DNA from: a virus
Direction: 5' to 3' (one strand)
Length of the DNA: 16,501 nucleotides
UHGV virus genome: UHGV-0096653
The notes under the pieces were generated by a model that was not told where the DNA came from, made no database searches, and saw only the letters and a list, made by a program, of their open reading frames with translations. Below, one piece after another: positions 1-16,501 of this stretch (positions within the stretch are counted from its first letter, which is position 1; each line of letters starts with the position of its first letter). The position numbers and the translations under genes were made by a program.

Positions 1-589
1 CCCACTGGCGCTTTTTAGGGCTGAATACAACCGCATCAGGATGGCGAGTTAAAAAATCCTGTTCATCCGTCTGCGTGTCCGGTTGCGAAGCGTCCGGACG
101 AGAAGGGTTTTTTTCTGACGGATCATGTTTTGATTTTACTGACGGATCCCCGCCAGATTCTGACGGGTCAAAACTGGTTTTTTTGGTGGATTCCGACGCC
201 TCAAATTTTGAGGGGTCAATTTTTGACGCATCAGATTTTGACGGTTCAGATTTTGATGTGTCAGATTTTGACGGGTCAGAATCTGACAGTTGAGAAAATG
301 CCGCTGCCTGAAGCTTCGCAACGTTAAGCTGATAAACATTCGACGCATTGCGGTTACCCTGGCGACGCGCCTTACGCGTTAACCAGCCTTCTGCTTCCAG
401 CCGTGCGATAGCCGTTCTGACGGTACTCATCCCCGCGCCAATCTGACGGGCAATGGTTTCAATTGATGGCCAGCACACACCTTCGTCATTACTGAAATCA
501 GCCAGGCGGGCCATAATTGCCACGCTGGATAATTTCATGCCTGATGCAGCGCAACCATCCCATACATAGCCGGTTAATTTAGTGCTCAT
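1..589 (-). CDS. Phage replication initiator-like protein (lambda O-like role), 3' end beyond window
   Basis: Minus-strand frame open from ATG at 589-587 to the window edge (absent from ORF track because no stop is in the window). Translation starts MSTKLTGYVWDGCAASGMKLSSVAIMARLADFSNDEGVCWPSIETIARQIGAGMSTVRTAIARLEAEGWLTRKAR, a winged-helix DNA-binding N-terminus, followed by pentapeptide repeats (DPSKS-like) encoded by tandem 15-bp DNA repeats. Sits after cro/cII-like genes as lambda O does. Confidence 0.6.
   Translation of the reverse strand, partial: MSTKLTGYVWDGCAASGMKLSSVAIMARLADFSNDEGVCWPSIETIARQIGAGMSTVRTAIARLEAEGWLTRKARRQGNRNASNVYQLNVAKLQAAAFSQLSDSDPSKSDTSKSEPSKSDASKIDPSKFEASESTKKTSFDPSESGGDPSVKSKHDPSEKNPSRPDASQPDTQTDEQDFLTRHPDAVVFSPKKRQW
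201..290. repeat. Six tandem 15-bp direct repeats (consensus TCAGATTTTGACGGG), iteron-like; candidate origin inside the initiator gene
   Basis: Head-to-tail units at 201, 216, 231, 246, 261, 276; degenerate copies also at 128-182. Iterons embedded in the initiator gene is the lambda ori/O arrangement. Confidence 0.6.
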
Positions 590-598
590 GACCGACCT

Positions 599-937
599 CT
601 ATTTCCCTGAATTTACGACGAAACTGTTCGAGCGGACTGAAGCATTCATGTTCATAGCCTTCACGGAGGTAGATAACCCGTTGTGTTTCCGGCTCCCAAC
701 GAATGACTCTGACGGGCACTCCGTAGTGATCTTTGAACCAGCGGTTAACTTGTCGCAAAGGACTGTCTCCTTCTGCCGGTTGAAATCACCCACAGCCCAC
801 TCTGCAAAGCTGTGGGTTACAATTTCCCTGTCACCTGGTACATTCACTGCATAGCAATACTCCACCTTCGCTTTTCCACCCGGTACAGGAAGTGCAATCA
901 GTTGCGAACGACGGTAGTGTGTTGTTAAACTGTTCAT
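599..937 (-). CDS. Hypothetical protein (112 aa), translationally coupled to upstream CII-like gene
   Basis: ORF track; its ATG (937-935) overlaps the TGA (936-934) of the upstream gene as ATGA; same strand as the early operon. No recognisable motif. Confidence 0.4.
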
Positions 938-1524
938 GCGTTAGTTTCTCCACAACCAGAAGCAATCGACGCCACGACGCCCGGAGCTGCACACTCGCGG
1001 GCGTTACTCTTTTCTGGAGCGCAAAAGATTTTGTAGACCAGTGCTGCATGCTCCTGGAGCTTCGAAATTGACAGATACAACTCATCATTAATTGCTGTCT
1101 GCTCGTGTGGCTCCACTACCCCATCTTCGATTGCCGAACGAATCTGCTTTGAGTAACTCCCGATCTGTTCGATGACTTCCAGCAGGCGCTGGTTAATATC
1201 GGCGTTGTCCACATCCTCGACGTCAGGAAGAGACACAAAGACGCCATTTGCAGACTGCGCCACAGCATCAGCAATGAAGTGAGTGCCACCAGCACGCTGT
1301 AAAACCATTGCCCATCCCAGCGGGAAAATCTGATCGCCATCAGCACGAAGGCGGTTAAATAATGCGTTCTCTGTTACATCCAGCCAGTCAGCTGCTTCAG
1401 CGTAACCACCCGGCAACGTTGCGATAGTTTTTCTGACAGCTTTCACGTACCACTCAGGCTGTTTTTCTACTTTCCAGTGATGCTTACCCACGGCTATCTC
1501 CTTAAAACTGTGGTTACTTTCCAT
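934..1524 (-). CDS. CII-like early regulatory protein (possibly CP76/YdaT-type), 196 aa
   Basis: ORF directly downstream of the Cro-like gene in the same operon, the position of lambda cII or Rac ydaT. Family assignment is by position and general resemblance only; the annotated start overlaps the cro-like stop by 11 nt, so the true start may be internal. Confidence 0.4.
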
Positions 1525-1762
1525 CTGATAAGTCTTTAATCTTTTGAAAAATATCTGGACGTAATTTTTCTTTTGATACGCCAGTGGTCATTTCAATAAA
1601 TATCGAGAGCTTTGCAGGGGGACGCTTTTCTCTGTTCAACCAGTTCCAGACATGTTGTTGCTTTACTAAACGACCACTGCTGGCTGTGAGCTTCCGAGCC
1701 AATTCTGATTGACCACCAGCCAGAGCGATTGCCTCTGATAAGGCTAATTGCTCAGGTGTCAT
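1514..1762 (-). CDS. Cro-like HTH regulator (YdaS-like)
   Basis: 82 aa with HTH segment AIALAGGQSELARKLTASSGRL; divergent from the CI-like repressor; good RBS (AGGAGA) before ATG at 1762; consensus TATAAT -10 upstream on the minus strand. Confidence 0.7.
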   Translation of the reverse strand: MTPEQLALSEAIALAGGQSELARKLTASSGRLVKQQHVWNWLNREKRPPAKLSIFIEMTTGVSKEKLRPDIFQKIKDLSDGK

Positions 1763-1784
1763 AGCTTTCTCCTATCTGTAAGTA

Positions 1785-1875
1785 GTAAAGTTGTTGATAA
1801 CTTCGATTATACAACTACAACAACTTTTATCACAACTTTTAGATGTTGGAAAGCTAAAACATAAAGTTGTAACCT
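1785..1875. promoter_or_regulatory. OR-like operator cluster with divergent promoters (PR-like for cro on minus, PRM-like for cI on plus)
   Basis: Repeated half-site AAGTTGT/ACAACTT at about 1788, 1811, 1820, 1833, 1864, including the imperfect palindrome AAGTTGTTGATAACTT. Minus-strand -10 TATAAT (complement of 1806-1811) with -35 TTGTGA (complement of 1830-1835), 18-bp spacer. Confidence 0.65.
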
Positions 1876-1899
1876 CAATAAAAACGAGGGGGATATGTT

Positions 1900-2586
1900 G
1901 TGAAAACATTGGCAGAAAGACTAAAAAGCGAAAGAGAAAAAGCAGGAATGAGTCAGGCGCAACTAGCTGAAAAAATTGGGCTTTCACAACAATCCGTAGC
2001 GAAAATCGAGAATGGAGAAACTCAACAGCCTCGGAAAATTAAAGAGATTGCTAAAGTGTTAGGGGTTTCTCAAAAGTGGTTGCAATTGGGCATTGAGGAT
2101 AACGCGTCTTTCCCAGACCTTGTTGTAAAGGAGGCTGAAAGTACAGCATTAGATCCTGACATTTTTGCAAACATTCCAGTCCTAGATGTCGAGTTATCAG
2201 CGGGTAATGGATGTTTGGCTGAAATAGTTGAATCAACTGTAGACTGGTTCCCGCTAAGAAGGATTGATTTAAGAAAAGCTGGTGTATGTGTCTCCAATGC
2301 AAAGATCGTAAAAATTTGGGGCAATAGTTTACTACCTGTACTTAACAATGGAGATTTTGTTGCTGTTGATGTTTCCCAAACGGTTCCTATTCGTGATGGG
2401 GATCTTTATGCCATACGTGATGGCGTATTACTTAGAGTTAAAATATTGATCAATTTACCTGACGGTGGTCTGATTCTAAGAAGTTTCAATAAAGATGAGT
2501 ATCCAGATGAAATTCTCACCTTCGAAGATAGGCGTTCCAGAATTCACGTTATAGGTAGAGTATTCTGGTCATCGCGCACTTGGTAA
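1900..2586 (+). CDS. CI-like phage repressor, N-terminal HTH plus C-terminal S24 (LexA-like) autopeptidase domain
   Basis: 228 aa; HTH MSQAQLAEKIGLSQQSVAKIENG; Ala-Gly cleavage site in ELSAGNG; Ser-Lys dyad context (WGNSLLP ... LLRVKIL); GTG start at 1900 preceded by GAGGGGG. Confidence 0.85.
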   Translation: MKTLAERLKSEREKAGMSQAQLAEKIGLSQQSVAKIENGETQQPRKIKEIAKVLGVSQKWLQLGIEDNASFPDLVVKEAESTALDPDIFANIPVLDVELSAGNGCLAEIVESTVDWFPLRRIDLRKAGVCVSNAKIVKIWGNSLLPVLNNGDFVAVDVSQTVPIRDGDLYAIRDGVLLRVKILINLPDGGLILRSFNKDEYPDEILTFEDRRSRIHVIGRVFWSSRTW

Positions 2587-2613
2587 TGCATCAAAAAACC
2601 TTCCTTCAGAAAT

Positions 2614-2718
2614 TTAGTTACCATTATTACCCGCCTTTTCAATCTTCCTCCCGTGATTTGAGAGTTTCCAATCACGGAAGGAAAGTGTCCCTTGTGTAAT
2701 TAAAAGCGCATCGTCCAT
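2614..2718 (-). CDS. Small hypothetical ORF (34 aa, MDDALLITQGTLSFRDWKLSNHGRKIEKAGNNGN)
   Basis: Strong SD AAGGAGG 5 nt upstream of ATG (minus strand); no recognisable domain; convergent with cI. Confidence 0.3.
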   Translation of the reverse strand: MDDALLITQGTLSFRDWKLSNHGRKIEKAGNNGN

Positions 2719-2772
2719 ACAACCTCCTTTTTTGATAACCCTTGCCCTCATTTCACATCCGTCAAAACCACA

Positions 2773-2830
2773 TAAAGTTGTTGACAACAACCAAAACAAC
2801 AACTAGATTACAACTTAAAGATGTTGCAGT
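2773..2830 (+). promoter_or_regulatory. PL-like promoter with second operator cluster
   Basis: -35 TTGACA (2781-2786), 17-bp spacer, -10 TAGATT (2804-2809). Carries near-copies of OR motifs: TAAAGTTGTTGACAAC (vs TAAAGTTGTTGATAAC at 1794) and ACAACTTAAAGATGTTG (vs ACAACTTTTAGATGTTG at 1843). Confidence 0.6.
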
Positions 2831-2924
2831 AACGAACAGGCAGGACGCCCACGAAGTAGCCGCCGGTGGCGTATGAATGACCGGATGATTCGTTAGCAAC
2901 AAAAAAGCGCCCTACAGGACGCTT

Positions 2925-2937
2925 TGCTCTTTAAAAA
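2925..2937 (+). promoter_or_regulatory. boxA-like element (TGCTCTTTAAAAA), possible nut-type antitermination site
   Basis: Close match to rrn/lambdoid boxA (TGCTCTTTAACAA / CGCTCTTA); lies about 120 nt downstream of the PL-like promoter on the same strand. Confidence 0.4.
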
Positions 2938-3090
2938 TCAGTAACCCTCACTTTGGGCCTGGACCTGGTGGCCTGGGACGAGGAGGAATATGAAAAGGCT
3001 CTATTGGTCGGCTCATTATCCAATCCTATTATGTCTCATTTCTTCGGTTTCGGTGGTTTCGGCTTCGGAGGTACATGTCCGTGAACTGGA

Positions 3091-3585
3091 TTATGCTTGT
3101 TGCTCATCATTAATATCCGTTAGTTCATTCTCTAGAGGTAGATCTCCCGCACACCAAGCTATAAATTTTTCTTTGGTTGTTAAATCGTACTTAGTTGGAA
3201 CACCAGCAAAAATACAGGCCCGAATGAAAGCCGCTCGTTCAAGTGATTTCCATGGATTACTATCAGTATCTTGGATTTTTAAATACCTAGCTTGCAACTG
3301 ATCTTCAGAAAGAGTATCAGACTCAATCAGCAGTCTTTTGTAATGTCTCGCTTGTTCTTTAGACATCCCAGCCTCCTGGCCGAACTGATAGACCAACTGA
3401 AGAACCGAAAGTACGGCAACAAACAAACCAAAAATAAATAAATTACTGTACGGGGCGAAAACTGAAAAACCGAGAACGATTAACATCAACGTTATTAATT
3501 TATCAATGCGAGTTAACAACGTGTAATTCATCTTCTCCAATACATAAGAGTAGTGAATATAAAATTTATAATCGTCTCTGGTCAT
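3091..3585 (-). CDS. Two-TM inner-membrane protein, candidate superinfection-exclusion (SieB-like) protein
   Basis: 164-aa ORF (probable start at internal ATG 3531 with GGAG RBS, giving MNYTLLTRIDKL...). Two hydrophobic helices (LITLMLIVLGFSVFAPY, LFIFGLFVAVLSVLQLVY) then a charged C-terminal domain. AT-rich relative to flanks; immediately beside the immunity region. Confidence 0.55.
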   Translation of the reverse strand: MTRDDYKFYIHYSYVLEKMNYTLLTRIDKLITLMLIVLGFSVFAPYSNLFIFGLFVAVLSVLQLVYQFGQEAGMSKEQARHYKRLLIESDTLSEDQLQARYLKIQDTDSNPWKSLERAAFIRACIFAGVPTKYDLTTKEKFIAWCAGDLPLENELTDINDEQQA

Positions 3586-3967
3586 ATTAGTCTCAGTTTT
3601 CCTTGGGTGGTTTTGGAGGAACTGGAGGCTTTTGTCTTAACGGCACATGCCTCTCCTCATACTTATCTACACATAGATCCATATAAATCCTTATCGTTGT
3701 TGGGGAGGGTTACATAATAACCAAATCCTTGTTGTTGGGGAATAACCAGGTCCACCTCGCCTGATGTGGCTAAAAGCAGGCACATAACAGCTAAGTATTT
3801 TCAACCAGAGAGAATCCTTAGCGTTGTGGTGAATGCGGCTCAGCGCACGCGGGTTAAGGTTGAGGCTGACAGTCGACCTTCTGTGGATACCCACCCGTCT
3901 GGTGTGCAACCTTCGCCAGGCACCGGGAGGCACCCGGCACCACAACTTTATGCTGTGTGTAGTCCTG

Positions 3968-4013
3968 GCGGTACCAGTTTGTACACTTGCTTCCGGCTGG
4001 TACCGCTCTTTTT
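3968..4013 (+). terminator. Rho-independent terminator
   Basis: Perfect 10-bp inverted repeat GCGGTACCAG ... CTGGTACCGC followed by TCTTTTT. Confidence 0.6.
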
Positions 4014-4150
4014 ACAAAACAGAGAAGAGCATCACCGGACGACGGGCTCATAACCCAATCCATCCGGGCGGCTGCCACCGCAGGTGTTCTTCTCTGTTTT
4101 GTGGAGAAACCAACCGACCTTGCAGGGTCGATATGATGAGGAGCAGCAAA

Positions 4151-4513
4151 ATGGCTAGCGAACGCAGTACTGATGTGCAGGCATTTATCGGGGAGCTGGA
4201 CGGCGGCGTATTTGAAACCAAAATCGGCGCAGTTCTCAGTGAAGTCGCTTCCGGTGTGATGAACACGAAAACCAAAGGTAAGGTCTCACTCAACCTGGAA
4301 ATCGAACCATTTGATGAGAACCGTGTGAAAATCAAACACAAACTCTCATATGTTCGCCCGACTAACCGCGGGAAAATTTCCGAAGAAGACACCACCGAAA
4401 CGCCGATGTATGTCAATCGCGGTGGTCGCCTGACTATTCTGCAGGAAGACCAGGGACAATTACTGACTCTTGCCGGTGAACCTGACGGAAAACTCCGCGC
4501 AGCAGGTCATTAA
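4151..4513 (+). CDS. yfdP: YfdP-like hypothetical protein (120 aa)
   Basis: GAGGAG RBS 7 nt before ATG 4151; first gene of an operon whose gene order and product lengths (120/274/178/120) match the E. coli K-12 CPS-53 yfdPQRST cluster as recalled from memory. Confidence 0.5.
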   Translation: MASERSTDVQAFIGELDGGVFETKIGAVLSEVASGVMNTKTKGKVSLNLEIEPFDENRVKIKHKLSYVRPTNRGKISEEDTTETPMYVNRGGRLTILQEDQGQLLTLAGEPDGKLRAAGH

Positions 4514-4578
4514 TATCGTTCTTAATTAACTGATTATTTATCTCATCACTGAATATCTTTATATAGTGAGGACTTATT

Positions 4579-5403
4579 ATGTCTCAGAACTTAGACGCAA
4601 CCGCAATTAATCAAATCCATGCCCTTATTTCTGCTCAGGGTGTTAATGAAATTATCAGTAAGATTGGTGCCGATGCTGTGGCATTGCCTGAGAATTTCCG
4701 CATTCATGATCTGGAAAAATTTAATTTAAATCGCTTCCGTTTCCGTGGTGCGCTTTCCACTGCCAGCATCGATGACTTTACCCGTTATTCTAAAGATCTT
4801 GCAGATGAAGGCACCCGCTGCTTTATCGATGCTGATAATATGCGTGCCGTCAGTGTACTTAACCTGGGTACTATTGATGAACCAGGTCACGCAGATAACA
4901 CCGCCACTCTCAAACTGAAAAAGACAGCACCGTTCTCTGCCCTGCTGTCTGTTAACGACGAGCGTAACTCCCAGAAGTCACTGGCAGAATGGATTGAAGA
5001 CTGGGCCGACTACCTTGTGGGCTTTGATGCTAATGGTGACGCTATTCAGGCAACAAAAGCGGCTGCGGCAGTCCGTAAAATCACGATTGAAGCAAACCAG
5101 ACCGCTGGTTTTGAAGATAATGACTTCAGCGGCAAACGCTCCCTGATGGAATCTGTCGAAGCGAAGACCAAAGACATTATGCCAGTGGCATTTGAATTTA
5201 AATGCGTTCCGTTTGAAGGTCTGAAAGAACGTCCGTTTAAATTACGCCTCAGCATTATCACTGGCGATCGTCCTGTACTGGTTCTGCGCATTATTCAGCT
5301 GGAAGCGGTGCAGGAAGATATGGCTAACGAATTTCGTGATCTGCTTGTTGAGAAATTCAAAGACAGCAAAGTAGAAACCTTTATTGGTACTTTCACCGCC
5401 TGA
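4579..5403 (+). CDS. yfdQ: YfdQ-like protein (DUF2303-type), 274 aa
   Basis: RBS GTGAGGA; length and operon position match yfdQ as recalled. Confidence 0.55.
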
Positions 5404-5530
5404 TTTCATTACTGCAAATGCCCCTGCGGGGGCATTTATGGAAACGTAATTAACTCAATAATCACCGGATGGTGAGGGCTTCCTTTTACCCAAACTCAGC
5501 GCGGTGCAGCGCATATACGTGGAGAACAAA

Positions 5531-6067
5531 ATGTCATTTATTAAAACTTTTTCCGGGAAGCATTTTTATTATGACAAGATAAATAAAGACGACATCGTGA
5601 TTAACGATATCGCGGTTTCCCTTTCAAATATCTGCCGCTTTGCCGGTCATCTTTCTCACTTCTACAGTGTCGCCCAACATGCGGTGCTTTGCAGCCAGCT
5701 GGTGCCGCAGGAATTTGCTTTTGAAGCGTTAATGCATGATGCAACAGAAGCGTATTGCCAGGACATCCCCGCACCACTGAAACGCCTTCTTCCTGACTAT
5801 AAACGGATGGAAGAAAAAATAGACGCCGTAATCCGTGAGAAATACGGGTTACCCCCAGTTATGAGTACGCCCGTGAAATATGCCGATCTTATCATGCTGG
5901 CAACCGAACGCCGCGATCTCGGGCTTGATGATGGCTCTTTCTGGCCTGTACTGGAAGGCATCCCGGCAACAGAGATGTTCAACGTGATTCCACTGGCACC
6001 GGGCCATGCCTACGGGATGTTTATGGAACGTTTTAACGAGTTATCGGAGTTACGCAAATGCGCATGA
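5531..6067 (+). CDS. yfdR: HD-domain phosphohydrolase, YfbR/YfdR-type 5'-deoxynucleotidase
   Basis: 178 aa from ATG 5531 (GGAG RBS). HD signature: H in FAGHLSHFYSVAQHAV and HD in ALMHDATEAY. Confidence 0.7.
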   Translation: MSFIKTFSGKHFYYDKINKDDIVINDIAVSLSNICRFAGHLSHFYSVAQHAVLCSQLVPQEFAFEALMHDATEAYCQDIPAPLKRLLPDYKRMEEKIDAVIREKYGLPPVMSTPVKYADLIMLATERRDLGLDDGSFWPVLEGIPATEMFNVIPLAPGHAYGMFMERFNELSELRKCA

Positions 6068-6420
6068 ATGTTTTCGAAATGGAAGGGTTTCTTCGCGGGA
6101 AATGTGTACCGCGAGATCTGAAAGTGAACGAAACAAATGCTGAGTACCTGGTACGTAAATTCGACGCGCTTGAAGCTAAATGTGCGGCACTGGAAAACAA
6201 AATAATACCAGTGTCAGCTGAACTGCCACCAGCAAATGAAAGTGTTCTGTTATTTGATGCTAACGGAGAAGGCTGGCTGATTGGCTGGCGTTCTCTCTGG
6301 TACACCTGGGGACAAAAAGAAACCGGAGAATGGCAGTGGACATTTCAGGTCGGGGACCTTGAAAACTTCAATATCACTCACTGGGCAGTAATGCCAAAAG
6401 CGCCGGAGGCTGGAGCATAA
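6058..6420 (+). CDS. yfdS: YfdS-like protein (DUF551-type), 120 aa
   Basis: Start overlaps the yfdR-like stop; length and position match. Confidence 0.5.
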   Translation: MRMNVFEMEGFLRGKCVPRDLKVNETNAEYLVRKFDALEAKCAALENKIIPVSAELPPANESVLLFDANGEGWLIGWRSLWYTWGQKETGEWQWTFQVGDLENFNITHWAVMPKAPEAGA

Positions 6421-6773
6421 TGACCACATTTACCAATAAAGAACTGATTAAAGAAATCAAAGAACGAATCAGCAGCCTAGAGGTTCGAGACGATATTGAG
6501 CGCCGTGCTTATGAAATTGCTCTGGCATCGCTAGAAGAGGAGCCGGTGGCATGGCTGCATTCAGAAAATGGCTTAGGTATTCCGGCAATAACGAGGAGTA
6601 AAAACATTGCTGACAGTTGGTTATCAAAGGGCTGGTATGTTCAGCCGCTATATATAGCCAAGCCAGTGCCGGTGGTGCCAGATGCTCGTCCGTCTTTAAA
6701 TAATGGCATAGTCGGCTTTGATGAAGGCTGGAACGCCTGCCGCGCCGCCATGCTTAATGGGAAAGGAGAGTGA
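6420..6773 (+). CDS. yfdT: YfdT-like hypothetical protein, 117 aa
   Basis: TAATG stop/start overlap with previous gene; position in operon. Confidence 0.45.
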   Translation: MTTFTNKELIKEIKERISSLEVRDDIERRAYEIALASLEEEPVAWLHSENGLGIPAITRSKNIADSWLSKGWYVQPLYIAKPVPVVPDARPSLNNGIVGFDEGWNACRAAMLNGKGE

Positions 6774-6774
6774 T

Positions 6775-7038
6775 ATGGCAACTTTAACAAAAAAAGAACG
6801 GGCATGGTTGAACGAATTACAGGACGTTCTTGATCGCTGCCCATCACCGAAAAAAATTGGTTTTTACACCATTGGCGATAAAAGCATTTACCTGTATGAC
6901 CTGCGCCGCATGGATGAAATCATGGAGGCTCTTGATAATCGTTCGTCAATGGATTGGTGTGTTGCTGTCCATGATATGAATGCAGGGTTTGATGAAAAGA
7001 TTTTGTTCCCCTCATCAGTTGAAAGCACAGCAGGATAA
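6775..7038 (+). CDS. Small hypothetical protein (87 aa), last gene of the operon
   Basis: Strong RBS AAAGGAGAG before ATG 6775 (track start 6718 is a less likely upstream extension); followed by a terminator. Confidence 0.5.
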   Translation: MATLTKKERAWLNELQDVLDRCPSPKKIGFYTIGDKSIYLYDLRRMDEIMEALDNRSSMDWCVAVHDMNAGFDEKILFPSSVESTAG

Positions 7039-7073
7039 GGACCCAGCAAATATACACAACCTATAAAACACTA

Positions 7074-7098
7074 AAGCGCCTCAGGGGCGCTTTTTGTT
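7074..7098 (+). terminator. Rho-independent terminator
   Basis: AGCGCC-TCAG-GGGCGCT stem-loop followed by TTTTT. Confidence 0.7.
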
Positions 7099-7200
7099 TG
7101 CACAAAAGTGCACAAATTTGCACAATTTTTTTGAACGACTTTTTACCCTTCCGGCCCGCATGGCGGCTGGATCCGTCAAGGATCCGTGCGTGCACAAAAA
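7099..7200. repeat. Phased TGCACAA repeats and GGATCCGT direct repeat; candidate protein-binding array (packaging or regulatory site)
   Basis: TGCACAAAAG / TGCACAAATT / TGCACAATTT at exact 10-bp period (7099-7128); a fourth TGCACAA at 7191; GGATCCGTCAAGGATCCGTG at 7168-7187. Confidence 0.5.
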
Positions 7201-7496
7201 AACGCGTTTTTTCTGCGCGCAGGTGACGGGGGAACAGCCCGCGTTTCAGGGGGTAAATAGCATTCCCTGAACGATGTCGCAGAGACACAACAGAATGGCC
7301 ATATTTCTCACGCTGAGCATGAAAAAGGCGTGAGGGCTTTTGATTTGATGGGGTGAAAGGTAAGGCCGTCAAAATCGCACTGAGGCAGCGAGAACATGCA
7401 GTCAACGCGGTGGAATTGCGTAAGAGTCTGACCGTCGATGGTGGCGATAAACTGGAAGGCGTCGTGAAATTATCTGATTGATACAGGAGCTGGAGA

Positions 7497-7525
7497 GCCG
7501 GGGCATAAATTTTTTATGCCCCGGC
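7497..7525. other. Near-perfect 29-bp palindrome / strong hairpin
   Basis: GCCGGGGCATAAA-TTT-TTTATGCCCCGGC; no flanking U-tract on either strand, so not a canonical intrinsic terminator. Confidence 0.5.
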
Positions 7526-7624
7526 GAAGCAGCAGACAAGCGAAGCGCGTCAGCGATACGGCACCTTGCCGACCATACTTCATAAGTGCAAAATACGAGC
7601 AAAGAAATCAATGGAGGCTGTCTT

Positions 7625-8149
7625 ATGGTCATTAATTACAAGCAGTTAAGAGAAAAACGGGAGCAGGTAAAGGAGAGCTTTCGCCGCAATGAAGATCTGA
7701 CCCCGCTTGTACGCCTTGCCCAGGGCATTGTTGATGCTTATGAAATCTCGCTGGAGCTGCCATCACAGACCTGGACAGATAGCGACGGTAATCGCCAGCA
7801 TTACGTTTCATGCGGACTGGAAGCAGCCGAAGGATTTCGCAGAATGCCTTTATCCCAGATCCCTGCCGCTACCCCCAAAGCACGGGGCAGCAATGATGAG
7901 CGAAAACTGACTTTTAGTATTGAAACGGTGGTTGACGACACACCTGGCGAAGTCGCGTTCGTGCACACGCCTGTTTCGATCGCAATGTATAACGATGAAA
8001 TACAGGTTCGCGTTAATAATAATATCGTGCCACTTAAAGAAGGTAATTCACCCTACACCACCGTTTGTGAAGCCATTCAATATTACGTTCTCTCTGAAAT
8101 TGATAATCTCAAGCCTGACGGCACCCAGAAAATGGTTCAACTCTGGTAA
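7625..8149 (+). CDS. Orphan hypothetical protein (174 aa), function unknown
   Basis: GGAGG RBS 7 nt before ATG 7625 (track start 7586 is a GTG extension); ends at a bidirectional terminator shared with the portal gene. No motif recognised. Confidence 0.6.
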   Translation: MVINYKQLREKREQVKESFRRNEDLTPLVRLAQGIVDAYEISLELPSQTWTDSDGNRQHYVSCGLEAAEGFRRMPLSQIPAATPKARGSNDERKLTFSIETVVDDTPGEVAFVHTPVSIAMYNDEIQVRVNNNIVPLKEGNSPYTTVCEAIQYYVLSEIDNLKPDGTQKMVQLW

Positions 8150-8181
8150 AAAGGACAGCCCCATCACGGGGCTGTTTTTTC
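8147..8181. terminator. Bidirectional rho-independent terminator between the orphan ORF and the portal gene
   Basis: CAGCCCC-ATCAC-GGGGCTG stem-loop with TTTTTT on the plus strand and a T-run on the minus strand; the portal stop codon lies in the loop. Confidence 0.7.
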
Positions 8182-9210
8182 ATCAAGAAGAGCATAAGAG
8201 TTAAAACGGATCACCTCTTCGCCAAGCCAGTCATTGATGTGCTTCATAGCCTCCATGACGGGCATCAGCTCGTTAATTGCGTAAACCCGCGCTGCCTTCT
8301 CCACATCGCCAAACGCACTTTTTTCGCCCGGCATCGCCCCCATCAGTTGCGGCGGAACGCGGTGCGCAGCCAGCACATCATCACGGGATGCCGCCTTAAC
8401 ATTCATGAATTCATCTTTTGCGGTGATCTGCTGGAACGGCAAAATTTGCACCCCCTCTTTGCCCCCGTTGGGCGCATGAATGAGCACGTTTTTAAACGCA
8501 CCACCACCACGTGCCCCCTGTAGCGTTTCTTTCAGGGAGTCCATGCTTTCGCGGTTTACCTGCGCTGCACCGATGTAGATGATGCACCCGGCGTGGGATC
8601 CGTTGTCGTAGTACAGTTTTCTGAACATGTCCGCCGAATGAGAAAGGCTGGCCGAGAGTAATGCGCCAAGATATTCCGGCATGCCGTAGATTTCCTGGTT
8701 AATATCCGGATTCATCAGGTGGCACACTTTGCCAGGACGAAACTGAAACGCGTCCTTGCCATCCTGCACATACCACCATGATTCAAGATCGCTTCCGCGT
8801 CGCATGTATTTCGCCAGTGCGTGCCGTAATTTAAGCGGTTCGCCGAGCATATTGCTTCGAAGCTCAAGGTATGCGTTACCGAACACAAACCAGTCCAGCG
8901 CCAGCGCCGAGAAATCCTGCCGGGAAAGCAGCGGGTGCGGGATGTAGCAACCGAGTAATACATTGCGCTTAAAGTAAAGCGCAGACTGATGCCAGGACGT
9001 TTGCCGGGCAGCTCTTGCCAGACCGTACCAGTCCACCGGTGTTTCATACCACCGCCCGTTATCAGCACAGTACATATTGTCCAGCAGGTCATGCCCGGTC
9101 AGGCGATAAGGACCATCAAATGTGAATGCACTGAGCGATGATTCTTTCCTGAGCGCATCAGCGAGATCAATGCGTGAACTCATGCGCACTTTTTTATTTT
9201 TTCTGCTCAT
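8164..9210 (-). CDS. Q: P2-type portal protein (gpQ-like)
   Basis: 348 aa; size and position immediately downstream of, and overlapping, the terminase large subunit on the same strand, as in P2 Q-P. Confidence 0.8.
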   Translation of the reverse strand: MSRKNKKVRMSSRIDLADALRKESSLSAFTFDGPYRLTGHDLLDNMYCADNGRWYETPVDWYGLARAARQTSWHQSALYFKRNVLLGCYIPHPLLSRQDFSALALDWFVFGNAYLELRSNMLGEPLKLRHALAKYMRRGSDLESWWYVQDGKDAFQFRPGKVCHLMNPDINQEIYGMPEYLGALLSASLSHSADMFRKLYYDNGSHAGCIIYIGAAQVNRESMDSLKETLQGARGGGAFKNVLIHAPNGGKEGVQILPFQQITAKDEFMNVKAASRDDVLAAHRVPPQLMGAMPGEKSAFGDVEKAARVYAINELMPVMEAMKHINDWLGEEVIRFNSYALLDEKTAP

Positions 9211-10961
9211 CAGAACTCCATAACCGTGAAACGCTCGTTTTCTCCTTCGCCGCCAATTGGTTCGTTAATGACAGCAAGCATGGTTGCCCACGCAAGGTCG
9301 CCGTGGCTGATCCCCCTCGCGCGGTCCGTTTCGTAAGTGATAAAGCCGCCCGGTGTTTTCACCTTACGCACGGCGTTAAAGGCTGCGACCAGCTCGCGTT
9401 CGGCGCGATCGTATTCCCACCGCCCGGCGCGCATTATTTGCAGCATTTTCAGTACCAGCGACCGTTTTGATGACAGCGTGAAGGTGTACGGAATAGCAGC
9501 AGGGAAAAACCGTTTCACTATCTGATAAACAGCCTCCCCGTTCCCGCCTGTCACATCAATGCCGATGTGTTCCACGTTGTAGCGACACGTGAACTCTTCA
9601 ATGACTCTGGCCTGTTCTTCAAACTCCAGCCCCTGAACGCGTCGCGTCTCCACCGTTCGAAAACGGCCTCCAGGAACAGCCGGAGGAACCACCACGGACA
9701 CAGCGCCGCTGTCGCCGTTTCCACTGCTGCCGTTTGCGTCATACCCAATCCATACCGGACGATTCCCCATCGGGCGGGGAGCAAAAGGTTTCCAGTCTTT
9801 CCAGTCGTCGTATCCGTCAACACCACAGCCAATCAGGATATTCAGGTTAAATGCCGATTCCCCTTCGCGGACAAACTCACACATATAGAGATTGAGGAAC
9901 TCGTCTTCGGTGTTTTCATCACGAATTTCATCAATATCGGTGTGTTTCCAGCCGTGATTAACCACATCTTCCAGCGTGACAATTTGCCGCCACGTCCGGT
10001 CAGGGCAGATAAGCCCGTTATGCAGCGTTTTCCAGTCCACAGAAAAACGCTGGCGTTTATGCGAGGCCTTTTTCTCGTTCCAGCGGTCGCCGTTCCAGTA
10101 GGCGTATGCCTCGTGCGTTTCGGTGGATGGCGTGGAGAAGTAGGTGCGCCGCAGTCCGCTGAGGGTTGCCATAGCGCCAGCCACCTTGCGCAGTTCAGCA
10201 AAGCGACTGACCCAGAAAAATTCATCAAAATAAAAATTGCCCGTGTAGGACTGTGCCGTCGCAGCAGAAGTACCAAGAAAATGCAGCTCTGCGCCGTTGG
10301 AGAGGATGATTTTATCGCCCCCTTTCAGCTCCACATCAACTTCAGATGCAGCCTCCTGAATAATGCTTTTAAACTGGAACGCCTGACGACGCGACGCAGA
10401 CAAAAAAATCTGGTTACGCTGGTAAGGTTGCGCCACATCGTCACGCAGCGCCATCAGCAGTGCTTCCTGAGCAAAATACCAGGTCGCCCCAATCTGTCGG
10501 GATTTCAGGATCATCCTGTTACGTATCCCGGCCTCCCTGCAAAGGGTCAGGGAGTCAAACCAGCCCCGCTGATGCCACTCCAGCCTGCTGATGATTTTTT
10601 CCCGCAGTGCGGCAATCTGTTCCGGCGTGAAATGATTTTTGAGTTTTTTCGCCCGGCTTTTCTTTCCTGTGGCCGTCGCATCCGGCTGGCCATCATGCAG
10701 TTTTTTAAGCTGCCGGGTCAGCAGGTCTATTTCCTTGAAGTCACCACCTGTTTTATTCTGTTTTTCAGTAAGCTGGATGAGGCGCGAATCGATGGACTGC
10801 GTGACACGCTGCACGGGTGGCGTTTCATCCCACTGGTCGCGTTTTTTCCACGCATAAATCGTGTTCGGGTTTATTCCCATCAGACGTGATATTTCTGCGG
10901 GCGGATAACCCTGCCAGTAAAGTTGCCGCGCACGCTGGCGCACAAAAGCGTCCTGAATCAT
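9210..10961 (-). CDS. P: P2-type terminase large (ATPase) subunit (gpP-like)
   Basis: 583 aa; N-terminus MIQDAFVRQRARQLYWQGYPPAEISRLMGINPNTIYAWKKRDQWDE typical of P2-family gpP; divergent from the O-N-M-L operon. Confidence 0.85.
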   Translation of the reverse strand: MIQDAFVRQRARQLYWQGYPPAEISRLMGINPNTIYAWKKRDQWDETPPVQRVTQSIDSRLIQLTEKQNKTGGDFKEIDLLTRQLKKLHDGQPDATATGKKSRAKKLKNHFTPEQIAALREKIISRLEWHQRGWFDSLTLCREAGIRNRMILKSRQIGATWYFAQEALLMALRDDVAQPYQRNQIFLSASRRQAFQFKSIIQEAASEVDVELKGGDKIILSNGAELHFLGTSAATAQSYTGNFYFDEFFWVSRFAELRKVAGAMATLSGLRRTYFSTPSTETHEAYAYWNGDRWNEKKASHKRQRFSVDWKTLHNGLICPDRTWRQIVTLEDVVNHGWKHTDIDEIRDENTEDEFLNLYMCEFVREGESAFNLNILIGCGVDGYDDWKDWKPFAPRPMGNRPVWIGYDANGSSGNGDSGAVSVVVPPAVPGGRFRTVETRRVQGLEFEEQARVIEEFTCRYNVEHIGIDVTGGNGEAVYQIVKRFFPAAIPYTFTLSSKRSLVLKMLQIMRAGRWEYDRAERELVAAFNAVRKVKTPGGFITYETDRARGISHGDLAWATMLAVINEPIGGEGENERFTVMEF

Positions 10962-11115
10962 TGCTCCCCCTGAGTAATTACAGGAAGATTACCCGCGCGC
11001 GAAACCGTTCTCCTTAACCCCCTGCTCTGACTGTTTTCTTACAACAAAAGCCCTTTGTATCTGCCTGTTACGCTTTGCCATCATGACTGAAGAACCAGTC
11101 AGAGGGGCAAAAGCT
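10962..11115. promoter_or_regulatory. Divergent late-promoter region between P and O (P2 PP/PO equivalent)
   Basis: Position only; no clean TGT-N12-ACA activator dyad could be confirmed by eye. Confidence 0.35.
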
Positions 11116-11952
11116 ATGGCTAATGAAAAAAAGACATCCCGCAAAAAGTTTCGCGTGGCTGTCTCCGGATCAACTGTTGATGGCCGTGAAATCAGTCCGG
11201 TGCATCTGCGTGAAGCCGCCGAGAACTTCAACCCGGATGTTTACGCTGCCCGCGTGAACGTTGAGCACTATCTCTCGCCATGCCCGTCAAGCGAATTTTC
11301 CGCAATGGGCGATGTCACCGCACTGAGTACGGAAGACATTACGGAAGGTCCGCTGGCCGGACGTACTGCGCTGTATGCAGAAATCGAACCGACCGAGCGC
11401 ATGAAGCAGCTTGTCGCGGACGGCAAGAAAATCTATTCCAGTATCGAACTGCACCCGCAGTTCTCCGTTAACGGGCGCGCCTATCTGGTCGGGCTGGCGA
11501 TGACCGACACCCCGGCAAGCCTGGGCACTGAGCGCCTGAAATTCACGGCACAGCAACGTCAGGCGGTAATGACGTTCAACAGTGTCCAGGGTGAAGCGCC
11601 GCTTATCTCCGAAGCCATCGAGTCTGAAATCATCGAAATGGCAGAACAACGCCAGGAAGAAGGCACCCAGTGGTTTAACCGCGTAATGGGGATTATTGGC
11701 CGTGGCCGCAAAGCGGATGACGCCAGTTTTTCCCGCATTCAGGAAGCGGTGGAAGGCGTTGCAACGTCACAGGCCGACATTATCGACCGTTTTAATGTGC
11801 TGGAAACCCGCCATCAGCAGGACCGCCAGAAAATCACGTCACTGAACACAGAGCTGACAGCATTGAAGGAAAAACTGCGCACGCAGGACGGCGATCCGCA
11901 GAACCGCTTCACCGCAACGGGCGCAGCCTCCGACCAGCTGGCTGACTTCTGA
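11116..11952 (+). CDS. O: P2-type capsid scaffolding protein (gpO-like)
   Basis: From ATG 11116 (GAGGGG RBS): MANEKKTSRKKFRVAVSGSTVDGREISP... resembles the recalled P2 gpO N-terminus (MAKKVSKFFRIGVEGDTCDGR), and LVGLAMTDTPASLGTE matches LVGLAVTDDPASLGTE. Confidence 0.8.
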   Translation: MANEKKTSRKKFRVAVSGSTVDGREISPVHLREAAENFNPDVYAARVNVEHYLSPCPSSEFSAMGDVTALSTEDITEGPLAGRTALYAEIEPTERMKQLVADGKKIYSSIELHPQFSVNGRAYLVGLAMTDTPASLGTERLKFTAQQRQAVMTFNSVQGEAPLISEAIESEIIEMAEQRQEEGTQWFNRVMGIIGRGRKADDASFSRIQEAVEGVATSQADIIDRFNVLETRHQQDRQKITSLNTELTALKEKLRTQDGDPQNRFTATGAASDQLADF

Positions 11953-11975
11953 TAAGACAAAGGAGCAAATTTTTT

Positions 11976-13028
11976 ATGAATCTGGTGATGTCAGATATTA
12001 CCCGCAACAAGCTGGGTTGCTATATGGCGCAGCAGGCGTCGCTTAACAATATCCCGGTATCTGCACTGGTATCGCGATTTACCGTGGAACCCGCGGTGCA
12101 GCAGCGTTTTGAAAACGCCTCAAAGGAAAGTACCGAATTTACGAAAAGAATTAACGTGATCGGCGTGACCGACCAGAAAGGCGAAAAAATCCTCCTGGAC
12201 ACCACCGGGCCAATTGCACGCACGAATAGCAGTTATGACGGCATCAAACGCCGTAACCCGAATAACGTGATCGATATGAAGTCTCGTCAGTACCAGTGCG
12301 AACAGGTGAACTACGATACCTTTATTTCGTACCCACAGCTTGATACCTGGGCGGCCCACAGCGATTTTCAGTCCCGTATCAGTACACAGATCGCCCGGCA
12401 GGTAGCGCTTGATCGCATCATGATTGGCTTTAACGGCACATCCCACGCCTACGAGTCTGATTTTCACACCAACAAGCTGCTTCAGGACGTTAACGTGGGC
12501 TGGCTGGAGCACATCAGAACCGATGCCAGCGAGCGCGTAATGAATGACGTGACGCTGACCTCCCGCAACATGGACAACACTGTGGCGCACGCGGGTAAGT
12601 ATGCGAATGCCGATGCTCTGGTACAGGATGCGCGCTCATCCCTGCTGGATGAATGGCACAAGGAAGCTGACGACCTCGCGGTGATTATGGGGCGCAACCT
12701 GTTTAACTCGCTGCGTCTGCCCGTGCTGAACAGCATCAGCGGCCAGAATCCCAATGCGGAATTACTTGCCGGGCAGCTCATCCTGTCATCGCGCACCATT
12801 GGCGGGCTGGGCGTGTTCCTTGCGCCGTTCTTCCCGGATGCAACGATGCTTATCACCTCGTTCAACAACCTGTCGATTTACTGGCAGAAAGGTTCAATGC
12901 GTCGCCTGATGAAAGACGAGCCGGAATACAACCGCATCGCCACCTACCAGTCCATCAATGACGCTTATGTCGTTGAAGACTATGGCAAGTGCGCAATGAT
13001 CACTGGCCTGAAGTTCGCCGACAGCTAA
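11976..13028 (+). CDS. N: P2-type major capsid protein (gpN-like)
   Basis: 350 aa; motifs shared with recalled P2 gpN: FTVEP, IMIGFNG (IMAGFNG), GWLE, NLSIYWQ (NLSIYY), YVVEDY. Confidence 0.85.
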   Translation: MNLVMSDITRNKLGCYMAQQASLNNIPVSALVSRFTVEPAVQQRFENASKESTEFTKRINVIGVTDQKGEKILLDTTGPIARTNSSYDGIKRRNPNNVIDMKSRQYQCEQVNYDTFISYPQLDTWAAHSDFQSRISTQIARQVALDRIMIGFNGTSHAYESDFHTNKLLQDVNVGWLEHIRTDASERVMNDVTLTSRNMDNTVAHAGKYANADALVQDARSSLLDEWHKEADDLAVIMGRNLFNSLRLPVLNSISGQNPNAELLAGQLILSSRTIGGLGVFLAPFFPDATMLITSFNNLSIYWQKGSMRRLMKDEPEYNRIATYQSINDAYVVEDYGKCAMITGLKFADS

Positions 13029-13037
13029 TCAACTCAC

Positions 13038-13056
13038 GGCGGGCATCATGCCCGCC
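13038..13056 (+). other. Intergenic perfect stem-loop between N and M
   Basis: GGCGGGCAT-C-ATGCCCGCC; no U-tract, so likely an mRNA processing/stability element rather than a terminator. Confidence 0.4.
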
Positions 13057-13073
13057 TGTAACGGAGAGAAAAA

Positions 13074-13874
13074 ATGATTACTCCTGCACAACAACACTGG
13101 CAGAACGTGATGGCACAGCGCGCAGGCCAGGCGAATGAAGGTGTGGACCACGCCGCGCGTACCGCGCATGAAGAGGTGCTGTATCGTCTGCGTCTGGCAC
13201 AGGCCAGGCTAAAGGGCGTACAGGCCAGAAGCGCGAAAGCCGCCATCAAAAAAGAGTTGTTGCCGGACTTTTCCGGCTGGATTGAGGGAACGCTGGAGAC
13301 TGACGGCGGGCAACAGGACGAAGTAATTGCCACGCTGATGGTGTGGGCGATTGACTGCGGCGATCTTCCGCTGGCGCTGCGTATTGGTGCATATGTGGTC
13401 CGTCACAACCTCATCATGCCGGATAACTTTGGCCGTACTGCTGCCACGGTACTGACCGAAGAAATCTGCAACCCGGTACTGACGCAGGCCGGGACGGATG
13501 CCGACGCGGATTTATCCGCCTTTATCGAACCACTGGACACACTTTGGGAAATTGTCGCCAACCAGGACATGCCGGACGAAGTGCGCGCCAAATTATGCAA
13601 GGCGTGTGCCTTTGCCCGTCGTGGCCTGACCGATGCAGACAACATGGCCTCATCACTGAAGCTGCTGCGCGAAGCGATGCACCTGAACCCGAACGCAGGT
13701 GTGAAACGCGAGATTGCAACCCTTTCCCGCGCCCTGAAAAAAGCCGATTCCGCAGCCGCACCAGAAGACGCCAGCACACCGCAGGCGCAGGACGAAAGCA
13801 GCAAAAGTAAAAAGACAACGCAGAAGCCTGCAACACGAAAAACCACCGCGACGCAGAAGGCAAAGCGCGGTTAA
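13074..13874 (+). CDS. M: P2-type terminase small subunit (gpM-like)
   Basis: 266 aa; MITPAQQHW... and DMPDEVRAKL match recalled P2 gpM (MTSPAQRHM..., DMPDEVRAKL); basic C-terminal tail. Confidence 0.8.
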   Translation: MITPAQQHWQNVMAQRAGQANEGVDHAARTAHEEVLYRLRLAQARLKGVQARSAKAAIKKELLPDFSGWIEGTLETDGGQQDEVIATLMVWAIDCGDLPLALRIGAYVVRHNLIMPDNFGRTAATVLTEEICNPVLTQAGTDADADLSAFIEPLDTLWEIVANQDMPDEVRAKLCKACAFARRGLTDADNMASSLKLLREAMHLNPNAGVKREIATLSRALKKADSAAAPEDASTPQAQDESSKSKKTTQKPATRKTTATQKAKRG

Positions 13875-13890
13875 CGACTGACCCCGTCAG

Positions 13891-13962
13891 CGGGCGGCGT
13901 GCGCGGTGTTCCGGTTTGACTCCGTGACCGTTTACACCGCGCACCCACCGCCCGATTTTTTC
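13891..13962 (+). terminator. Long imperfect hairpin plus T-tract between M and L (possible intra-operon attenuator)
   Basis: CGGGCGGCGTGCGCGGTGT ... ACACCGCGCACCCACCGCCCG followed by ATTTTTTC. Confidence 0.45.
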
Positions 13963-13975
13963 AGGAGTGAACCCC

Positions 13976-14470
13976 ATGAGTATGGTTGCCAGAACTAACC
14001 CCGGCCCCGCAGAGGACGACATCACCGACACCGATGATGGCGATACCCGTATTTCAGCGGGTGCATTCTGGCCGGATATTGTGCTGCGCGAGCTGCGTCT
14101 GGCGGTACGACTGCCGGGCCGCGTGACCACCTCCCGCCTGCTGCATACCGCCACCGGGGCCATAGCACACGTTACCCGCGAGCTGGAAGCATGGCAGCAG
14201 GAACAACAGGCGGCTGGCTATCAGACGCTGGCCGATGTTCCGGCCCCTGTAATTAACGGAGAAAGCGTCAATCTCTGGCACTGGCGCAATGCTGTTTATA
14301 CCGCCACACGCGCCCTGATTCTGGAGCGTTACCGCGATGCGGACACAACGGACAAGGGCGACCGCCGGGCGGACGCACTGGATATACAGACATCGGATTT
14401 GTGGCGCGATGTGAGCTGGGCCATCTCTGACATTCTGGGACGACCGCGAATGTTTGCGGAGCTGTGCTGA
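13976..14470 (+). CDS. L: P2-type head completion/stabilisation protein (gpL-like)
   Basis: 164 aa from ATG 13976 (GGAG RBS); LADVPA..INGESV and ELWRD resemble recalled P2 gpL (LADVPADDIDGESI, ELWRD). Confidence 0.75.
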   Translation: MSMVARTNPGPAEDDITDTDDGDTRISAGAFWPDIVLRELRLAVRLPGRVTTSRLLHTATGAIAHVTRELEAWQQEQQAAGYQTLADVPAPVINGESVNLWHWRNAVYTATRALILERYRDADTTDKGDRRADALDIQTSDLWRDVSWAISDILGRPRMFAELC

Positions 14471-14670
14471 TGAAAGTGAAGGCACTGGAAGGCGACACCG
14501 TGGATTCGCTCTGTTTCCGGTACTACGGCACGACACAGGGCGTCACCGAAAAGGTGCTGGATGCCAACCCCGGACTCTGTCAGCAGGTATTTCTGGACGC
14601 CGGGCAGGAAGTGGAGATGCCGGAGCCGGAGAAGAAGAAACGAGAAATGATTCAGTTGTGGGGGGAGTAG
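14470..14670 (+). CDS. X: P2 gpX-like small protein (LysM-like tail protein X)
   Basis: 66 aa MKVKALEGDTVDSLCFRYYGTTQGVTEKVLDANPGL resembles recalled P2 X (MKTFALQGDTLDAICVRYYGRTEGVVETVLAANPGL); ATGA overlap with L. Confidence 0.8.
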   Translation: MKVKALEGDTVDSLCFRYYGTTQGVTEKVLDANPGLCQQVFLDAGQEVEMPEPEKKKREMIQLWGE

Positions 14671-14672
14671 CA

Positions 14673-14996
14673 GTGAGCACCATTCAAACAGGGATCACAG
14701 AGCAGGTTATTGCGTGGCTCTTTGACCACCTGCCAACGGTGTATGCAGTAGGCGCGGCTGTCAGCATTTCCGCGCTGATGAGTCTTTATGACGGACGAAC
14801 ACTGGTTCAGACCGTAACGGGATCGCTGGCGTGCGGCGTTCTTGCCATGGCCGTGGCCGGGTCGCTGCGCTTCTTCGGGATCCCTGAGGATGCAGTGACG
14901 TTTTTTGGTGCCTCAATCGGTTTTATGGGCGCAGAGAAAGCACGCGACAAGGTTATTGCAATATTTGATCGCAGGGTGAAGGAGAGGAACGAATGA
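14673..14996 (+). CDS. Holin (three predicted TM segments)
   Basis: GTG start after GGGGGAG; hydrophobic segments PTVYAVGAAVSISALMSLY, VTGSLACGVLAMAVAGSL, AVTFFGASIGFMGA and a charged C-terminus; directly upstream of the endolysin with ATGA overlap. Confidence 0.65.
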   Translation: MSTIQTGITEQVIAWLFDHLPTVYAVGAAVSISALMSLYDGRTLVQTVTGSLACGVLAMAVAGSLRFFGIPEDAVTFFGASIGFMGAEKARDKVIAIFDRRVKERNE

Positions 14997-15385
14997 GCAA
15001 CACATTTAAATTCAGCAGCCGAAGCGAAAAGAATTTGCAGGGTGTAAATCCTGATCTGGTGAAAGTGACCCGACGGGCGCTGGAAATCTCGGAAGTGGAT
15101 TTTGGTATCACCGAAGGATTGCGCAGTCGTTATCGTCAGAAGCAGCTCGTGACCACAGGCAAGAGCCAGACCATGAACAGTCGCCATCTCACAGGGCATG
15201 CCGTGGATGTTGTGGCTTATGTCGGCAACCAGGTGTCATGGGAATGGCCGCTGTACGAAAAAATCGCAGCAGCATTCAGACAGGCCAGCCAGGAACTGAA
15301 TATTCCGGTGGAATGGGGCGGCGACTGGAAGACCCTGAAAGACGGACCGCATTTTCAGTTACCACACGGAGCCTATCCGGCATGA
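14993..15385 (+). CDS. Endolysin, peptidase M15 family (L-alanyl-D-glutamate endopeptidase type, T5 Lys-like)
   Basis: 130 aa; zinc-ligand context SRHLTGHAVDV and C-terminal GPHFQL; overall resemblance to the recalled T5 endolysin. Confidence 0.75.
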   Translation: MSNTFKFSSRSEKNLQGVNPDLVKVTRRALEISEVDFGITEGLRSRYRQKQLVTTGKSQTMNSRHLTGHAVDVVAYVGNQVSWEWPLYEKIAAAFRQASQELNIPVEWGGDWKTLKDGPHFQLPHGAYPA

Positions 15386-15789
15386 AGCTCTGGCCCACGC
15401 TTGGCGTCGCTTTCCTTCTGATTGCCGCATGGGGAACATCCATGCGTCTGTCGTGGTCGCTGGGCCGGGAGAACGCCAGAAACGAAGCGCAGGCCAGCAC
15501 CCTGAAAAGTACCGTCGACACACTGAATATCATCAGCGCCGGGGTACAGGATATGCAGCAGGTGCTGGCTCAGCTCCGCGCGGAAAATCAGCAACGCAAT
15601 CAGGACGGAGAGGTAAGACGTGAACAGCTACGCAACGATATTGCAAAAGATGAATGCGCCCACGCTTTGCCTGACGCTCGTTTTACTGACAGGTTGCGCA
15701 GGCACGCAGAACGCGCCAGGGCCAGCGCCGTCAGTCCGGCTTATACCGCAGACGCTGACCATGCCGGTAACGCCTCCCCCCTTCCCTGA
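15382..15789 (+). CDS. i-spanin (Rz/LysB-like)
   Basis: ATGA overlap with endolysin; N-terminal TM (LWPTLGVAFLLIAAWG) then a Q/R-rich coiled-coil-like region; contains the o-spanin gene in another frame. Confidence 0.7.
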   Translation: MKLWPTLGVAFLLIAAWGTSMRLSWSLGRENARNEAQASTLKSTVDTLNIISAGVQDMQQVLAQLRAENQQRNQDGEVRREQLRNDIAKDECAHALPDARFTDRLRRHAERARASAVSPAYTADADHAGNASPLP

Positions 15790-15931
15790 CCCACCCACAT
15801 GGGGAAACCTCGGAATATGGGGCGACCGCCTTCTGGATGCACTGGAAACCTGTAACGCGGATAAACGGGCCATTGCTGAACTGGATAAGAGAATAGCCGA
15901 ACTGACACACCAGACGGGAGTAACACAATGA
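15620..15931 (+). CDS. o-spanin (Rz1/LysC-like outer-membrane lipoprotein), overlapping the i-spanin in a different frame
   Basis: GTG 15620 after GGAGAGG (alternative ATG 15650); lipobox LLTGC; proline-rich mature region PVTPPPFPDPP; ATGA overlap with downstream gene. Confidence 0.65.
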   Translation: MNSYATILQKMNAPTLCLTLVLLTGCAGTQNAPGPAPSVRLIPQTLTMPVTPPPFPDPPTWGNLGIWGDRLLDALETCNADKRAIAELDKRIAELTHQTGVTQ

Positions 15932-16501
15932 CCAGTAAGAACTTTGCACTGATTACAGCCATGACACAGGCTGAACTGACTCAAAAGGTGAATGAACATC
16001 TTGCGAAAGGGTGGCATCTTCAGGGGGAGACGCGGGTTGCCTACGAACCCGGCACCCCGTGGTATCTAATGCAGGCAATGGTGGCCGATGGCACTACAGA
16101 CATCTCACCTGATTCCCCCCAGCACGGCAGAGTGCCGGAGTGGTATTACGTGGTGGTACTTGCTGGTCAATCCAATGCCATGTCATATGGTGATGGAATG
16201 CCGCTGCCGGATTCTTACGATGCGCCACACCCACGCATTAAGCAACTGGCCCGTCGCAACACAGTGACTCCCGGTGGTAAAGCATGCGCATTTAACGACA
16301 TCATTCCGGCAGACCACTGCCTGCATGATGTTCAGGATATGAGCGCACTGAATCATCCGAAGGCAGACCTGAGCAAAGGGCAGTACGGCTGTGTCGGCCA
16401 GGGCTTACATATTGCCAAAAAACTGCTTCCGTATATCCCGAATAACGCGGGGATCCTGCTGGTACCATGCTGTCGTGGTGGTTCGGCATTCACCCAGGGC
16501 G
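15928..16501 (+). CDS. DUF1737 + SGNH-hydrolase sialate O-acetylesterase-like protein (NanS-p-like), 3' end beyond window
   Basis: Open frame from ATG 15928 to the window end; N-terminal segment MTSKNFALITAMTQAELTQKVNEHLAKGWHLQGE (DUF1737-like) followed by VVLAGQSNAMSYG, the GQSN catalytic-serine block of SGNH esterases. Confidence 0.65.
   Translation, partial: MTSKNFALITAMTQAELTQKVNEHLAKGWHLQGETRVAYEPGTPWYLMQAMVADGTTDISPDSPQHGRVPEWYYVVVLAGQSNAMSYGDGMPLPDSYDAPHPRIKQLARRNTVTPGGKACAFNDIIPADHCLHDVQDMSALNHPKADLSKGQYGCVGQGLHIAKKLLPYIPNNAGILLVPCCRGGSAFTQG

Follow-up and report, generated by a model that had tools for sequence, protein, structure and literature searches.

A candidate replication origin inside the O-like initiator gene of an SfII/e14-type lambdoid prophage

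Results

Positions 107-290 of the viral DNA UHGV-0096653 (16,501 nucleotides; the whole stretch that was analysed is called the window below) are probably the replication origin of an SfII/e14-type lambdoid prophage, judged from its sequence and that of its relatives, and they lie in the linker-coding part of the prophage's own O-like initiator gene. Origins are routinely assigned from repeats within an O-like gene, as for gene 18 of P22 and L (PMC8022706). The evidence comes from the gene itself, from an array of 15-bp repeats and a conserved core within it, and from the way in which these are preserved, exchanged and varied among related phages and prophages.

The repeats lie in an O-like initiator gene

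The initiator reading frame starts at an ATG (589-587) and is open to the left edge of the window. The gene, its recognisable domain and the features upstream of it are as follows.

1-589, minus strand: 5' part (196 codons) of an SfII/e14-type O-like replication initiator gene, assigned by translation, DNA identity and PHROG matches
380-523, minus strand: winged helix-turn-helix DNA-binding domain (Pfam HTH_36, PF13730), aa 23-70, E = 2e-11
599-937, minus strand: DUF4222 gene, identity from homology
934-1524, minus strand: cII-like gene, identity from homology
1514-1762, minus strand: cro, identity from homology
1806-1835, minus strand: candidate pR-like sigma-70 promoter, TTGTGA-18-TATAAT, from a consensus scan only

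The initiator DNA is approximately 95% identical to that of the Shigella phages SfII and SfIV and of many E. coli phages. In SfII, SfIV and other phages the gene has 313 codons and is annotated as O protein, replication protein or 'primosomal protein'; the full-length orthologue used here, SfII_41, has 313 aa. The window protein matches PHROG 391 ('replication initiation O-like', E = 5e-66) and PHROG 11896 (E = 2e-93). Its N-domain as a whole covers approximately aa 1-100 (window positions ~290-589). The HTH_36 match within it scored 43.8 bits against a curated gathering cut-off of 25 and is thus above threshold, and weaker Pfam matches of the same domain were to GntR, MarR, DnaD_N and RP-C. 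A sequence search of solved structures with the initiator returned only marginal matches to MarR/PaaX winged helices, which gave no guide to the mode of binding. A single-sequence AlphaFold2 (AF2) model of low confidence has helices at 43-50 and 54-67 and a beta-hairpin at 70-88; only this secondary-structure outline was used, because a mean pLDDT of 54.7 was too poor for a fold search.

The C-domain of SfII_41 is homologous to that of lambda O (31% identity over 216 aa, E = 7e-26), and the window contains only its first ~20 residues (aa ~175-196). Neither the window protein nor SfII_41 matched Phage_rep_O (PF04492), whereas lambda O did so in the same type of scan (E = 6e-36). In SfII, which serves as a proxy here since the window ends within the initiator gene, the next gene encodes a PerC-like activator and no P-type helicase loader lies immediately downstream. 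By its sequence, the window initiator therefore appears to stand outside the lambda O family in the strict sense, that of proteins with a PF04492 N-domain and lambda P as the partner.

The upstream gene order is lambdoid: cI (1900-2586, plus strand), the candidate pR-like promoter, and then the cro-like, cII-like and DUF4222 genes on the minus strand. The candidate promoter would transcribe these three genes and the initiator gene, so that transcription would run through the putative origin, as it does in lambda. The lambdoid prophage is apparently cut off at ~6.5-6.7 kb by a P2-like element, and because it appears truncated on that other side, the window's own copy may be inactive.

A 15-bp array and a conserved core follow the DNA-binding domain

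The elements of the putative origin, and the segments next to them, are listed in the direction of the gene.

191-290, minus strand: six 15-bp units and one partial unit, candidate initiator-binding boxes (iterons)
173-190, minus strand: A-rich spacer, codons 134-139 (STKKTS; GAATCCACCAAAAAAACCAGT region), from comparison of codon registers
107-172, minus strand: conserved candidate origin core, 66 bp, codons 140-161, from codon and third-position conservation
About 107-148, no strand: least stable and most A+T-rich DNA of the gene, candidate unwinding element, from AT content and nearest-neighbour dG
60-106, no strand: GC-rich segment after the core, from an AT dip to 0.33, with a 10-bp palindrome, CGTCCGGACG, at 91-100

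With Tandem Repeats Finder, the array at 201-280 has a period of 15 (5.3 copies, 80% matches, score 97), and the 30- and 45-bp multiples of this array extend to 287-295; the same repeat family was recovered by a second repeat search of the window. When the 11-mer TCAGATTTTGA was scanned with two mismatches or fewer, it matched at 201, 216, 231, 246, 261 and 276, six sites at a spacing of exactly 15 bp, three of them exact, and weaker copies were found at 123 and 153. Over the whole window there were 16 matches, compared with 6.0 ± 2.7 in 200 dinucleotide-preserving shuffles, none of which (0/200) reached 16. The unit reads TCT GAC nCn TCA AAA on the coding strand; on the plus strand it is TCAGATTTTGA followed by 4 variable nucleotides, with the general pattern TCAnnTTTTGA plus the same 4 positions. 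A perfect 11-bp palindrome, TCAGAATCTGA, occurs in the array at 276-286.

In codon phase the units correspond to codons 104-133 (window 191-280), preceded by the partial unit at codons 101-103, and they translate as SDPSK SDTSK SEPSK SDASK IDPSK FEASE, that is, six copies of (S/I/F)(D/E)(P/T/A)S(K/E) immediately after the winged-helix domain. The pentapeptide-repeat profile of Pfam (PF00805, the A(D/N)LXX beta-helix) gave no match to the window protein at E <= 0.01, and the 5-residue periodicity is a by-product of the 15-bp DNA unit. The initial annotation had described six head-to-tail 15-bp repeats at 201-290, a D/S/K-rich pentapeptide encoded by them and their location inside the initiator gene. 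The repeats are confirmed by Tandem Repeats Finder and by the 11-mer scan against shuffles, the peptide by the codon-phase translation, and the location can now be given as between the DNA-binding N-domain and the C-domain of an O-like gene.

The 66-bp core has the family consensus TTTsACCCGyCAGAATCTGGnGGGGATCCGTCAGTAAATTCAAAaCAaGATCCATCAG. It contains three boxes of the form GAYCCRTCAG, at 158-169, 137-148 and 113-124, which are spaced 21 and 24 bp apart. An imperfect palindrome of 17 bp, CCGTCAGAATCTGGCGG, covers 150-166. The A-rich spacer that separates it from the array differs in sequence among homologues. The A+T content peaks at 0.70 in a 30-nt window at nucleotides 451-480 of the gene (window 110-139). 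Duplex stability is lowest at 107-140: the 30 bp at 109-138 have a nearest-neighbour dG of -34.7 kcal/mol, while 30-bp segments of the window average -41.5 ± 3.7. This is a modest A+T-rich stretch, 70% over 30 bp and ~1.8 sd under the mean stability, and the boxes are interleaved with it and not separate from it. An A+T peak followed by a GC-rich dip is also present in SfII, phiP27 and mEp460. Only two GATC (Dam) sites occur in window positions 1-700, at 121-124 and 145-148, and the GAT+CC of both is invariant among homologues (74/74 and 66/66). No DnaA box (TTWTNCACA) was found anywhere in the window.

The boxes are specific to this zone: in 255 kb of homologous loci, 235 of the 238 matches to GAYCCNYCA fall within the same 290 bp, and near the initiator gene no other candidate origin was seen. 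The proposal that the repeats form an origin embedded in their own initiator gene, as in lambda ori/O, is borne out as far as the O-like gene, the lambda-O-like C-domain and selection at the DNA level (see below) are concerned, but the array does not make up the whole of it. The most conserved part of the putative origin, with the three boxes, the least stable DNA and the two GATC sites, lies at 107-172, beyond the 201-290 first annotated, and the 15-bp array is only its upstream, variable part.

Codon conservation points to selection on DNA

The gene was sampled from 12 phages and from 80 loci in different bacterial species, with 79 distinct homologues for the unit counts. The divergence analysis used the scan of bacterial-genome contigs; the scan of viral contigs, which held only 100% identical N-domains, served for copy-number polymorphism. 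Together these comparisons show that selection acts on the nucleotide sequence, and we conclude that duplex DNA is the selected object and the pentapeptides are a tolerant by-product or linker.

Codon choice in the units is highly skewed. Across the 79 homologues, the serine before lysine (Ser4) is encoded by TCA in 297 of 325 units (91%), compared with 14% of serine codons elsewhere in the genes, and the first-position serine (Ser1) by TCT in 223/245, against a background of 9%. Lysine in the units is always AAA (224/224; background 60%), and aspartate is GAC in 82% of cases versus 45% elsewhere in the genes. Variability of the unit is restricted to the four nucleotides between the TGA and TCA half-sites, so that the conserved element is the 11-mer TCAAAATCTGA, which is the perfect palindrome TCAGAATCTGA with one mismatch. 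Because duplication and recombination link units within and between genes, these unit counts overstate the number of independent observations, and comparison of the core across saturated pairs is the firmer test.

Core codons that could vary four- or sixfold are invariant (Val GTA in 73/73; three Ser TCA in 60/60, 68/68 and 56/56), and the core aspartates are GAT in 74/74 and 66/66. Codon identity at conserved residues is 0.88 in the core versus 0.41 in the N-domain. At residues identical within a pair, identity of the third codon position averages 0.877 for the core, compared with 0.425 for the neighbouring N-domain, and 2627 of 2628 pairs have the higher value in the core. Where core amino acids are replaced, the DNA stays similar (D/H as GAC/CAC, S/P as TCA/CCA). 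In phiP27 and a Citrobacter prophage, which represent a single lineage, TTTsACCCkTCAGAATCTG recurs in another frame and encodes VLTLQNL in place of FDPSDS. Homologues from Erwinia and Mixta carry the box in both orientations, as GACCCCTCA encoding DPS and as GAGGGGTCA encoding EGS, and in Proteus and Providencia the box repeats with a 24-bp period.

These data bear directly on whether the region could be a purely protein-level, low-complexity S/D/P/K linker that arose by replication slippage and has no cis role as DNA. Its composition is indeed typical of disordered linkers, its length is polymorphic in 5-aa units, and the single-sequence, low-confidence AF2 model contains no secondary structure after residue 128, the last element being a three-residue helix at 126-128. 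A linker of this kind does not account for synonymous positions held at 0.88 against 0.43 in the folded N-domain of the same genes, nor for a codon choice opposite to the genes' own usage (TCA at 91% versus 14%). Equally, the box persists where it is read in a different frame or is inverted, with different peptides as the result, and the D/H and S/P substitutions preserve the DNA and not the chemistry. The protein-only explanation is therefore strongly disfavoured and we regard it as very improbable. The initial annotation had proposed that DNA-level and protein-level repeat constraints are coupled; dual coding is correct, but the two sides are not balanced, since the DNA signal dominates (frozen synonymous sites) and the peptide behaves as a tolerant linker.

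An overlapping gene was also considered and rejected: the other five frames carry stops, four of them in 74/74 homologues and the fifth in 36/74. The antisense ORFs at 75-293 and 130-327 of the window are by-products of the palindromic repeat.

Conserved nucleotides could also reflect a function of the early-right transcript as RNA, such as an mRNA fold by which translation of the initiator or the pausing of ribosomes is controlled. The coding strand folds at -60 kcal/mol (z = -6.9 against shuffles), with the first unit paired to the core palindrome. Such a fold is a consequence of the repeated palindromes, which explain the strong z-score and also led us to reject a cruciform, and the key pairing is not maintained: in 35 of 74 homologues the long-range helix is disrupted by a G-to-C change in the core (GAC to CAC), for which no in-frame compensating change in the array is possible because TCA to TGA would be a stop. 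The fold is further altered by the variable number of units, and boxes in both orientations suit recognition of duplex DNA and not of RNA. Rfam contained no family matching the region, the only hit being a chance match to a miRNA model far below threshold. A role as RNA is accordingly given very little weight, and selection on duplex DNA remains the preferred explanation.

Boxes are exchanged together with the N-domain

Among related phages, mEp460 and HannyBb have a C-domain of the SfII type joined to an unrelated N-domain. The mEp460-type phages share DNA with the window only from ~116 leftwards (96.6%), which marks a module joint. At the equivalent place mEp460 and HannyBb have 4-5 boxes with a sequence of their own, TCCATnGGTTCAAAAyG, which are read in two frames or more; an AT-rich stretch (ACAGAGAAT three times) and then the shared GC-rich DNA follow. 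Conversely, the HTH_36 N-domain with its boxes occurs fused to several different C-domains, and the neighbours of HTH_36-type initiators are lambda-P-like loaders (PF06992), DnaC/IstB-like loaders or none. In these sequences the boxes co-vary with the type of N-domain. The layout is the classic lambdoid one, in which an exchangeable specificity cassette (N-domain plus sites) is joined, inside the origin, to a C-domain that goes with the helicase-loading partner.

The number of 15-bp units changes among phages in steps of one unit; as 15 bp is a multiple of three, units can be gained or lost without breaking the reading frame. The phages compared have the following numbers.

SfII, SKA5 and KpF5: 4 units
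Klebsiella phage 1 LV-2017: 5 units
The window and Klebsiella ST101-KPC2phi6.3: 6 units
vB_EcoS-716R3: 7 units

Homologues across species that have such an array contain 3 to 9 units, most often 4. A set of 79 viral contigs with an N-domain identical to that of the window comprises 75 with 4 units, three with 5 and one with 6. Among the matches listed from complete E. coli genomes, nearly every full-length copy measures 570 bp (4 units), compared with 600 bp in the window. The window array is itself a mosaic, with 81 nt identical to a Klebsiella phage allele and SfII-like flanks.

It had been suggested that repeat copy number is a likely specificity or incompatibility determinant, to be checked by comparing repeat number among related prophages. 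That comparison did not support the suggestion: identical N-domains carry 4, 5 or 6 units, and homologues 3 to 9. Variation in unit number without any change in the DNA-binding domain argues against a role of copy number in specificity; it is the sequence of the box, and not the number of boxes, that changes along with the type of N-domain.

Possible non-origin roles of the element

Nucleotide-level conservation shows that the DNA has a function without specifying which. The boxes could serve mainly as a cis element for something other than the start of replication, with the initiator or another protein bound to them. They might autoregulate or attenuate expression of the initiator, exert copy control through titration or handcuffing, or exclude related phages; plasmids with part of the lambda replication region are reported to inhibit rep-lambda phages (PMC3349717). 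Alternatively, they could be a conserved boundary between modules, kept because recombinants formed there are viable mosaics, and the region is a recombination joint, with mEp460-type sharing ending at 116 and the window array being mosaic. A pure boundary sequence, however, would not need 6-9 phased palindromic boxes. The position, the order of boxes, AT-rich and GC-rich DNA and the co-variation with the N-domain all match the origins of lambdoid phages, and the confinement of the boxes to a zone with no rival origin seen near the gene also speaks against a non-origin element. We consider a main role other than origin unlikely; the non-origin cis roles named here are moreover compatible with origin function.

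Comparison with known replication systems

The origin interpretation draws on lambda, where four iterons of 18-19 bp at codons 117-145 of 299, followed by an A-rich/AT-rich tract, lie inside gene O (lambda record; PMC7466680). In the window, boxes at codons 101-159 of 313 likewise place the putative origin within the initiator gene at the junction of N- and C-domain. Both systems have repeated palindromic boxes with a central A-tract (tccctCAAAAcgaggga in lambda, gTCAAAAtctgac in the window) and easily melted DNA on the C-terminal side of the boxes, and the SfII orthologue and lambda O have homologous C-domains. The two systems differ in that the N-domain of the window protein is HTH_36 and not Phage_rep_O, the two N-domains not being homologous, and in that the window boxes are contiguous 15-bp in-frame units of variable number, followed by three at 21/24-bp spacing. 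The AT-rich stretch of the window is weaker and short, and it holds boxes and two invariant GATC sites. Unlike lambda, SfII-type phages have no P-like loader gene.

Among Stx phages of the 933W type, too, the number of iterons differs between related phages, and additional copies inside the ORF make the protein longer without a frameshift: the 933W-type origin has six iterons, with 13 extra O residues, and experiments show that four of the six are strongly bound and that all are needed (PMC7466680). Here the difference lies in a lambda-type N-domain and 19-bp iterons. The 'P27 O' protein of PMC7466680 was set aside; it is lambda-like and is not the HTH_36 protein L17 of GenBank AJ298298 used here, so that its binding data are not transferable.

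The origins of phages P22 and L were deduced from repeats in gene 18, those of L being six imprecise 11-bp repeats (PMC8022706). Their ori-binding proteins are distantly related and each has its own in-gene repeats, and the L origin was assigned by the same reasoning as used here. Both differ from the window in box sequence and N-domain and in having a DnaB-type helicase (gene 12) next door.

Phage LLS has an 'O-only' module. Its gene 44 is a direct homologue with the same N-domain, 4 units and the same core, and as in SfII no helicase or loader gene follows the initiator; the C-domain, in contrast, is of another type (TIGR02220-like, as in phiNP). The paper on LLS does not define an origin (PMC12315714).

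Iteron plasmids (RepA/RepE/pi, with direct repeats of 17-22 bp) resemble the window in their winged-helix initiator and direct-repeat arrays and in the weak RP-C/DnaD_N Pfam similarity. In these plasmids, however, the iterons are not part of the rep gene and DnaA boxes usually accompany them, whereas the window boxes are inside the ORF and without a DnaA box, and the window protein has one winged-helix domain in place of the WH1-WH2 pair.

Discussion

Proposed mechanism of initiation

By analogy with lambda, the winged-helix N-domain would bind the repeated boxes, with the 11-bp palindrome TCAGA-A-TCTGA as the ideal site. Because this N-domain is not Phage_rep_O, its binding to the boxes is deduced only from their co-occurrence. 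The protein might occupy the 11-bp palindromes as a dimer or the TCAGA half-sites as a monomer. With a 15-bp period, adjacent sites are rotated by ~150 degrees, and bound protein would thus spiral around the DNA. The six boxes of the array and the three of the core may build an O-some-like nucleoprotein complex, which would destabilise and open the DNA at 107-148 with its two GATC sites, the GC-rich segment lying beyond as a putative clamp. The lambda-O-like C-domain would then bring in the host helicase, and the S/D/P/K pentapeptides would serve as a linker tolerant of length change. In lambda, the iterons closest to the AT-rich tract are the only ones required for unwinding and for replication in vitro (PMC7466680). 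On this model the essential part here would probably be the invariant core, with the 15-bp array as an auxiliary loading platform.

O-only modules and a DnaT-like tail

Modules with an O gene only occur in 34 of 314 lambdoid phages; none has been studied experimentally and their replication is 'not yet understood' (PMC12315714). Initiators of the SfII, LLS and HannyBb types end in ...IP(A/E/P)GFRG, a tail that in the window's relatives lies beyond the part of the gene present here, and the SfII tail agrees at 8 of 9 positions with the C-terminal nonapeptide of E. coli DnaT (SQIPPGFRG). No such tail is present in those sampled homologues that lie beside lambda-P-like or DnaC-like loader genes, and the YeP1-type initiator has neither tail nor loader. 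From this distribution we tentatively suggest, as a possibility that we hold to be rather doubtful, that an O-only initiator recruits the host helicase by mimicking the restart-primosome protein DnaT. If true, a sequence-specific origin, consisting of the 15-bp array and the GATC-flanked core, would be coupled directly to PriA/PriB/DnaT-DnaC or to DnaB-DnaC, which would be an initiation route not described for lambdoid phages. In the literature we found no description of the box, the peptide repeat, the SfII, SfV or e14 origins or the DnaT tail motif.

Significance

What was a visual repeat is now a precise map of a putative origin, with a box consensus, a 66-bp core, a candidate unwinding element and two Dam sites. 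The map may be of use for annotating origins, for building lambdoid-type plasmids with a new specificity, and for studies of prophage induction in serotype-converting and Stx2c phages of Shigella and E. coli. The region also illustrates dual coding in nature, and here it is the DNA signal that limits the protein sequence and not the reverse. DNA matching window positions 1-600 is present in 2114 of 5426 complete E. coli genomes and also in prophages across the Enterobacterales. An origin inside the initiator gene is the textbook layout and expected for lambdoid phages; here a probable case is described from an unstudied and very common subgroup of them.

Similarity to lambda and probable recombination in the candidate origin

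From about position 150 to 232 (codons ~119-146 of the SfII/e14-type initiator gene), 81 nt of the window are identical to Klebsiella phage ST101-KPC2phi6.3, a stretch that spans the array of 15-bp units, the spacer and the first core box. Both flanks of this stretch are SfII-like, a pattern that indicates a recombination patch inside the candidate origin. The core palindrome of this initiator family, CCGTCAGAATCTGGCGG (window 150-166), is similar to lambda TCGTCAGAGAATTCTGGCG, which is located immediately right of the lambda AT-rich tract (561-579 of the lambda record, L177). Lambda has two annotated points of recombination, 39157/8 and 39165/6, and both are at or beside TCGTCAGAGAATTCTGGCG. 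The similarity may be due to chance or may reflect an origin element common to both.

C-terminal tail of the initiator

Initiators of the O-only type of replication module, which has no helicase or loader gene, end in IP(A/E/P)GFRG, as observed in SfII_41 (C-terminus at 3618-3650 of the SfII record, L001, outside the window), phage LLS (L007), L174 and many of the loci L094-L151. E. coli DnaT ends in SQIPPGFRG, and the SfII tail has the identical residue at eight of these nine positions. The tail was absent from the sampled homologues with a lambda-P-like or DnaC/IstB-like loader gene next downstream; the YeP1-type initiator has neither the tail nor a loader gene.

Genomic setting

The initiator is separated from the cII-like gene by a YmfM-like gene encoding 112 aa (599-937, minus strand), which keeps this position in SfII, SKA5, KpF5, LLS and mEp460. 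It is DUF4222 by RefSeq E. coli annotation, and a Pfam scan of the protein returned no match. Further along, the SfII-like early-left region stops without xis/int and a P2-like late region adjoins it:

4579-5403, DUF2303 gene, SfII-like lambdoid early-left region
5504-6067, YfbR-like phosphatase gene, same region
6058-6420, DUF551 gene, same region
6545-6725, junction of the SfII-like lambdoid and P2-like late regions
6725-16501, P2-like late region
8164-9210, minus strand, portal gene, P2-like late region
9210-10961, minus strand, large terminase gene, P2-like late region
11083-13874, plus strand, scaffold, capsid and small terminase genes, P2-like late region

The two parts were never contiguous in any complete E. 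coli genome of the collection. Their juxtaposition could represent tandem prophages, one prophage within another, or a hybrid.

Distribution of the initiator and origin

Typical enterobacterial copies of the initiator and origin were also found in records assigned to non-enterobacterial hosts, namely Elizabethkingia phage EKP1 (L011), Vagococcus (L103), Chryseobacterium (L125), Martelella (L130) and Pseudomonas lundensis (L162), with N-domain identity of 83-88% in three of the five. These are likely contamination or mis-assignment. E. coli K-12 strains (H119-H127) match window 1-356 only (326 bp in the K-12 record), several at two loci per genome, and the K-12 array has two units fewer than that of the window. 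Such matches are consistent with truncated initiator copies in the cryptic prophages e14 and CPS-53.

Potential control by methylation

Window 1-700 contains only two GATC sites (121-124 and 145-148), both within conserved boxes, on either side of the least stable DNA, and unchanged throughout the initiator family. Many phages with a related initiator carry a Dam-type methylase gene one to three genes 3' of it. Together, the invariant sites and the nearby methylase genes hint at control of the candidate origin by methylation or SeqA.

Follow-up and report, generated by a model that had tools for sequence, protein, structure and literature searches.

The question raised by this locus is how the early-left genes of a lambdoid prophage are expressed when no N gene follows the early-left promoter. 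The window, by which we mean the whole stretch of 16,501 nucleotides analysed from the virus genome UHGV-0096653, has its left end inside an O-like gene and is joined on its right side to a P2-like prophage at ~7040-7099, so that it shows the lambdoid genome incompletely. A sequence-only reading had described a repressor gene between two sets of operators, a PL-like promoter with a consensus -35 and a boxA-like site, with no N gene after them, and had left it undecided between antitermination supplied in trans, RNA-based or absent. The anatomy described there was recovered in the present analysis (Table 1) and, among the three options, the evidence favours one that is RNA-based.

The region 1785-2940 is best explained as the immunity region of a lambdoid prophage of the SfV/e14 type. 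A repressor with HTH and S24 domains is divergent from a cro-like gene, the first in the leftward PR operon, and related operators flank the repressor gene and overlap core elements of PR and PL. There are two exact copies of the 16-mer operator motif TAAAGTTGTTGAYAAC in the 16.5-kb window, one on each side of the repressor gene, with no further copies in the window at up to 3 mismatches (0.23 expected), and the 17-mer ACAACTTWWAGATGTTG is likewise found on both sides (0.13 expected); a repeat search of the window returned the identical pairs. Six of the seven copies of the heptamer AAGTTGT in the window fall within 1788-1870 and 2775-2816, and the OR-like cluster has extra AAGTTGT/ACAACTT half-sites at 1820-1826 and 1864-1870. 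The PL -35 hexamer is covered by the 16-mer and the predicted PL start by the 17-mer, and the leftward PR-like promoter points at the cro-like gene. The count of promoter-like sites in the whole 2.9-kb region is no higher than in shuffles, so the weight rests on the position of these two promoters inside the operator clusters. From this layout it would seem that the CI-type repressor binds the clusters on both sides of its own gene and turns off leftward PR and rightward PL, as the earlier reading had supposed, and that PL transcription starts at ~2816-2817.

Table 1. Features of the immunity region, the PL leader and the start of the early-left operon (window coordinates)
Feature	Position	Strand	Details
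CII-like gene	934-1524		overlaps end of cro-like gene; Phage_CP76 / phrog_101
cro-like gene, YdaS-type HTH	1514-1762	-	Pfam YdaS_toxin 3.6e-14; PHROG 35
OR-like operator cluster	1786-1872		16-mer 1786-1801, 17-mer 1832-1848
PR-like promoter	1806-1835	-	TTGTGA-18-TATAAT, 10/12 match, inside OR-like cluster
CI-type repressor gene, 228 aa	1900-2586	+	HTH_3 1.2e-15, Peptidase_S24 9.5e-14 (Pfam); phrog_4 1.1e-53
OL-like operator cluster	2773-2826		16-mer 2773-2788, 17-mer 2810-2826
PL-like promoter	2781-2809	+	TTGACA-17-TAGATT, 10/12 match
Three-way-junction leader RNA, 65 nt	2830-2895	+	model R1 match 2827-2896, 91 bits, E 4.5e-31
P1 helix of this RNA	2830-2836/2889-2895	+	closes junction
P2 helix of this RNA	2839-2841/2847-2849	+	loop AGGAC
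J2/3 of this RNA	2850-2862	+	CACGAAGUAGCCG (also written CACGAAGUAGCC)
P3 helix of this RNA	2863-2867/2880-2884	+	loop GGCGUAUGAAUG
J3/1 of this RNA	2885-2888	+	AUGA
Asymmetric hairpin	2904-2925		directly 5' of boxA, A-tract before it
boxA	2925-2937	+	TGCTCTTTAAAAA; first 10 nt = rrnB boxA
Inserted convergent gene, 164 aa	3091-3585	-	phrog_6315, E 8.6e-64; hydrophobic N-terminal half by inspection
Strong intrinsic terminator	3968-4013	+	12-13 bp stem, then UCUUUUU
First early-left (PL operon) gene	4151-4513	+	SfV orf32 homologue, phrog_204
DUF2303 gene	4579-5403	+	follows SfV orf32 homologue

Downstream of PL there is no arginine-rich N-like ORF on the + strand of 2800-4160, and PHROGs and Pfam assign none of the downstream ORFs of the window to an antiterminator family. 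The first gene that follows is, as had been noticed, antisense to PL; it is an insertion that replaces SfV orf33, and the PL transcript consequently runs antisense to it. The leader is followed by 1.33 kb without a credible + strand gene, up to the first early-left gene, and none of the + strand ORFs of 2816-4151 has a family match or an N-like sequence. ORF 2990-3301 on the + strand was considered and rejected, as it has no PHROG match, scores 24.9 bits against HapK where the Pfam cut-off is 25, and overlaps the well-supported - strand gene. The intrinsic terminator in this interval is the end of an STnc100-like RNA (3793-4015), which comes after PL and before the first early-left gene and is the one match above chance level in a permissive Rfam scan of 2600-4200. 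It is this strong + strand terminator, together with the lack of a credible + strand gene over 2816-4151, that would create a need for read-through.

Between PL and the boxA-like site lies an element which the sequence-only reading overlooked, an RNA that folds as a three-way junction. In an alignment of 46 sequences 93% of helix cells are paired, where shuffles give 70% and slid partners 22-41%, and in 153 cells both sides of a pair have changed. RNAalifold independently recovers the same three helices, the top six column pairs by mutual information are helix pairs, and in 94 matches from contigs of one genome per species (88 distinct sequences counted) 96.7% of helix cells are paired. Furthermore ~37 unpaired bases are near-invariant across Enterobacterales, an Aeromonas phage and Pseudomonas contigs. 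The RNA is therefore real, with strong covariation and conservation behind it, and the fold that covariation supports is, for the window sequence taken alone, no better than for shuffles (z = -0.61). The P2 loop occurs as AGGAC, AGGAU, AGGAA, AUGGA and AAGGAAA, with GGA kept in all. When covariation for a tertiary contact or pseudoknot was looked for, mutual information picked out essentially helix pairs only. A possible alternative pairing of GGC (2868-2870) with GCC (2847-2849) was seen, neither of which varies.

The RNA is widely conserved and appears from these searches to be unnamed. Rfam 15 at gathering thresholds has no match anywhere in the window, and in the permissive scan there is no + strand match over 2827-2896 with E up to 10; a literature search for the conserved strings found no description, and an earlier one may exist. 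Three familiar kinds of RNA were considered and set aside. The junction strands of a hammerhead are CUGANGA / GAAA / NUH; here they are 2, 13 and 4 nt long and no Rfam ribozyme model matches, which argues against a self-cleaving hammerhead-like ribozyme. A riboswitch would be expected to have a consistent expression platform, and none is seen, the RNA being followed within 25 nt by a ribosome-binding site in e14 and by 1.3 kb without a credible gene in the window. A stand-alone sRNA gene was rejected because none of 163 contexts has a called sense-strand terminator within 150 nt of the RNA.

More than 200 loci of phages and prophages carry the three-way-junction RNA, ~15 nt past the predicted start. 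Of 5426 complete E. coli genomes 1838 have a copy that BLAST detects, and by model match prophage e14 of K-12 carries a full copy (NC_000913.3 1202110-1202180, minus strand), so that ideas on its function are directly testable in standard strains. It lies just downstream of the repressor gene and on the same strand in SfV, ST64B, ZF40, YeP1, pAEv1818, SfIV and K-12 e14, and where related loci have a good promoter match, a -10 hexamer mostly ends 13-25 nt 5' of it. In SfV the 64 nt just past its own PL are 87.5% identical to the RNA of the window, with unrelated operators and cI. Virulent T5-like and KP34-like phages carry it too, the copies sitting in early regions transcribed by the host polymerase; in the T5-like PSTCR5 a promoter-like sequence is directly 5' of the RNA, in the related PR1 both copies are inside an annotated repeat region, and the Drulisvirus Minorna also has it. 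In terms of sequence, then, the RNA has a fixed place just after early promoters. The genes that follow it vary between loci; those of SfV and e14 come, with a ribosome-binding site, within ~25-50 nt of it. A locus has one copy: searches of the window, of 11 kb from SfV and of 100 genome loci (each up to 8 kb) turned up no second one resembling putR, and there is no counterpart of putR on the PR side.

After the RNA comes a hairpin followed by boxA. The sequence TGCTCTTTAA at 2925-2934 is a 10-nt identity to the boxA of the rrnB leader of E. coli K-12, past which the window reads AAAAT where rrnB has CAATT; it matches the rrn-type boxA GCUCUUUAACAA, and relatives carry GCTCTTTAACAAT. As in rrnB, 2 nt separate the hairpin from GCUCUUUAA (none if the site is read as UGCUCUUUAA). 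A search for a boxB-like hairpin, suggested in the earlier reading, thus did find a hairpin, but placed 5' of boxA, which is the rrn order, and not 3' as in a lambda nut site. On the - strand this hairpin is a clean intrinsic terminator (-12.0 kcal/mol, then U6) which serves the convergent gene. Its + strand form, with a C.A mismatch, folds less stably (-7.7 kcal/mol) and is followed by UUUGCUCUUU, and boxA overlaps the U-rich tail. The mismatch is present in every boxA-class variant inspected, and the module is kept in SfIV and other loci. Of 194 contexts, 29 have a boxA in the 90 nt that follow the RNA, 85% of the family being without one nearby, and the RNA and the boxA module are therefore separable. 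Among 103 contexts searched over 400 nt, 20 have boxA on the sense strand and 3 on the opposite strand, and it follows the RNA in differing sequence backgrounds, which are PSTCR5, the SfIV-type module and three further loci (L153, L156 and L231). The boxA of the window is thus not a lone chance match, as hairpin and boxA, or boxA alone, recur in unrelated backgrounds. Loci with boxA showed no clear difference in having a longer stretch without a + strand ORF.

The resemblance to the rrnB leader extends over the order hairpin, 2 nt, boxA, with GGACGC-UU-UGCUCUUUAA in the window and AGCGGC-AC-UGCUCUUUAACAAU in rrnB, and over an A-rich stretch ending AAAAAGCG in both; SfIV-type relatives have GCUCUUUAACAAU in common with rrnB, 13 of 13 nt. 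The rrn leader, like the leader proposed here, needs no phage protein. The window differs from it in the end of boxA (AAAAAU in place of ACAAUU), in a hairpin that also terminates a convergent gene, in its phage early promoter and in the extra conserved RNA ahead of the hairpin. We see no clear, GU-rich boxC in the window, and the AAUCUGG of relatives resembles the start of rrnB ACAAUCUGUGUGGG only weakly. The boxA of lambda nutL is CGCUCUUAAAAAU, and nutL with N is similar to the window in having a site with boxA between PL and the early-left genes. Unlike lambda, the window has no N gene and no GNRA-like pentaloop boxB 3' of boxA, the sole hairpin being 5' of it. By themselves, boxA/Nus complexes are not known to suppress intrinsic terminators efficiently. 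In the suhB leader and in CRISPR arrays, as here with 1.33 kb, boxA heads a long stretch without a credible gene, and boxA with host Nus factors alone shields long non-coding transcripts from Rho (PMC7665894). Unlike those boxA-only systems, the window transcript is a phage early operon and has an intrinsic terminator in its path as well.

Antitermination by RNA alone is, to our knowledge, represented in phages by one small family, HK022 put, which acts in cis on RNA polymerase through the beta' zinc-binding domain and suppresses pausing and termination. As in HK022 (putL, putR) and HK639 (putL-like), a structured RNA, of ~65-75 nt, lies right after PL in a lambdoid phage without N, and HK639 has a single copy on the left operon as does the window. 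The hallmarks of put are conserved GAACGGC, GUCGG, GGCGGG and CAAU, and its two adjacent stem-loops contrast with a three-way junction closed by P1. The phage records matched by BLAST do not overlap (24 for put, 53 for the RNA of the window), and unlike put some members of the present family have boxA after them. A covariance model from 7 put sequences (R2) scores HK022 putL at 96 bits, HK639 putL at 94 and HK022 putR at 51, and has no match at the PL leaders of the window, SfV, ST64B, SfIV or e14; the model of the three-way-junction RNA (R1) in turn has no match to the HK022 or HK639 put sequences. These reciprocal searches rule out membership of the put family, and given the different topology the analogy with put is one of position and context only. 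The strings CGAAC-GGC and GGAUGA are superficially common to both, the GG of GGAUGA being in the covarying P3 here. The start of putL is at +3 of the HK022 transcript (PMC9378689). A literature search on put-like antitermination found no report.

We propose that the first ~120 nt of the PL transcript, from near 2816, may act as an antitermination leader in two parts that is free of phage protein. The three-way-junction RNA would fold on leaving the polymerase and stay bound to the elongation complex in the manner of HK022 put, and the rrn-style hairpin and boxA (2904-2937) would recruit NusB and NusE with NusA, NusG and SuhB. With both parts in place the polymerase would become resistant to Rho and to intrinsic terminators, and could traverse the 1.33 kb antisense to the inserted gene, go on through the terminator at 3968-4013 and transcribe the early-left genes that begin at 4151; the N gene would be absent because none is needed. 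For this N-independent function of the leader, which goes a step further than its anatomy, we hold the balance to be even. Speaking against it are the lack of a match to put, the rare loci that combine the RNA with an N-like protein, the large part of the family without boxA, the single copy per locus, the low share of contexts with a called sense-strand terminator downstream, the fold of the window sequence taken alone, and the overlap of boxA with the tail of a hairpin that is also a - strand terminator. The wider reading is tentative and we would lean slightly against it: that the RNA forms a second class of polymerase-binding processive antiterminator, structurally unrelated to put, or else is a host-takeover RNA, at the early promoters of lambdoid, T5-like and KP34-like phages, sometimes with an rrn-type boxA, and unannotated in about one third of complete E. 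coli genomes including e14 of K-12.

It is possible, if unlikely, that the hairpin-boxA and host Nus factors do all of the anti-Rho work, as they do in rrn operons and CRISPR arrays, and that the RNA has some other job at the 5' end, for example in stabilising the mRNA, as an anti-defence RNA or as a decoy for some host protein that is conserved, CsrA being one candidate, for which the GGA retained in the P2 loop would be suggestive. That boxA by itself suffices elsewhere (PMC7665894) favours this, as do the rare loci that combine the RNA with N and nutL and the fact that most RNA loci have no called sense-strand terminator downstream; one was called within 1.5 kb in 42 of 163 contexts (26%), and on the antisense strand in 77 of 163, counts which are uninformative without a proper control. 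However, the large part of the family without boxA is nearly all without N too, a hairpin that stabilised the 5' end would need far less constraint than the near-invariant unpaired bases show, and the strict position after host-polymerase promoters suits co-transcriptional action. It is improbable that PL yields only an RNA of ~115-120 nt, comprising the junction, the hairpin and the U-rich tail, which acts in trans or is attenuated whilst the early-left genes use another promoter and no antitermination takes place. The succession of structured domain, A-rich linker, hairpin and U-rich tail is indeed sRNA-like in architecture, the + strand hairpin would provide its end, and the STnc100-like RNA further downstream may have its own promoter. 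Yet that hairpin is weakened by the C.A mismatch, its tail is a boxA and not a plain U-run, most relatives have no hairpin after the RNA, and neither the gene so close behind it in SfV and e14 nor the terminator survey of 163 contexts fits a short transcript.

Very improbable, in our view, is that the three-way-junction RNA is a nut-like site for a phage antiterminator protein supplied in trans, encoded outside the window or too diverged to be recognised. Lambda, P22 and phage 21 do pair a protein with an RNA site just after PL, and the lambdoid genome is partly outside the window. Against this, the genes after the RNA change from locus to locus, it is common to lambdoid, T5-like and KP34-like phages without an obvious shared regulator, and downstream ORFs with an arginine-rich N-terminus are no commoner than on the control strand. 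Three related loci have both the RNA and an N-like protein, so it is not strictly an alternative to N; two of these also have a classical nutL, the only lambda-type boxA-boxB sites among 164 related contexts (the window not being one of them), and in both nutL is separate from the RNA and downstream of it.

The rrn-style hairpin and boxA at a phage PL suggests that phages borrow the antitermination machinery of host rRNA operons without N. HK022 put is the structural model for how a nascent RNA reprograms RNA polymerase, and if the three-way-junction RNA does act as proposed it would be a second, unrelated and far commoner RNA in the position of put, which would make the strategy a general one. 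It would also explain early-left expression in many N-less lambdoid prophages, among them e14, SfV, SfII, SfIV and ST64B, and would offer a compact genetic part for terminator-proof transcription.

Just after PL, the rightward early promoter, lies a feature that the sequence-only reading overlooked, a conserved leader RNA that folds as a three-way junction (Table). It was recognised by comparison with SfV, whose operators and cI, like the DNA 3' of its leader, show no relationship to the window in alignment, whilst the 64 nt right after SfV's own PL have 87.5% identity to window 2831-2894. On its own, the window sequence folds into the three-way junction no better than shuffles (z = -0.61), so support for the fold comes from comparison and not from energy. 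Among 46 non-redundant sequences 93.3% of cells are paired (shuffles give 70%, slid partners 22-41%), with 153 double-change cells and compensatory change in 11 of the 14 pairs, and RNAalifold, unaided, returned the same helices. The 94 genome hits, counted as 88 distinct sequences, have 96.7% of cells paired, and the top six column pairs by mutual information are helix pairs; P2 is invariant and is therefore neither supported nor contradicted by covariation.

Coordinates of features in the window
Feature	Position	Strand	Remarks
O-like replication gene	2-589	-	internal iterons
phrog_1170 gene	599-937	-	
CII-like gene	934-1524	-	
cro-like gene	1514-1762	-	
PR-like promoter	1835-1806	-	TTGTGA-18-TATAAT
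CI-type repressor gene	1900-2586	+	HTH_3 + Peptidase_S24
PL	2781-2809	+	TTGACA-17-TAGATT
Leader RNA	2830-2895	+	three-way junction
P1	2830-2836 with 2889-2895	+	
P2	2839-2841 with 2847-2849	+	GGC/GCC; loop contains GGA
J2/3		+	13-nt invariant joiner CACGAAGUAGCCG
P3	2863-2867 with 2880-2884	+	conserved loop GGCRUAYGAA
J3/1		+	AUGA
boxA-like element	2925-2934		TGCTCTTTAA
Intrinsic terminator	3968-4013	+	strong; 12-13 bp stem, UCUUUUU
Early-left operon	from 4151	+	
Junction between two prophage sequences	7040-7099		

BLAST matches to the leader RNA were found in 53 phage records, almost always unannotated, with hosts among Escherichia, Salmonella, Shigella, Yersinia, Pectobacterium, Pantoea, Klebsiella, Citrobacter, Providencia and Aeromonas. 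A pattern scan gave at least 120 matching viral contigs and, among one-genome-per-species contigs, at least 120 matching stretches; the first 100 genome loci gave 94 true hits to the covariance model, scattered over Enterobacterales plus a few Pseudomonas contigs. At least one BLAST-detectable copy is present in 1838 of 5426 complete E. coli genomes, and the RefSeq copies among the matches listed carry no annotation. A full copy resides in prophage e14 of E. coli K-12 (NC_000913.3 1202110-1202180, minus strand, 72 bits), with the repressor gene ymfK on one side and ymfJ on the other, where the K-12 record annotates no feature. The K-12 Rac prophage keeps a decayed remnant after racR (L253 5517-5553, minus strand). 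This partial copy, AAGUAGCC ... GGCGUAUGAA, stands behind a good TTGACA-17-TATAGT promoter of the cryptic prophage, and the annotated sRNA KilS, about 1 kb beyond, is unrelated to it. No match to the RNA was found in Rfam 15, and its conserved strings gave no text match in a literature that was incompletely covered.

The surroundings of the RNA are the ordinary, standard lambdoid arrangement of OR, OL and their promoters. Motif matching confirms the sequence-only reading that two operator motifs recur on both sides of the repressor gene: the 16-mer TAAAGTTGTTGAYAAC has no sites in the 16.5-kb window other than 1786 and 2773, even at up to 3 mismatches (expected 0.23), and the 17-mer ACAACTTWWAGATGTTG is found at 1832 and 2810 (expected 0.13). 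The two clusters hold all but one of the seven AAGTTGT heptamers of the 16.5 kb. The promoter with a consensus -35 that had been proposed on the right is indeed there, inside the right-hand cluster, with its -35 hexamer overlapped by the 16-mer and its predicted start by the 17-mer; the PR-like promoter sits within the left-hand cluster. A 17-nt inverted repeat (2645-2683, 88% complementary, 5-nt loop) occupies part of the gap from the cI stop codon to OL; with no U-tract on either strand it is not a clear terminator, and in lysogens transcription from PRM might therefore continue into the PL leader.

Bases 1 to ~7040 are a lambdoid prophage early region of the SfV/e14 type, in which a 15-bp iteron, TCAGATTTTGACGGG, repeated five times at 201-280 within the O-like initiator gene, is the expected lambdoid origin. 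The right 57% of the window (7099-16501) has 98.9% identity to P2-like phages such as P88 and vB_EcoM-705R2 and encodes portal, terminase, scaffold and capsid. As no single phage record was found to cover both halves, the window spans two adjacent or nested prophages. The xis and int genes expected 3' of the early-left genes are missing from the window, and the lambdoid prophage may be truncated.

In all annotated temperate phages inspected the leader RNA shares its strand with the repressor gene and lies just 3' of it, which is the position of nutL or putL. Where the promoter match is good, P1 mostly begins 13-25 nt after the end of the -10 hexamer, and in the window the predicted PL start is ~15 nt before the RNA. 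It is present as a single copy per locus at loci searched with the model, and since no terminator normally follows it, it is a leader and not an sRNA gene of its own. Virulent phages also carry it in regions transcribed by the host polymerase: the T5-like Providencia phage PSTCR5 has a T5-type promoter-like sequence just upstream, PR1 has both copies within an annotated repeat region, and the Drulisvirus Minorna has it too. In 52 of 194 related contexts, for example L006 (mEp237), L009 and L039, a different conserved element comes after the RNA: GCGCAGNAGGU ... AACGUUCCGCCAGCCUGGCG, forming a small pentaloop hairpin, which may be another accessory signal.

The boxA-like element previously noticed downstream of PL is present, and it follows a hairpin. 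The window has AAAAAAGCGCCCUACAGGACGC-UU-UGCUCUUUAAAAAUCAG, SfIV and many related contigs have ...GGACGC-UU-AGCUCUUUAACAAUCUGG, and the K-12 rrnB leader has GCCGCUGAGAAAAAGCGAAGCGGC-AC-UGCUCUUUAACAAUUUAUCAG, the same order of hairpin, two bases and boxA; in lambda nut sites the order differs. Of 194 distinct contexts, 29 have a boxA within 90 nt after the RNA; they come from several unrelated backgrounds (PSTCR5, L231, L153, L156 and the SfIV-type module), and the boxA stands 10 nt after P1 in PSTCR5 and 3 nt after it in L231. Within 400 nt it is found on the sense strand in 20 of 103 contexts versus 3 on the opposite strand, and the window boxA is probably real. The hairpin folds asymmetrically: the minus-strand form reaches -12.0 kcal/mol and has a U6 tail, whereas the plus-strand form contains a C.A mismatch and reaches -7.7 kcal/mol. 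It can therefore stop transcription arriving from the convergent gene yet be a poor terminator for PL. Nor is it merely a neighbour's terminator, because in some boxA contexts a plus-strand gene with a ribosome-binding site comes next.

Compared with SfV, the window has an inserted minus-strand gene (3091-3585), so the PL transcript must run 1.33 kb without a recognised plus-strand gene; the plus-strand ORFs there are all without a family match and none resembles N. The transcript must next cross the strong intrinsic terminator at 3968-4013 before it gets to the first early-left gene at 4151. Long untranslated RNA is a natural substrate of Rho. Such RNAs are shielded by boxA with host Nus factors (PMC7665894). 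The strong terminator before the first early-left gene ends an STnc100-like RNA (3793-4015, plus strand; Rfam RF02076, 44.6 bits against a gathering score of 47, E 5.5e-8), a stretch ~97% identical in SfV and found in SfIV too. Just 5' of ORF 4151 is a long inverted repeat conserved in SfV and SfIV (4016-4100, plus strand), ACAAAACAGAGAAGA ... TCTTCTCTGTTTTGT around ~50 nt. The inserted gene is flanked by small minus-strand ORFs at 3593-3682, 3036-3110 and 2948-3016 with proline-rich tails (..KPPVPPKPPKEN, ..VPPKPKPPKPKK and ..PPRPRPPGPGPK), matching GGN-rich plus-strand repeats (TRF: 15-nt repeat, 3043-3072); they may encode genuine peptides or simply reflect the repeats.

The sequence-only reading left antitermination as supplied in trans, RNA-based or absent, and of these the RNA-based option is favoured, at roughly even chances. 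The PL leader would be an N-independent antitermination device, in which the three-way-junction RNA may act in cis on the elongation complex, by analogy with the put RNAs of HK022 (PMC9378689), and the hairpin-boxA would recruit NusB and NusE along with other Nus factors. On DNA damage nearly the whole e14 prophage is induced, including leftward ymfJ, ymfH, xisE and intE, which is not seen in other K-12 cryptic prophages (PMC11228462); this fits processive transcription from e14 promoters, without proving it. Counted against the composite reading are that the RNA and put are not homologous, that 85% of the family have no boxA nearby and that a sense-strand terminator is called within 1.5 kb in only a quarter of contexts.

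That boxA does the work and the RNA has another early function would seem unlikely. It is less likely still that PL makes a short terminated transcript. An unseen protein partner is the least probable. The absence of an evident N gene was borne out, with no Arg-rich plus-strand ORF downstream of PL and no antiterminator-family match among downstream products. Three loci (L230, L231 and L067, genome or viral contigs) do pair the RNA with an N-like protein rich in Arg, and a classical nutL is present in two of these; this too counts against the composite reading, and the RNA is therefore not strictly an alternative to N. The nutL of L230 and L067 is of lambda type, boxA plus GCGCUGAAAAAGCGC boxB; in L231 boxA precedes a hairpin unlike that boxB. 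L067 also codes for a Nun-like protein with the end VVNHAHQRNPKKKW.

Protein-free antitermination leaders are already known as a kind, and the RNA would add to them should it have that function.

Follow-up and report, generated by a model that had tools for sequence, protein, structure and literature searches.

A conserved micro-ORF and a remotely SLATT-like membrane-protein gene in the PL leader of a lambdoid prophage: a putative phage-exclusion module

Among the closest described systems, RexB (of lambda RexAB) and the SieB proteins of lambda and P22 are inner-membrane proteins encoded by immunity or early-left genes, made in the lysogen and linked to abortive infection or exclusion. RexB has four transmembrane segments and requires RexA, and both rexAB and sieB are transcribed in the cI/PL direction. 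HK97 gp15, T4 Imm and P22 SieA block the inner-membrane step of genome injection without killing the cell, and BstA, which like other defence genes is encoded immediately downstream of a prophage repressor, is a soluble DNA-binding protein. With regard to small regulatory ORFs, arrest peptides, among them TnaC and SecM, typically show a conserved core ahead of the 3' part between variable ends, and translation of polyproline needs EF-P. The only role described for SLATT-type membrane proteins is that of an effector commanded by an adjoining enzyme, be it a nucleotide cyclase, a reverse transcriptase or a TIR protein. SLATT proteins have been reported as membrane effectors of validated defence systems, DRT10 being one example (bioRxiv 10.64898/2026.04.29.721553; PMC9122126).

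The locus described here lies in a 16,501-nucleotide stretch of viral DNA (UHGV virus genome UHGV-0096653), which is referred to as the window. The minus-strand stretch 3091-3781, together with the terminator at 2894-2925, may well make up a self-sufficient accessory cassette carried by a lambdoid prophage, with two translationally linked products of which one would be a latent anti-phage membrane effector. The features of the region are the following, with positions counted from the first nucleotide of the window:

1900-2586, plus strand: repressor gene (HTH_3 and Peptidase_S24 domains)
2766-2827, plus strand: PL-like promoter (TTGACA-17-TAGATT at 2781-2809) with operator-like repeats, from a promoter scan and repeat comparison
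2894-2925, minus strand: intrinsic terminator of the module, a 9-bp stem (2925-2904) followed by TTTTTGTTGC
2941-3696, given without strand: exchangeable cargo, made up of a 3' untranslated tail, the membrane-protein gene and the micro-ORF, from flank alignments and megablast
2990-3301, plus strand: overlapping 103-codon ORF, not considered a gene
3091-3585, minus strand: membrane-protein gene with an ATG start, predicted to encode a 164-aa SLATT-like inner-membrane protein, from the ORF and its homologues
3593-3682, minus strand: unannotated micro-ORF of 29 codons plus stop, MDLCVDKYEERHVPLRQKPPVPPKPPKEN, from alignment of upstream regions
3688-3692, minus strand: Shine-Dalgarno-like AAGGA, 5 nt upstream of the micro-ORF ATG, read from the sequence
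3696-3781, minus strand: conserved upstream platform, near-invariant across loci whose proteins are just 55-70% identical

The minus-strand ORF at 3091-3585 is a real, conserved gene. Its protein has 72 close homologues at 55-99% identity and belongs to a family of 224 clusters (at 50% identity), nearly all of 150-180 aa, and 39 alignment columns are invariant; variants among the copies at 97-99% identity are synonymous in 12 cases versus 4 non-synonymous. The protein matches phrog_6315 (E=8.6e-64), which PHROG annotates as of unknown function, and a literature search on the E. coli protein accession returned nothing. The gene is a patchy accessory one, found in 105 of 5426 complete E. coli genomes, as a single copy in each and chromosomal in all. 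In the annotation of Fels-2, the opposite strand is annotated in its place. All features described in the original prediction are present in the sequence, and the gene falls inside the range of 2940-3600 proposed there; since the micro-ORF at 3593-3682 and the conserved upstream region to ~3781 belong to the unit, that range is nonetheless too short. The gene had also been singled out as AT-rich, which is correct in relation to the whole window (37.2% vs 50.7% G+C), but the entire tract of ~1350-3750, cro and repressor included, has a G+C content of 36-43%, so that AT-richness does not mark 3091-3585 off from its neighbours.

The overlapping plus-strand ORF at 2990-3301 had raised doubt over which strand is translated, and it is present as described, with 103 aa, an AGGAGG and a hydrophobic stretch at residues 7-30. 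The upstream AGGAGG and the signal-peptide-like N-terminus would suit an expressed gene for a secreted protein, as would the sole profile match, to Pfam HapK, at 24.9 bits (E=3e-5) and hence 0.1 bit short of the cut-off of 25. Such a gene is nevertheless extremely improbable and already largely refuted. The AGGAGG ends just 3 nt upstream of the ATG, and no match was found in PHROG, in PADLOC or in the PDB, the latter searched at E up to 10, so that no solved HapK relative was found. The ORF lies in the antisense register that aligns the third codon positions of both strands. When the minus-strand gene is reshuffled synonymously, the longest open run in this register averages 62.6 codons, against 69 observed, and the length of the ORF is therefore not beyond chance. 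It is intact solely in copies at least 97% identical. A 98% copy (L014) carries a stop at codon 38 of the plus-strand ORF (3103 C>A) while its minus frame stays intact with an E>D exchange, and in all diverged homologues the register is interrupted, at varying positions. Read in the plus frame, the variants of the overlap are non-synonymous in four cases, the stop included, versus two synonymous. The HapK identity was discarded on the grounds of the missing PDB match, the non-conservation and the stop in a near-identical copy. The plus-strand ORF is an antisense by-product of the minus-strand gene, and the question of the translated strand is settled for the minus strand by the alignment, the variants, the interruptions of the plus register and the reshuffling.

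Hydropathy and structure prediction agree on a small inner-membrane protein with two transmembrane helices and a charged C-terminal domain, as had been proposed. Kyte-Doolittle values over 19-residue windows exceed 1.6 across residues 22-70 of the 164-aa protein, with hydrophobic segments at ~30-46 (LITLMLIVLGFSVFAPY) and 49-68 (LFIFGLFVAVLSVLQLVYQF) joined by a PYSN linker, and the C-terminal 95 residues contain 12 K+R and 17 D+E. In the AF2 model (pLDDT 78.6), helices 3-43 and 47-88, each of ~40 residues, form a hairpin, accompanied by four shorter helices. Together they indicate a tight transmembrane hairpin (~residues 30-68) with an N-terminal cytoplasmic helix and both termini predicted to be cytoplasmic. 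The helical C-terminal domain of ~95 residues, in which the conserved motifs QDxDSNPW and AGDLP occur, would likewise lie on the cytoplasmic side.

The original prediction had placed this architecture with the SieB type, which does not hold as a statement of family membership. The window protein has no Pfam match to SieB, and neither SieB nor Rex is found among the Pfam families listed for 31 relatives (all 22 families, E<=10) or among the best 25 of the 70 listed for 119 relatives (E<=1). The similarity that recurs, weakly, is to SLATT. Using NCBIfam profiles on the 119 relatives, sub-threshold matches have been detected to SLATT_4 in 51 (best E 2.2e-5), to SLATT_1 in 16 and to SLATT_fungal in three, with any unrelated family matching at most three members. 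The SLATT_4 match is collinear (protein 20-99 vs profile 21-108 of 154), and the regions matched by SLATT_4 and SLATT_1 cover the hairpin and its flanking helices, also collinearly. Two adjacent transmembrane helices with a 4-residue loop make up the hairpin characteristic of the SLATT superfamily; five of the best seven matches in a BFVD fold search are annotated SLATT (probability 0.75-0.98, TM ~0.5, E 0.2-0.55), and UniRef names two homologues SLATT. When the curated SLATT profiles (Pfam SLATT_1-5/fungal/DUF4231 or NCBIfam NF0336xx) are considered, the family stays below threshold, with a best SLATT_4 score of 24.4 bits vs a cut-off of 55 and a SLATT_1 score of 14 bits vs 41. Pfam gave no match for the window protein at E up to 0.1 and stray matches for the 31 and 119 relatives, with one or two members per SLATT family, and PDB searches returned no solved SLATT structure among their matches. 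A bridge to Pfam-labelled SLATT proteins was sought in a set of 5.8 billion proteins and given up, as the profile search returned the same family alone, with no SLATT Pfam labels. The topology check bore out the hairpin, and homology searches showed neither SieB among the Pfam families listed nor, in PADLOC, any defence family, with the sub-threshold SLATT_4 and SLATT_1 matches instead. Judged by these profiles, the protein appears to be remotely SLATT-like and not SieB.

No nucleotide-generating or -sensing partner (SMODS, SLOG, RT, TIR) occurs near the gene in the window or in 69 related loci. A distant relative (P0210) is encoded after a PF12281 nucleotidyltransferase gene, the classic effector position, and one family member has been found in a virulent-phage-like contig. 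These observations bear on a different form of superinfection exclusion, in which the membrane protein would interfere as related phages inject their genomes across the inner membrane, and the cell would not be killed. An inner-membrane protein in a prophage accessory slot by the immunity region, presumably made in the lysogen and devoid of an enzymatic partner as in single-protein exclusion factors, is consistent with such a block. It is considered unlikely, however, taking into account that only ~4 residues (PYSN) would be periplasmic and nearly all conserved sequence cytoplasmic, that the recurrent similarity is to SLATT effector families, and that the family extends to the nucleotidyltransferase and virulent-phage-like settings. 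The gene also differs from holins, which belong to lysis cassettes and are co-transcribed late, in lying in the immunity region on the strand opposite PL; comparison with an annotated E. coli prophage assigns holin, endolysin and spanin to the P2-like late genes, which form a block at the window's right end.

The membrane-protein gene is not solitary. A conserved 29-codon His/Pro-rich micro-ORF, missed in the original prediction, stands directly upstream, and the two form a bicistronic module, newly recognised here, in which the membrane-protein gene comes second. The micro-ORF TGA (3595-3593) is 7 nt upstream of the membrane-protein ATG; in most homologues the stop overlaps the downstream Shine-Dalgarno (TGAGGT, 8-nt gap), and AAGGA or AGGAG is found in most homologous loci at the place equivalent to 3688-3692. 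The micro-ORF accompanies the gene in 75 of 76 loci, Fels-2 among them, the exception being L064, in which it is interrupted; 63 loci carry the strict motif [YH]-x-[EK]-[KR]-H-x-P ... P-P-K-P and a further 12 a looser His/Pro-rich ORF. It also precedes the gene in relatives at 27-44% identity in other phage backgrounds, and the two frames are inherited together across different backgrounds. Family members that do not have it carry a different gene upstream in its place. The pooled pN/pS of the micro-ORF is 0.41 vs 1.21 and 1.48 in the two shifted frames, and it is, like the membrane-protein frame, under purifying selection, which in the micro-ORF acts on the amino acids of ~20 residues. Neither Pfam nor PHROG gave a family match for it. 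No natural fusion of micro-protein and membrane protein was found, nor any His/Pro-rich N-terminal extension among the family members, and a search of the literature for SLATT proteins with leader peptides or proline-rich ORFs returned nothing.

Regarding the role of the micro-ORF, it is tentatively possible that it is a purely cis-acting leader, where translation or pausing at polyproline sets the amount of membrane protein and the peptide itself has no function. The overlap of its stop with the downstream Shine-Dalgarno and the fixed gap of 7-8 nt in most loci point in this direction, and so does the sequence of the peptide, as every version has consecutive prolines and a conserved core, Y-E-E-[KR]-H-M-P ... 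PPKP, ~7-15 residues upstream of the proline run, with both ends variable. In single folds, CCUCC proline codons pair with the downstream GAGG. The pairing probability of the downstream Shine-Dalgarno is, however, 0.64 vs 0.66 in synonymous permutations (31 distinct sequences), and masking of the ribosome-binding site by these codons was dropped as an explanation. The selection on ~20 residues suits a trans-acting peptide as well, and the members with another upstream gene in place of the micro-ORF also speak against a purely cis-acting leader.

Within the PL leader, the module forms swappable cargo, bounded upstream by a conserved platform and downstream by a terminator. In a megablast comparison with 70 phage records, the flanks alone match and the cargo does not; SfV, SfIV, Kati and others share the flanks, with the membrane-protein gene missing or replaced, and SfV-like phages carry other genes in the 2941-3696 slot. 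A census behind the platform in 120 viral contigs recovered 68 genes of phrog_5286 type, 34 for a 200-aa coiled-coil/CxxC protein and five instances of the present module, that is, three recurrent cargo types behind one platform, which is the exchange expected of morons. The earlier placement of the gene as a moron by the immunity region is corroborated by these flanks, common to SfV-like phages with the cargo exchanged, although the exchange between platform and terminator had been overlooked. SfV orf33/phrog_3195 is another cargo of the slot. PADLOC found no match among the alternative cargo genes; as phrog_5286, the 200-aa coiled-coil/CxxC protein and SfV orf33/phrog_3195 are likewise uncharacterised, with no functional annotation, guilt by association through the slot was set aside.

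The module ends, as a moron does, in a terminator of its own (2925-2894), and an equivalent hairpin follows the homologous gene in L039 and is also present in Kati; on the plus strand, no terminator is called at 2894-2925. Within the platform, two copies of CCCCAACAAC occur (3705-3696 and 3740-3731), along with a hairpin, GCCTG-N13-CAGGC, at 3759-3781. The RNA fold of the stretch is not unusual (z = -0.53). Read by eye, a -35 of TTCCCC (3742-3737) and a -10 of TATTAT (3719-3714) with a 17-nt spacer constitute a weak candidate for the module promoter, and a consensus promoter scan upstream of the module detected no site at threshold in the window and two homologous loci. In phage Kati the platform stands before an unrelated cargo gene, and its 29-nt core has been found in >120 viral contigs.

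On the opposite strand, the TTGACA-17-TAGATT element is the only plus-strand consensus promoter between 1500 and 4700. Its flanks recur in the cro/repressor intergenic region (2773-2788 vs 1786-1801, 94%; 2807-2826 vs 1829-1848, 85%; 2770-2781 identical to 1859-1870), as shared OL/OR operators would be expected to look. No plus-strand terminator is called from PL to the next plus-strand gene. Since the module faces PL, PL transcripts would run through it in antisense, and the convergent arrangement described earlier is confirmed. The cassette sits in its exchange slot pointing against PL. Across almost all of the 69 related loci, the gene is found between the repressor side, where a same-strand cII-like gene lies at a distance of 1.3-3 kb, and the divergent early-left genes; relatives at 32-44% identity are placed in like manner between repressor side and early-left genes. 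In Fels-2 and another 186-like prophage, the gene lies within the early lytic operon, again in antisense.

This orientation is of importance when considering whether the module is anti-phage at all. It might instead be a toxin-antitoxin-like addiction unit, or encode a membrane protein for host physiology, induction or lysis timing, given that type II toxin-antitoxin operons have a similar gene order, here a small ORF translationally coupled to a following gene whose membrane protein is potentially toxic, that no defence family is matched and that the neighbouring cargo types are uncharacterised. We regard this as decidedly unlikely. Its opposition to lytic transcription, seen in two phage architectures that are unrelated, speaks against a part in the lytic cycle of the phage itself. 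For lysis, the phage possesses a holin and endolysin block within its P2-like late genes, and many prophage toxin-antitoxin modules act in defence anyway.

The module most likely encodes a lysogen-expressed membrane effector, predicted by analogy to serve in phage exclusion or abortive infection, and such a role is plausible for what would be a new phage-exclusion module. It would yield a cytoplasmic micro-protein of 29 aa, rich in His and Pro, together with the 164-aa SLATT-like hairpin protein of the inner membrane. As long as PL is repressed, a weak promoter of its own would drive the cassette, and upon induction PL read-through would silence it via transcriptional interference and antisense RNA. 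The membrane protein would be an effector that lies dormant until a superinfecting phage is sensed and then damages or depolarises the membrane, resulting in abortive infection or exclusion that shields the lysogen population. The micro-protein would restrain the effector or set its expression, either as a labile antitoxin-like partner on the cytoplasmic domain or as a cis leader peptide coupling effector synthesis to polyproline translation. A more far-reaching and decidedly improbable proposal is that micro-ORF and SLATT-like protein form a suicide switch that monitors translation and is complete in itself. The progress of ribosomes along the His/Pro-rich micro-ORF, dependent on EF-P and intact elongation, would then set the amount or activity of the pore, and a phage disturbing host translation would provoke membrane depolarisation with no separate sensor protein; prophages would keep the switch in a slot reserved for cargo, behind a common expression platform, and would disarm it at induction by read-through from their own PL.

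The significance of the locus lies in a SLATT-like protein that comes without an enzyme partner and is accompanied instead by a conserved, unannotated proline-rich micro-ORF, the pair recurring in two unrelated prophage architectures, always against lytic transcription. If lysogens are protected, it would count as a minimal defence module, ~600 bp long, whose control element is unusual, and would also mark a conserved cargo slot whose shared platform is present in >120 viral contigs. Because the other two common occupants are uncharacterised, the slot is a compact place to search for new prophage functions. It is relevant for annotation as well, given that annotation pipelines miss the micro-ORF and that in Fels-2 the opposite strand is annotated at the gene.

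Compared with the known systems, the present protein resembles RexB and SieB in being an apparent inner-membrane protein encoded beside a lambdoid immunity region. It differs from them in that the Pfam matches listed across 150 family members reveal no sequence relationship, and in that the module runs against PL, unlike rexAB and sieB. With BstA and HK97 gp15 it shares the organisation of a single accessory unit by the immunity region of a temperate phage, with prophage expression expected, and with the gp15 moron a moron-like anatomy that includes its own terminator; the proteins are nonetheless unrelated, and the present module is bicistronic, behind a platform common to alternative cargo genes. 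A short upstream ORF tightly coupled to a potentially harmful gene recalls both type II toxin-antitoxin operons and the TnaC, SecM, ErmCL and MgtL/MgtP leaders. The former show the same coupling, here a stop 7-8 nt before the downstream ATG with Shine-Dalgarno overlap in most loci, and the latter share the conserved core and proline-rich 3' part of the micro-peptide, although here no RNA structure masks the ribosome-binding site beyond chance. In architecture, the protein resembles SLATT proteins, which also present a two-transmembrane hairpin between cytoplasmic helices, measure ~150-200 aa and reside on mobile elements. The 164-aa protein stands apart in scoring below every curated threshold and in having no nucleotide-synthesising, reverse-transcriptase or TIR partner; in this family, by contrast, the gene is preceded by a His/Pro-rich micro-ORF of ~25-35 aa and occupies a slot in the prophage immunity region.

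The left third of the window corresponds to the immunity region and early genes of a lambdoid prophage, where the following features have been placed:

934-1524, minus strand: cII-like gene
1514-1762, minus strand: Cro/YdaS-like gene
1900-2586, plus strand: repressor (HTH_3 and Peptidase_S24)
2781-2809, plus strand: PL-like promoter, TTGACA-17-TAGATT, from a consensus scan
2925-2894, minus strand, that of the membrane-protein gene: intrinsic terminator rated good, 9-bp stem and T-run
2990-3301, plus strand: ORF whose ATG follows AGGAGG by 3 nt; its N-terminus is hydrophobic
3091-3585, minus strand: membrane-protein gene, 164 aa, from ORF calling and hydropathy
3682-3593, minus strand: micro-ORF MDLCVDKYEERHVPLRQKPPVPPKPPKEN, from the upstream alignment
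From 4133 onward, plus strand: early-left genes (yfdP-, yfdQ- (DUF2303) and yfdR-like)

The PL-like promoter is the sole consensus promoter detected by the scan on the plus strand between 1500 and 4700, and the sequences flanking it recur in the intergenic stretch between cro and the repressor gene, a pattern that shared operators would be expected to produce. Between this promoter and yfdP no terminator was called on the plus strand, so PL transcripts should run antisense across the membrane-protein gene, in agreement with the original prediction that the gene faces PL and lies antisense to lytic transcription. The 2900-3700 stretch is present at 99.6% identity within a prophage on the chromosome of E. 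coli strain W224N, where PGAP annotates one minus-strand "hypothetical protein" and leaves the micro-ORF unannotated.

Alignment of the 230 nt located 5' of the gene across all loci revealed the micro-ORF as a short frame with wobble-type variation. Its start codon is preceded at 5 nt by AAGGA, and 7 nt separate its TGA from the membrane-protein ATG at 3585; the stop and the Shine-Dalgarno sequence of the next gene overlap in most homologues (TGAGGT, 8-nt gap). Among the 76 loci with enough upstream sequence, the strict motif [YH]-x-[EK]-[KR]-H-x-P, followed by a proline run ending in P-P-K-P, was found in 63, a looser His/Pro-rich ORF occupies the same position in 12, and the frame is interrupted in one (L064). 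Over 31 distinct sequences the pooled pN/pS was 0.41 in frame, as opposed to 1.21 and 1.48 when the frame was shifted, and the value for the membrane-protein gene was 0.31. The micro-ORF also precedes relatives with only 27-44% identity, in Fels-2, two further lambdoid types and short metagenomic contigs. It is missing in three distant members, with another gene or none upstream: one follows a PF12281 nucleotidyltransferase gene, one is in a virulent-phage-like contig and one in a 186-like prophage. Searches of the micro-ORF against Pfam and PHROG matched no family.

The original prediction left undecided which strand is expressed, and conservation together with the variant pattern favours the minus frame as the gene. 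A total of 72 homologues with 55-99% identity occur in Enterobacterales, clustering at 50% identity divides the family into 224 clusters, of which almost all are 150-180 aa long, and 39 columns are invariant in an alignment of 31 sequences. In 13 copies sharing 97-99% identity, 12 synonymous and 4 non-synonymous variants occur in the minus frame within the gene, while the plus frame shows 2 synonymous and 4 non-synonymous variants in the overlap, the latter including a stop at codon 38 in locus L014 which amounts to E>D on the minus strand. Only copies of at least 97% identity retain the plus-strand ORF, and its register, the antisense one with coinciding third codon positions, is broken at varying places in all diverged homologues. 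The longest open run in this register is 69 codons, against a mean of 62.6 after synonymous reshuffling of the minus-strand gene. The AGGAGG site and signal-peptide-like N-terminus previously pointed out are indeed present; nonetheless, with its register broken, a stop in L014 and a length like that of reshuffled sequences, the plus-strand ORF is rejected as a gene and, on sequence comparison, is an antisense by-product. Its near-threshold Pfam match to HapK received no support from PDB sequences. The "signal peptide" is located in the cassette's 3' tail; two alleles, P0002 (186 aa) and L017 (189 aa), lack the TAA at 3091-3093 and therefore translate this tail from the minus strand as an extension of the C-terminus. 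These extensions are acidic and Thr/Glu-rich, and a short tandem repeat, TTCGGCTTCGGAGGT, occurs in two copies at 3043-3072 in the tail. The gene was also described as AT-rich, which its G+C content of 37.2% (50.7% in the window) bears out, but the 1350-3750 tract as a whole is similarly AT-rich.

As predicted, the gene encodes a small two-TM membrane protein with a charged C-terminal domain. Hydropathy places hydrophobic segments at residues ~30-46 and ~49-68 with PYSN between them, and the C-terminal 95 residues are charged; the positive-inside distribution and the four-residue loop suggest that both termini would be cytoplasmic. The AF2 model (pLDDT 78.6) consists of a hairpin of two ~40-residue helices, followed by four shorter helices. 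The SieB-type identity proposed for this protein is not supported: the Pfam matches listed for 150 family members include no SieB family. Searches with the protein itself found no match in Pfam or PADLOC, PHROGs assigns it to phrog_6315 (function unknown), and UniRef names two homologues SLATT. When 119 diverse relatives were scanned singly against NCBIfam, SLATT_4 was matched by 51 (best E 2.2e-5), SLATT_1 by 16, SLATT_fungal by 3 and a "mobilome CxxC...CxxC" family, described as related, by 9, with no unrelated family in more than 3. The SLATT matches are collinear across the hairpin and flanking helices and score 13.6-24.4 bits, where the cut-off is 55; Pfam SLATT families matched 1-2 members each. 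Among viral predicted structures, the best matches to the AF2 model were annotated SLATT proteins (probability 0.75-0.98, E ~0.2-0.55), and solved-structure searches gave generic helical matches only. We conclude that the protein is a remote SLATT-like relative, below every curated family threshold.

Megablast matches against phage genomes cover the flanking sequence only. When the region is aligned with Kati and SfV, a ~65-nt block just 3' of PL and then a hairpin (2904-2925) are shared on one side, and on the other the sequence up to yfdP, from ~3697 (Kati) or ~3752 (SfV); the segment from ~2941 to ~3696 differs. The block 5' of the micro-ORF is a platform that contains a GCCTG...CAGGC hairpin and two CCCCAACAAC repeats; it hardly varies, even between loci with proteins of 55-70% identity, and in Kati it precedes an unrelated 144-aa soluble protein, phrog_5286 (L072, 1053-1487, minus). 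A 29-nt platform core is present in more than 120 viral contigs; a census of 120 of these gave the following cargo:

68 of 120 contigs: phrog_5286-type soluble protein, 144-151 aa
34 of 120 contigs: 200-aa coiled-coil protein with CxxC...CxxC
5 of 120 contigs: micro-ORF and membrane-protein module

The alternative cargo proteins, with ORFs in Kati and in loci L111 and L183, matched no defence model in PADLOC and no informative Pfam family. The terminator of the module recurs in one homologous locus. No consensus promoter was found upstream in the window and two homologous loci; on our reading, the best candidate is TTCCCC-17-TATTAT (3742-3714) in the conserved block. In essentially all of 69 related loci the gene has the repressor side on one flank and, on the other, the early-left genes, which are transcribed divergently; the immunity types and early genes nearby vary. 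This placement and the shared slot flanks are in line with the predicted moron position beside the immunity region. The arrangement persists in relatives of 32-44% identity, where the neighbouring genes are of RecT, RdgC, Bro-N, HSDR_N-like or protein-kinase type. In Fels-2 and one more 186-like prophage, the early lytic operon contains the gene, which once more shares the strand of the repressor. The Fels-2 homologue (35% identity, 4001-4462 of the locus, plus strand) is overlain by annotated opposite-strand ORFs, STM2733.1 and STM2735. In this record (NC_010463.1, 3914-4640) both the homologue and its micro-ORF, MSDSDNFHVLPRPAPAPKPEPGQDKK, are unannotated. Of 5426 complete E. coli genomes, 105 carry the module, each in a single copy and always on the chromosome. 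It is a conserved, swappable bicistronic unit with its own terminator, antisense to lytic transcription.

Additional elements have been observed in the window. A 34-codon ORF, MDDALLITQGTLSFRDWKLSNHGRKIEKAGNNGN (2614-2718, minus), is located between the OL/PL region and the stop codon of the repressor; it is preceded at 4 nt by a strong AAGGAGG and contains a 17-nt inverted repeat (2645-2683, 88% complementary). Its sole match is weak (phrog_3989, E=3.9e-4) and it lacks annotation in a near-identical E. coli prophage. The ~65-nt block at 2832-2896 (plus) is nearly invariant across the window, Kati and SfV although operators and cargo differ, and folds into a long imperfect stem with GUUGC/GCAAC closing (-33.3 kcal/mol, z = -1.4) immediately before the 2904-2925 hairpin; it found no match in Rfam and may be a leader RNA element, e.g., for antitermination. 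A ~390-nt non-coding stretch (3752-4140, plus), almost identical in the three phages, precedes the yfdP-like gene and, within the PL operon leader and adjoining the cargo slot, contains a full-length match to the Rfam STnc100 model at 3793-4015 (44.6 bits, gathering score 47, E=5.6e-7). STnc100 itself is an established prophage sRNA, described as a relative of PasD (bioRxiv 10.64898/2026.05.13.724894). At 195-295, in a stretch with no convincing gene, a tandem array of ~5 copies of a 15-nt unit, TCAGATTTTGACGGG, with periods of 30 and 45 also scored, looks iteron-like. Between ~6725 and 16501 the window matches, at 99% identity, the block of late genes found in P2-like prophages of E. coli (portal, large terminase, GPO scaffold, P2-family capsid, gpM, holin, endolysin). 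Among complete E. coli genomes none carries at least 80% of the window, which indicates that the lambdoid-early/P2-late join is unusual or mosaic.

The arrangement suggests that the module would be expressed while PL is repressed and silenced by PL read-through upon induction. By analogy, the SLATT-like protein may be a latent membrane-damaging effector, controlled by the micro-ORF product as partner or as leader. SLATT-type membrane effectors serve validated defence systems, such as DRT10 (bioRxiv 10.64898/2026.04.29.721553; PMC9122126). A leader model in which CCUCC proline codons mask the downstream ribosome-binding site was rejected, with a pairing of 0.64 against 0.66 in synonymous permutations, and a search for natural fusions of the micro-protein to the membrane protein found none; the function of the module is therefore argued by analogy. 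Direct blocking of injection by the membrane protein and a toxin-antitoxin module with a non-defence role are less probable alternatives to a latent effector. In the literature we found no description of a SLATT-like protein that lacks a partner and is tied to a conserved His/Pro-rich micro-ORF, nor of the shared expression platform of the cargo slot. The fold class is already known, as is the idea of membrane exclusion proteins expressed by the lysogen.

Follow-up and report, generated by a model that had tools for sequence, protein, structure and literature searches.

A probable STnc100/PasD-type structured RNA in the predicted early-left operon leader of a lambdoid phage genome

What occupies the 565 bp that lie between a membrane-protein gene and yfdP in the virus genome UHGV-0096653? 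The window analyzed here (the whole stretch of 16,501 nt) is predicted to open with a lambdoid immunity region. A gene for a CI-type repressor with HTH_3 and Peptidase_S24 domain matches lies on the plus strand (1900–2586), and genes for a YdaS-type Cro (1514–1762) and a CP76-type CII (934–1524) lie on the minus strand. A promoter scan returned a candidate pL (TTGACA-17-TAGATT) on the plus strand at 2781–2809, overlapped by the perfect palindrome GTTGTTGACAACAAC (2777–2791), half-sites of which recur in the cI/cro intergenic region; the site and its palindrome are taken as the predicted pL and oL. Next come the membrane-protein gene on the minus strand (3091–3585; 164 aa, PHROG 6315), the gap in question and, on the plus strand, yfdP (4151–4513), followed by yfdQ (DUF2303) and further early-left genes. 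The initial annotation of the gap had proposed a small RNA or a regulated leader with a strong terminator and had recommended a covariance-model search of Rfam.

That search has now been run and returns a full-length, sub-threshold match. In a permissive scan, the family STnc100 (RF02076) aligned with plus-strand positions 3793–4015 over model positions 1–206 of 206, with a score of 44.6 bits and E-values of 3.8e-8 (1.1-kb search) and 5.6e-7 (whole window). This is the single STnc100 match in the window; the rightward operon contains none. The gathering score of the family is 47 bits, and because the window copy falls just below it, standard pipelines miss the RNA: a scan at the gathering threshold gives no match, and STnc100 appears in E-value mode only. 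Homologues in phiES15 (40.6 bits), ST64B (35.1), JL22 (34.4) and e14 (29.2) likewise all score below the threshold. Rfam matches to DicF, ftsZ-DE and the hairpin ribozyme were not significant.

In the minimum free energy (MFE) fold, a 9-bp closing helix surrounds several hairpins and is followed by a terminator. The Rfam alignment, the MFE fold and covariation together delimit a structured core of 124 nt with five helices and a pseudoknot (3823–3946, plus strand). Upstream of it, the MFE fold places a small hairpin, P0 (3793–3819, plus strand), which aligns with the start of the Rfam model and has equivalents in ST64B and JL22 that were read by eye. P1 (3823–3831/3938–3946) is the closing helix; within it lie a junction AAU (3832–3834), P2 (3835–3850), P3 (3851–3854/3893–3896), P4 (3897–3904/3914–3921) and P5 (3923–3927/3933–3937, loop AGGCA), while AAGGUUG (3856–3862) can pair with CAACCUU in the P4 loop (3907–3913) to form the pseudoknot. 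All these elements are assigned to the plus strand on account of the G–U pairs and the strand of every match. The proposal of a small RNA or leader is borne out by the STnc100 match, by covariation and by the position at the head of the yfd operon, but the features on which it had relied turn out to be peripheral, and the core itself had gone unrecognized.

Support for the helices comes from comparison across lineages. A covariation model, R1, comprising five sequences and the helices P1–P5, found 79 elements in 53 loci, including both canonical STnc100 copies and the type found in the window, referred to here as ymfH-type. Among 76 distinct sequences, 96% of cells in P1–P5 were paired, compared with 35–47% when the partners were slid by 1–3 columns, and double changes occurred in 30 of 31 pairs (in both types), with a covariation score of 0.525 against at most 0.10 in controls; the R1 alignment was fitted to the model, which inflates these paired and covariation figures somewhat. 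Independent MFE folds of 14 representatives recovered P1, P2 and P5 in all and P3 and P4 in most, and compensatory changes in P1 are already visible in a plain MAFFT alignment. Loops and junctions, for their part, are invariant across sequences that are otherwise unalignable.

The pseudoknot is more weakly supported than the five helices, and its support is comparative, coming from cross-lineage covariation. More than 12 distinct sequence pairs realize it, each between the P4 loop and the nucleotides that directly follow the 5′ strand of P3: AAGGCUG/CAGCCUU in phiES15, for example, AGACUGACAAA/UUUGUCAGUCU in Pantoea phages or, in canonical copies, CUGGUG/CACCGG. In an alignment that was not fitted to it, 70% of the cells were paired, compared with 22–52% for slid partners and 55% for shuffled ones, and none of 500 shuffles reached the observed value. 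Tested sequence by sequence against shuffles, the pairing was significant for the Pantoea group and for some Buttiauxella and JL22-type representatives; for the 7-bp pairing of the window copy alone, the same test was not significant.

The most conserved part of the core is shared well beyond the immediate relatives. A 22-mer, CACCGGGAGGCACCCGGCACCA (3921–3942), occurs exactly in at least 120 viral contigs whose flanks are not alignable to the window by BLAST, and a second block, UGGUGAAU, lies together with a hairpin 61–109 nt upstream of it. Both blocks are also present in canonical STnc100 copies, and a model made from ymfH-type sequences only finds those copies at 40–71 bits. From family homology and structure combined, the assignment of the window RNA to this family is made with high confidence. 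Its likeness to RF02076 extends to the whole-model alignment, the closing helix, the UGGUGAAU junction, the CCGGG-AGGCA-CCCGG hairpin, the terminal terminator, the prophage-borne setting and the shared covarying helices and pseudoknot. It differs in its score (44.6 against 47 bits, with relatives at 29–41), in three flipped P2 base pairs (GCGGC..GCGC in place of CCCCC..GGGGG) and in lying early-left after a repressor gene rather than in the late region between Q/stx and nanS/holin.

PasD1 and PasD2 of enteropathogenic E. coli were reported to have structure and ancestry in common with STnc100, and the window RNA is likened to them through this published description (bioRxiv 10.64898/2026.05.13.724894). 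PasD RNAs are abundant and bound by Hfq, come from intergenic regions of lambdoid prophages and were confirmed on Northern blots (bioRxiv 10.64898/2026.05.13.724894); unlike the window RNA, they are located near Q and lpxR in late regions. The window RNA is a known kind of object, a member of the STnc100/PasD family with a better-defined architecture. Judged from its sequence, the stretch appears to hold a divergent, ymfH-type subfamily of STnc100/PasD prophage RNAs that is unannotated, had not previously been separated and occupies a different genomic position. A literature search with the 15-nt sequence of the P5 hairpin, which lies within the invariant core, found nothing.

The name ymfH raises the question of whether the element is a gene for a protein. 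The earlier statement that the gap lacks a convincing open reading frame holds: the frames present are mechanical (3766–4053; 3833–4513, in frame with yfdP; and two on the minus strand), no gap ORF has a Pfam or PHROG match, and the core shows no third-position bias. A coding role would mean translation from GTG at 3826, giving a YmfH-like protein, or from ATG at 3833, giving a YfdP of 226 aa with an extended N-terminus. RefSeq does annotate a “frameshifted hypothetical protein” here and the same element as the gene ymfH in E. coli K-12, and of 37 distinct variants, 30 keep the reading frame that runs from 3833 into yfdP open, though the other 7 break it. The substitution pattern, however, is not that of a gene: among 29 near-identical variants, 4 of 114 sites vary in the core, whereas yfdP varies at 34 of 359 sites, 27 of them at codon position 3. 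The K-12 copy is unlike all others: within the 22-mer, which does not vary elsewhere, one nucleotide is missing and a G is replaced by A. It is this deletion that creates the K-12 reference ORF, so the C-terminal halves of the two “proteins” are read in different frames. In addition, the helices vary between lineages by compensatory substitutions and indels. On the substitution pattern and the frame comparison, the coding reading was rejected, and we consider it extremely improbable.

The distribution of the element is broad. Part of the query is found as near-identical DNA in 2780 of 5426 complete E. coli genomes (about half), and at least 80% of the 3680–4150 query is matched in 1610 of them; phages SfV, SfII, SfIV and others also carry near-identical DNA. 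More distant copies reside in e14 of E. coli K-12, Salmonella ST64B, Cronobacter phiES15 and the P1-like JL22 and SJ46. A pattern search for the window variant, GGTGAATGCGGC...CCGGGAGGCACCCGG, yielded matches in Citrobacter, Lelliottia, Pseudescherichia, Buttiauxella, Pantoea, Shigella, E. coli and many viral contigs, which were reduced at <96% identity to 31 representatives. Tandem arrays are also characteristic of the family, with four copies each in locus L009 and in JL22, five in locus L056 and three in locus L016.

The genomic settings of the subtypes are distinct. In about 10 divergent phages, a CI-type repressor gene of the same orientation precedes the element: this holds for the ymfH-type RNA of the window, e14, ST64B, phiES15 and five loci from Buttiauxella, Pantoea, Lelliottia and others, and also for the element of mEp460. 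Canonical copies are found after Q, stx2B or a methylase gene and before nanS or a holin gene; in HK639, a canonical member is placed between two annotated terminators in the Q–holin interval. The window copy is early-left and not in this late region typical of STnc100. In mEp460 and many Stx2c phages, the segment equivalent to 3966–4150 is present at 98–100% identity, and the core at first seemed absent; in mEp460, the sole member of the Stx2c/mEp460 group that was scanned, a third subtype directly precedes this module. Flanks read by eye indicate that a terminator follows only about one third of the ymfH-type representatives; the others adjoin a ribosome-binding site (RBS), 14–125 nt upstream of the start codons of diverse small phage genes, e.g., tciA in JL22.

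In the window, the core is followed by a single-stranded linker, UUUAUGCUGUGUGUAGUCCUG (3947–3967, plus strand), containing CUGUGUG (3953–3959), which is kept in phiES15, ST64B and two further loci (L174 and L188). This segment is a candidate seed or Hfq-proximal region and resembles rrn boxC. The strong terminator described in the initial annotation is present on the plus strand at 3968–4013 and has the form of a Rho-independent terminator: a perfect stem, GCGGUACCAG/CUGGUACCGC (10/10 bp; 3968–3977/3997–4006, or 10–11 bp in the fold), encloses a 19-nt loop, larger than usual, and leads into TCTTTTT (4007–4013; UCUUUUU in the RNA). A terminator scan missed it because the scan allows loops of up to 8 nt. 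This hairpin is also the last hairpin of the Rfam STnc100 model. The yfdP leader (4014–4150, plus strand) consists of long hairpin arms (4014–4038/4078–4102) followed by UUUUGU, a small hairpin (4113–4132) and GAGGAG ahead of the yfdP ATG at 4151. Terminator and yfdP leader form the mosaic module 3966–4150 that other phages carry at 98–100% identity, and the fold of 3940–4160 has a z-score of −5.56, with none of 200 shuffles as stable.

From these features, the reading we lean towards is that the stretch is an early-left operon leader whose STnc100/PasD RNA is released by termination and most likely acts as a trans-acting small RNA. Polymerases that start at pL, or at an unmapped promoter in 3586–3690, would mostly stop at 3968–4013, with the hairpin at 4014–4105 and its U-run serving as a back-up terminator. 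Termination would release a stable structured RNA of approximately 200–330 nt, and the two terminators would keep yfdPQRST silent until RNA polymerase becomes termination-resistant. By homology with its Hfq-bound relatives, the released RNA would most likely regulate in trans, with the conserved core as a scaffold or host-factor platform and the variable and linker parts providing specificity.

This preference is based on the fact that the relatives are bona fide RNAs. RNA-seq reads have been counted for the 11 STnc100 copies of EDL933, one of which was also confirmed on a Northern blot (PMC5331693); PasD1 and PasD2, structurally related to STnc100, are abundant in Hfq RIL-seq (bioRxiv 10.64898/2026.05.13.724894). 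Several observations count against it. The Rfam score falls short of the curated threshold. Small RNAs that pair through a seed with the help of Hfq do not usually have a conserved, pseudoknotted core whose loops never vary, and the abutment of about two thirds of ymfH-type members on a downstream RBS is an arrangement that a classical small RNA does not need. The terminator, moreover, is a separately exchangeable mosaic module, and there is no convincing adjoining promoter: no sigma-70 promoter next to the RNA passes the promoter scan.

The main rival is a cis-acting role, which we hold to be possible but unlikely. The core would then bind a conserved host component, such as RNA polymerase, Nus factors or a ribosome or RNase component, and would control terminator read-through or, for the first early-left gene, transcript stability or translation; it would resemble a nut/put-type module with a large pseudoknotted domain in place of boxB. 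The constant position and orientation at the heads of early-left operons in those roughly 10 phages speak for such a role, as do the invariant loops and junctions and the RBS-proximal members without a terminator. Inspection of the ORFs between pL and the terminators revealed no N-like frame. The flanking motifs also point this way. Of 42 distinct flanks, 9 have a boxA-like sequence with at most 2 mismatches to UGCUCUUUA ahead of P1 (background, 2.8%), and of 53 distinct flanks, 30 have a boxC-like TGTGTG no more than 60 nt beyond P1 on its 3′ side (background, 1.1%); the flanks counted are not phylogenetically independent (consensus sequences from PMC2724277 and PMC10250234). Both motifs are enriched in the ymfH-type subfamily and absent from canonical copies.

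Weighing against the cis-acting role, the window's own boxA-like motif, AAUCCUUAG, is a weak match to the consensus CGCUCUUA or UGCUCUUUA, and the sole exact UGCUCUUUA in the window lies elsewhere, at 2925–2933, approximately 110 nt after pL. The latter is the better candidate for Nus-factor loading, but it may be merely the U-rich tail of a bidirectional terminator. Tandem arrays of 3–5 copies would be superfluous for antitermination, the rightward operon of the window lacks a copy, and the canonical member of HK639 sits elsewhere, between terminators in a Q-controlled operon.

Like lambda nutL and the rrn antiterminators, the window element belongs to a leader (that of a repressor-controlled leftward operon), stands upstream of terminators and has a pyrimidine-rich GCUCUU-like motif before the structured element and UGUGUG after it. 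Unlike nutL, it is 1 kb from pL, has a weak boxA-like motif and lacks both an N gene and the 15-nt boxB hairpin with its GNRA-like pentaloop; a lambda-type boxB (a hairpin of about 15 nt with a pentaloop and N downstream) was not found, and YfdP has no arginine-rich N-terminus. HK022 put and the putL-like RNA of HK639 are also structured RNAs in the pL leaders of N-less lambdoid phages, and the 126-nt HK639 feature is of a size similar to that of the window RNA. The put RNA is a two-stem structure of approximately 70 nt (PMC9378689). Kinship was ruled out by the R1 search, which gave no match in HK022 positions 20000–40751 or at the HK639 putL-like feature (34187–34312), so that the two experimentally defined RNA antiterminators are unrelated to the element; HK639 carries its STnc100 member in the late region instead.

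There is also a broader proposal, which we regard as speculative and rather improbable. STnc100/PasD RNAs may primarily be not seed-pairing small RNAs but modular, often tandem, pseudoknotted domains that bind an invariant host component and act in cis at the heads of antitermination-controlled operons, both early-left and late. The ymfH type would then be a nut-like leader device, independent of protein N and flanked by boxA- and boxC-like motifs, and the “sRNAs” of lysogens would be its terminated by-products.

A riboswitch-like sensor, in which the core would bind a small molecule or ion as an aptamer, with the terminator (or, elsewhere, the RBS) as its expression platform, was also weighed and appears very improbable. 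Its attraction lies in the pseudoknotted multi-helix core with conserved junction nucleotides, in the two downstream contexts and, in the window, in the complementarity of the P4 3′ strand CGCCAGG (3914–3920) to the 5′ arm of the terminator, CCUGGCG (3964–3970). This alternative pairing, however, is not conserved in phiES15 or ST64B, and the terminator is freely exchanged and starts at 3966, meaning that it is not interlocked with P1. The downstream genes are functionally unrelated, and tandem arrays and stable RNA accumulation fit a sensor poorly.

Two further comparisons concern other phage-borne small RNAs. Lambda 6S RNA and StxS (pR′–tR′) are short RNAs that arise where an antitermination-controlled operon begins with a terminator, and they start at the late promoter. 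Canonical STnc100 copies occupy the equivalent interval from Q to the lysis genes; we know of no conserved pseudoknotted core in lambda 6S RNA or StxS. DicF of the Qin prophage is a small RNA encoded in an operon downstream of a DicA-type repressor and before kil-like genes, a layout that phiES15 shares. Unlike the window RNA, DicF is a 53-nt processed RNA, and its Rfam match over the terminator (15.4 bits, E-value 2.4) is not significant.

The practical consequence is that a widespread structured RNA, just below the Rfam threshold, has been missed by standard annotation. Thousands of genomes carry a “hypothetical protein” or a “frameshifted” pseudogene in its place, and K-12 carries the y-gene ymfH. 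Over-expression of ymfH reportedly triggers a retron toxin, and this phenotype may be an RNA effect. For the STnc100 superfamily, the comparison adds an architecture (five helices and a pseudoknot, an invariant 22-nt core, three subtypes and tandem arrays) and a strict positional tie to phage operons that open with terminators, at the heads of which the RNAs lie. Given this architecture and position, STnc100 function is directly testable with simple reporter constructs.

There remain the direct repeats on which attention had initially centered. They are present as described, ATCCTTATCGTTGTTGGGGA at 3687–3706 and ATCCTTGTTGTTGGGGAA at 3725–3742, and share the exact 11-mer GTTGTTGGGGA (two occurrences). 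The motif AATCCTT-N(0-4)-GTTGT occurs three times in the 16.5-kb window, always on the plus strand (3686, 3724 and 3813), against 0.01 expected and with 0 of 200 shuffles reaching three; the repeat is therefore beyond chance, and its third copy, at 3813, had been overlooked. All three copies repeat the 5′ module of the RNA itself, in which a pyrimidine-rich motif leads into the P1 5′ strand. Copy 3, AATCCTTAGCGTTGT (3813–3827, plus strand), with its boxA-like motif running into the P1 5′ strand, is probably the functional one. Copy 2, AATCCTTGTTGTTGGGGAAT (3724–3742), and the block CCACCUCGCCUGAUGUGG-CUAAAAGCAGGCACAUAAC (3752–3790) make up a plus-strand unit, U (3724–3790), which may represent a degenerate, minimal family member placed in tandem with the complete one: there is a likeness between its 3′ block, ...GCAGGCACAUAAC, and ...CCGGCACCACAAC of the core, although the fold of the unit alone is not significant. 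Copy 1, AATCCTTATCGTTGTTGGGGA (3686–3706, plus strand), is a partial duplicate of the 5′ module (boxA-like motif and P1 5′ strand) and is best viewed as a local duplication of the start of unit U.

The repeats travel with the RNA, and not with the immunity region or the membrane-protein gene. The arrangement of unit U recurs in phiES15 (ATCCTTACTGGTTGTGTGGGAA...GGCACACAAC, with the same 5′ motif), and its block at 3752–3790 is common to Citrobacter, Lelliottia and Buttiauxella loci; copy 1 is found in about half of the near-identical loci, regardless of immunity type or upstream gene. Both repeats occur in 34 other loci; the operator palindrome of this phage is absent within 1.4 kb in 33 of these, and the membrane-protein gene is absent from 31, the latter count ruling out the repeats as part of that gene's module. 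Conversely, 35 loci have the core without any repeat.

These counts also bear on the suggestion that the repeats, or the stretch as a whole, are binding sites for a CII-like regulator. As protein-binding sites, the repeats would be auxiliary CI operators or CII-like activator sites controlling the RNA or the divergent membrane-protein gene. Each does contain GTTGTTG, one half of the oL palindrome, and this heptamer occurs 11 times in the window against 3 expected, with 7 of the occurrences in oR, oL or the repeats. The repeats, however, hold half-sites that all point the same way, the third copy supplies helix P1 with its 5′ strand, and phiES15, with a different repressor, has the same motif ahead of its unit U. 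Given these points and the co-occurrence counts above, by which CI/CII operators were ruled out, protein-binding sites are highly unlikely, and the suggested CII-like sites find no support; the repeats are better explained as extra copies of the 5′ module.

A possible sigma-54 promoter in the upstream block (TGGC-N-GC) was dropped, as its GG–GC spacing varies between lineages. The palindrome GGTTACATAATAACC is present at 3708–3722 but is incidental, its arms being just 5 bp and unremarkable. The DnaA-box-like TGTGGATAC (3882–3890) also exists as described and is incidental too: it falls inside a minor hairpin of the RNA, and ST64B has not kept it. Finally, a TATAAA at 3682–3687 is noted as a promoter lead only.

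A mutated copy of the RNA element lies beneath the annotated protein gene ymfH in the e14 prophage of Escherichia coli K-12 (positions 3564-3887 of the e14 locus, L124). This copy scores 141 bits with R1, the covariation model built from ymfH-type sequences, but only 29 bits with the Rfam model, and its version of the 22-mer that is invariant in other copies lacks 1 nt and carries a G-to-A substitution. Over-expression of ymfH was reported in a preprint to trigger the retron-Sen2 toxin RcaT (10.1101/2020.06.22.160242); the RNA might be responsible for this triggering.

Phage mEp460 carries the element in a third subtype (L240 2346-2494), in which P2 reads GCGCAGGCUGAUGCGC and P5 reads CCGG-AGAUCAGCA-CCGG; the terminator and yfdP leader module follows directly on the 3' side, as it does in the window. 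The weak upstream matches in JL22, a P1-like phage, belong to this same subtype. Members of the STnc100 family also occur in tandem arrays of 3-5 units, at L009 2320-3360, L056 4371-5465, L016 3140-3747 and, in JL22, L122 1803-2630, with a unit spacing of ~250 nt in several arrays and of up to ~450 nt in others. The JL22 array is flanked by tRNA genes on one side and tciA on the other; two annotated minus-strand coding sequences, plp and gp76, overlap its upstream members.

In phage ST64B, a C4 antisense RNA (79.7 bits) and an IsrK RNA (64.3 bits) lie side by side on the minus strand (L125 909-1097), inside the annotated gene sb41 of the rightward, replication-gene arm; therefore, three different phage RNA families are present around the ST64B switch region. 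The Q-holin interval of HK639 (L242 43768-45217) contains four annotated terminators, and a canonical STnc100 member (44801-44928) is situated between the second and the third. The putL-like antiterminator RNA of HK639, annotated separately at 34187-34312, is unrelated to the STnc100 family despite its GCUCUUUG and GGUGUGUAUGG motifs.

In the window, the yfdP leader (4014-4150) is highly structured, with 25-nt arms (4014-4038/4078-4102) followed by UUUUGU and then a small hairpin (4113-4132); the fold of 3940-4160 has a z-score of -5.56. The leader is 98-100% conserved across many phages, among them Stx2c phages, cdtI and mEp460, and it may constitute a second terminator or an attenuator. Furthermore, the 3' strand of P4 (CGCCAGG, 3914-3920) is perfectly complementary to CCUGGCG (3964-3970) at the base of the terminator 5' arm. 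The two segments could thus form an alternative, antiterminator-like helix, but neither phiES15 nor ST64B conserves this complementarity.

Upstream, the rrn boxA consensus UGCUCUUUA is matched exactly at a single place in the window, 2925-2933 (+ strand). This site lies ~110 nt downstream of the predicted promoter pL and directly 3' of a hairpin (2904-2925) that also scores as a minus-strand terminator. Together (2904-2933), these features could represent a nutL-like or rrn-like site, or else a mere U-rich terminator tail. A perfect 7-1-7 palindrome, GTTGTTGACAACAAC (2777-2791), covers the pL -35 element and appears to be the operator of the window's phage. In the cI/cro intergenic region (1786-1870), operator half-sites are seen again, together with TAAAGTTGT motifs; one further TAAAGTTGT, on the minus strand at 3942-3950, overlaps the P1 3' strand, probably by chance.

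The right part of the window (8164-16501) encodes ORFs of 348 and 583 aa on the minus strand, and then of 289, 350 and 266 aa on the + strand. By gene order and ORF sizes, it resembles a P2-type portal, terminase, scaffold, capsid and small-terminase block. This block directly adjoins the lambdoid early-left genes; no integrase was called between the two, and the arrangement could reflect either a hybrid or two adjacent prophages.

Follow-up and report, generated by a model that had tools for sequence, protein, structure and literature searches.

A non-coding stretch next to the portal gene

What is the function of the roughly 580 bp at positions 7040 to 7624 of the window, by which we mean the whole 16,501-nt stretch of viral DNA (UHGV virus genome UHGV-0096653) analysed here? 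The upstream flanking gene ends at 7038 and the downstream one starts at 7625. A first-pass annotation of the letters had seen only junk-like open reading frames between them, and had offered three candidate functions: a cosB-like terminase recognition site belonging to a P2-type packaging module, a partition or regulatory site, or the promoter or leader of the orphan gene downstream. The same stretch occurs in 1140 of 5426 complete E. coli genomes (about a fifth) with no annotation under it, and is also carried by plaque-forming phages such as phiSM; neither the P88 paper nor the phiSM paper makes any mention of cos.

We likewise see no credible gene between 7038 and 7625. The open reading frames at 7061-7405 (minus strand) and 7353-7481 (plus strand) gave no match in a PHROG comparison. 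In the latter, which is 42 codons long, the variable sites among 46 distinct relatives fall evenly on codon positions 1, 2 and 3 (20, 21 and 19), and stops or frameshifts interrupt the frame in 5 of the 46. Both were rejected as genes on these grounds. No Rfam family reached its gathering threshold across the whole window, and at E ≤ 1 the sole match over 6950-7700 was a chance one to SprD, at 17.7 bits against a threshold of 100.

Rightwards from 6729 to its end, the window shares 98.7% identity with a P88-type (Xuanwuvirus, Peduoviridae) prophage found in E. coli FORC_069. Three packaging genes of this part bear on the argument:

8164 to 9210, minus strand: portal gene (Pfam Phage_portal; product 44% identical to P2 Q).
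9210 to 10961, minus strand: large terminase gene, encoding an N-terminal gpP-type helix-turn-helix (Pfam Terminase_5, Terminase_6N and Terminase_6C; product 43% identical to P2 P).
13074 to 13874, plus strand: gene for the small terminase subunit, a gpM homologue (Pfam Phage_term_smal, phrog_74; product 34% identical to P2 gpM).

After the large terminase gene come those for scaffold, capsid, the small terminase gpM and head completion, on the plus strand, and the packaging and head proteins of the window share 32-44% identity with P2 Q, P, O, N, M and L. The stretch under study has the position of a cos site, between the accessory-gene hotspot and the 3' end of the portal gene, with the same order in P2, 186 and the intact FORC_069 prophage. 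The P2 cos-proximal region, between gpA and gpQ, is such an accessory-gene hotspot (Rousset et al., PMC9122126).

Our conclusion is that a P2-family prophage of the P88 type (Xuanwuvirus) very probably has its cos (cohesive-end) packaging site at about 7097-7266 of the window. The site is an ordinary, previously unannotated element, whose sequence diverges from that of the classic P2 site. Four kinds of comparative evidence support this reading: the layout and position are homologous to those of mapped cos sites, the site is conserved in register, it is linked to portal and terminase genes, and satellites share it.

The stretch is composite

The first-pass annotation had treated the 580 bp as one object. 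We find instead an upstream terminator, a cos of about 170 bp, a lineage-specific spacer holding a palindrome, and the left edge of an inserted cassette. The cosB-like reading is thus kept for the TGCACAA array and its surroundings, where layout, conservation, linkage and satellites speak for it, and given up for the remainder of the stretch. From left to right, the parts are as follows:

7073 to 7098, plus strand: rho-independent terminator with a 9-bp G+C-rich stem, a 3-nt loop and a T-run (terminator scan; hairpin at 7073-7093).
7099 to 7105, 7109 to 7115 and 7119 to 7125, plus strand: R1, R2 and R3, three TGCACAA at exact 10-nt spacing; proposed cosB-like terminase recognition array and left boundary of cos.
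7126 to 7168, plus strand: T-rich spacer (T7 and T5 runs), then the inverted repeat CCGC-ATG-GCGG at 7156-7166.
7169 to 7176 and 7180 to 7187, plus strand: two copies of GGATCCGT, 11 nt apart, specific to the P88 lineage.
7187 to 7221, plus strand: 15-nt inverted repeat (7187-7201 and 7207-7221) containing R4, the TGCACAA at 7191-7197, and abutting the presumed cut.
7222 to 7240, plus strand: putative cohesive-end segment (cosN), GGTGACGGGGGAACAGCCC, placed by overhang homology and by distance from the TGCA motifs.
7241 to 7266, plus strand: right flank of cos (GCGTTTCAGGGGGTAAAT...); similarity to satellites stops at about +45.
7267 to 7553, plus strand: non-coding spacer between cos and portal, specific to the P88 lineage, holding the 42-codon pseudo-ORF 7353-7481.
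7497 to 7509 and 7513 to 7525, no strand assigned: perfect palindrome, 13+3+13 = 29 nt, with arms 100% complementary.
7554 to 8188 (about 630 nt), plus strand: inserted cassette between the palindrome and the portal gene, comprising the orphan gene, a replacement portal 3' end and a terminator.

The cargo gene upstream, ending at 7038, is closed by the terminator at 7073-7098 (folding energy -16.3 kcal/mol, z = -4), which is just outside the left edge of cos. On the other side of cos, the spacer at 7267-7553 is 92-96% conserved, in P88-type phages only. The palindrome within it had been described as a near-perfect 29-bp one with no U-tract; the length and the missing U-tract stand, but the arms are in fact perfect. 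Its hairpin is predicted at -31.6 kcal/mol (z = -8). With no T/U run beside it on either strand, we rejected it as a canonical intrinsic terminator. In P88 proper (P88_4B11) the palindrome lies about 25 nt 3' of the portal stop codon, the place occupied by the portal-operon terminators tQ in P2 and tW in 186, though it is in position alone that it matches these. It falls outside the portion of cos common to satellites and was not found in other genera, and its commonest variant carries a G:T arm mismatch that would pair as U.G in plus-strand RNA only.

P88 aligns to the window over 7099-7557 (459 nt) and resumes at 8189, and in P88 the homologue of 7099-7557 leads straight into the portal gene. 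The intervening cassette, inserted at about 7554, is present in the window and in some relatives. It carries the orphan gene at 7625-8149 (plus strand; phrog_5091), which has a GGAGG ribosome-binding site, and a terminator at 8155-8175 (minus strand).

These boundaries bear on the suggestion that the stretch serves the orphan gene as its promoter, operator or leader, or else regulates neighbouring accessory genes. The stretch does precede the orphan gene on that gene's own strand, with a weak promoter-like TTGCCG-17-CAAAAT at 7566-7594, and cos-proximal promoters exist, the old-tin mRNA start of P2 (33424/33426) being close to the first TGCAT. However, the gene begins 430-530 nt beyond the repeats, which are equally conserved in P88-type phages that do not have it, where, as in P88, the portal follows directly. 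A scan of 7040-7624 for sigma-70-like sites returned none at the tool's threshold. Given that the gene came as a cassette from about 7554, its own promoter is likelier to be found in 7554-7624. We therefore discard the promoter or leader proposal, and regard a regulatory function of this kind as highly improbable.

A phased TGCACAA array conserved in register

We turn to the array, on which the cos reading depends most closely. The three TGCACAA motifs at 10-bp spacing and the fourth nearby, all reported in the earlier annotation, are indeed present at 7099, 7109, 7119 and 7191. Elsewhere in the 16.5 kb, on both strands, there is one further copy only, at 13085, and in none of 20,000 shuffles of 7040-7624 did any 7-mer occur three times at 10-nt spacing. 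In what follows, position 0 is the first base of the annotated overhang of P2, 186 and P4, whose mapped cohesive ends are 19 nt long and 5'. In the window, R1 to R3 stand 123, 113 and 103 nt to the left of the presumed cut, and R4 31 nt to its left.

A 16-nt seed from which the repeats are excluded, GCGCAGGTGACGGGGG, retrieved 105 distinct contexts from IMG/VR. Of these, 96 have P2-like or satellite neighbours or are too short to tell, and the other nine are unrelated (non-phage). The motif [TC]GCA stands exactly at -123, -113, -103 and -31 in 73, 70, 76 and 86 of the 96 contexts, respectively, and none of the nine unrelated contexts has it at the four positions. When the relatives are grouped into 35 clusters at 85% identity, the repeats, the T-run after R3 and the right flank stay in register and gap-free. 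The T-run is kept in the consensus of these clusters, the region of R4 is one of the highest-information blocks of their profile, and CGC and GGG columns are conserved in the right flank. As a negative control, the same seed was searched for in species-representative genomes, where it finds mostly chance matches in G+C-rich organisms. Among the 121 seed matches listed, 119 have none or one of the four positions; the only two listed with all four, in Serratia and Symbiopectobacterium, are each about 270 nt from a portal gene. The repeats exceed chance: they recur in register in many diverged relatives and are lacking from chance seed matches.

The left edge of the conserved block is abrupt. Across 47 distinct P88-type contexts, mean pairwise identity is about 0.3 (random) left of -130 and about 0.8-1.0 from -125, a jump at the first repeat which indicates that variable cargo abuts R1. 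It is this identity boundary, together with the comparison with satellites described below, that places the functional cos at about 7097-7266. At nearly all cos-like loci long enough to judge, a minus-strand portal gene, 67-99% identical to that of the window, is found at +200 to +350; the portal lies at +340 where the orphan gene is absent and at +945 where it is present.

Phased direct repeats are also typical of centromeres, and genes for ParM and a partition protein lie about 2 kb upstream of the stretch in P88, PhiR44_2 and the FORC_069 prophage. The TGCACAA repeats might then be a parC-like partition centromere serving the upstream ParM/ParR-type genes of P88-type phages. Yet parC normally lies immediately upstream of parM, as in the R1 parMRC system, and the repeats lie about 2 kb downstream of parM/parR where these are present. 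Moreover, phiT5282H and many loci with no parM match carry the array too, in unchanged register, and the window itself, whose left part is lambdoid, has no parM. The array is also found in satellites and, as TGCAT, in P2, 186 and P4, for which no par genes are known to us. Its position is tied to the portal and the cut site, while its distance to parM varies from about 1.5 to 5 kb. Since the array occurs without parM and follows the portal instead, we reject the partition site proposed earlier, and consider a centromere the least probable of all the readings discussed here.

Comparison with the cos sites of P2, 186 and P4

If the array belongs to a cos site, as we believe, its layout should be compared with that of characterised P2-family sites. 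P2, P4 and 186 have TGCA(T) motifs at -123/-124, -111, -101 and -29. The window, a satellite (L008) and phiT5282H have TGCAC at -123, -113, -103 and -31 from GGTGACGGGGG, and a more distant E. coli prophage (L007) retains those at -123, -103 and -31 from the same point. As an unbiased sample, P2-family loci were also fetched via the capsid gene, not via cos, giving 35 distinct P2/186-type sites. TGCAT stands at -29 in 34 of the 35 and also clusters at -120 to -124, -110/-111 and -100/-101, with intervening sequences that are unrelated. Three phased repeats plus one are therefore a family-wide property of P2-type cos sites, of which the window carries the P88-type version.

The likeness extends beyond the repeats, and the alignment to the P2 and 186 cos regions advocated in the first-pass annotation bears this out both in layout and in a homologue of the P2 overhang. 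Like those of P2, 186 and P4, the window site lies 3' of the portal gene and adjoins an accessory-gene hotspot. Its three phased TGCA-type repeats, near -120, -110 and -100, are followed by a spacer that holds a GGNTC pair as well as a short inverted repeat, then by a fourth repeat near -30 and an inverted repeat abutting a G-rich cut segment with a CGC-rich right flank, as in those sites. With P2 it further shares homologous gpM and gpP terminase genes and a site held in common with satellites. The differences are equally clear. The repeat is GCAT in P2, 186 and P4, but GCACAA in the window; its spacing is 10-13 nt in the former and strictly 10 nt in the latter; and for three of the four window repeats the G-rich segment is 2 nt further away. 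Identity to the P2 terminase subunits is only 34-43%, and the distance from cos to the portal stop codon is about 330 nt in P88-type phages, against about 170-180 nt for the annotated cohesive ends of P2 and 186.

Short inverted repeats similar to that at 7156-7166 occur at the equivalent position in 186, in phiT5282H and in the P2/186-type set, and the T-rich spacer at 7126-7168 is possibly a bend or spacer element. The GGATCCGT direct repeat pair, noted previously, is present as described, at 7169 and 7180. P2/186-type sites carry GGATC/GGTC pairs at about -58 to -38, and from this correspondence the GGATCCGT pair may be the P88-lineage version of a GGNTC...GGNTC module common to P2-family cos sites. 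It is only partial in phiT5282H, and its absence from the satellite L008 implies that it may be dispensable.

R4 and its inverted repeat are the counterpart of the left half (TGCATTAAAACC..., inverted repeat) of the 55-bp conserved cos core of the P2 family (Ziermann and Calendar 1990), as that core is given in PMC5694545. By the definition given there, the window matches the core in layout, with low sequence identity. The reviews gave us no detail on the P2 repeats.

The cos site of lambda has the order cosQ-cosN-cosB, with sites R3-I1-R2-R1 bound by gpNu1 and IHF. By analogy, and with no homology expected in sequence or protein, the window site would likewise combine several short elements near the nick, a probably bent spacer and putative reading by a small terminase. 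In lambda, however, cosB is on the Nu1 side, whereas the window repeats are on the side that will become the right end of the genome, the far side from the portal and terminase genes. The P2 terminase, in contrast to that of lambda, is reported to prefer circular monomers.

A further possibility is that the repeats are associated with cos but are read by a host factor, or act only structurally through bending, and do not determine terminase specificity. TGCA-containing motifs and T-runs could be bending elements, and GGATCCGT contains GATC (Dam) sites. Against this, the motif differs by terminase clade, being GCAT in P2/186-type and GCACAA in P88-type phages. These phages infect the same hosts, so the site of a host factor would be expected to stay constant. 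P2/186-type sites accompany portals only 44-48% identical to that of the window, and GCACAA sites accompany portals that are 67-99% identical, from which it follows that the repeat type goes with the packaging-gene clade. Satellites, too, carry the motif of their presumed helper clade. We thus consider a purely host-read or structural array unlikely, though less so than a regulatory or a partition site.

Position of the probable cut

The first-pass annotation had found no P2-like cos overhang by eye. A direct search of the window for the P2 overhang with up to 3 mismatches likewise gave no match, which shows that any relation to it is distant, but a distant homologue had been missed. This is GGTGACGGGGGAACAGCCC at 7222-7240, identical to the P2 overhang GGCGAGGCGGGGAAAGCAC at 13 of 19 positions and located only via the layout and via intermediates. 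One such intermediate is GGTGACGGGGGGAAAGCCC of the more distant prophage L007, which is identical to the P2 overhang at 15 of 19. The mapped overhang of the Ralstonia phage phiRSA1, a P2 relative, is GGTGAGGCGGGGTCCAAC, starting GGTGAGGCGGGG (PMC5694545). phiRSA1 and its relatives combine a GGTGA...GGGG overhang start with extra genes between cos and portal (PMC5694545), and resemble the window in both respects, in a different host group.

On this homology, we think it rather more probable than otherwise that the cut falls within a few nucleotides of 7222-7240. The exact nick positions and the overhang length given for the window are inferred. The register is uncertain by a few nucleotides, given that the overhang matches that of P2 at only 13 of 19 positions and that three repeats stand 2 nt further off; an alternative register, 7220-7238, would put three of the four repeats at P2 distances. 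Small deletions in or beside the presumed overhang occur in three phage records (Chuche, 7 nt; 503458, 1 nt; P88_4B11, 5 nt), suggesting that the segment is more variable in length and sequence than its P2 counterpart; the deletions may reflect true polymorphism or arise from misassembly at physical ends. A literature search found no mapped virion ends for any P88-type phage, and none of the phage records checked starts at the presumed cut.

One record does place genome ends within the site. NC_049391 (P88_4B11, linear, 37.1 kb) ends ...TGCACAATTTTTTTGAACGAATTTT and begins TGCCCTTCCAGCCCGCG..., which corresponds to 7143|7144 of the window, between the TGCACAA triplet and the GGATCCGT pair. Were this the true cut, the region would still be cos, with its nicks at about that point. 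Starts of assembled-genome records are often arbitrary, however, and no other record breaks there. The surroundings of 7143|7144 are A+T-rich, without the dyad-symmetric G+C-rich flanks of the P2 cut site, and are unlike any known P2-family overhang, while the G-rich segment homologous to the mapped overhangs of P2, 186 and phiRSA1 is located at 7222. A cut at 7143|7144 therefore seems to us very unlikely, and we retain 7222-7240 as the probable segment.

Satellites carrying the same site

The site is also found in satellites. In E. coli ETEC1747, an island adjoining hpt (L008) matches window 7099-7264 at 81%, and its genes specify a Toprim primase, an integrase, an Icd-like protein, an Ogr/Delta zinc finger and a P2-family capsid homologue. 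Its similarity to the window is limited to -125..+45, is 100% over R1-R3 and is lost over the GGATCCGT pair. L008, its four close relatives L135-L138 and the divergent L050 all have the same cos layout, with no portal and no terminase. Such sharing between a P88-type helper and satellites parallels that of P2 and P4, whose one common region is cos (PMC9122126).

A model for recognition of the array

Taking these results together, we consider it likely that the TGCACAA array is read by the terminase, and the gpM homologue encoded at 13074-13874 is the candidate reader. In the model that we propose, gpM (13074-13874) as small subunit would join gpP (9210-10961), the large subunit with its N-terminal helix-turn-helix, to form the terminase that recognises the four TGCACAA elements. 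R1-R3 (7099-7125) would be presented on one helical face and R4 (7191) at a distance of about seven turns, immediately to the left of the cut, with the T-rich spacer and the GGATCCGT pair between them. Staggered nicks in or around GGTGACGGGGGAACAGCCC (7222-7240) would then produce P2-like cohesive ends, and the genome would be packaged through the portal encoded next door. Satellites carrying the same region of about 170 bp would be packaged by the same enzyme.

Implications

The analysis assigns a function, at the strength given above for cos, to an unannotated stretch that about one in five complete E. coli genomes contains, and locates the likely genome ends of P88-type phages. To our knowledge, DNA recognition by P2-type terminases has still not been worked out, and a four-repeat layout with a clade-dependent sequence would provide a testable model of it.

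More tentatively, and with somewhat less than even confidence, we suggest that the specificity code of P2-family terminases lies in the phased TGCA-type array, with its three repeats and a fourth kept at set distances from the cut. GCAT (P2, 186 and P4) and GCACAA (P88-type) would then be two mutually exclusive packaging dialects, each with its own satellite lineage. P2/P4 cos cosmids are already in use for antimicrobial delivery (PMC9942202). If the suggestion is correct, an orthogonal cosmid or transduction system would exist beside the P2/P4 one, and a second, probably orthogonal cos could serve the same purpose. The P88 dialect would include P4-like satellites with their own P2-family capsid gene, the repeat type would predict satellite-helper compatibility, and cos type would partition the helper-satellite networks of the Enterobacterales.

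Two-part make-up of the window

The window is the ENA metagenome contig ERZ1303812 NODE_1134, which has a coverage of ∼3x and is made up of parts of two different prophages:

1-6760 (left 6.7 kb): early region of a lambdoid prophage that resembles SfV/SfIV, with cII-like, cro-like, cI, YfdP, YfdQ and YfdR genes
6775-7038: 87-codon gene common to lambdoid and P88-type prophages
6729-16501: P88-type prophage

Where the lambdoid prophage occurs in genomes, further early genes and an integrase come after the 87-codon gene, rather than cos. The junction between the lambdoid and P88-type parts did not occur in any of 5426 complete E. coli genomes. Our conclusion is that this junction is probably an assembly chimera formed over a shared repeat of ∼300 nt, or else that it represents a rare recombinant.

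Satellites carrying the P88-type cos

The P88-type cos is also carried by a family of P4-like satellites, comprising an island in E. coli ETEC1747 that adjoins hpt (L008, 1-10700) and the loci L135-L138 and L050. The genes of this family encode the following products:

Icd-like protein
Toprim primase
integrase
Ogr/Delta zinc finger protein
236-aa protein of unknown function
homologue of the P2-family major capsid protein

The capsid homologue, at 423 aa, has 35% identity to the gpN of the window and bears an N-terminal extension of ∼120 aa. Portal and terminase genes are absent from all of these satellite loci (L008, L135-L138 and L050).

Variation within cos and its repeat array

An IMG/VR contig (L091, ∼3160-3300) carries a P88-type cos from which ∼82 nt have been deleted between the second and fourth TGCACAA motifs, as if by recombination between the repeats. 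The portal region that follows this cos is divergent, and L091 is possibly a defective prophage. Smaller deletions, at window 7222-7243 and thus within or at the edge of the putative cohesive-end segment, are found in three deposited phage genomes, Chuche (L194, 7 nt), 503458 (L195, 1 nt) and P88_4B11 (L001, 5 nt), in which the DNA around the deletions is nearly identical. These may be sequence changes that the overhang tolerates, or else artefacts of assembly where the DNA physically ends.

In P2, where the corresponding motif is TGCAT, the start sites annotated for the old-tin mRNA are ∼27 nt away from the first such motif in cos (both within NC_001895 33424-33480, equivalent to 625-680 of our P2 record, L006), and therefore the P2 old promoter overlaps the repeat array.

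The region between cos and the portal gene

The interval that separates cos from the portal gene contains a second insertion point (window ∼7554 and 8189). Two types of locus were found, one with the portal at +340 from cos, the other with the orphan gene (phrog_5091) present and the portal at +945; other spacings occur in L063 (+914) and L076 (+615). The orphan-gene cassette puts its own sequence in place of the portal gene's final ∼25 nt and supplies a canonical terminator:

8155-8175 (- strand): terminator

The palindrome between cos and the portal gene (7497-7525) has a G:T mismatch in its arm (GTCGGGG...CCCCGGC) in 28 of 46 distinct relatives, and in two relatives it is lengthened to 39 nt (GCTTCGCCGGGGCATAAA TTT TTTATGCCCCGGCGAAGC).

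Partition genes upstream of cos

ParM-like and ParR-like partition genes are absent from the window. In P88-type phages such genes separate the replication gene gpA from the cos-proximal cargo, an arrangement in which these phages differ from P2. Examples upstream of cos in P88-type prophages are the following:

L002, 969-2244: partition genes
L134, 17921-19199: partition genes

The presence of these genes hints at a plasmid-like stage, or at a stabilisation function, in P88-type phages.

Follow-up and report, generated by a model that had tools for sequence, protein, structure and literature searches.

P2 Tin and Fun are small prophage exclusion factors. The moron concept of temperate phages reportedly goes back to Juhala and co-workers in 2000; examples of morons are bor and lom of lambda and the ctx gene of phiCTX, which lies at the left genome end beside cos. 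In P2-like phages, the region between gpA and Q is a validated anti-phage reservoir, in which three of eight newly cloned systems were active (Rousset et al. 2022, PMC9122126). In Table S5 of that study, the protein WP_000236495 appears at least 167 times as the unnamed last "hypothetical" of gpA–gpQ arrangements. This protein is not among the systems cloned or tested by Rousset et al. (PMC9122126), nor does it occur in the searched supplements of Vassallo 2022 and DefensePredictor, and a search of the literature and supplements by accession and PHROG identifier found Table S5 of Rousset et al. only.

The gene for WP_000236495 was analysed here in the viral genome UHGV-0096653, of which a stretch of 16,501 nt, called the window below, was available; the coordinates of its features are collected in Table 1. 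The late genes of the window (Q, P, O, N, M, L, X, holin and others) are of the P88-like Peduoviridae type. The left part contains a cI-type S24 repressor, a CII-like gene, YfdQ/DUF2303, YfdR/HD and DUF551, and it matches SfIV/CPS-53-like lambdoid phages, so that it is not a P2 early region. In related prophages the gene is located between gpA and gpQ; the window itself contains no gpA gene. The window as a whole is a mosaic: its first part (1–7100) is a lambdoid immunity and early region, and its remainder (7100–16501) combines a P88-type cos with late genes of the P2 type. No complete E. coli genome carried at least 80% of window positions 1–8200 in one place, and no phage record carried at least 80% of positions 1–7100 in one place.

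Table 1. Features in and around the accessory gene next to the portal gene, in window coordinates.
Feature	Position	Strand	Remarks
Conserved cos-proximal block	7094–7553		common to P88-like phages with and without the gene; from alignments
Small conserved ORF, 42 codons, GTG start	7353–7481	+	P88 gp22 by the P88 annotation; putatively coding
Perfect 13-bp inverted repeat	7497–7525		GCCGGGGCATAAA / TTTATGCCCCGGC; kept in filled and empty loci
Cassette, ~640 bp	7554–8190	+	present or absent relative to P88-type phages; from alignment with P88
Candidate sigma-70 promoter	7566–7594	+	-35 TTGCCG (7566–7571), 17-nt spacer, -10 CAAAAT (7589–7594)
Shine-Dalgarno GGAGG	7613–7617	+	7 nt 5' of the ATG; from sequence
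CDS, 174 codons	7625–8149	+	ATG at 7625, TAA ending at 8149; WP_000236495, UniProt A0A0C5EXS4, member of PHROG 5091
Terminator hairpin common to the ORF and Q	8155–8180		stem 8155–8162 / 8168–8175, T-run 8175–8180
Portal gene Q, 348 aa	8164–9210	-	tail ...LLDEKTAP

Judged by its homologues and by dN/dS, the 174-codon ORF is a real gene beyond chance. Among E. coli alleles its dN/dS is 0.07–0.12, compared with 0.09–0.13 for terminase P, and by this measure purifying selection on the gene matches that on the terminase in strength. The initial annotation had described a well-supported ORF with a strong ribosome-binding site and its own terminator, and the Shine-Dalgarno sequence, the hairpin, the homologues and the dN/dS values all agree with that description; its remark that no motif could be recognised also stands, as none was found in Pfam, NCBIfam or PADLOC. 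The label "orphan", however, has to be dropped, since the protein gives a full-length match to PHROG 5091 (E 1.4e-67, protein residues 1–168 against profile positions 1–164 of 164). The mechanical ORF listing gave a longer version of 187 aa with a GTG start at 7586; this start was rejected as wrong because every homologue begins MVINYKQ. The portal gene Q is convergent, on the minus strand, and begins 14 nt past the ORF stop, with its own stop codon (8164–8166) inside the loop of the terminator hairpin. The GC-rich hairpin (8155–8175) and its T-run were listed on the minus strand by the scan and form a terminator in both strand readings.

With respect to the packaging site, the window is near-identical to the start of P88_4B11 and to P88 from about 7140 to 7553. 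The linear record of P88_4B11 ends with ...gaacgaatttt and starts with TGCCCTTCC..., and these ends map to ~7143/7144 of the window. The P2 cos sequence GGCGAGGCGGGGAAAGCAC is not present in the window, even with three mismatches allowed, so cos was placed by the ends of the P88_4B11 record, from which we infer a position of ~7143. Since this putative cos is upstream of the gene, the gene would occupy the leftmost part of the packaged genome, with cos on one side and Q on the other; a literature search on the order in which the two P2 DNA ends enter the cell found nothing relevant. In addition, the heptamer TGCACAA has five copies in the 16.5-kb window, four of them at 7099–7197, where three stand in exact 10-bp phase (7099–7125) and the fourth (7191–7197) follows 66 bp beyond the trio; these four copies flank the putative cos point, and may be binding sites for the terminase or a host factor of a P88-type cos. 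The terminator of the upstream operon is at 7073–7093, and the ~530 bp from there to the ORF start contain the putative cos, the conserved flank up to 7553 and a 71-nt leader. The gene had been described as wedged between this operon and the portal gene; it does adjoin Q, but it is separated from the operon terminator by that whole stretch. The figure of about 250 bp given earlier for the distance of Q from cos in P2 needs correction as well, as in P2 the left end is 187 nt away from the stop of Q. The inverted repeat in the conserved block, which lies ~25 nt past the Q stop in empty loci and is kept in every P88-type locus examined, is not followed by a T-run on either strand and therefore may not be a simple terminator.

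The alignment with P88 shows near-identity through 7553, and similarity returns at ~8191 within Q. The left junction of the cassette is directly 3' of the ancestral Q stop codon (TCA, 7550–7552) and the right junction is within the 3' end of Q, with the result that ~640 bp in the window stand in place of 28 bp of P88. The C-terminal tail of Q thus differs from the ...LLDTQPTS of empty P88-type loci; the 3' arm of the hairpin and the T-run supply its last five codons (EKTAP), which together with the Q stop in the loop occupy 8164–8181. The insertion of the cassette has rewritten the C-terminus of the portal protein while its length was kept at 348 aa. No flanking direct repeats, which would be a sign of cassette transposition, were found at the junctions. 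The GC content of the gene is 47.6% (GC3 48%), compared with 52.8% (GC3 59%) for Q and 53.7% for P. With its terminator, a lower GC than its core neighbours and presence or absence between related phages, the cassette has the traits of a moron.

A candidate sigma-70 promoter is located in the 71-nt leader. Its pattern TTGnCn-17-CAAAAT recurs in L017, L018, L063 and L064, which are Salmonella-type loci with diverged spacer and flanks; its score of 8 of 12 is weak and under the threshold of the consensus scan, by which it was not called. It is missing from the P0020-type locus L083, which has the same left junction and a leader of only 37 nt. A search of the window for Rfam RNA families was negative. 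For P2 late promoters, the motif TGT-N12-ACA was uninformative, with three matches compared with four expected by chance and none in the P–O intergenic control.

The gene is found in 397 of 5426 complete E. coli genomes (~7%), in all of them on the chromosome. A query spanning cos to Q matched ~1146 E. coli genomes, of which these 397 (~35%) are filled; the share of empty loci was judged from an even sample along the ranked matches, and nearly all sampled remaining loci were in a clean empty state of ~844 bp, compared with 1458 bp when filled (614 bp shorter), with flanks 95–97% identical between the two states. The carriers are E. coli of human, animal and environmental origin, with strains labelled ST131, O111 and O55:H7 among them; the counts may be inflated by over-sampled clones, as many carriers are labelled ST131 or O111. 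Among 50,697 phage records only four carry the gene, in identical form, and 12 related records are without it but keep both flanks; it is missing from P2 and P88. The only alternative content found at the cos–Q position occurs in 31 genomes of the type of E. coli DG343-1 (locus L012), where another gene sits at a different point, before the conserved hairpin. With 72.9 bits against the family HMM and 18% identity, this gene proves to be a remote member of the same family, and it entered the cos–Q interval independently. In DG343-1 the 42-codon frame continues into the inserted family member, and RefSeq gives the two as one fused CDS of 237 aa.

The cos–Q slot is therefore essentially two-state, not a hotspot with many cargoes, and many alternative, unrelated gene sets are not found at this position. 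Variability of the locus across related prophages had been named earlier as a point to check. The locus does vary, as the gene is accessory; the variation amounts to filled or empty with one rare alternative. Invariant presence in all related prophages, which had been named earlier as an argument against a defence gene, is not the case, with ~65% of related loci lacking it. In 42 loci of close relatives, the offset of Q relative to the ORF is constant to within 1 nt (+539) in every contig long enough to include it, and the cargo between gpA and cos varies across these loci, being ParM/ParR with or without extras, an AAA ATPase with an S8 peptidase, or nothing.

PHROG 5091 has no annotated function and is matched by all 42 aligned relatives. 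The 19 close homologues have identities of 46–96%; an exhaustive profile search gave 89 representatives (clusters at 50% identity), every one of them 155–185 residues long, and the organisms, where named, are all Enterobacterales. A profile search of 5.8 billion proteins returned no names other than "hypothetical" and one apparently wrong "integrase" label, and a profile scan of genome contigs with a narrower alignment found a match in only three species-representative genomes. Homologues at 56–63% identity in other E. coli and in Salmonella P2-type prophages likewise adjoin the portal gene. In the Salmonella loci the identity to the window is 61–63% for the ORF, 65% for O, 68–69% for N, 74–76% for Q and 79% for P, so the Salmonella copies have diverged about as far as the adjacent head proteins O and N. 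The Trabulsiella homologue (46%) follows directly after gpA and is followed by toxin-antitoxin genes.

More distant members, with identities of 26–33%, occupy other positions. They are located between the antiterminator Q and the lysis genes or holin of lambdoid prophages, between an endolysin and an HNH or large terminase gene, inside tail or baseplate operons and, in one case, in an ordinary, non-phage chromosomal neighbourhood. Three of the phage-borne distant loci were scanned, and in two of them (L014 and L067) a terminator stands directly after the gene; the lambdoid relative has terminators before and directly after the gene together with a promoter-like site. These distant relatives have the classic slots and trappings of morons, and the family is overwhelmingly phage-borne. 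The member in the tail operon (L067, 6498–6517; also L022) has its own intrinsic terminator right before a putative tape-measure gene of 835 aa, which is an odd site for a terminator.

The encoded protein is predicted to be hydrophilic and soluble (19.8 kDa, pI 5.0), and no signal peptide or membrane segment was found in it. Pfam and NCBIfam searches gave no match for the window protein or for 41 relatives; PADLOC-DB v2.0.0 gave none for the window protein at E values up to 10, and over the 42 relatives four models were each matched by a single member, with a best E of 0.009. No homology to the virion or terminase components Q, P, O, N, M and L was found in Pfam or NCBIfam, and there was no fold match in BFVD or PDB; the structural or packaging homologue that had been considered as the observation speaking against a defence gene did not appear. 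AlphaFold, run with an alignment of 42 sequences, gave a model with a pLDDT of 89.8 and a pTM of 0.80, in which an eight-stranded antiparallel sheet follows two N-terminal helices and precedes a C-terminal helix. The positions conserved across the family are Y39, S42, L43, L45, W50, G55, Y60, V61, F97, T101 and a TV-x-DD-[ST]-P loop, and no catalytic motif is recognisable among them. Of these positions S42 and W50 are invariant, and D104, D105 and P107 make up a surface motif conserved in the family. The best fold neighbours are weak and comprise capping protein, the FP domain of PI31/Fbxo7, P1 DarA, AcrIIA11, Imm52 and a type III secretion chaperone. In its model the protein resembles P1 DarA, AcrIIA11, type III chaperones and the PI31/Fbxo7 FP domain in placing helices on an antiparallel sheet within ~150–170 residues; its structural and sequence similarity to P1 DarA is not significant. 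As these weak neighbours are protein-binding modules, we infer from the model that the protein looks like a non-enzymatic binder. In the profile searches, residues 125–168 matched 5cwb and other designed helical-repeat proteins (E down to 1.9e-10) with the narrow profile A1 only. These matches were gone with the broader A3, and they were considered spurious because the score sums weak matches (12–16 bits each) of one helix-loop segment to the repeated units. Designed repeat proteins are an artefact to bear in mind for profile searches in general.

Compared with the described systems, the gene is like the genes of the P2 gpA–gpQ hotspot (old, tin) in being bounded by gpA and gpQ in related prophages, accessory and near cos. 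Unlike the gpA–gpQ cargo, it is on the Q side of the putative cos, is fixed to Q, shows presence or absence only and co-diverges with the structural genes. The initial annotation had placed it in the P2 anti-phage hotspot; the region is indeed the one studied by Rousset et al. 2022, with the accession in their Table S5, but the gene lies beyond the putative cos, next to Q, and is not part of the gpA–cos cargo. The protein differs from Old, Tin and the PADLOC models in having no sequence or fold similarity to them. Like morons, the gene stands alone with its own terminator, a candidate promoter and lower GC, and is present or absent between near-identical phages; unlike lambda bor and lom or phiCTX ctx, its product is predicted to be cytoplasmic and is not an outer-membrane protein or a toxin.

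It is very likely that the locus is a self-contained accessory cassette of ~640 bp, i.e., a moron, that carries a member of the unstudied, Enterobacterales-restricted family PHROG 5091. The insertion affects the final few codons of Q, lies on the Q-proximal side of the putative cos and belongs to one sublineage of P88-like P2-type phages; in P2-type phages the gene travels with the Q module, and in other temperate phages its relatives occupy other add-on slots. The gene would be transcribed on its own, also in the lysogen, and its product would be a small soluble alpha+beta protein without a catalytic signature, which probably acts by binding and blocking another protein stoichiometrically; the most likely setting is a phage-against-phage conflict, in the manner of P2 Tin and Fun. 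Exclusion of, or defence against, other phages by the 174-aa protein is favoured because of the insulated cassette, the occurrence of the family in moron slots and the anti-phage record of the gpA–Q region, and is regarded as possible rather than probable. The full chain, in which a moron encodes a small non-enzymatic binder that is expressed in the lysogen and serves exclusion or defence, is a tentative proposal that we hold at somewhat less than even weight. Several points speak against it. The core-gene-like divergence, the purifying selection and the two-state slot, as read from the alignments, differ from the rapid cargo swapping of defence genes, and because of this two-state slot, stable inheritance and strong purifying selection the gene is not treated here as ordinary hotspot cargo; the PADLOC search was negative and the accession does not occur among the tested systems; and, to our knowledge, most known single-gene defence proteins have a recognisable effector domain, which the 174-aa protein lacks. 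Since several relatives lie within late operons, late lytic and not lysogenic expression would be expected for them, and the weak score of the candidate promoter and its loss in one lineage also appear to argue against expression in the lysogen.

Among the other readings, the protein may inhibit an immune system of the host or of a resident prophage, to the benefit of the phage at infection or induction. This counter-defence role is unlikely: the fold matches are insignificant, a place in a late operon or convergent to Q is not the usual position of early-expressed anti-defence genes, the insulation of the cassette by a terminator of its own, together with a candidate constitutive promoter, points to expression that does not depend on the lytic programme, and one relative is in a non-phage chromosomal setting. 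Another reading is that the gene is a non-essential helper in the phage life cycle, with a functional tie to the Q/cos module, and serves head assembly, packaging, cos handling or control of lysogeny. The gene always adjoins Q in P2-type phages, even at 56–63% identity, two independent insertions of the family occurred in the cos–Q interval, its divergence is like that of capsid genes, other relatives stand beside the terminase or in tail modules, and the model has a weak resemblance to chaperone-like modules. Such a helper is nevertheless improbable, as about two thirds of the otherwise 95–97% identical cos–Q loci do without it, as do P2, P88 and nearly all sequenced isolates (the four carriers among the 50,697 phage records being the exceptions); the gene is transcribed against the Q–P operon, relatives lie between the antiterminator Q and holin and in a non-phage chromosomal locus, and the lower GC and insulation by terminators are moron traits.

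The same moron architecture could instead serve lysogenic conversion unrelated to phages, in which host physiology or fitness is altered, e.g., stress tolerance or colonisation; the range of carriers from human, animal and environmental sources, with the ST131, O111 and O55:H7 labels among them, and the related gene in an ordinary chromosomal neighbourhood would fit this. We consider it a poor fit overall, because the protein has no signal peptide, secretion signal or domain of virulence or metabolism and the family is overwhelmingly phage-borne. That the ORF is a dead remnant without any present function is scarcely credible: no library or fold search yielded a function, but the dN/dS of 0.07–0.12, conservation over the full length from 96% down to 18% identity, the invariant core motifs and the confidently predicted fold all speak for a maintained protein. 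Exclusion or defence by the product of the Q-linked moron remains the reading that we favour.

The exact gene is present in ~7% of complete E. coli genomes and is without sequence or fold relatives of assigned function. Its locus had already been catalogued without comment (Rousset Table S5), and its family named as PHROG 5091. If exclusion, defence or counter-defence were true, a new protein family would be added to the phage conflict genes, and the P2 "hotspot" would consist of two kinds of site, a fast-swapping cargo bay between gpA and cos and a stable, Q-linked slot between cos and Q; if there is no conflict phenotype, the gene is one more conserved prophage gene without assigned function. 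It is rather doubtful that the PHROG 5091 proteins form a new family of conflict factors encoded by single genes (defence, exclusion or counter-defence), with an undescribed fold and stoichiometric binding, for which the cos–Q interval of P2-type phages would be a second accessory slot; as part of this conflict-family reading, it is equally uncertain that the cos–Q slot is a hitherto undescribed site separate from the gpA–cos hotspot.

Two further observations concern the neighbourhoods of related genes. In E. coli M1/5 (L003, 16063–19433), the gpA–cos bay upstream of the gene contains a pair of genes for an AAA-family ATPase and an S8 peptidase, which is the pair given as "AAA/HTH_50 + Peptidase_S8" in Rousset Table S5. 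In an IMG/VR locus (L062, ~7586–9626), ~2 kb lie between Q and P, which normally overlap by one base; this gap suggests an insertion, possibly an IS element.

Follow-up and report, generated by a model that had tools for sequence, protein, structure and literature searches.

The window analysed here, the whole 16,501-nucleotide stretch of UHGV virus genome UHGV-0096653, ends inside an open reading frame that starts directly behind a set of phage lysis genes. The initial annotation described this frame as a NanS-p-like esterase gene inserted into a P2-type module, which raises the questions of whether the product is an esterase of this family, how the gene came to occupy this position and what its product may do for a phage of the P2 type.

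Gene context of the esterase reading frame

The features used in the analysis all lie on the plus strand and are listed below with the basis of each assignment. L001 denotes the related prophage locus of E. coli MS 198-1.

11976..13028, + strand, P2-family major capsid protein gpN (annotation); putative docking partner of DUF1737
14673..14996, + strand, holin with a GTG start (annotation of the homologous gene of L001)
14993..15385, + strand, endolysin, M15 peptidase family (Pfam)
15382..15789, + strand, i-spanin LysB, DUF2570 family (Pfam/RefSeq annotation)
15650..15931, + strand, o-spanin LysC with lipobox LLTGC (Pfam LysC, E 1.2e-13)
15876..15927, + strand, left junction, P88-like similarity stopping at 15875 (comparison with esterase-free P88-like phages)
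15916..15931, + strand, ribosome binding site GGGAG (15916-15920) and ATGA start/stop overlap (15928-15931) (read from the sequence)
15928..16501, + strand, nanS-p-type sialate O-acetylesterase gene, 5' 574 nt (codons 1-191), cut by the window end
15928..16092, + strand, DUF1737 domain of the P2-type ('C') subtype, residues 1-55; candidate capsid-docking module (Pfam, AF2, subtype analysis)
16093..16137, + strand, linker, residues 56-70, predicted to be disordered (AF2; nucleotide comparison)
16138..16501, + strand, N-terminal part of a SASA/NanS-like SGNH catalytic domain (Pfam; 3pt5 alignment)

Further upstream are the genes for gpX, gpL, gpM, gpN and gpO, with the portal and terminase genes on the opposite strand. 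Window and L001 together give the order Q, P (minus strand), then O, N, M, L, X, holin, endolysin, lysB/lysC, R and S, which is the P2 (Peduoviridae) arrangement of late genes. The region 14464-15875 is 96% identical to phage P88 at the nucleotide level, and one P88-like IMG/VR locus (L035) encodes a major capsid protein with 100% identity to that of the window; the carrier is a P88-like prophage of the P2-type genus Xuanwuvirus. The left 6.8 kb of the window correspond to a lambdoid immunity and left-arm region, and the prophage is chimeric, combining early genes of lambdoid type with late genes of P2 type. The largest share of the window present as a single piece in any complete E. coli genome was at most 59%.

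The lysC gene starts inside lysB and ends past it, and all junctions from the endolysin on are start/stop overlaps. The overlap between the o-spanin and the esterase reported in the initial annotation is real: the o-spanin TGA (15929-15931) and the esterase ATG (15928-15930) share the tetranucleotide ATGA at 15928-15931, and the Shine-Dalgarno sequence GGGAG (15916-15920) precedes the ATG with a spacing of 7 nt. This arrangement indicates that translation of the esterase is coupled to that of the o-spanin. The gene sits between lysC and R, and its description as lying right behind the lysis cassette of a P2-type module was therefore correct.

Promoter and terminator scans at the esterase gene gave signals at or below shuffle expectation. 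Given the position of the gene, the start/stop overlap and the lack of promoter or terminator signals exceeding chance, any late transcript extending to R and S must cross the esterase gene. No perfect match to TGT-N12-ACA, the motif of Ogr/Delta-dependent late promoters, was found before gene O (10962-11082), and the three matches across the whole window are not above chance. The ogr gene is present in the full L001 prophage, beyond the span of the window.

Domain organisation of the esterase

From its ATG the esterase frame runs for 191 codons without a stop up to the window end. A Pfam search of this ORF identified DUF1737 at residues 4-53 (E 2.5e-7, exceeding the curated cut-off) and the beginning of a SASA domain at residues 75-188 (E 0.0015, under the cut-off). 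The SASA score falls under the cut-off only because the domain is incomplete, the window containing DUF1737 and just the first 120 residues of SASA. The GQSN block forms residues 80-83 (16165-16176), with the codon of the catalytic Ser82 at 16171-16173, so that the combination of DUF1737 and SGNH esterase domains first proposed for this ORF is borne out. The N-terminal sequence shows no hydrophobic leader and AF2 predicted a folded DUF1737 there instead; the product appears to share with other NanS-p proteins the trait of having no signal peptide.

The remainder of the gene was read from L001, which is 99.8% identical over window 15600-16501 with 2 mismatches in the 574 gene bases. The L001 gene is 1878 nt long, encodes 625 residues and is named 'DUF6645 domain-containing protein' in RefSeq. 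Pfam assigned DUF1737 (E 3.4e-7), SASA (E 6.8e-13) and a lectin-like DUF6645 domain (E 1.9e-19) to this protein, which supplies the full architecture, DUF1737-SASA-DUF6645, that the initial annotation had sought downstream. Residues 69-388 align with NanS/YjhS (3pt5) over 320 residues with an E value of 1e-121, and Ser82 of the GQSN block (in the window) and His368 of a THFSS motif (from L001) align with the Ser19/His301 dyad of 3pt5. Residues 430-622 match 6yp6, the crystallised jelly-roll C-terminal domain of phi24B NanS-p, with an E value of 3e-30. The two structural matches confirm the proposed NanS-p-type identity, and the alignments place the ORF in the NanS-p family with a conserved Ser-His catalytic dyad. 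The alternative named at the outset, a tail protein, failed: the ORF of L001 is a 625-residue esterase, and 23 nt past it come R and S as separate genes, followed by V, W, J, I and the remaining tail cluster. Gene order and Pfam domains in L001 thus rule out a tail protein.

A scan of IMG/VR with the esterase N-terminus and its nearest relative gave 33 distinct loci, of which 8 run off their contigs. Among the 25 readable loci the gene was full length in 21 and truncated or frameshifted in four, encoding 218-286 residues. Another relative (L011), 99.8% identical over the 902-nt query, keeps the gene only as far as nt 630, where it is fused with tail gene I. Truncation past codon 191 may likewise affect the copy in the window.

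Occupancy of the lysC-R site

The distribution of the gene was measured by megablast with window 15600-16501 as query against 5426 complete E. coli genomes, with at least 80% of the query required. The filled site was found in 376 of the 5426 genomes, with identities of up to 99.8%, including the O104:H4 outbreak strain C227-11 and ST131-type strains. Of the same genomes, 689 have an empty P88-type junction. The esterase is an accessory gene, carried by roughly one in three P88-like prophages. In phage P88 (NC_026014) and phages closely related to it, lysC leads directly into R with no esterase between them. Relative to P88, the gene was correctly regarded as an extra one between lysC and R; the term 'inserted' does not describe a clean insertion, because pairwise comparison showed 93 bp of P88 swapped for 1995 bp and because the end of lysC (last ~17 codons) and the start of R (first ~14 codons) differ from P88 also.

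Nor is this a one-off event. All 33 IMG/VR loci lie behind P2-type gpN-gpL-gpX-lysC genes, except for the short contig L033, which has no gpN. A sister lineage (L038-L044 and L059), all from E. coli, carries esterases of 642-656 residues at the same position. In a tblastn search with its capsid protein the nearest described genus was Xuanwuvirus at just 61-63% identity, and megablast of one member (L038) against phage records gave no match. In this lineage the gene of a small DUF1378 membrane protein comes after the esterase, and its product is 31-50% identical to the DUF1378 protein behind nanS-p in the Stx2a phage F451. Protein hits revealed two more lineages of equal layout, one from E. coli (L061) and one from Salmonella enterica (L062). 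Taken together, the loci show that no fewer than four P2-type lineages, diverged from one another, have the slot occupied, and that Salmonella is the host of one.

A word-indexed protein search with the 72-residue N-terminus gave near-identical fragments only, and when 1.84 billion representatives were searched exhaustively, 10 hits reached E<=1e-3, of which two were repetitive false positives; the P2-type DUF1737 subtype is rare, as judged from only 10 hits in a set of this size. A scan of one genome per species gave five loci, none of P2 type, because such a scan reaches close relatives only.

Mosaic relationship with lambdoid nanS-p

The esterase was compared with the nanS-p allele of a Stx1a phage (L002), where it is flanked by stx1AB and the holin gene. 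Amino acid identity was 36% in DUF1737, 13% in the linker, 89% in the SASA core, 92% in the second linker and 84% in the C-terminal domain. Nucleotide homology (87.6%) begins at window position 16134, at about codon 69, and extends precisely to the stop codon with none past it. From the identities of the domains and the extent of nucleotide homology, the catalytic and lectin parts are shared with lambdoid phages, unlike the N-terminal domain and the flanks on either side. [quoted passage not shown]

The comparison with Stx-phage alleles suggested at first therefore has a divided outcome, close likeness being confined to the part from codon ~69 to the stop and not extending to DUF1737 and the linker. 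The accompanying idea of module exchange stands in so far as exchange with lambdoid phages occurred between codon ~69 and the stop, and fails in so far as no whole lambdoid gene was moved. The esterase is accordingly described as a mosaic, in which a P2-specific DUF1737 is joined to a catalytic and lectin part exchanged with lambdoid phages. The dN/dS ratio was 0.06-0.09 for DUF1737, 0.10-0.20 for SASA and, in diverged pairs, 0.16-0.5 for the C-terminal domain. These ratios point to purifying selection on DUF1737 that is at least as strong as on SASA and to faster evolution of the C-terminal domain.

DUF1737 subtypes and head types

In a matrix of nine sequences the DUF1737 domains were 55-96% identical within the P2 group, 62-100% identical within the lambdoid group and 20-39% identical between the two, and the SASA and C-terminal domains showed no P2/lambdoid split. 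L042 and L044 are 96% identical in DUF1737, 63% in SASA and 28% in the C-terminal domain. Among the loci examined the P2-type subtype appears to be restricted to P2-type modules. In a blind test, four N-termini were picked from an alignment of database hits by the loop motif PG-x-P-[FW]-YLMQA, and all four proved to lie directly behind spanin genes. Three of them (L061, L062 and L064) were in recognisable P2-type lysis/head strings, and on the fourth, a 1.7-kb contig (L065), only an Rz-type spanin gene was visible upstream. A control whose N-terminus is of lambdoid type had lambda P and the Q antiterminator upstream of it.

The lambdoid N-termini are nearly identical over their first 33 residues and differ in an island of 20 residues that covers strand 2, the loop and strand 3. 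Two forms of this island were assigned:

Traversvirus capsid (F451, P32 and phage 86), island ALISTAGYGAEFIQPV (A type)
Protease-MCP fusion capsid (Stx1a_14040, 2851 and Stx1a_NIID), island PVAITPYTLMQAI (B type)

Across 16 typed loci, a small and partly non-independent sample whose lambdoid part is small and partly redundant, the C type was found with P2 capsids (9/9), the A type with Traversvirus capsids (3/3) and the B type with protease-MCP fusion capsids (3/3) and once with a lambda gpE head. This last case, PhiR5_1 with a gpE/gpD head, led to a strict rule of one subtype per capsid being dropped, the B type occurring on two heads with no sequence relationship. The catalytic parts are distributed differently: phage 86 combines an A-type N-terminus (98% identical to F451) with a SASA domain (81%) and C-terminal domain (91%) of the window class, and Stx1a_NIID combines a B-type N-terminus with the SASA (97%) and C-terminal (98%) domains of the F451 class. 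The SASA and C-terminal domains have in these cases been swapped reciprocally between lambdoid phages, and in the 16 typed loci the N-terminal subtype follows the head type, the catalytic part being shuffled.

At finer scale, identity of DUF1737 within the P2 group did not co-vary with that of the capsid protein (Spearman 0.20, p 0.48), capsids 98% identical being found with DUF1737 domains just 73% identical, and fine-scale co-evolution of the two proteins was dropped on this result. The partition between subtypes and head types also has a neutral explanation. Since nothing upstream is homologous between the phage types, recombination is limited to the part downstream of the conserved stretch PEWYYV..AGQSN, and the 5' domain would automatically stay with the recipient.

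Predicted structure and capsid docking

An AF2 model of the 191 residues in the window gave pLDDT values of 77-89 for residues 1-55. The predicted DUF1737 consists of a strand (4-11), a helix (14-26), a second strand (30-38), a loop (39-45, YEPGTPW) and a third strand (46-54), after which the linker is disordered. Sequence searches of the PDB with P2-type and phi24B-type N-termini found no solved DUF1737 structure. Direct support for DUF1737 as a capsid binder comes from a single preprint, on phi24B, in which the NanS-p protein gp84 is a virion protein (bioRxiv 10.64898/2026.04.10.717836). DUF1737 hexamers of gp84 plug the central pore of capsid hexons, with Tyr42 of the loop as an anchor, and the enzyme part is detached by cleavage following release (bioRxiv 10.64898/2026.04.10.717836). 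In this T=9 podovirus DUF1737 is found on the flat facet-centre hexon only (bioRxiv 10.64898/2026.04.10.717836). These results offer a lead on the question of virion association posed in the initial annotation.

The modelled topology of the window DUF1737 is that described for phi24B, and the segment that varies with head type, from strand 2 through the loop to strand 3, is the one that holds the capsid-contacting Tyr42 in phi24B. From the subtype distribution and the phi24B analogy, the chances that the P2-type DUF1737 docks the esterase onto gpN capsid hexons are judged to be about even. Evidence against docking is the missing co-variation of DUF1737 and capsid in the P2 group, the presence of the B type on two unrelated heads, and the absence from T=7 capsids of the hexon type that is bound in phi24B. 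The P2 capsid, being T=7, lacks a flat facet-centre hexon.

Discussion

The probable explanation of the locus is that a NanS-p-family esterase forms an accessory gene in the late head-lysis-tail unit of a P88-like prophage, and that its product is made late, released by lysis and possibly docked to the capsid. From P2 biology, transcription would be late, together with the head, lysis and tail genes, and the esterase would be made only after induction, along with holin, endolysin and spanins. The enzyme would leave the cell by lysis, since it has no signal peptide. Once released it may, like other NanS-p enzymes, strip 9-O-acetyl groups from free or mucin-bound sialic acids. By analogy with phi24B gp84, DUF1737 would dock the esterase on gpN hexons, and particles would carry, at least transiently, a module for mucin-glycan binding and esterase activity.

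Rather unlikely, in our judgement, is a purely soluble 'moron' enzyme whose release at lysis would help surviving sibling lysogens to use O-acetylated sialic acids and whose DUF1737 would have no link to the virion. DUF1737 would then be an oligomerisation or stability domain, and the P2 subtype would reflect old divergence together with the lack of upstream homology. The published model of NanS-p as a growth advantage on Neu5,9Ac2 favours such an enzyme (PMC8065619, PMC10462455), as do the missing fine-scale co-variation with the capsid and the occurrence of the B type on two head types. The truncation of 4 of the 25 alleles and a deletion at one further locus point the same way, and because of them the esterase is regarded as dispensable for the prophage. 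A soluble role does not readily account for purifying selection on DUF1737 at least equal to that on the catalytic domain, or for a lambdoid island that tracks head type across reciprocal catalytic swaps despite shared flanks, and it is opposed by the capsid binding described in the phi24B preprint (bioRxiv 10.64898/2026.04.10.717836). That the genome of the window carries the gene only as a dead remnant, truncated or frameshifted past codon 191, is improbable: the 191 codons are intact and 2 nt off full-length alleles, and relatives are mostly full length. Such a remnant would nevertheless agree with the cut gene of L011, with the frameshifted IMG/VR alleles, and with a window that is chimeric, lambdoid over its left 6.8 kb and matched only in part by any single piece of a complete E. 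coli genome.

SGNH-esterase tail fibres deacetylate O-acetylated bacterial surface glycans, and the gene adjoins the tail-completion genes R and S. A tail-side surface enzyme that deacetylates an O-antigen or capsule glycan, aiding adsorption or blocking superinfection, has been raised as an idea for NanS-p in general (PMC8065619). For the present gene it is very improbable. The gene is missing in P88 and in the 689 genomes with near-identical tail genes, so that it is not needed for tail function; its catalytic core is 89% identical to that of lambdoid alleles far from tail genes; and the lambdoid gene itself adjoins lysis genes, not tail genes. Pfam found no tail-adaptor, fibre or beta-helix domain, and the receptor-modifying role offered in the initial annotation received no support. 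The late-made, lysis-released and possibly capsid-docked esterase remains the preferred reading.

With the lambdoid Stx NanS-p proteins (933W L0105/z1466; phi24B gp84 = vb_24B_21; Stx1a-phage 'yjhS') the esterase shares the series DUF1737, SASA and lectin-like C-terminal domain, a late gene beside the lysis cassette and the lack of a signal peptide. It differs from them in being carried by a P2-type myovirus, in its position after the spanins and before R and S, rather than between stx/Q and holin S, and in a DUF1737 subtype that is just 20-39% identical. Expression is expected, from P2 biology, to depend on an Ogr-type activator instead of Q antitermination. Chromosomal NanS (YjhS, PDB 3PT5) has the same catalytic domain and Ser-His dyad, but unlike the window-type esterase has neither DUF1737 nor the C-terminal lectin-like domain. 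Chromosomal NanS is exported to the periplasm by its signal peptide and is part of the nan regulon instead of a phage operon.

The N-terminus belongs to the same Pfam family as that of phi24B gp84, with a predicted fold of one helix and three strands followed by a flexible linker. It differs in its loop (YEPGTPWY here, STAGYGAEF in phi24B) and in the capsid, which is P2 gpN here (T=7 in P2) and in phi24B is the T=9 Traversvirus MCP. The centres of gpN hexons accept an external decoration protein, Psu of satellite P4, which decorates P2-gpN capsids. Unlike the esterase, to which its sequence is unrelated, Psu is a product of the satellite, not of the helper phage, and has no enzyme. The classical non-essential 'moron' slots of P2-like phages are tin/old, Z/fun and orf30. 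The lysC-R slot resembles these in holding an accessory gene, filled in 376 and empty in 689 genomes, and differs from them in lying inside an essential late operon, with translational coupling and with promoter and terminator signals that do not exceed chance.

The NanS-p family was already known, as were the activity of its members and their occurrence in non-Stx prophages (PMC10462455, PMC8065619), and RefSeq annotation of the gene exists in hundreds of genomes. According to the passage of PMC8065619 that cites Saile 2018, all five NanS-p of the Stx-phage-cured strain C227-11phi-cu were reported to be active esterases; the esterase gene of C227-11 may encode one of these five. A search of the literature that was accessible to it found no paper placing nanS-p or DUF1737 in P2-like phages and none on a rule by which the anchor follows the head and the cargo is shuffled. 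The protein family is thus known, and the phage context and domain pattern are modestly new.

A more far-reaching proposal, which we hold tentatively and at somewhat less than even odds, is that DUF1737 is a swappable, head-type-specific dock, and that its Peduoviridae version equips the gpN capsid with a sialate esterase and lectin directed at mucin. If true, neither a capsid decoration encoded by the phage itself nor the display of an enzyme would have been described before for P2-like phages. Catalytic cargo would then be traded among P2-type myoviruses, lambda-like siphoviruses and Traversvirus podoviruses that share E. coli cells, with the anchors kept. The pattern of an anchor that follows the head and a cargo that is shuffled gives independent comparative support for DUF1737 as a capsid-binding domain. 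Because P88-like phages occur naturally with and without the gene, near-isogenic phages are available for comparing virion association and any effect on behaviour in mucus.

NanS-p esterases have so far been discussed almost solely as cargo of Stx phages. Approximately 7% of complete E. coli genomes carry the same enzyme by way of a P2-type prophage, and counts of mucin-sialic-acid-scavenging capacity that consider lambdoid phages only therefore miss a common source.

Composition of the window

The left 6.8 kb of the window (1–6800) is of a type other than P2 and carries the following genes:

934–1524, minus strand, CII-like regulator
1900–2586, repressor with HTH and S24 LexA-like domains
4579–5403, YfdQ/DUF2303 gene
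5504–6067, YfdR-like gene for an HD 5'-deoxynucleotidase
within 1–6800, DUF551 gene

E. coli BS15R-A has a lambdoid prophage whose immunity and left-arm region is made up of the same genes. Linkage of these genes to the P88-type late region of the window was found in no complete E. coli genome, and the window is therefore either a chimera or two prophage pieces that abut one another.

The spanin genes and their annotation

The o-spanin gene lysC, immediately upstream of the esterase gene, was located in the window and in L001, the complete P88-like prophage locus of E. coli MS 198-1:

window 15650–15931, lysC
L001 20144–20332, lysC

In several genomes RefSeq gives lysC as a 62-aa protein (WP_418510551.1) with the start placed downstream of the lipobox. 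Reading of lysC from the ATG at window position 15650 gave MNAPTLCLTLVLLTGC, which is a proper lipoprotein signal, and the short 62-aa annotation probably has the wrong start. P0086, a protein of 327 aa from E. coli that bears the name 'i-spanin Rz', contains the Pfam domains Phage_lysis, DUF1737 and SASA, and is either a read-through fusion of spanin and esterase or an annotation artefact.

Individual esterase loci

In L011 (NZ_CP068155.1, 3329–3966; E. coli FDAARGOS_1077) only the first 630 nt of the esterase gene are present and lie directly against tail gene I; the remainder of the esterase gene has been deleted together with R, S, V, W and J. This locus, a defective relative, has 99.8% identity to window 15600–16501. 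The P88-like IMG/VR loci L012 and L025 carry full-length esterase alleles of 627 aa; no homologue of R or S was detected downstream within the flank examined, in which they differ from the other P88-like loci. In the Stx2c reference phage 2851 (L069, 207–2144) nanS-p is annotated as two ORFs, a DUF1737 protein and a hypothetical protein, which implies a frameshift or stop within the gene.

The complete prophage L001 also contains ParM-like and partition/stability genes adjoining the replication gene (8762–10037) and a Hok/Gef toxin gene next to ogr at its right end (36653–36793), which are plasmid-type maintenance genes within an integrated P2-type prophage.

The DUF1378 companion and the diverged P2-type lineages

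Stx2a phages of the Traversvirus type and the diverged sister lineage of P2 type both have, alongside the esterase, a DUF1378 membrane protein of approximately 55 aa, with 31–50% identity between the two groups. Its gene was located at:

L059 8587–8751
L042 7098–7295
L044 5337–5489
L060 5573–5752

The esterase and DUF1378 genes look like a two-gene cassette; P88-like loci of the window type carry no DUF1378 gene.

At least 14 of the complete E. coli genomes contain P2-type prophages of the lineages represented by L038–L044, L059 and L061. Their capsid is 61–63% identical to that of Xuanwuvirus, the nearest described genus, and megablast against 50,697 phage records gave no match. These lineages look like a so far undescribed group of Peduoviridae.
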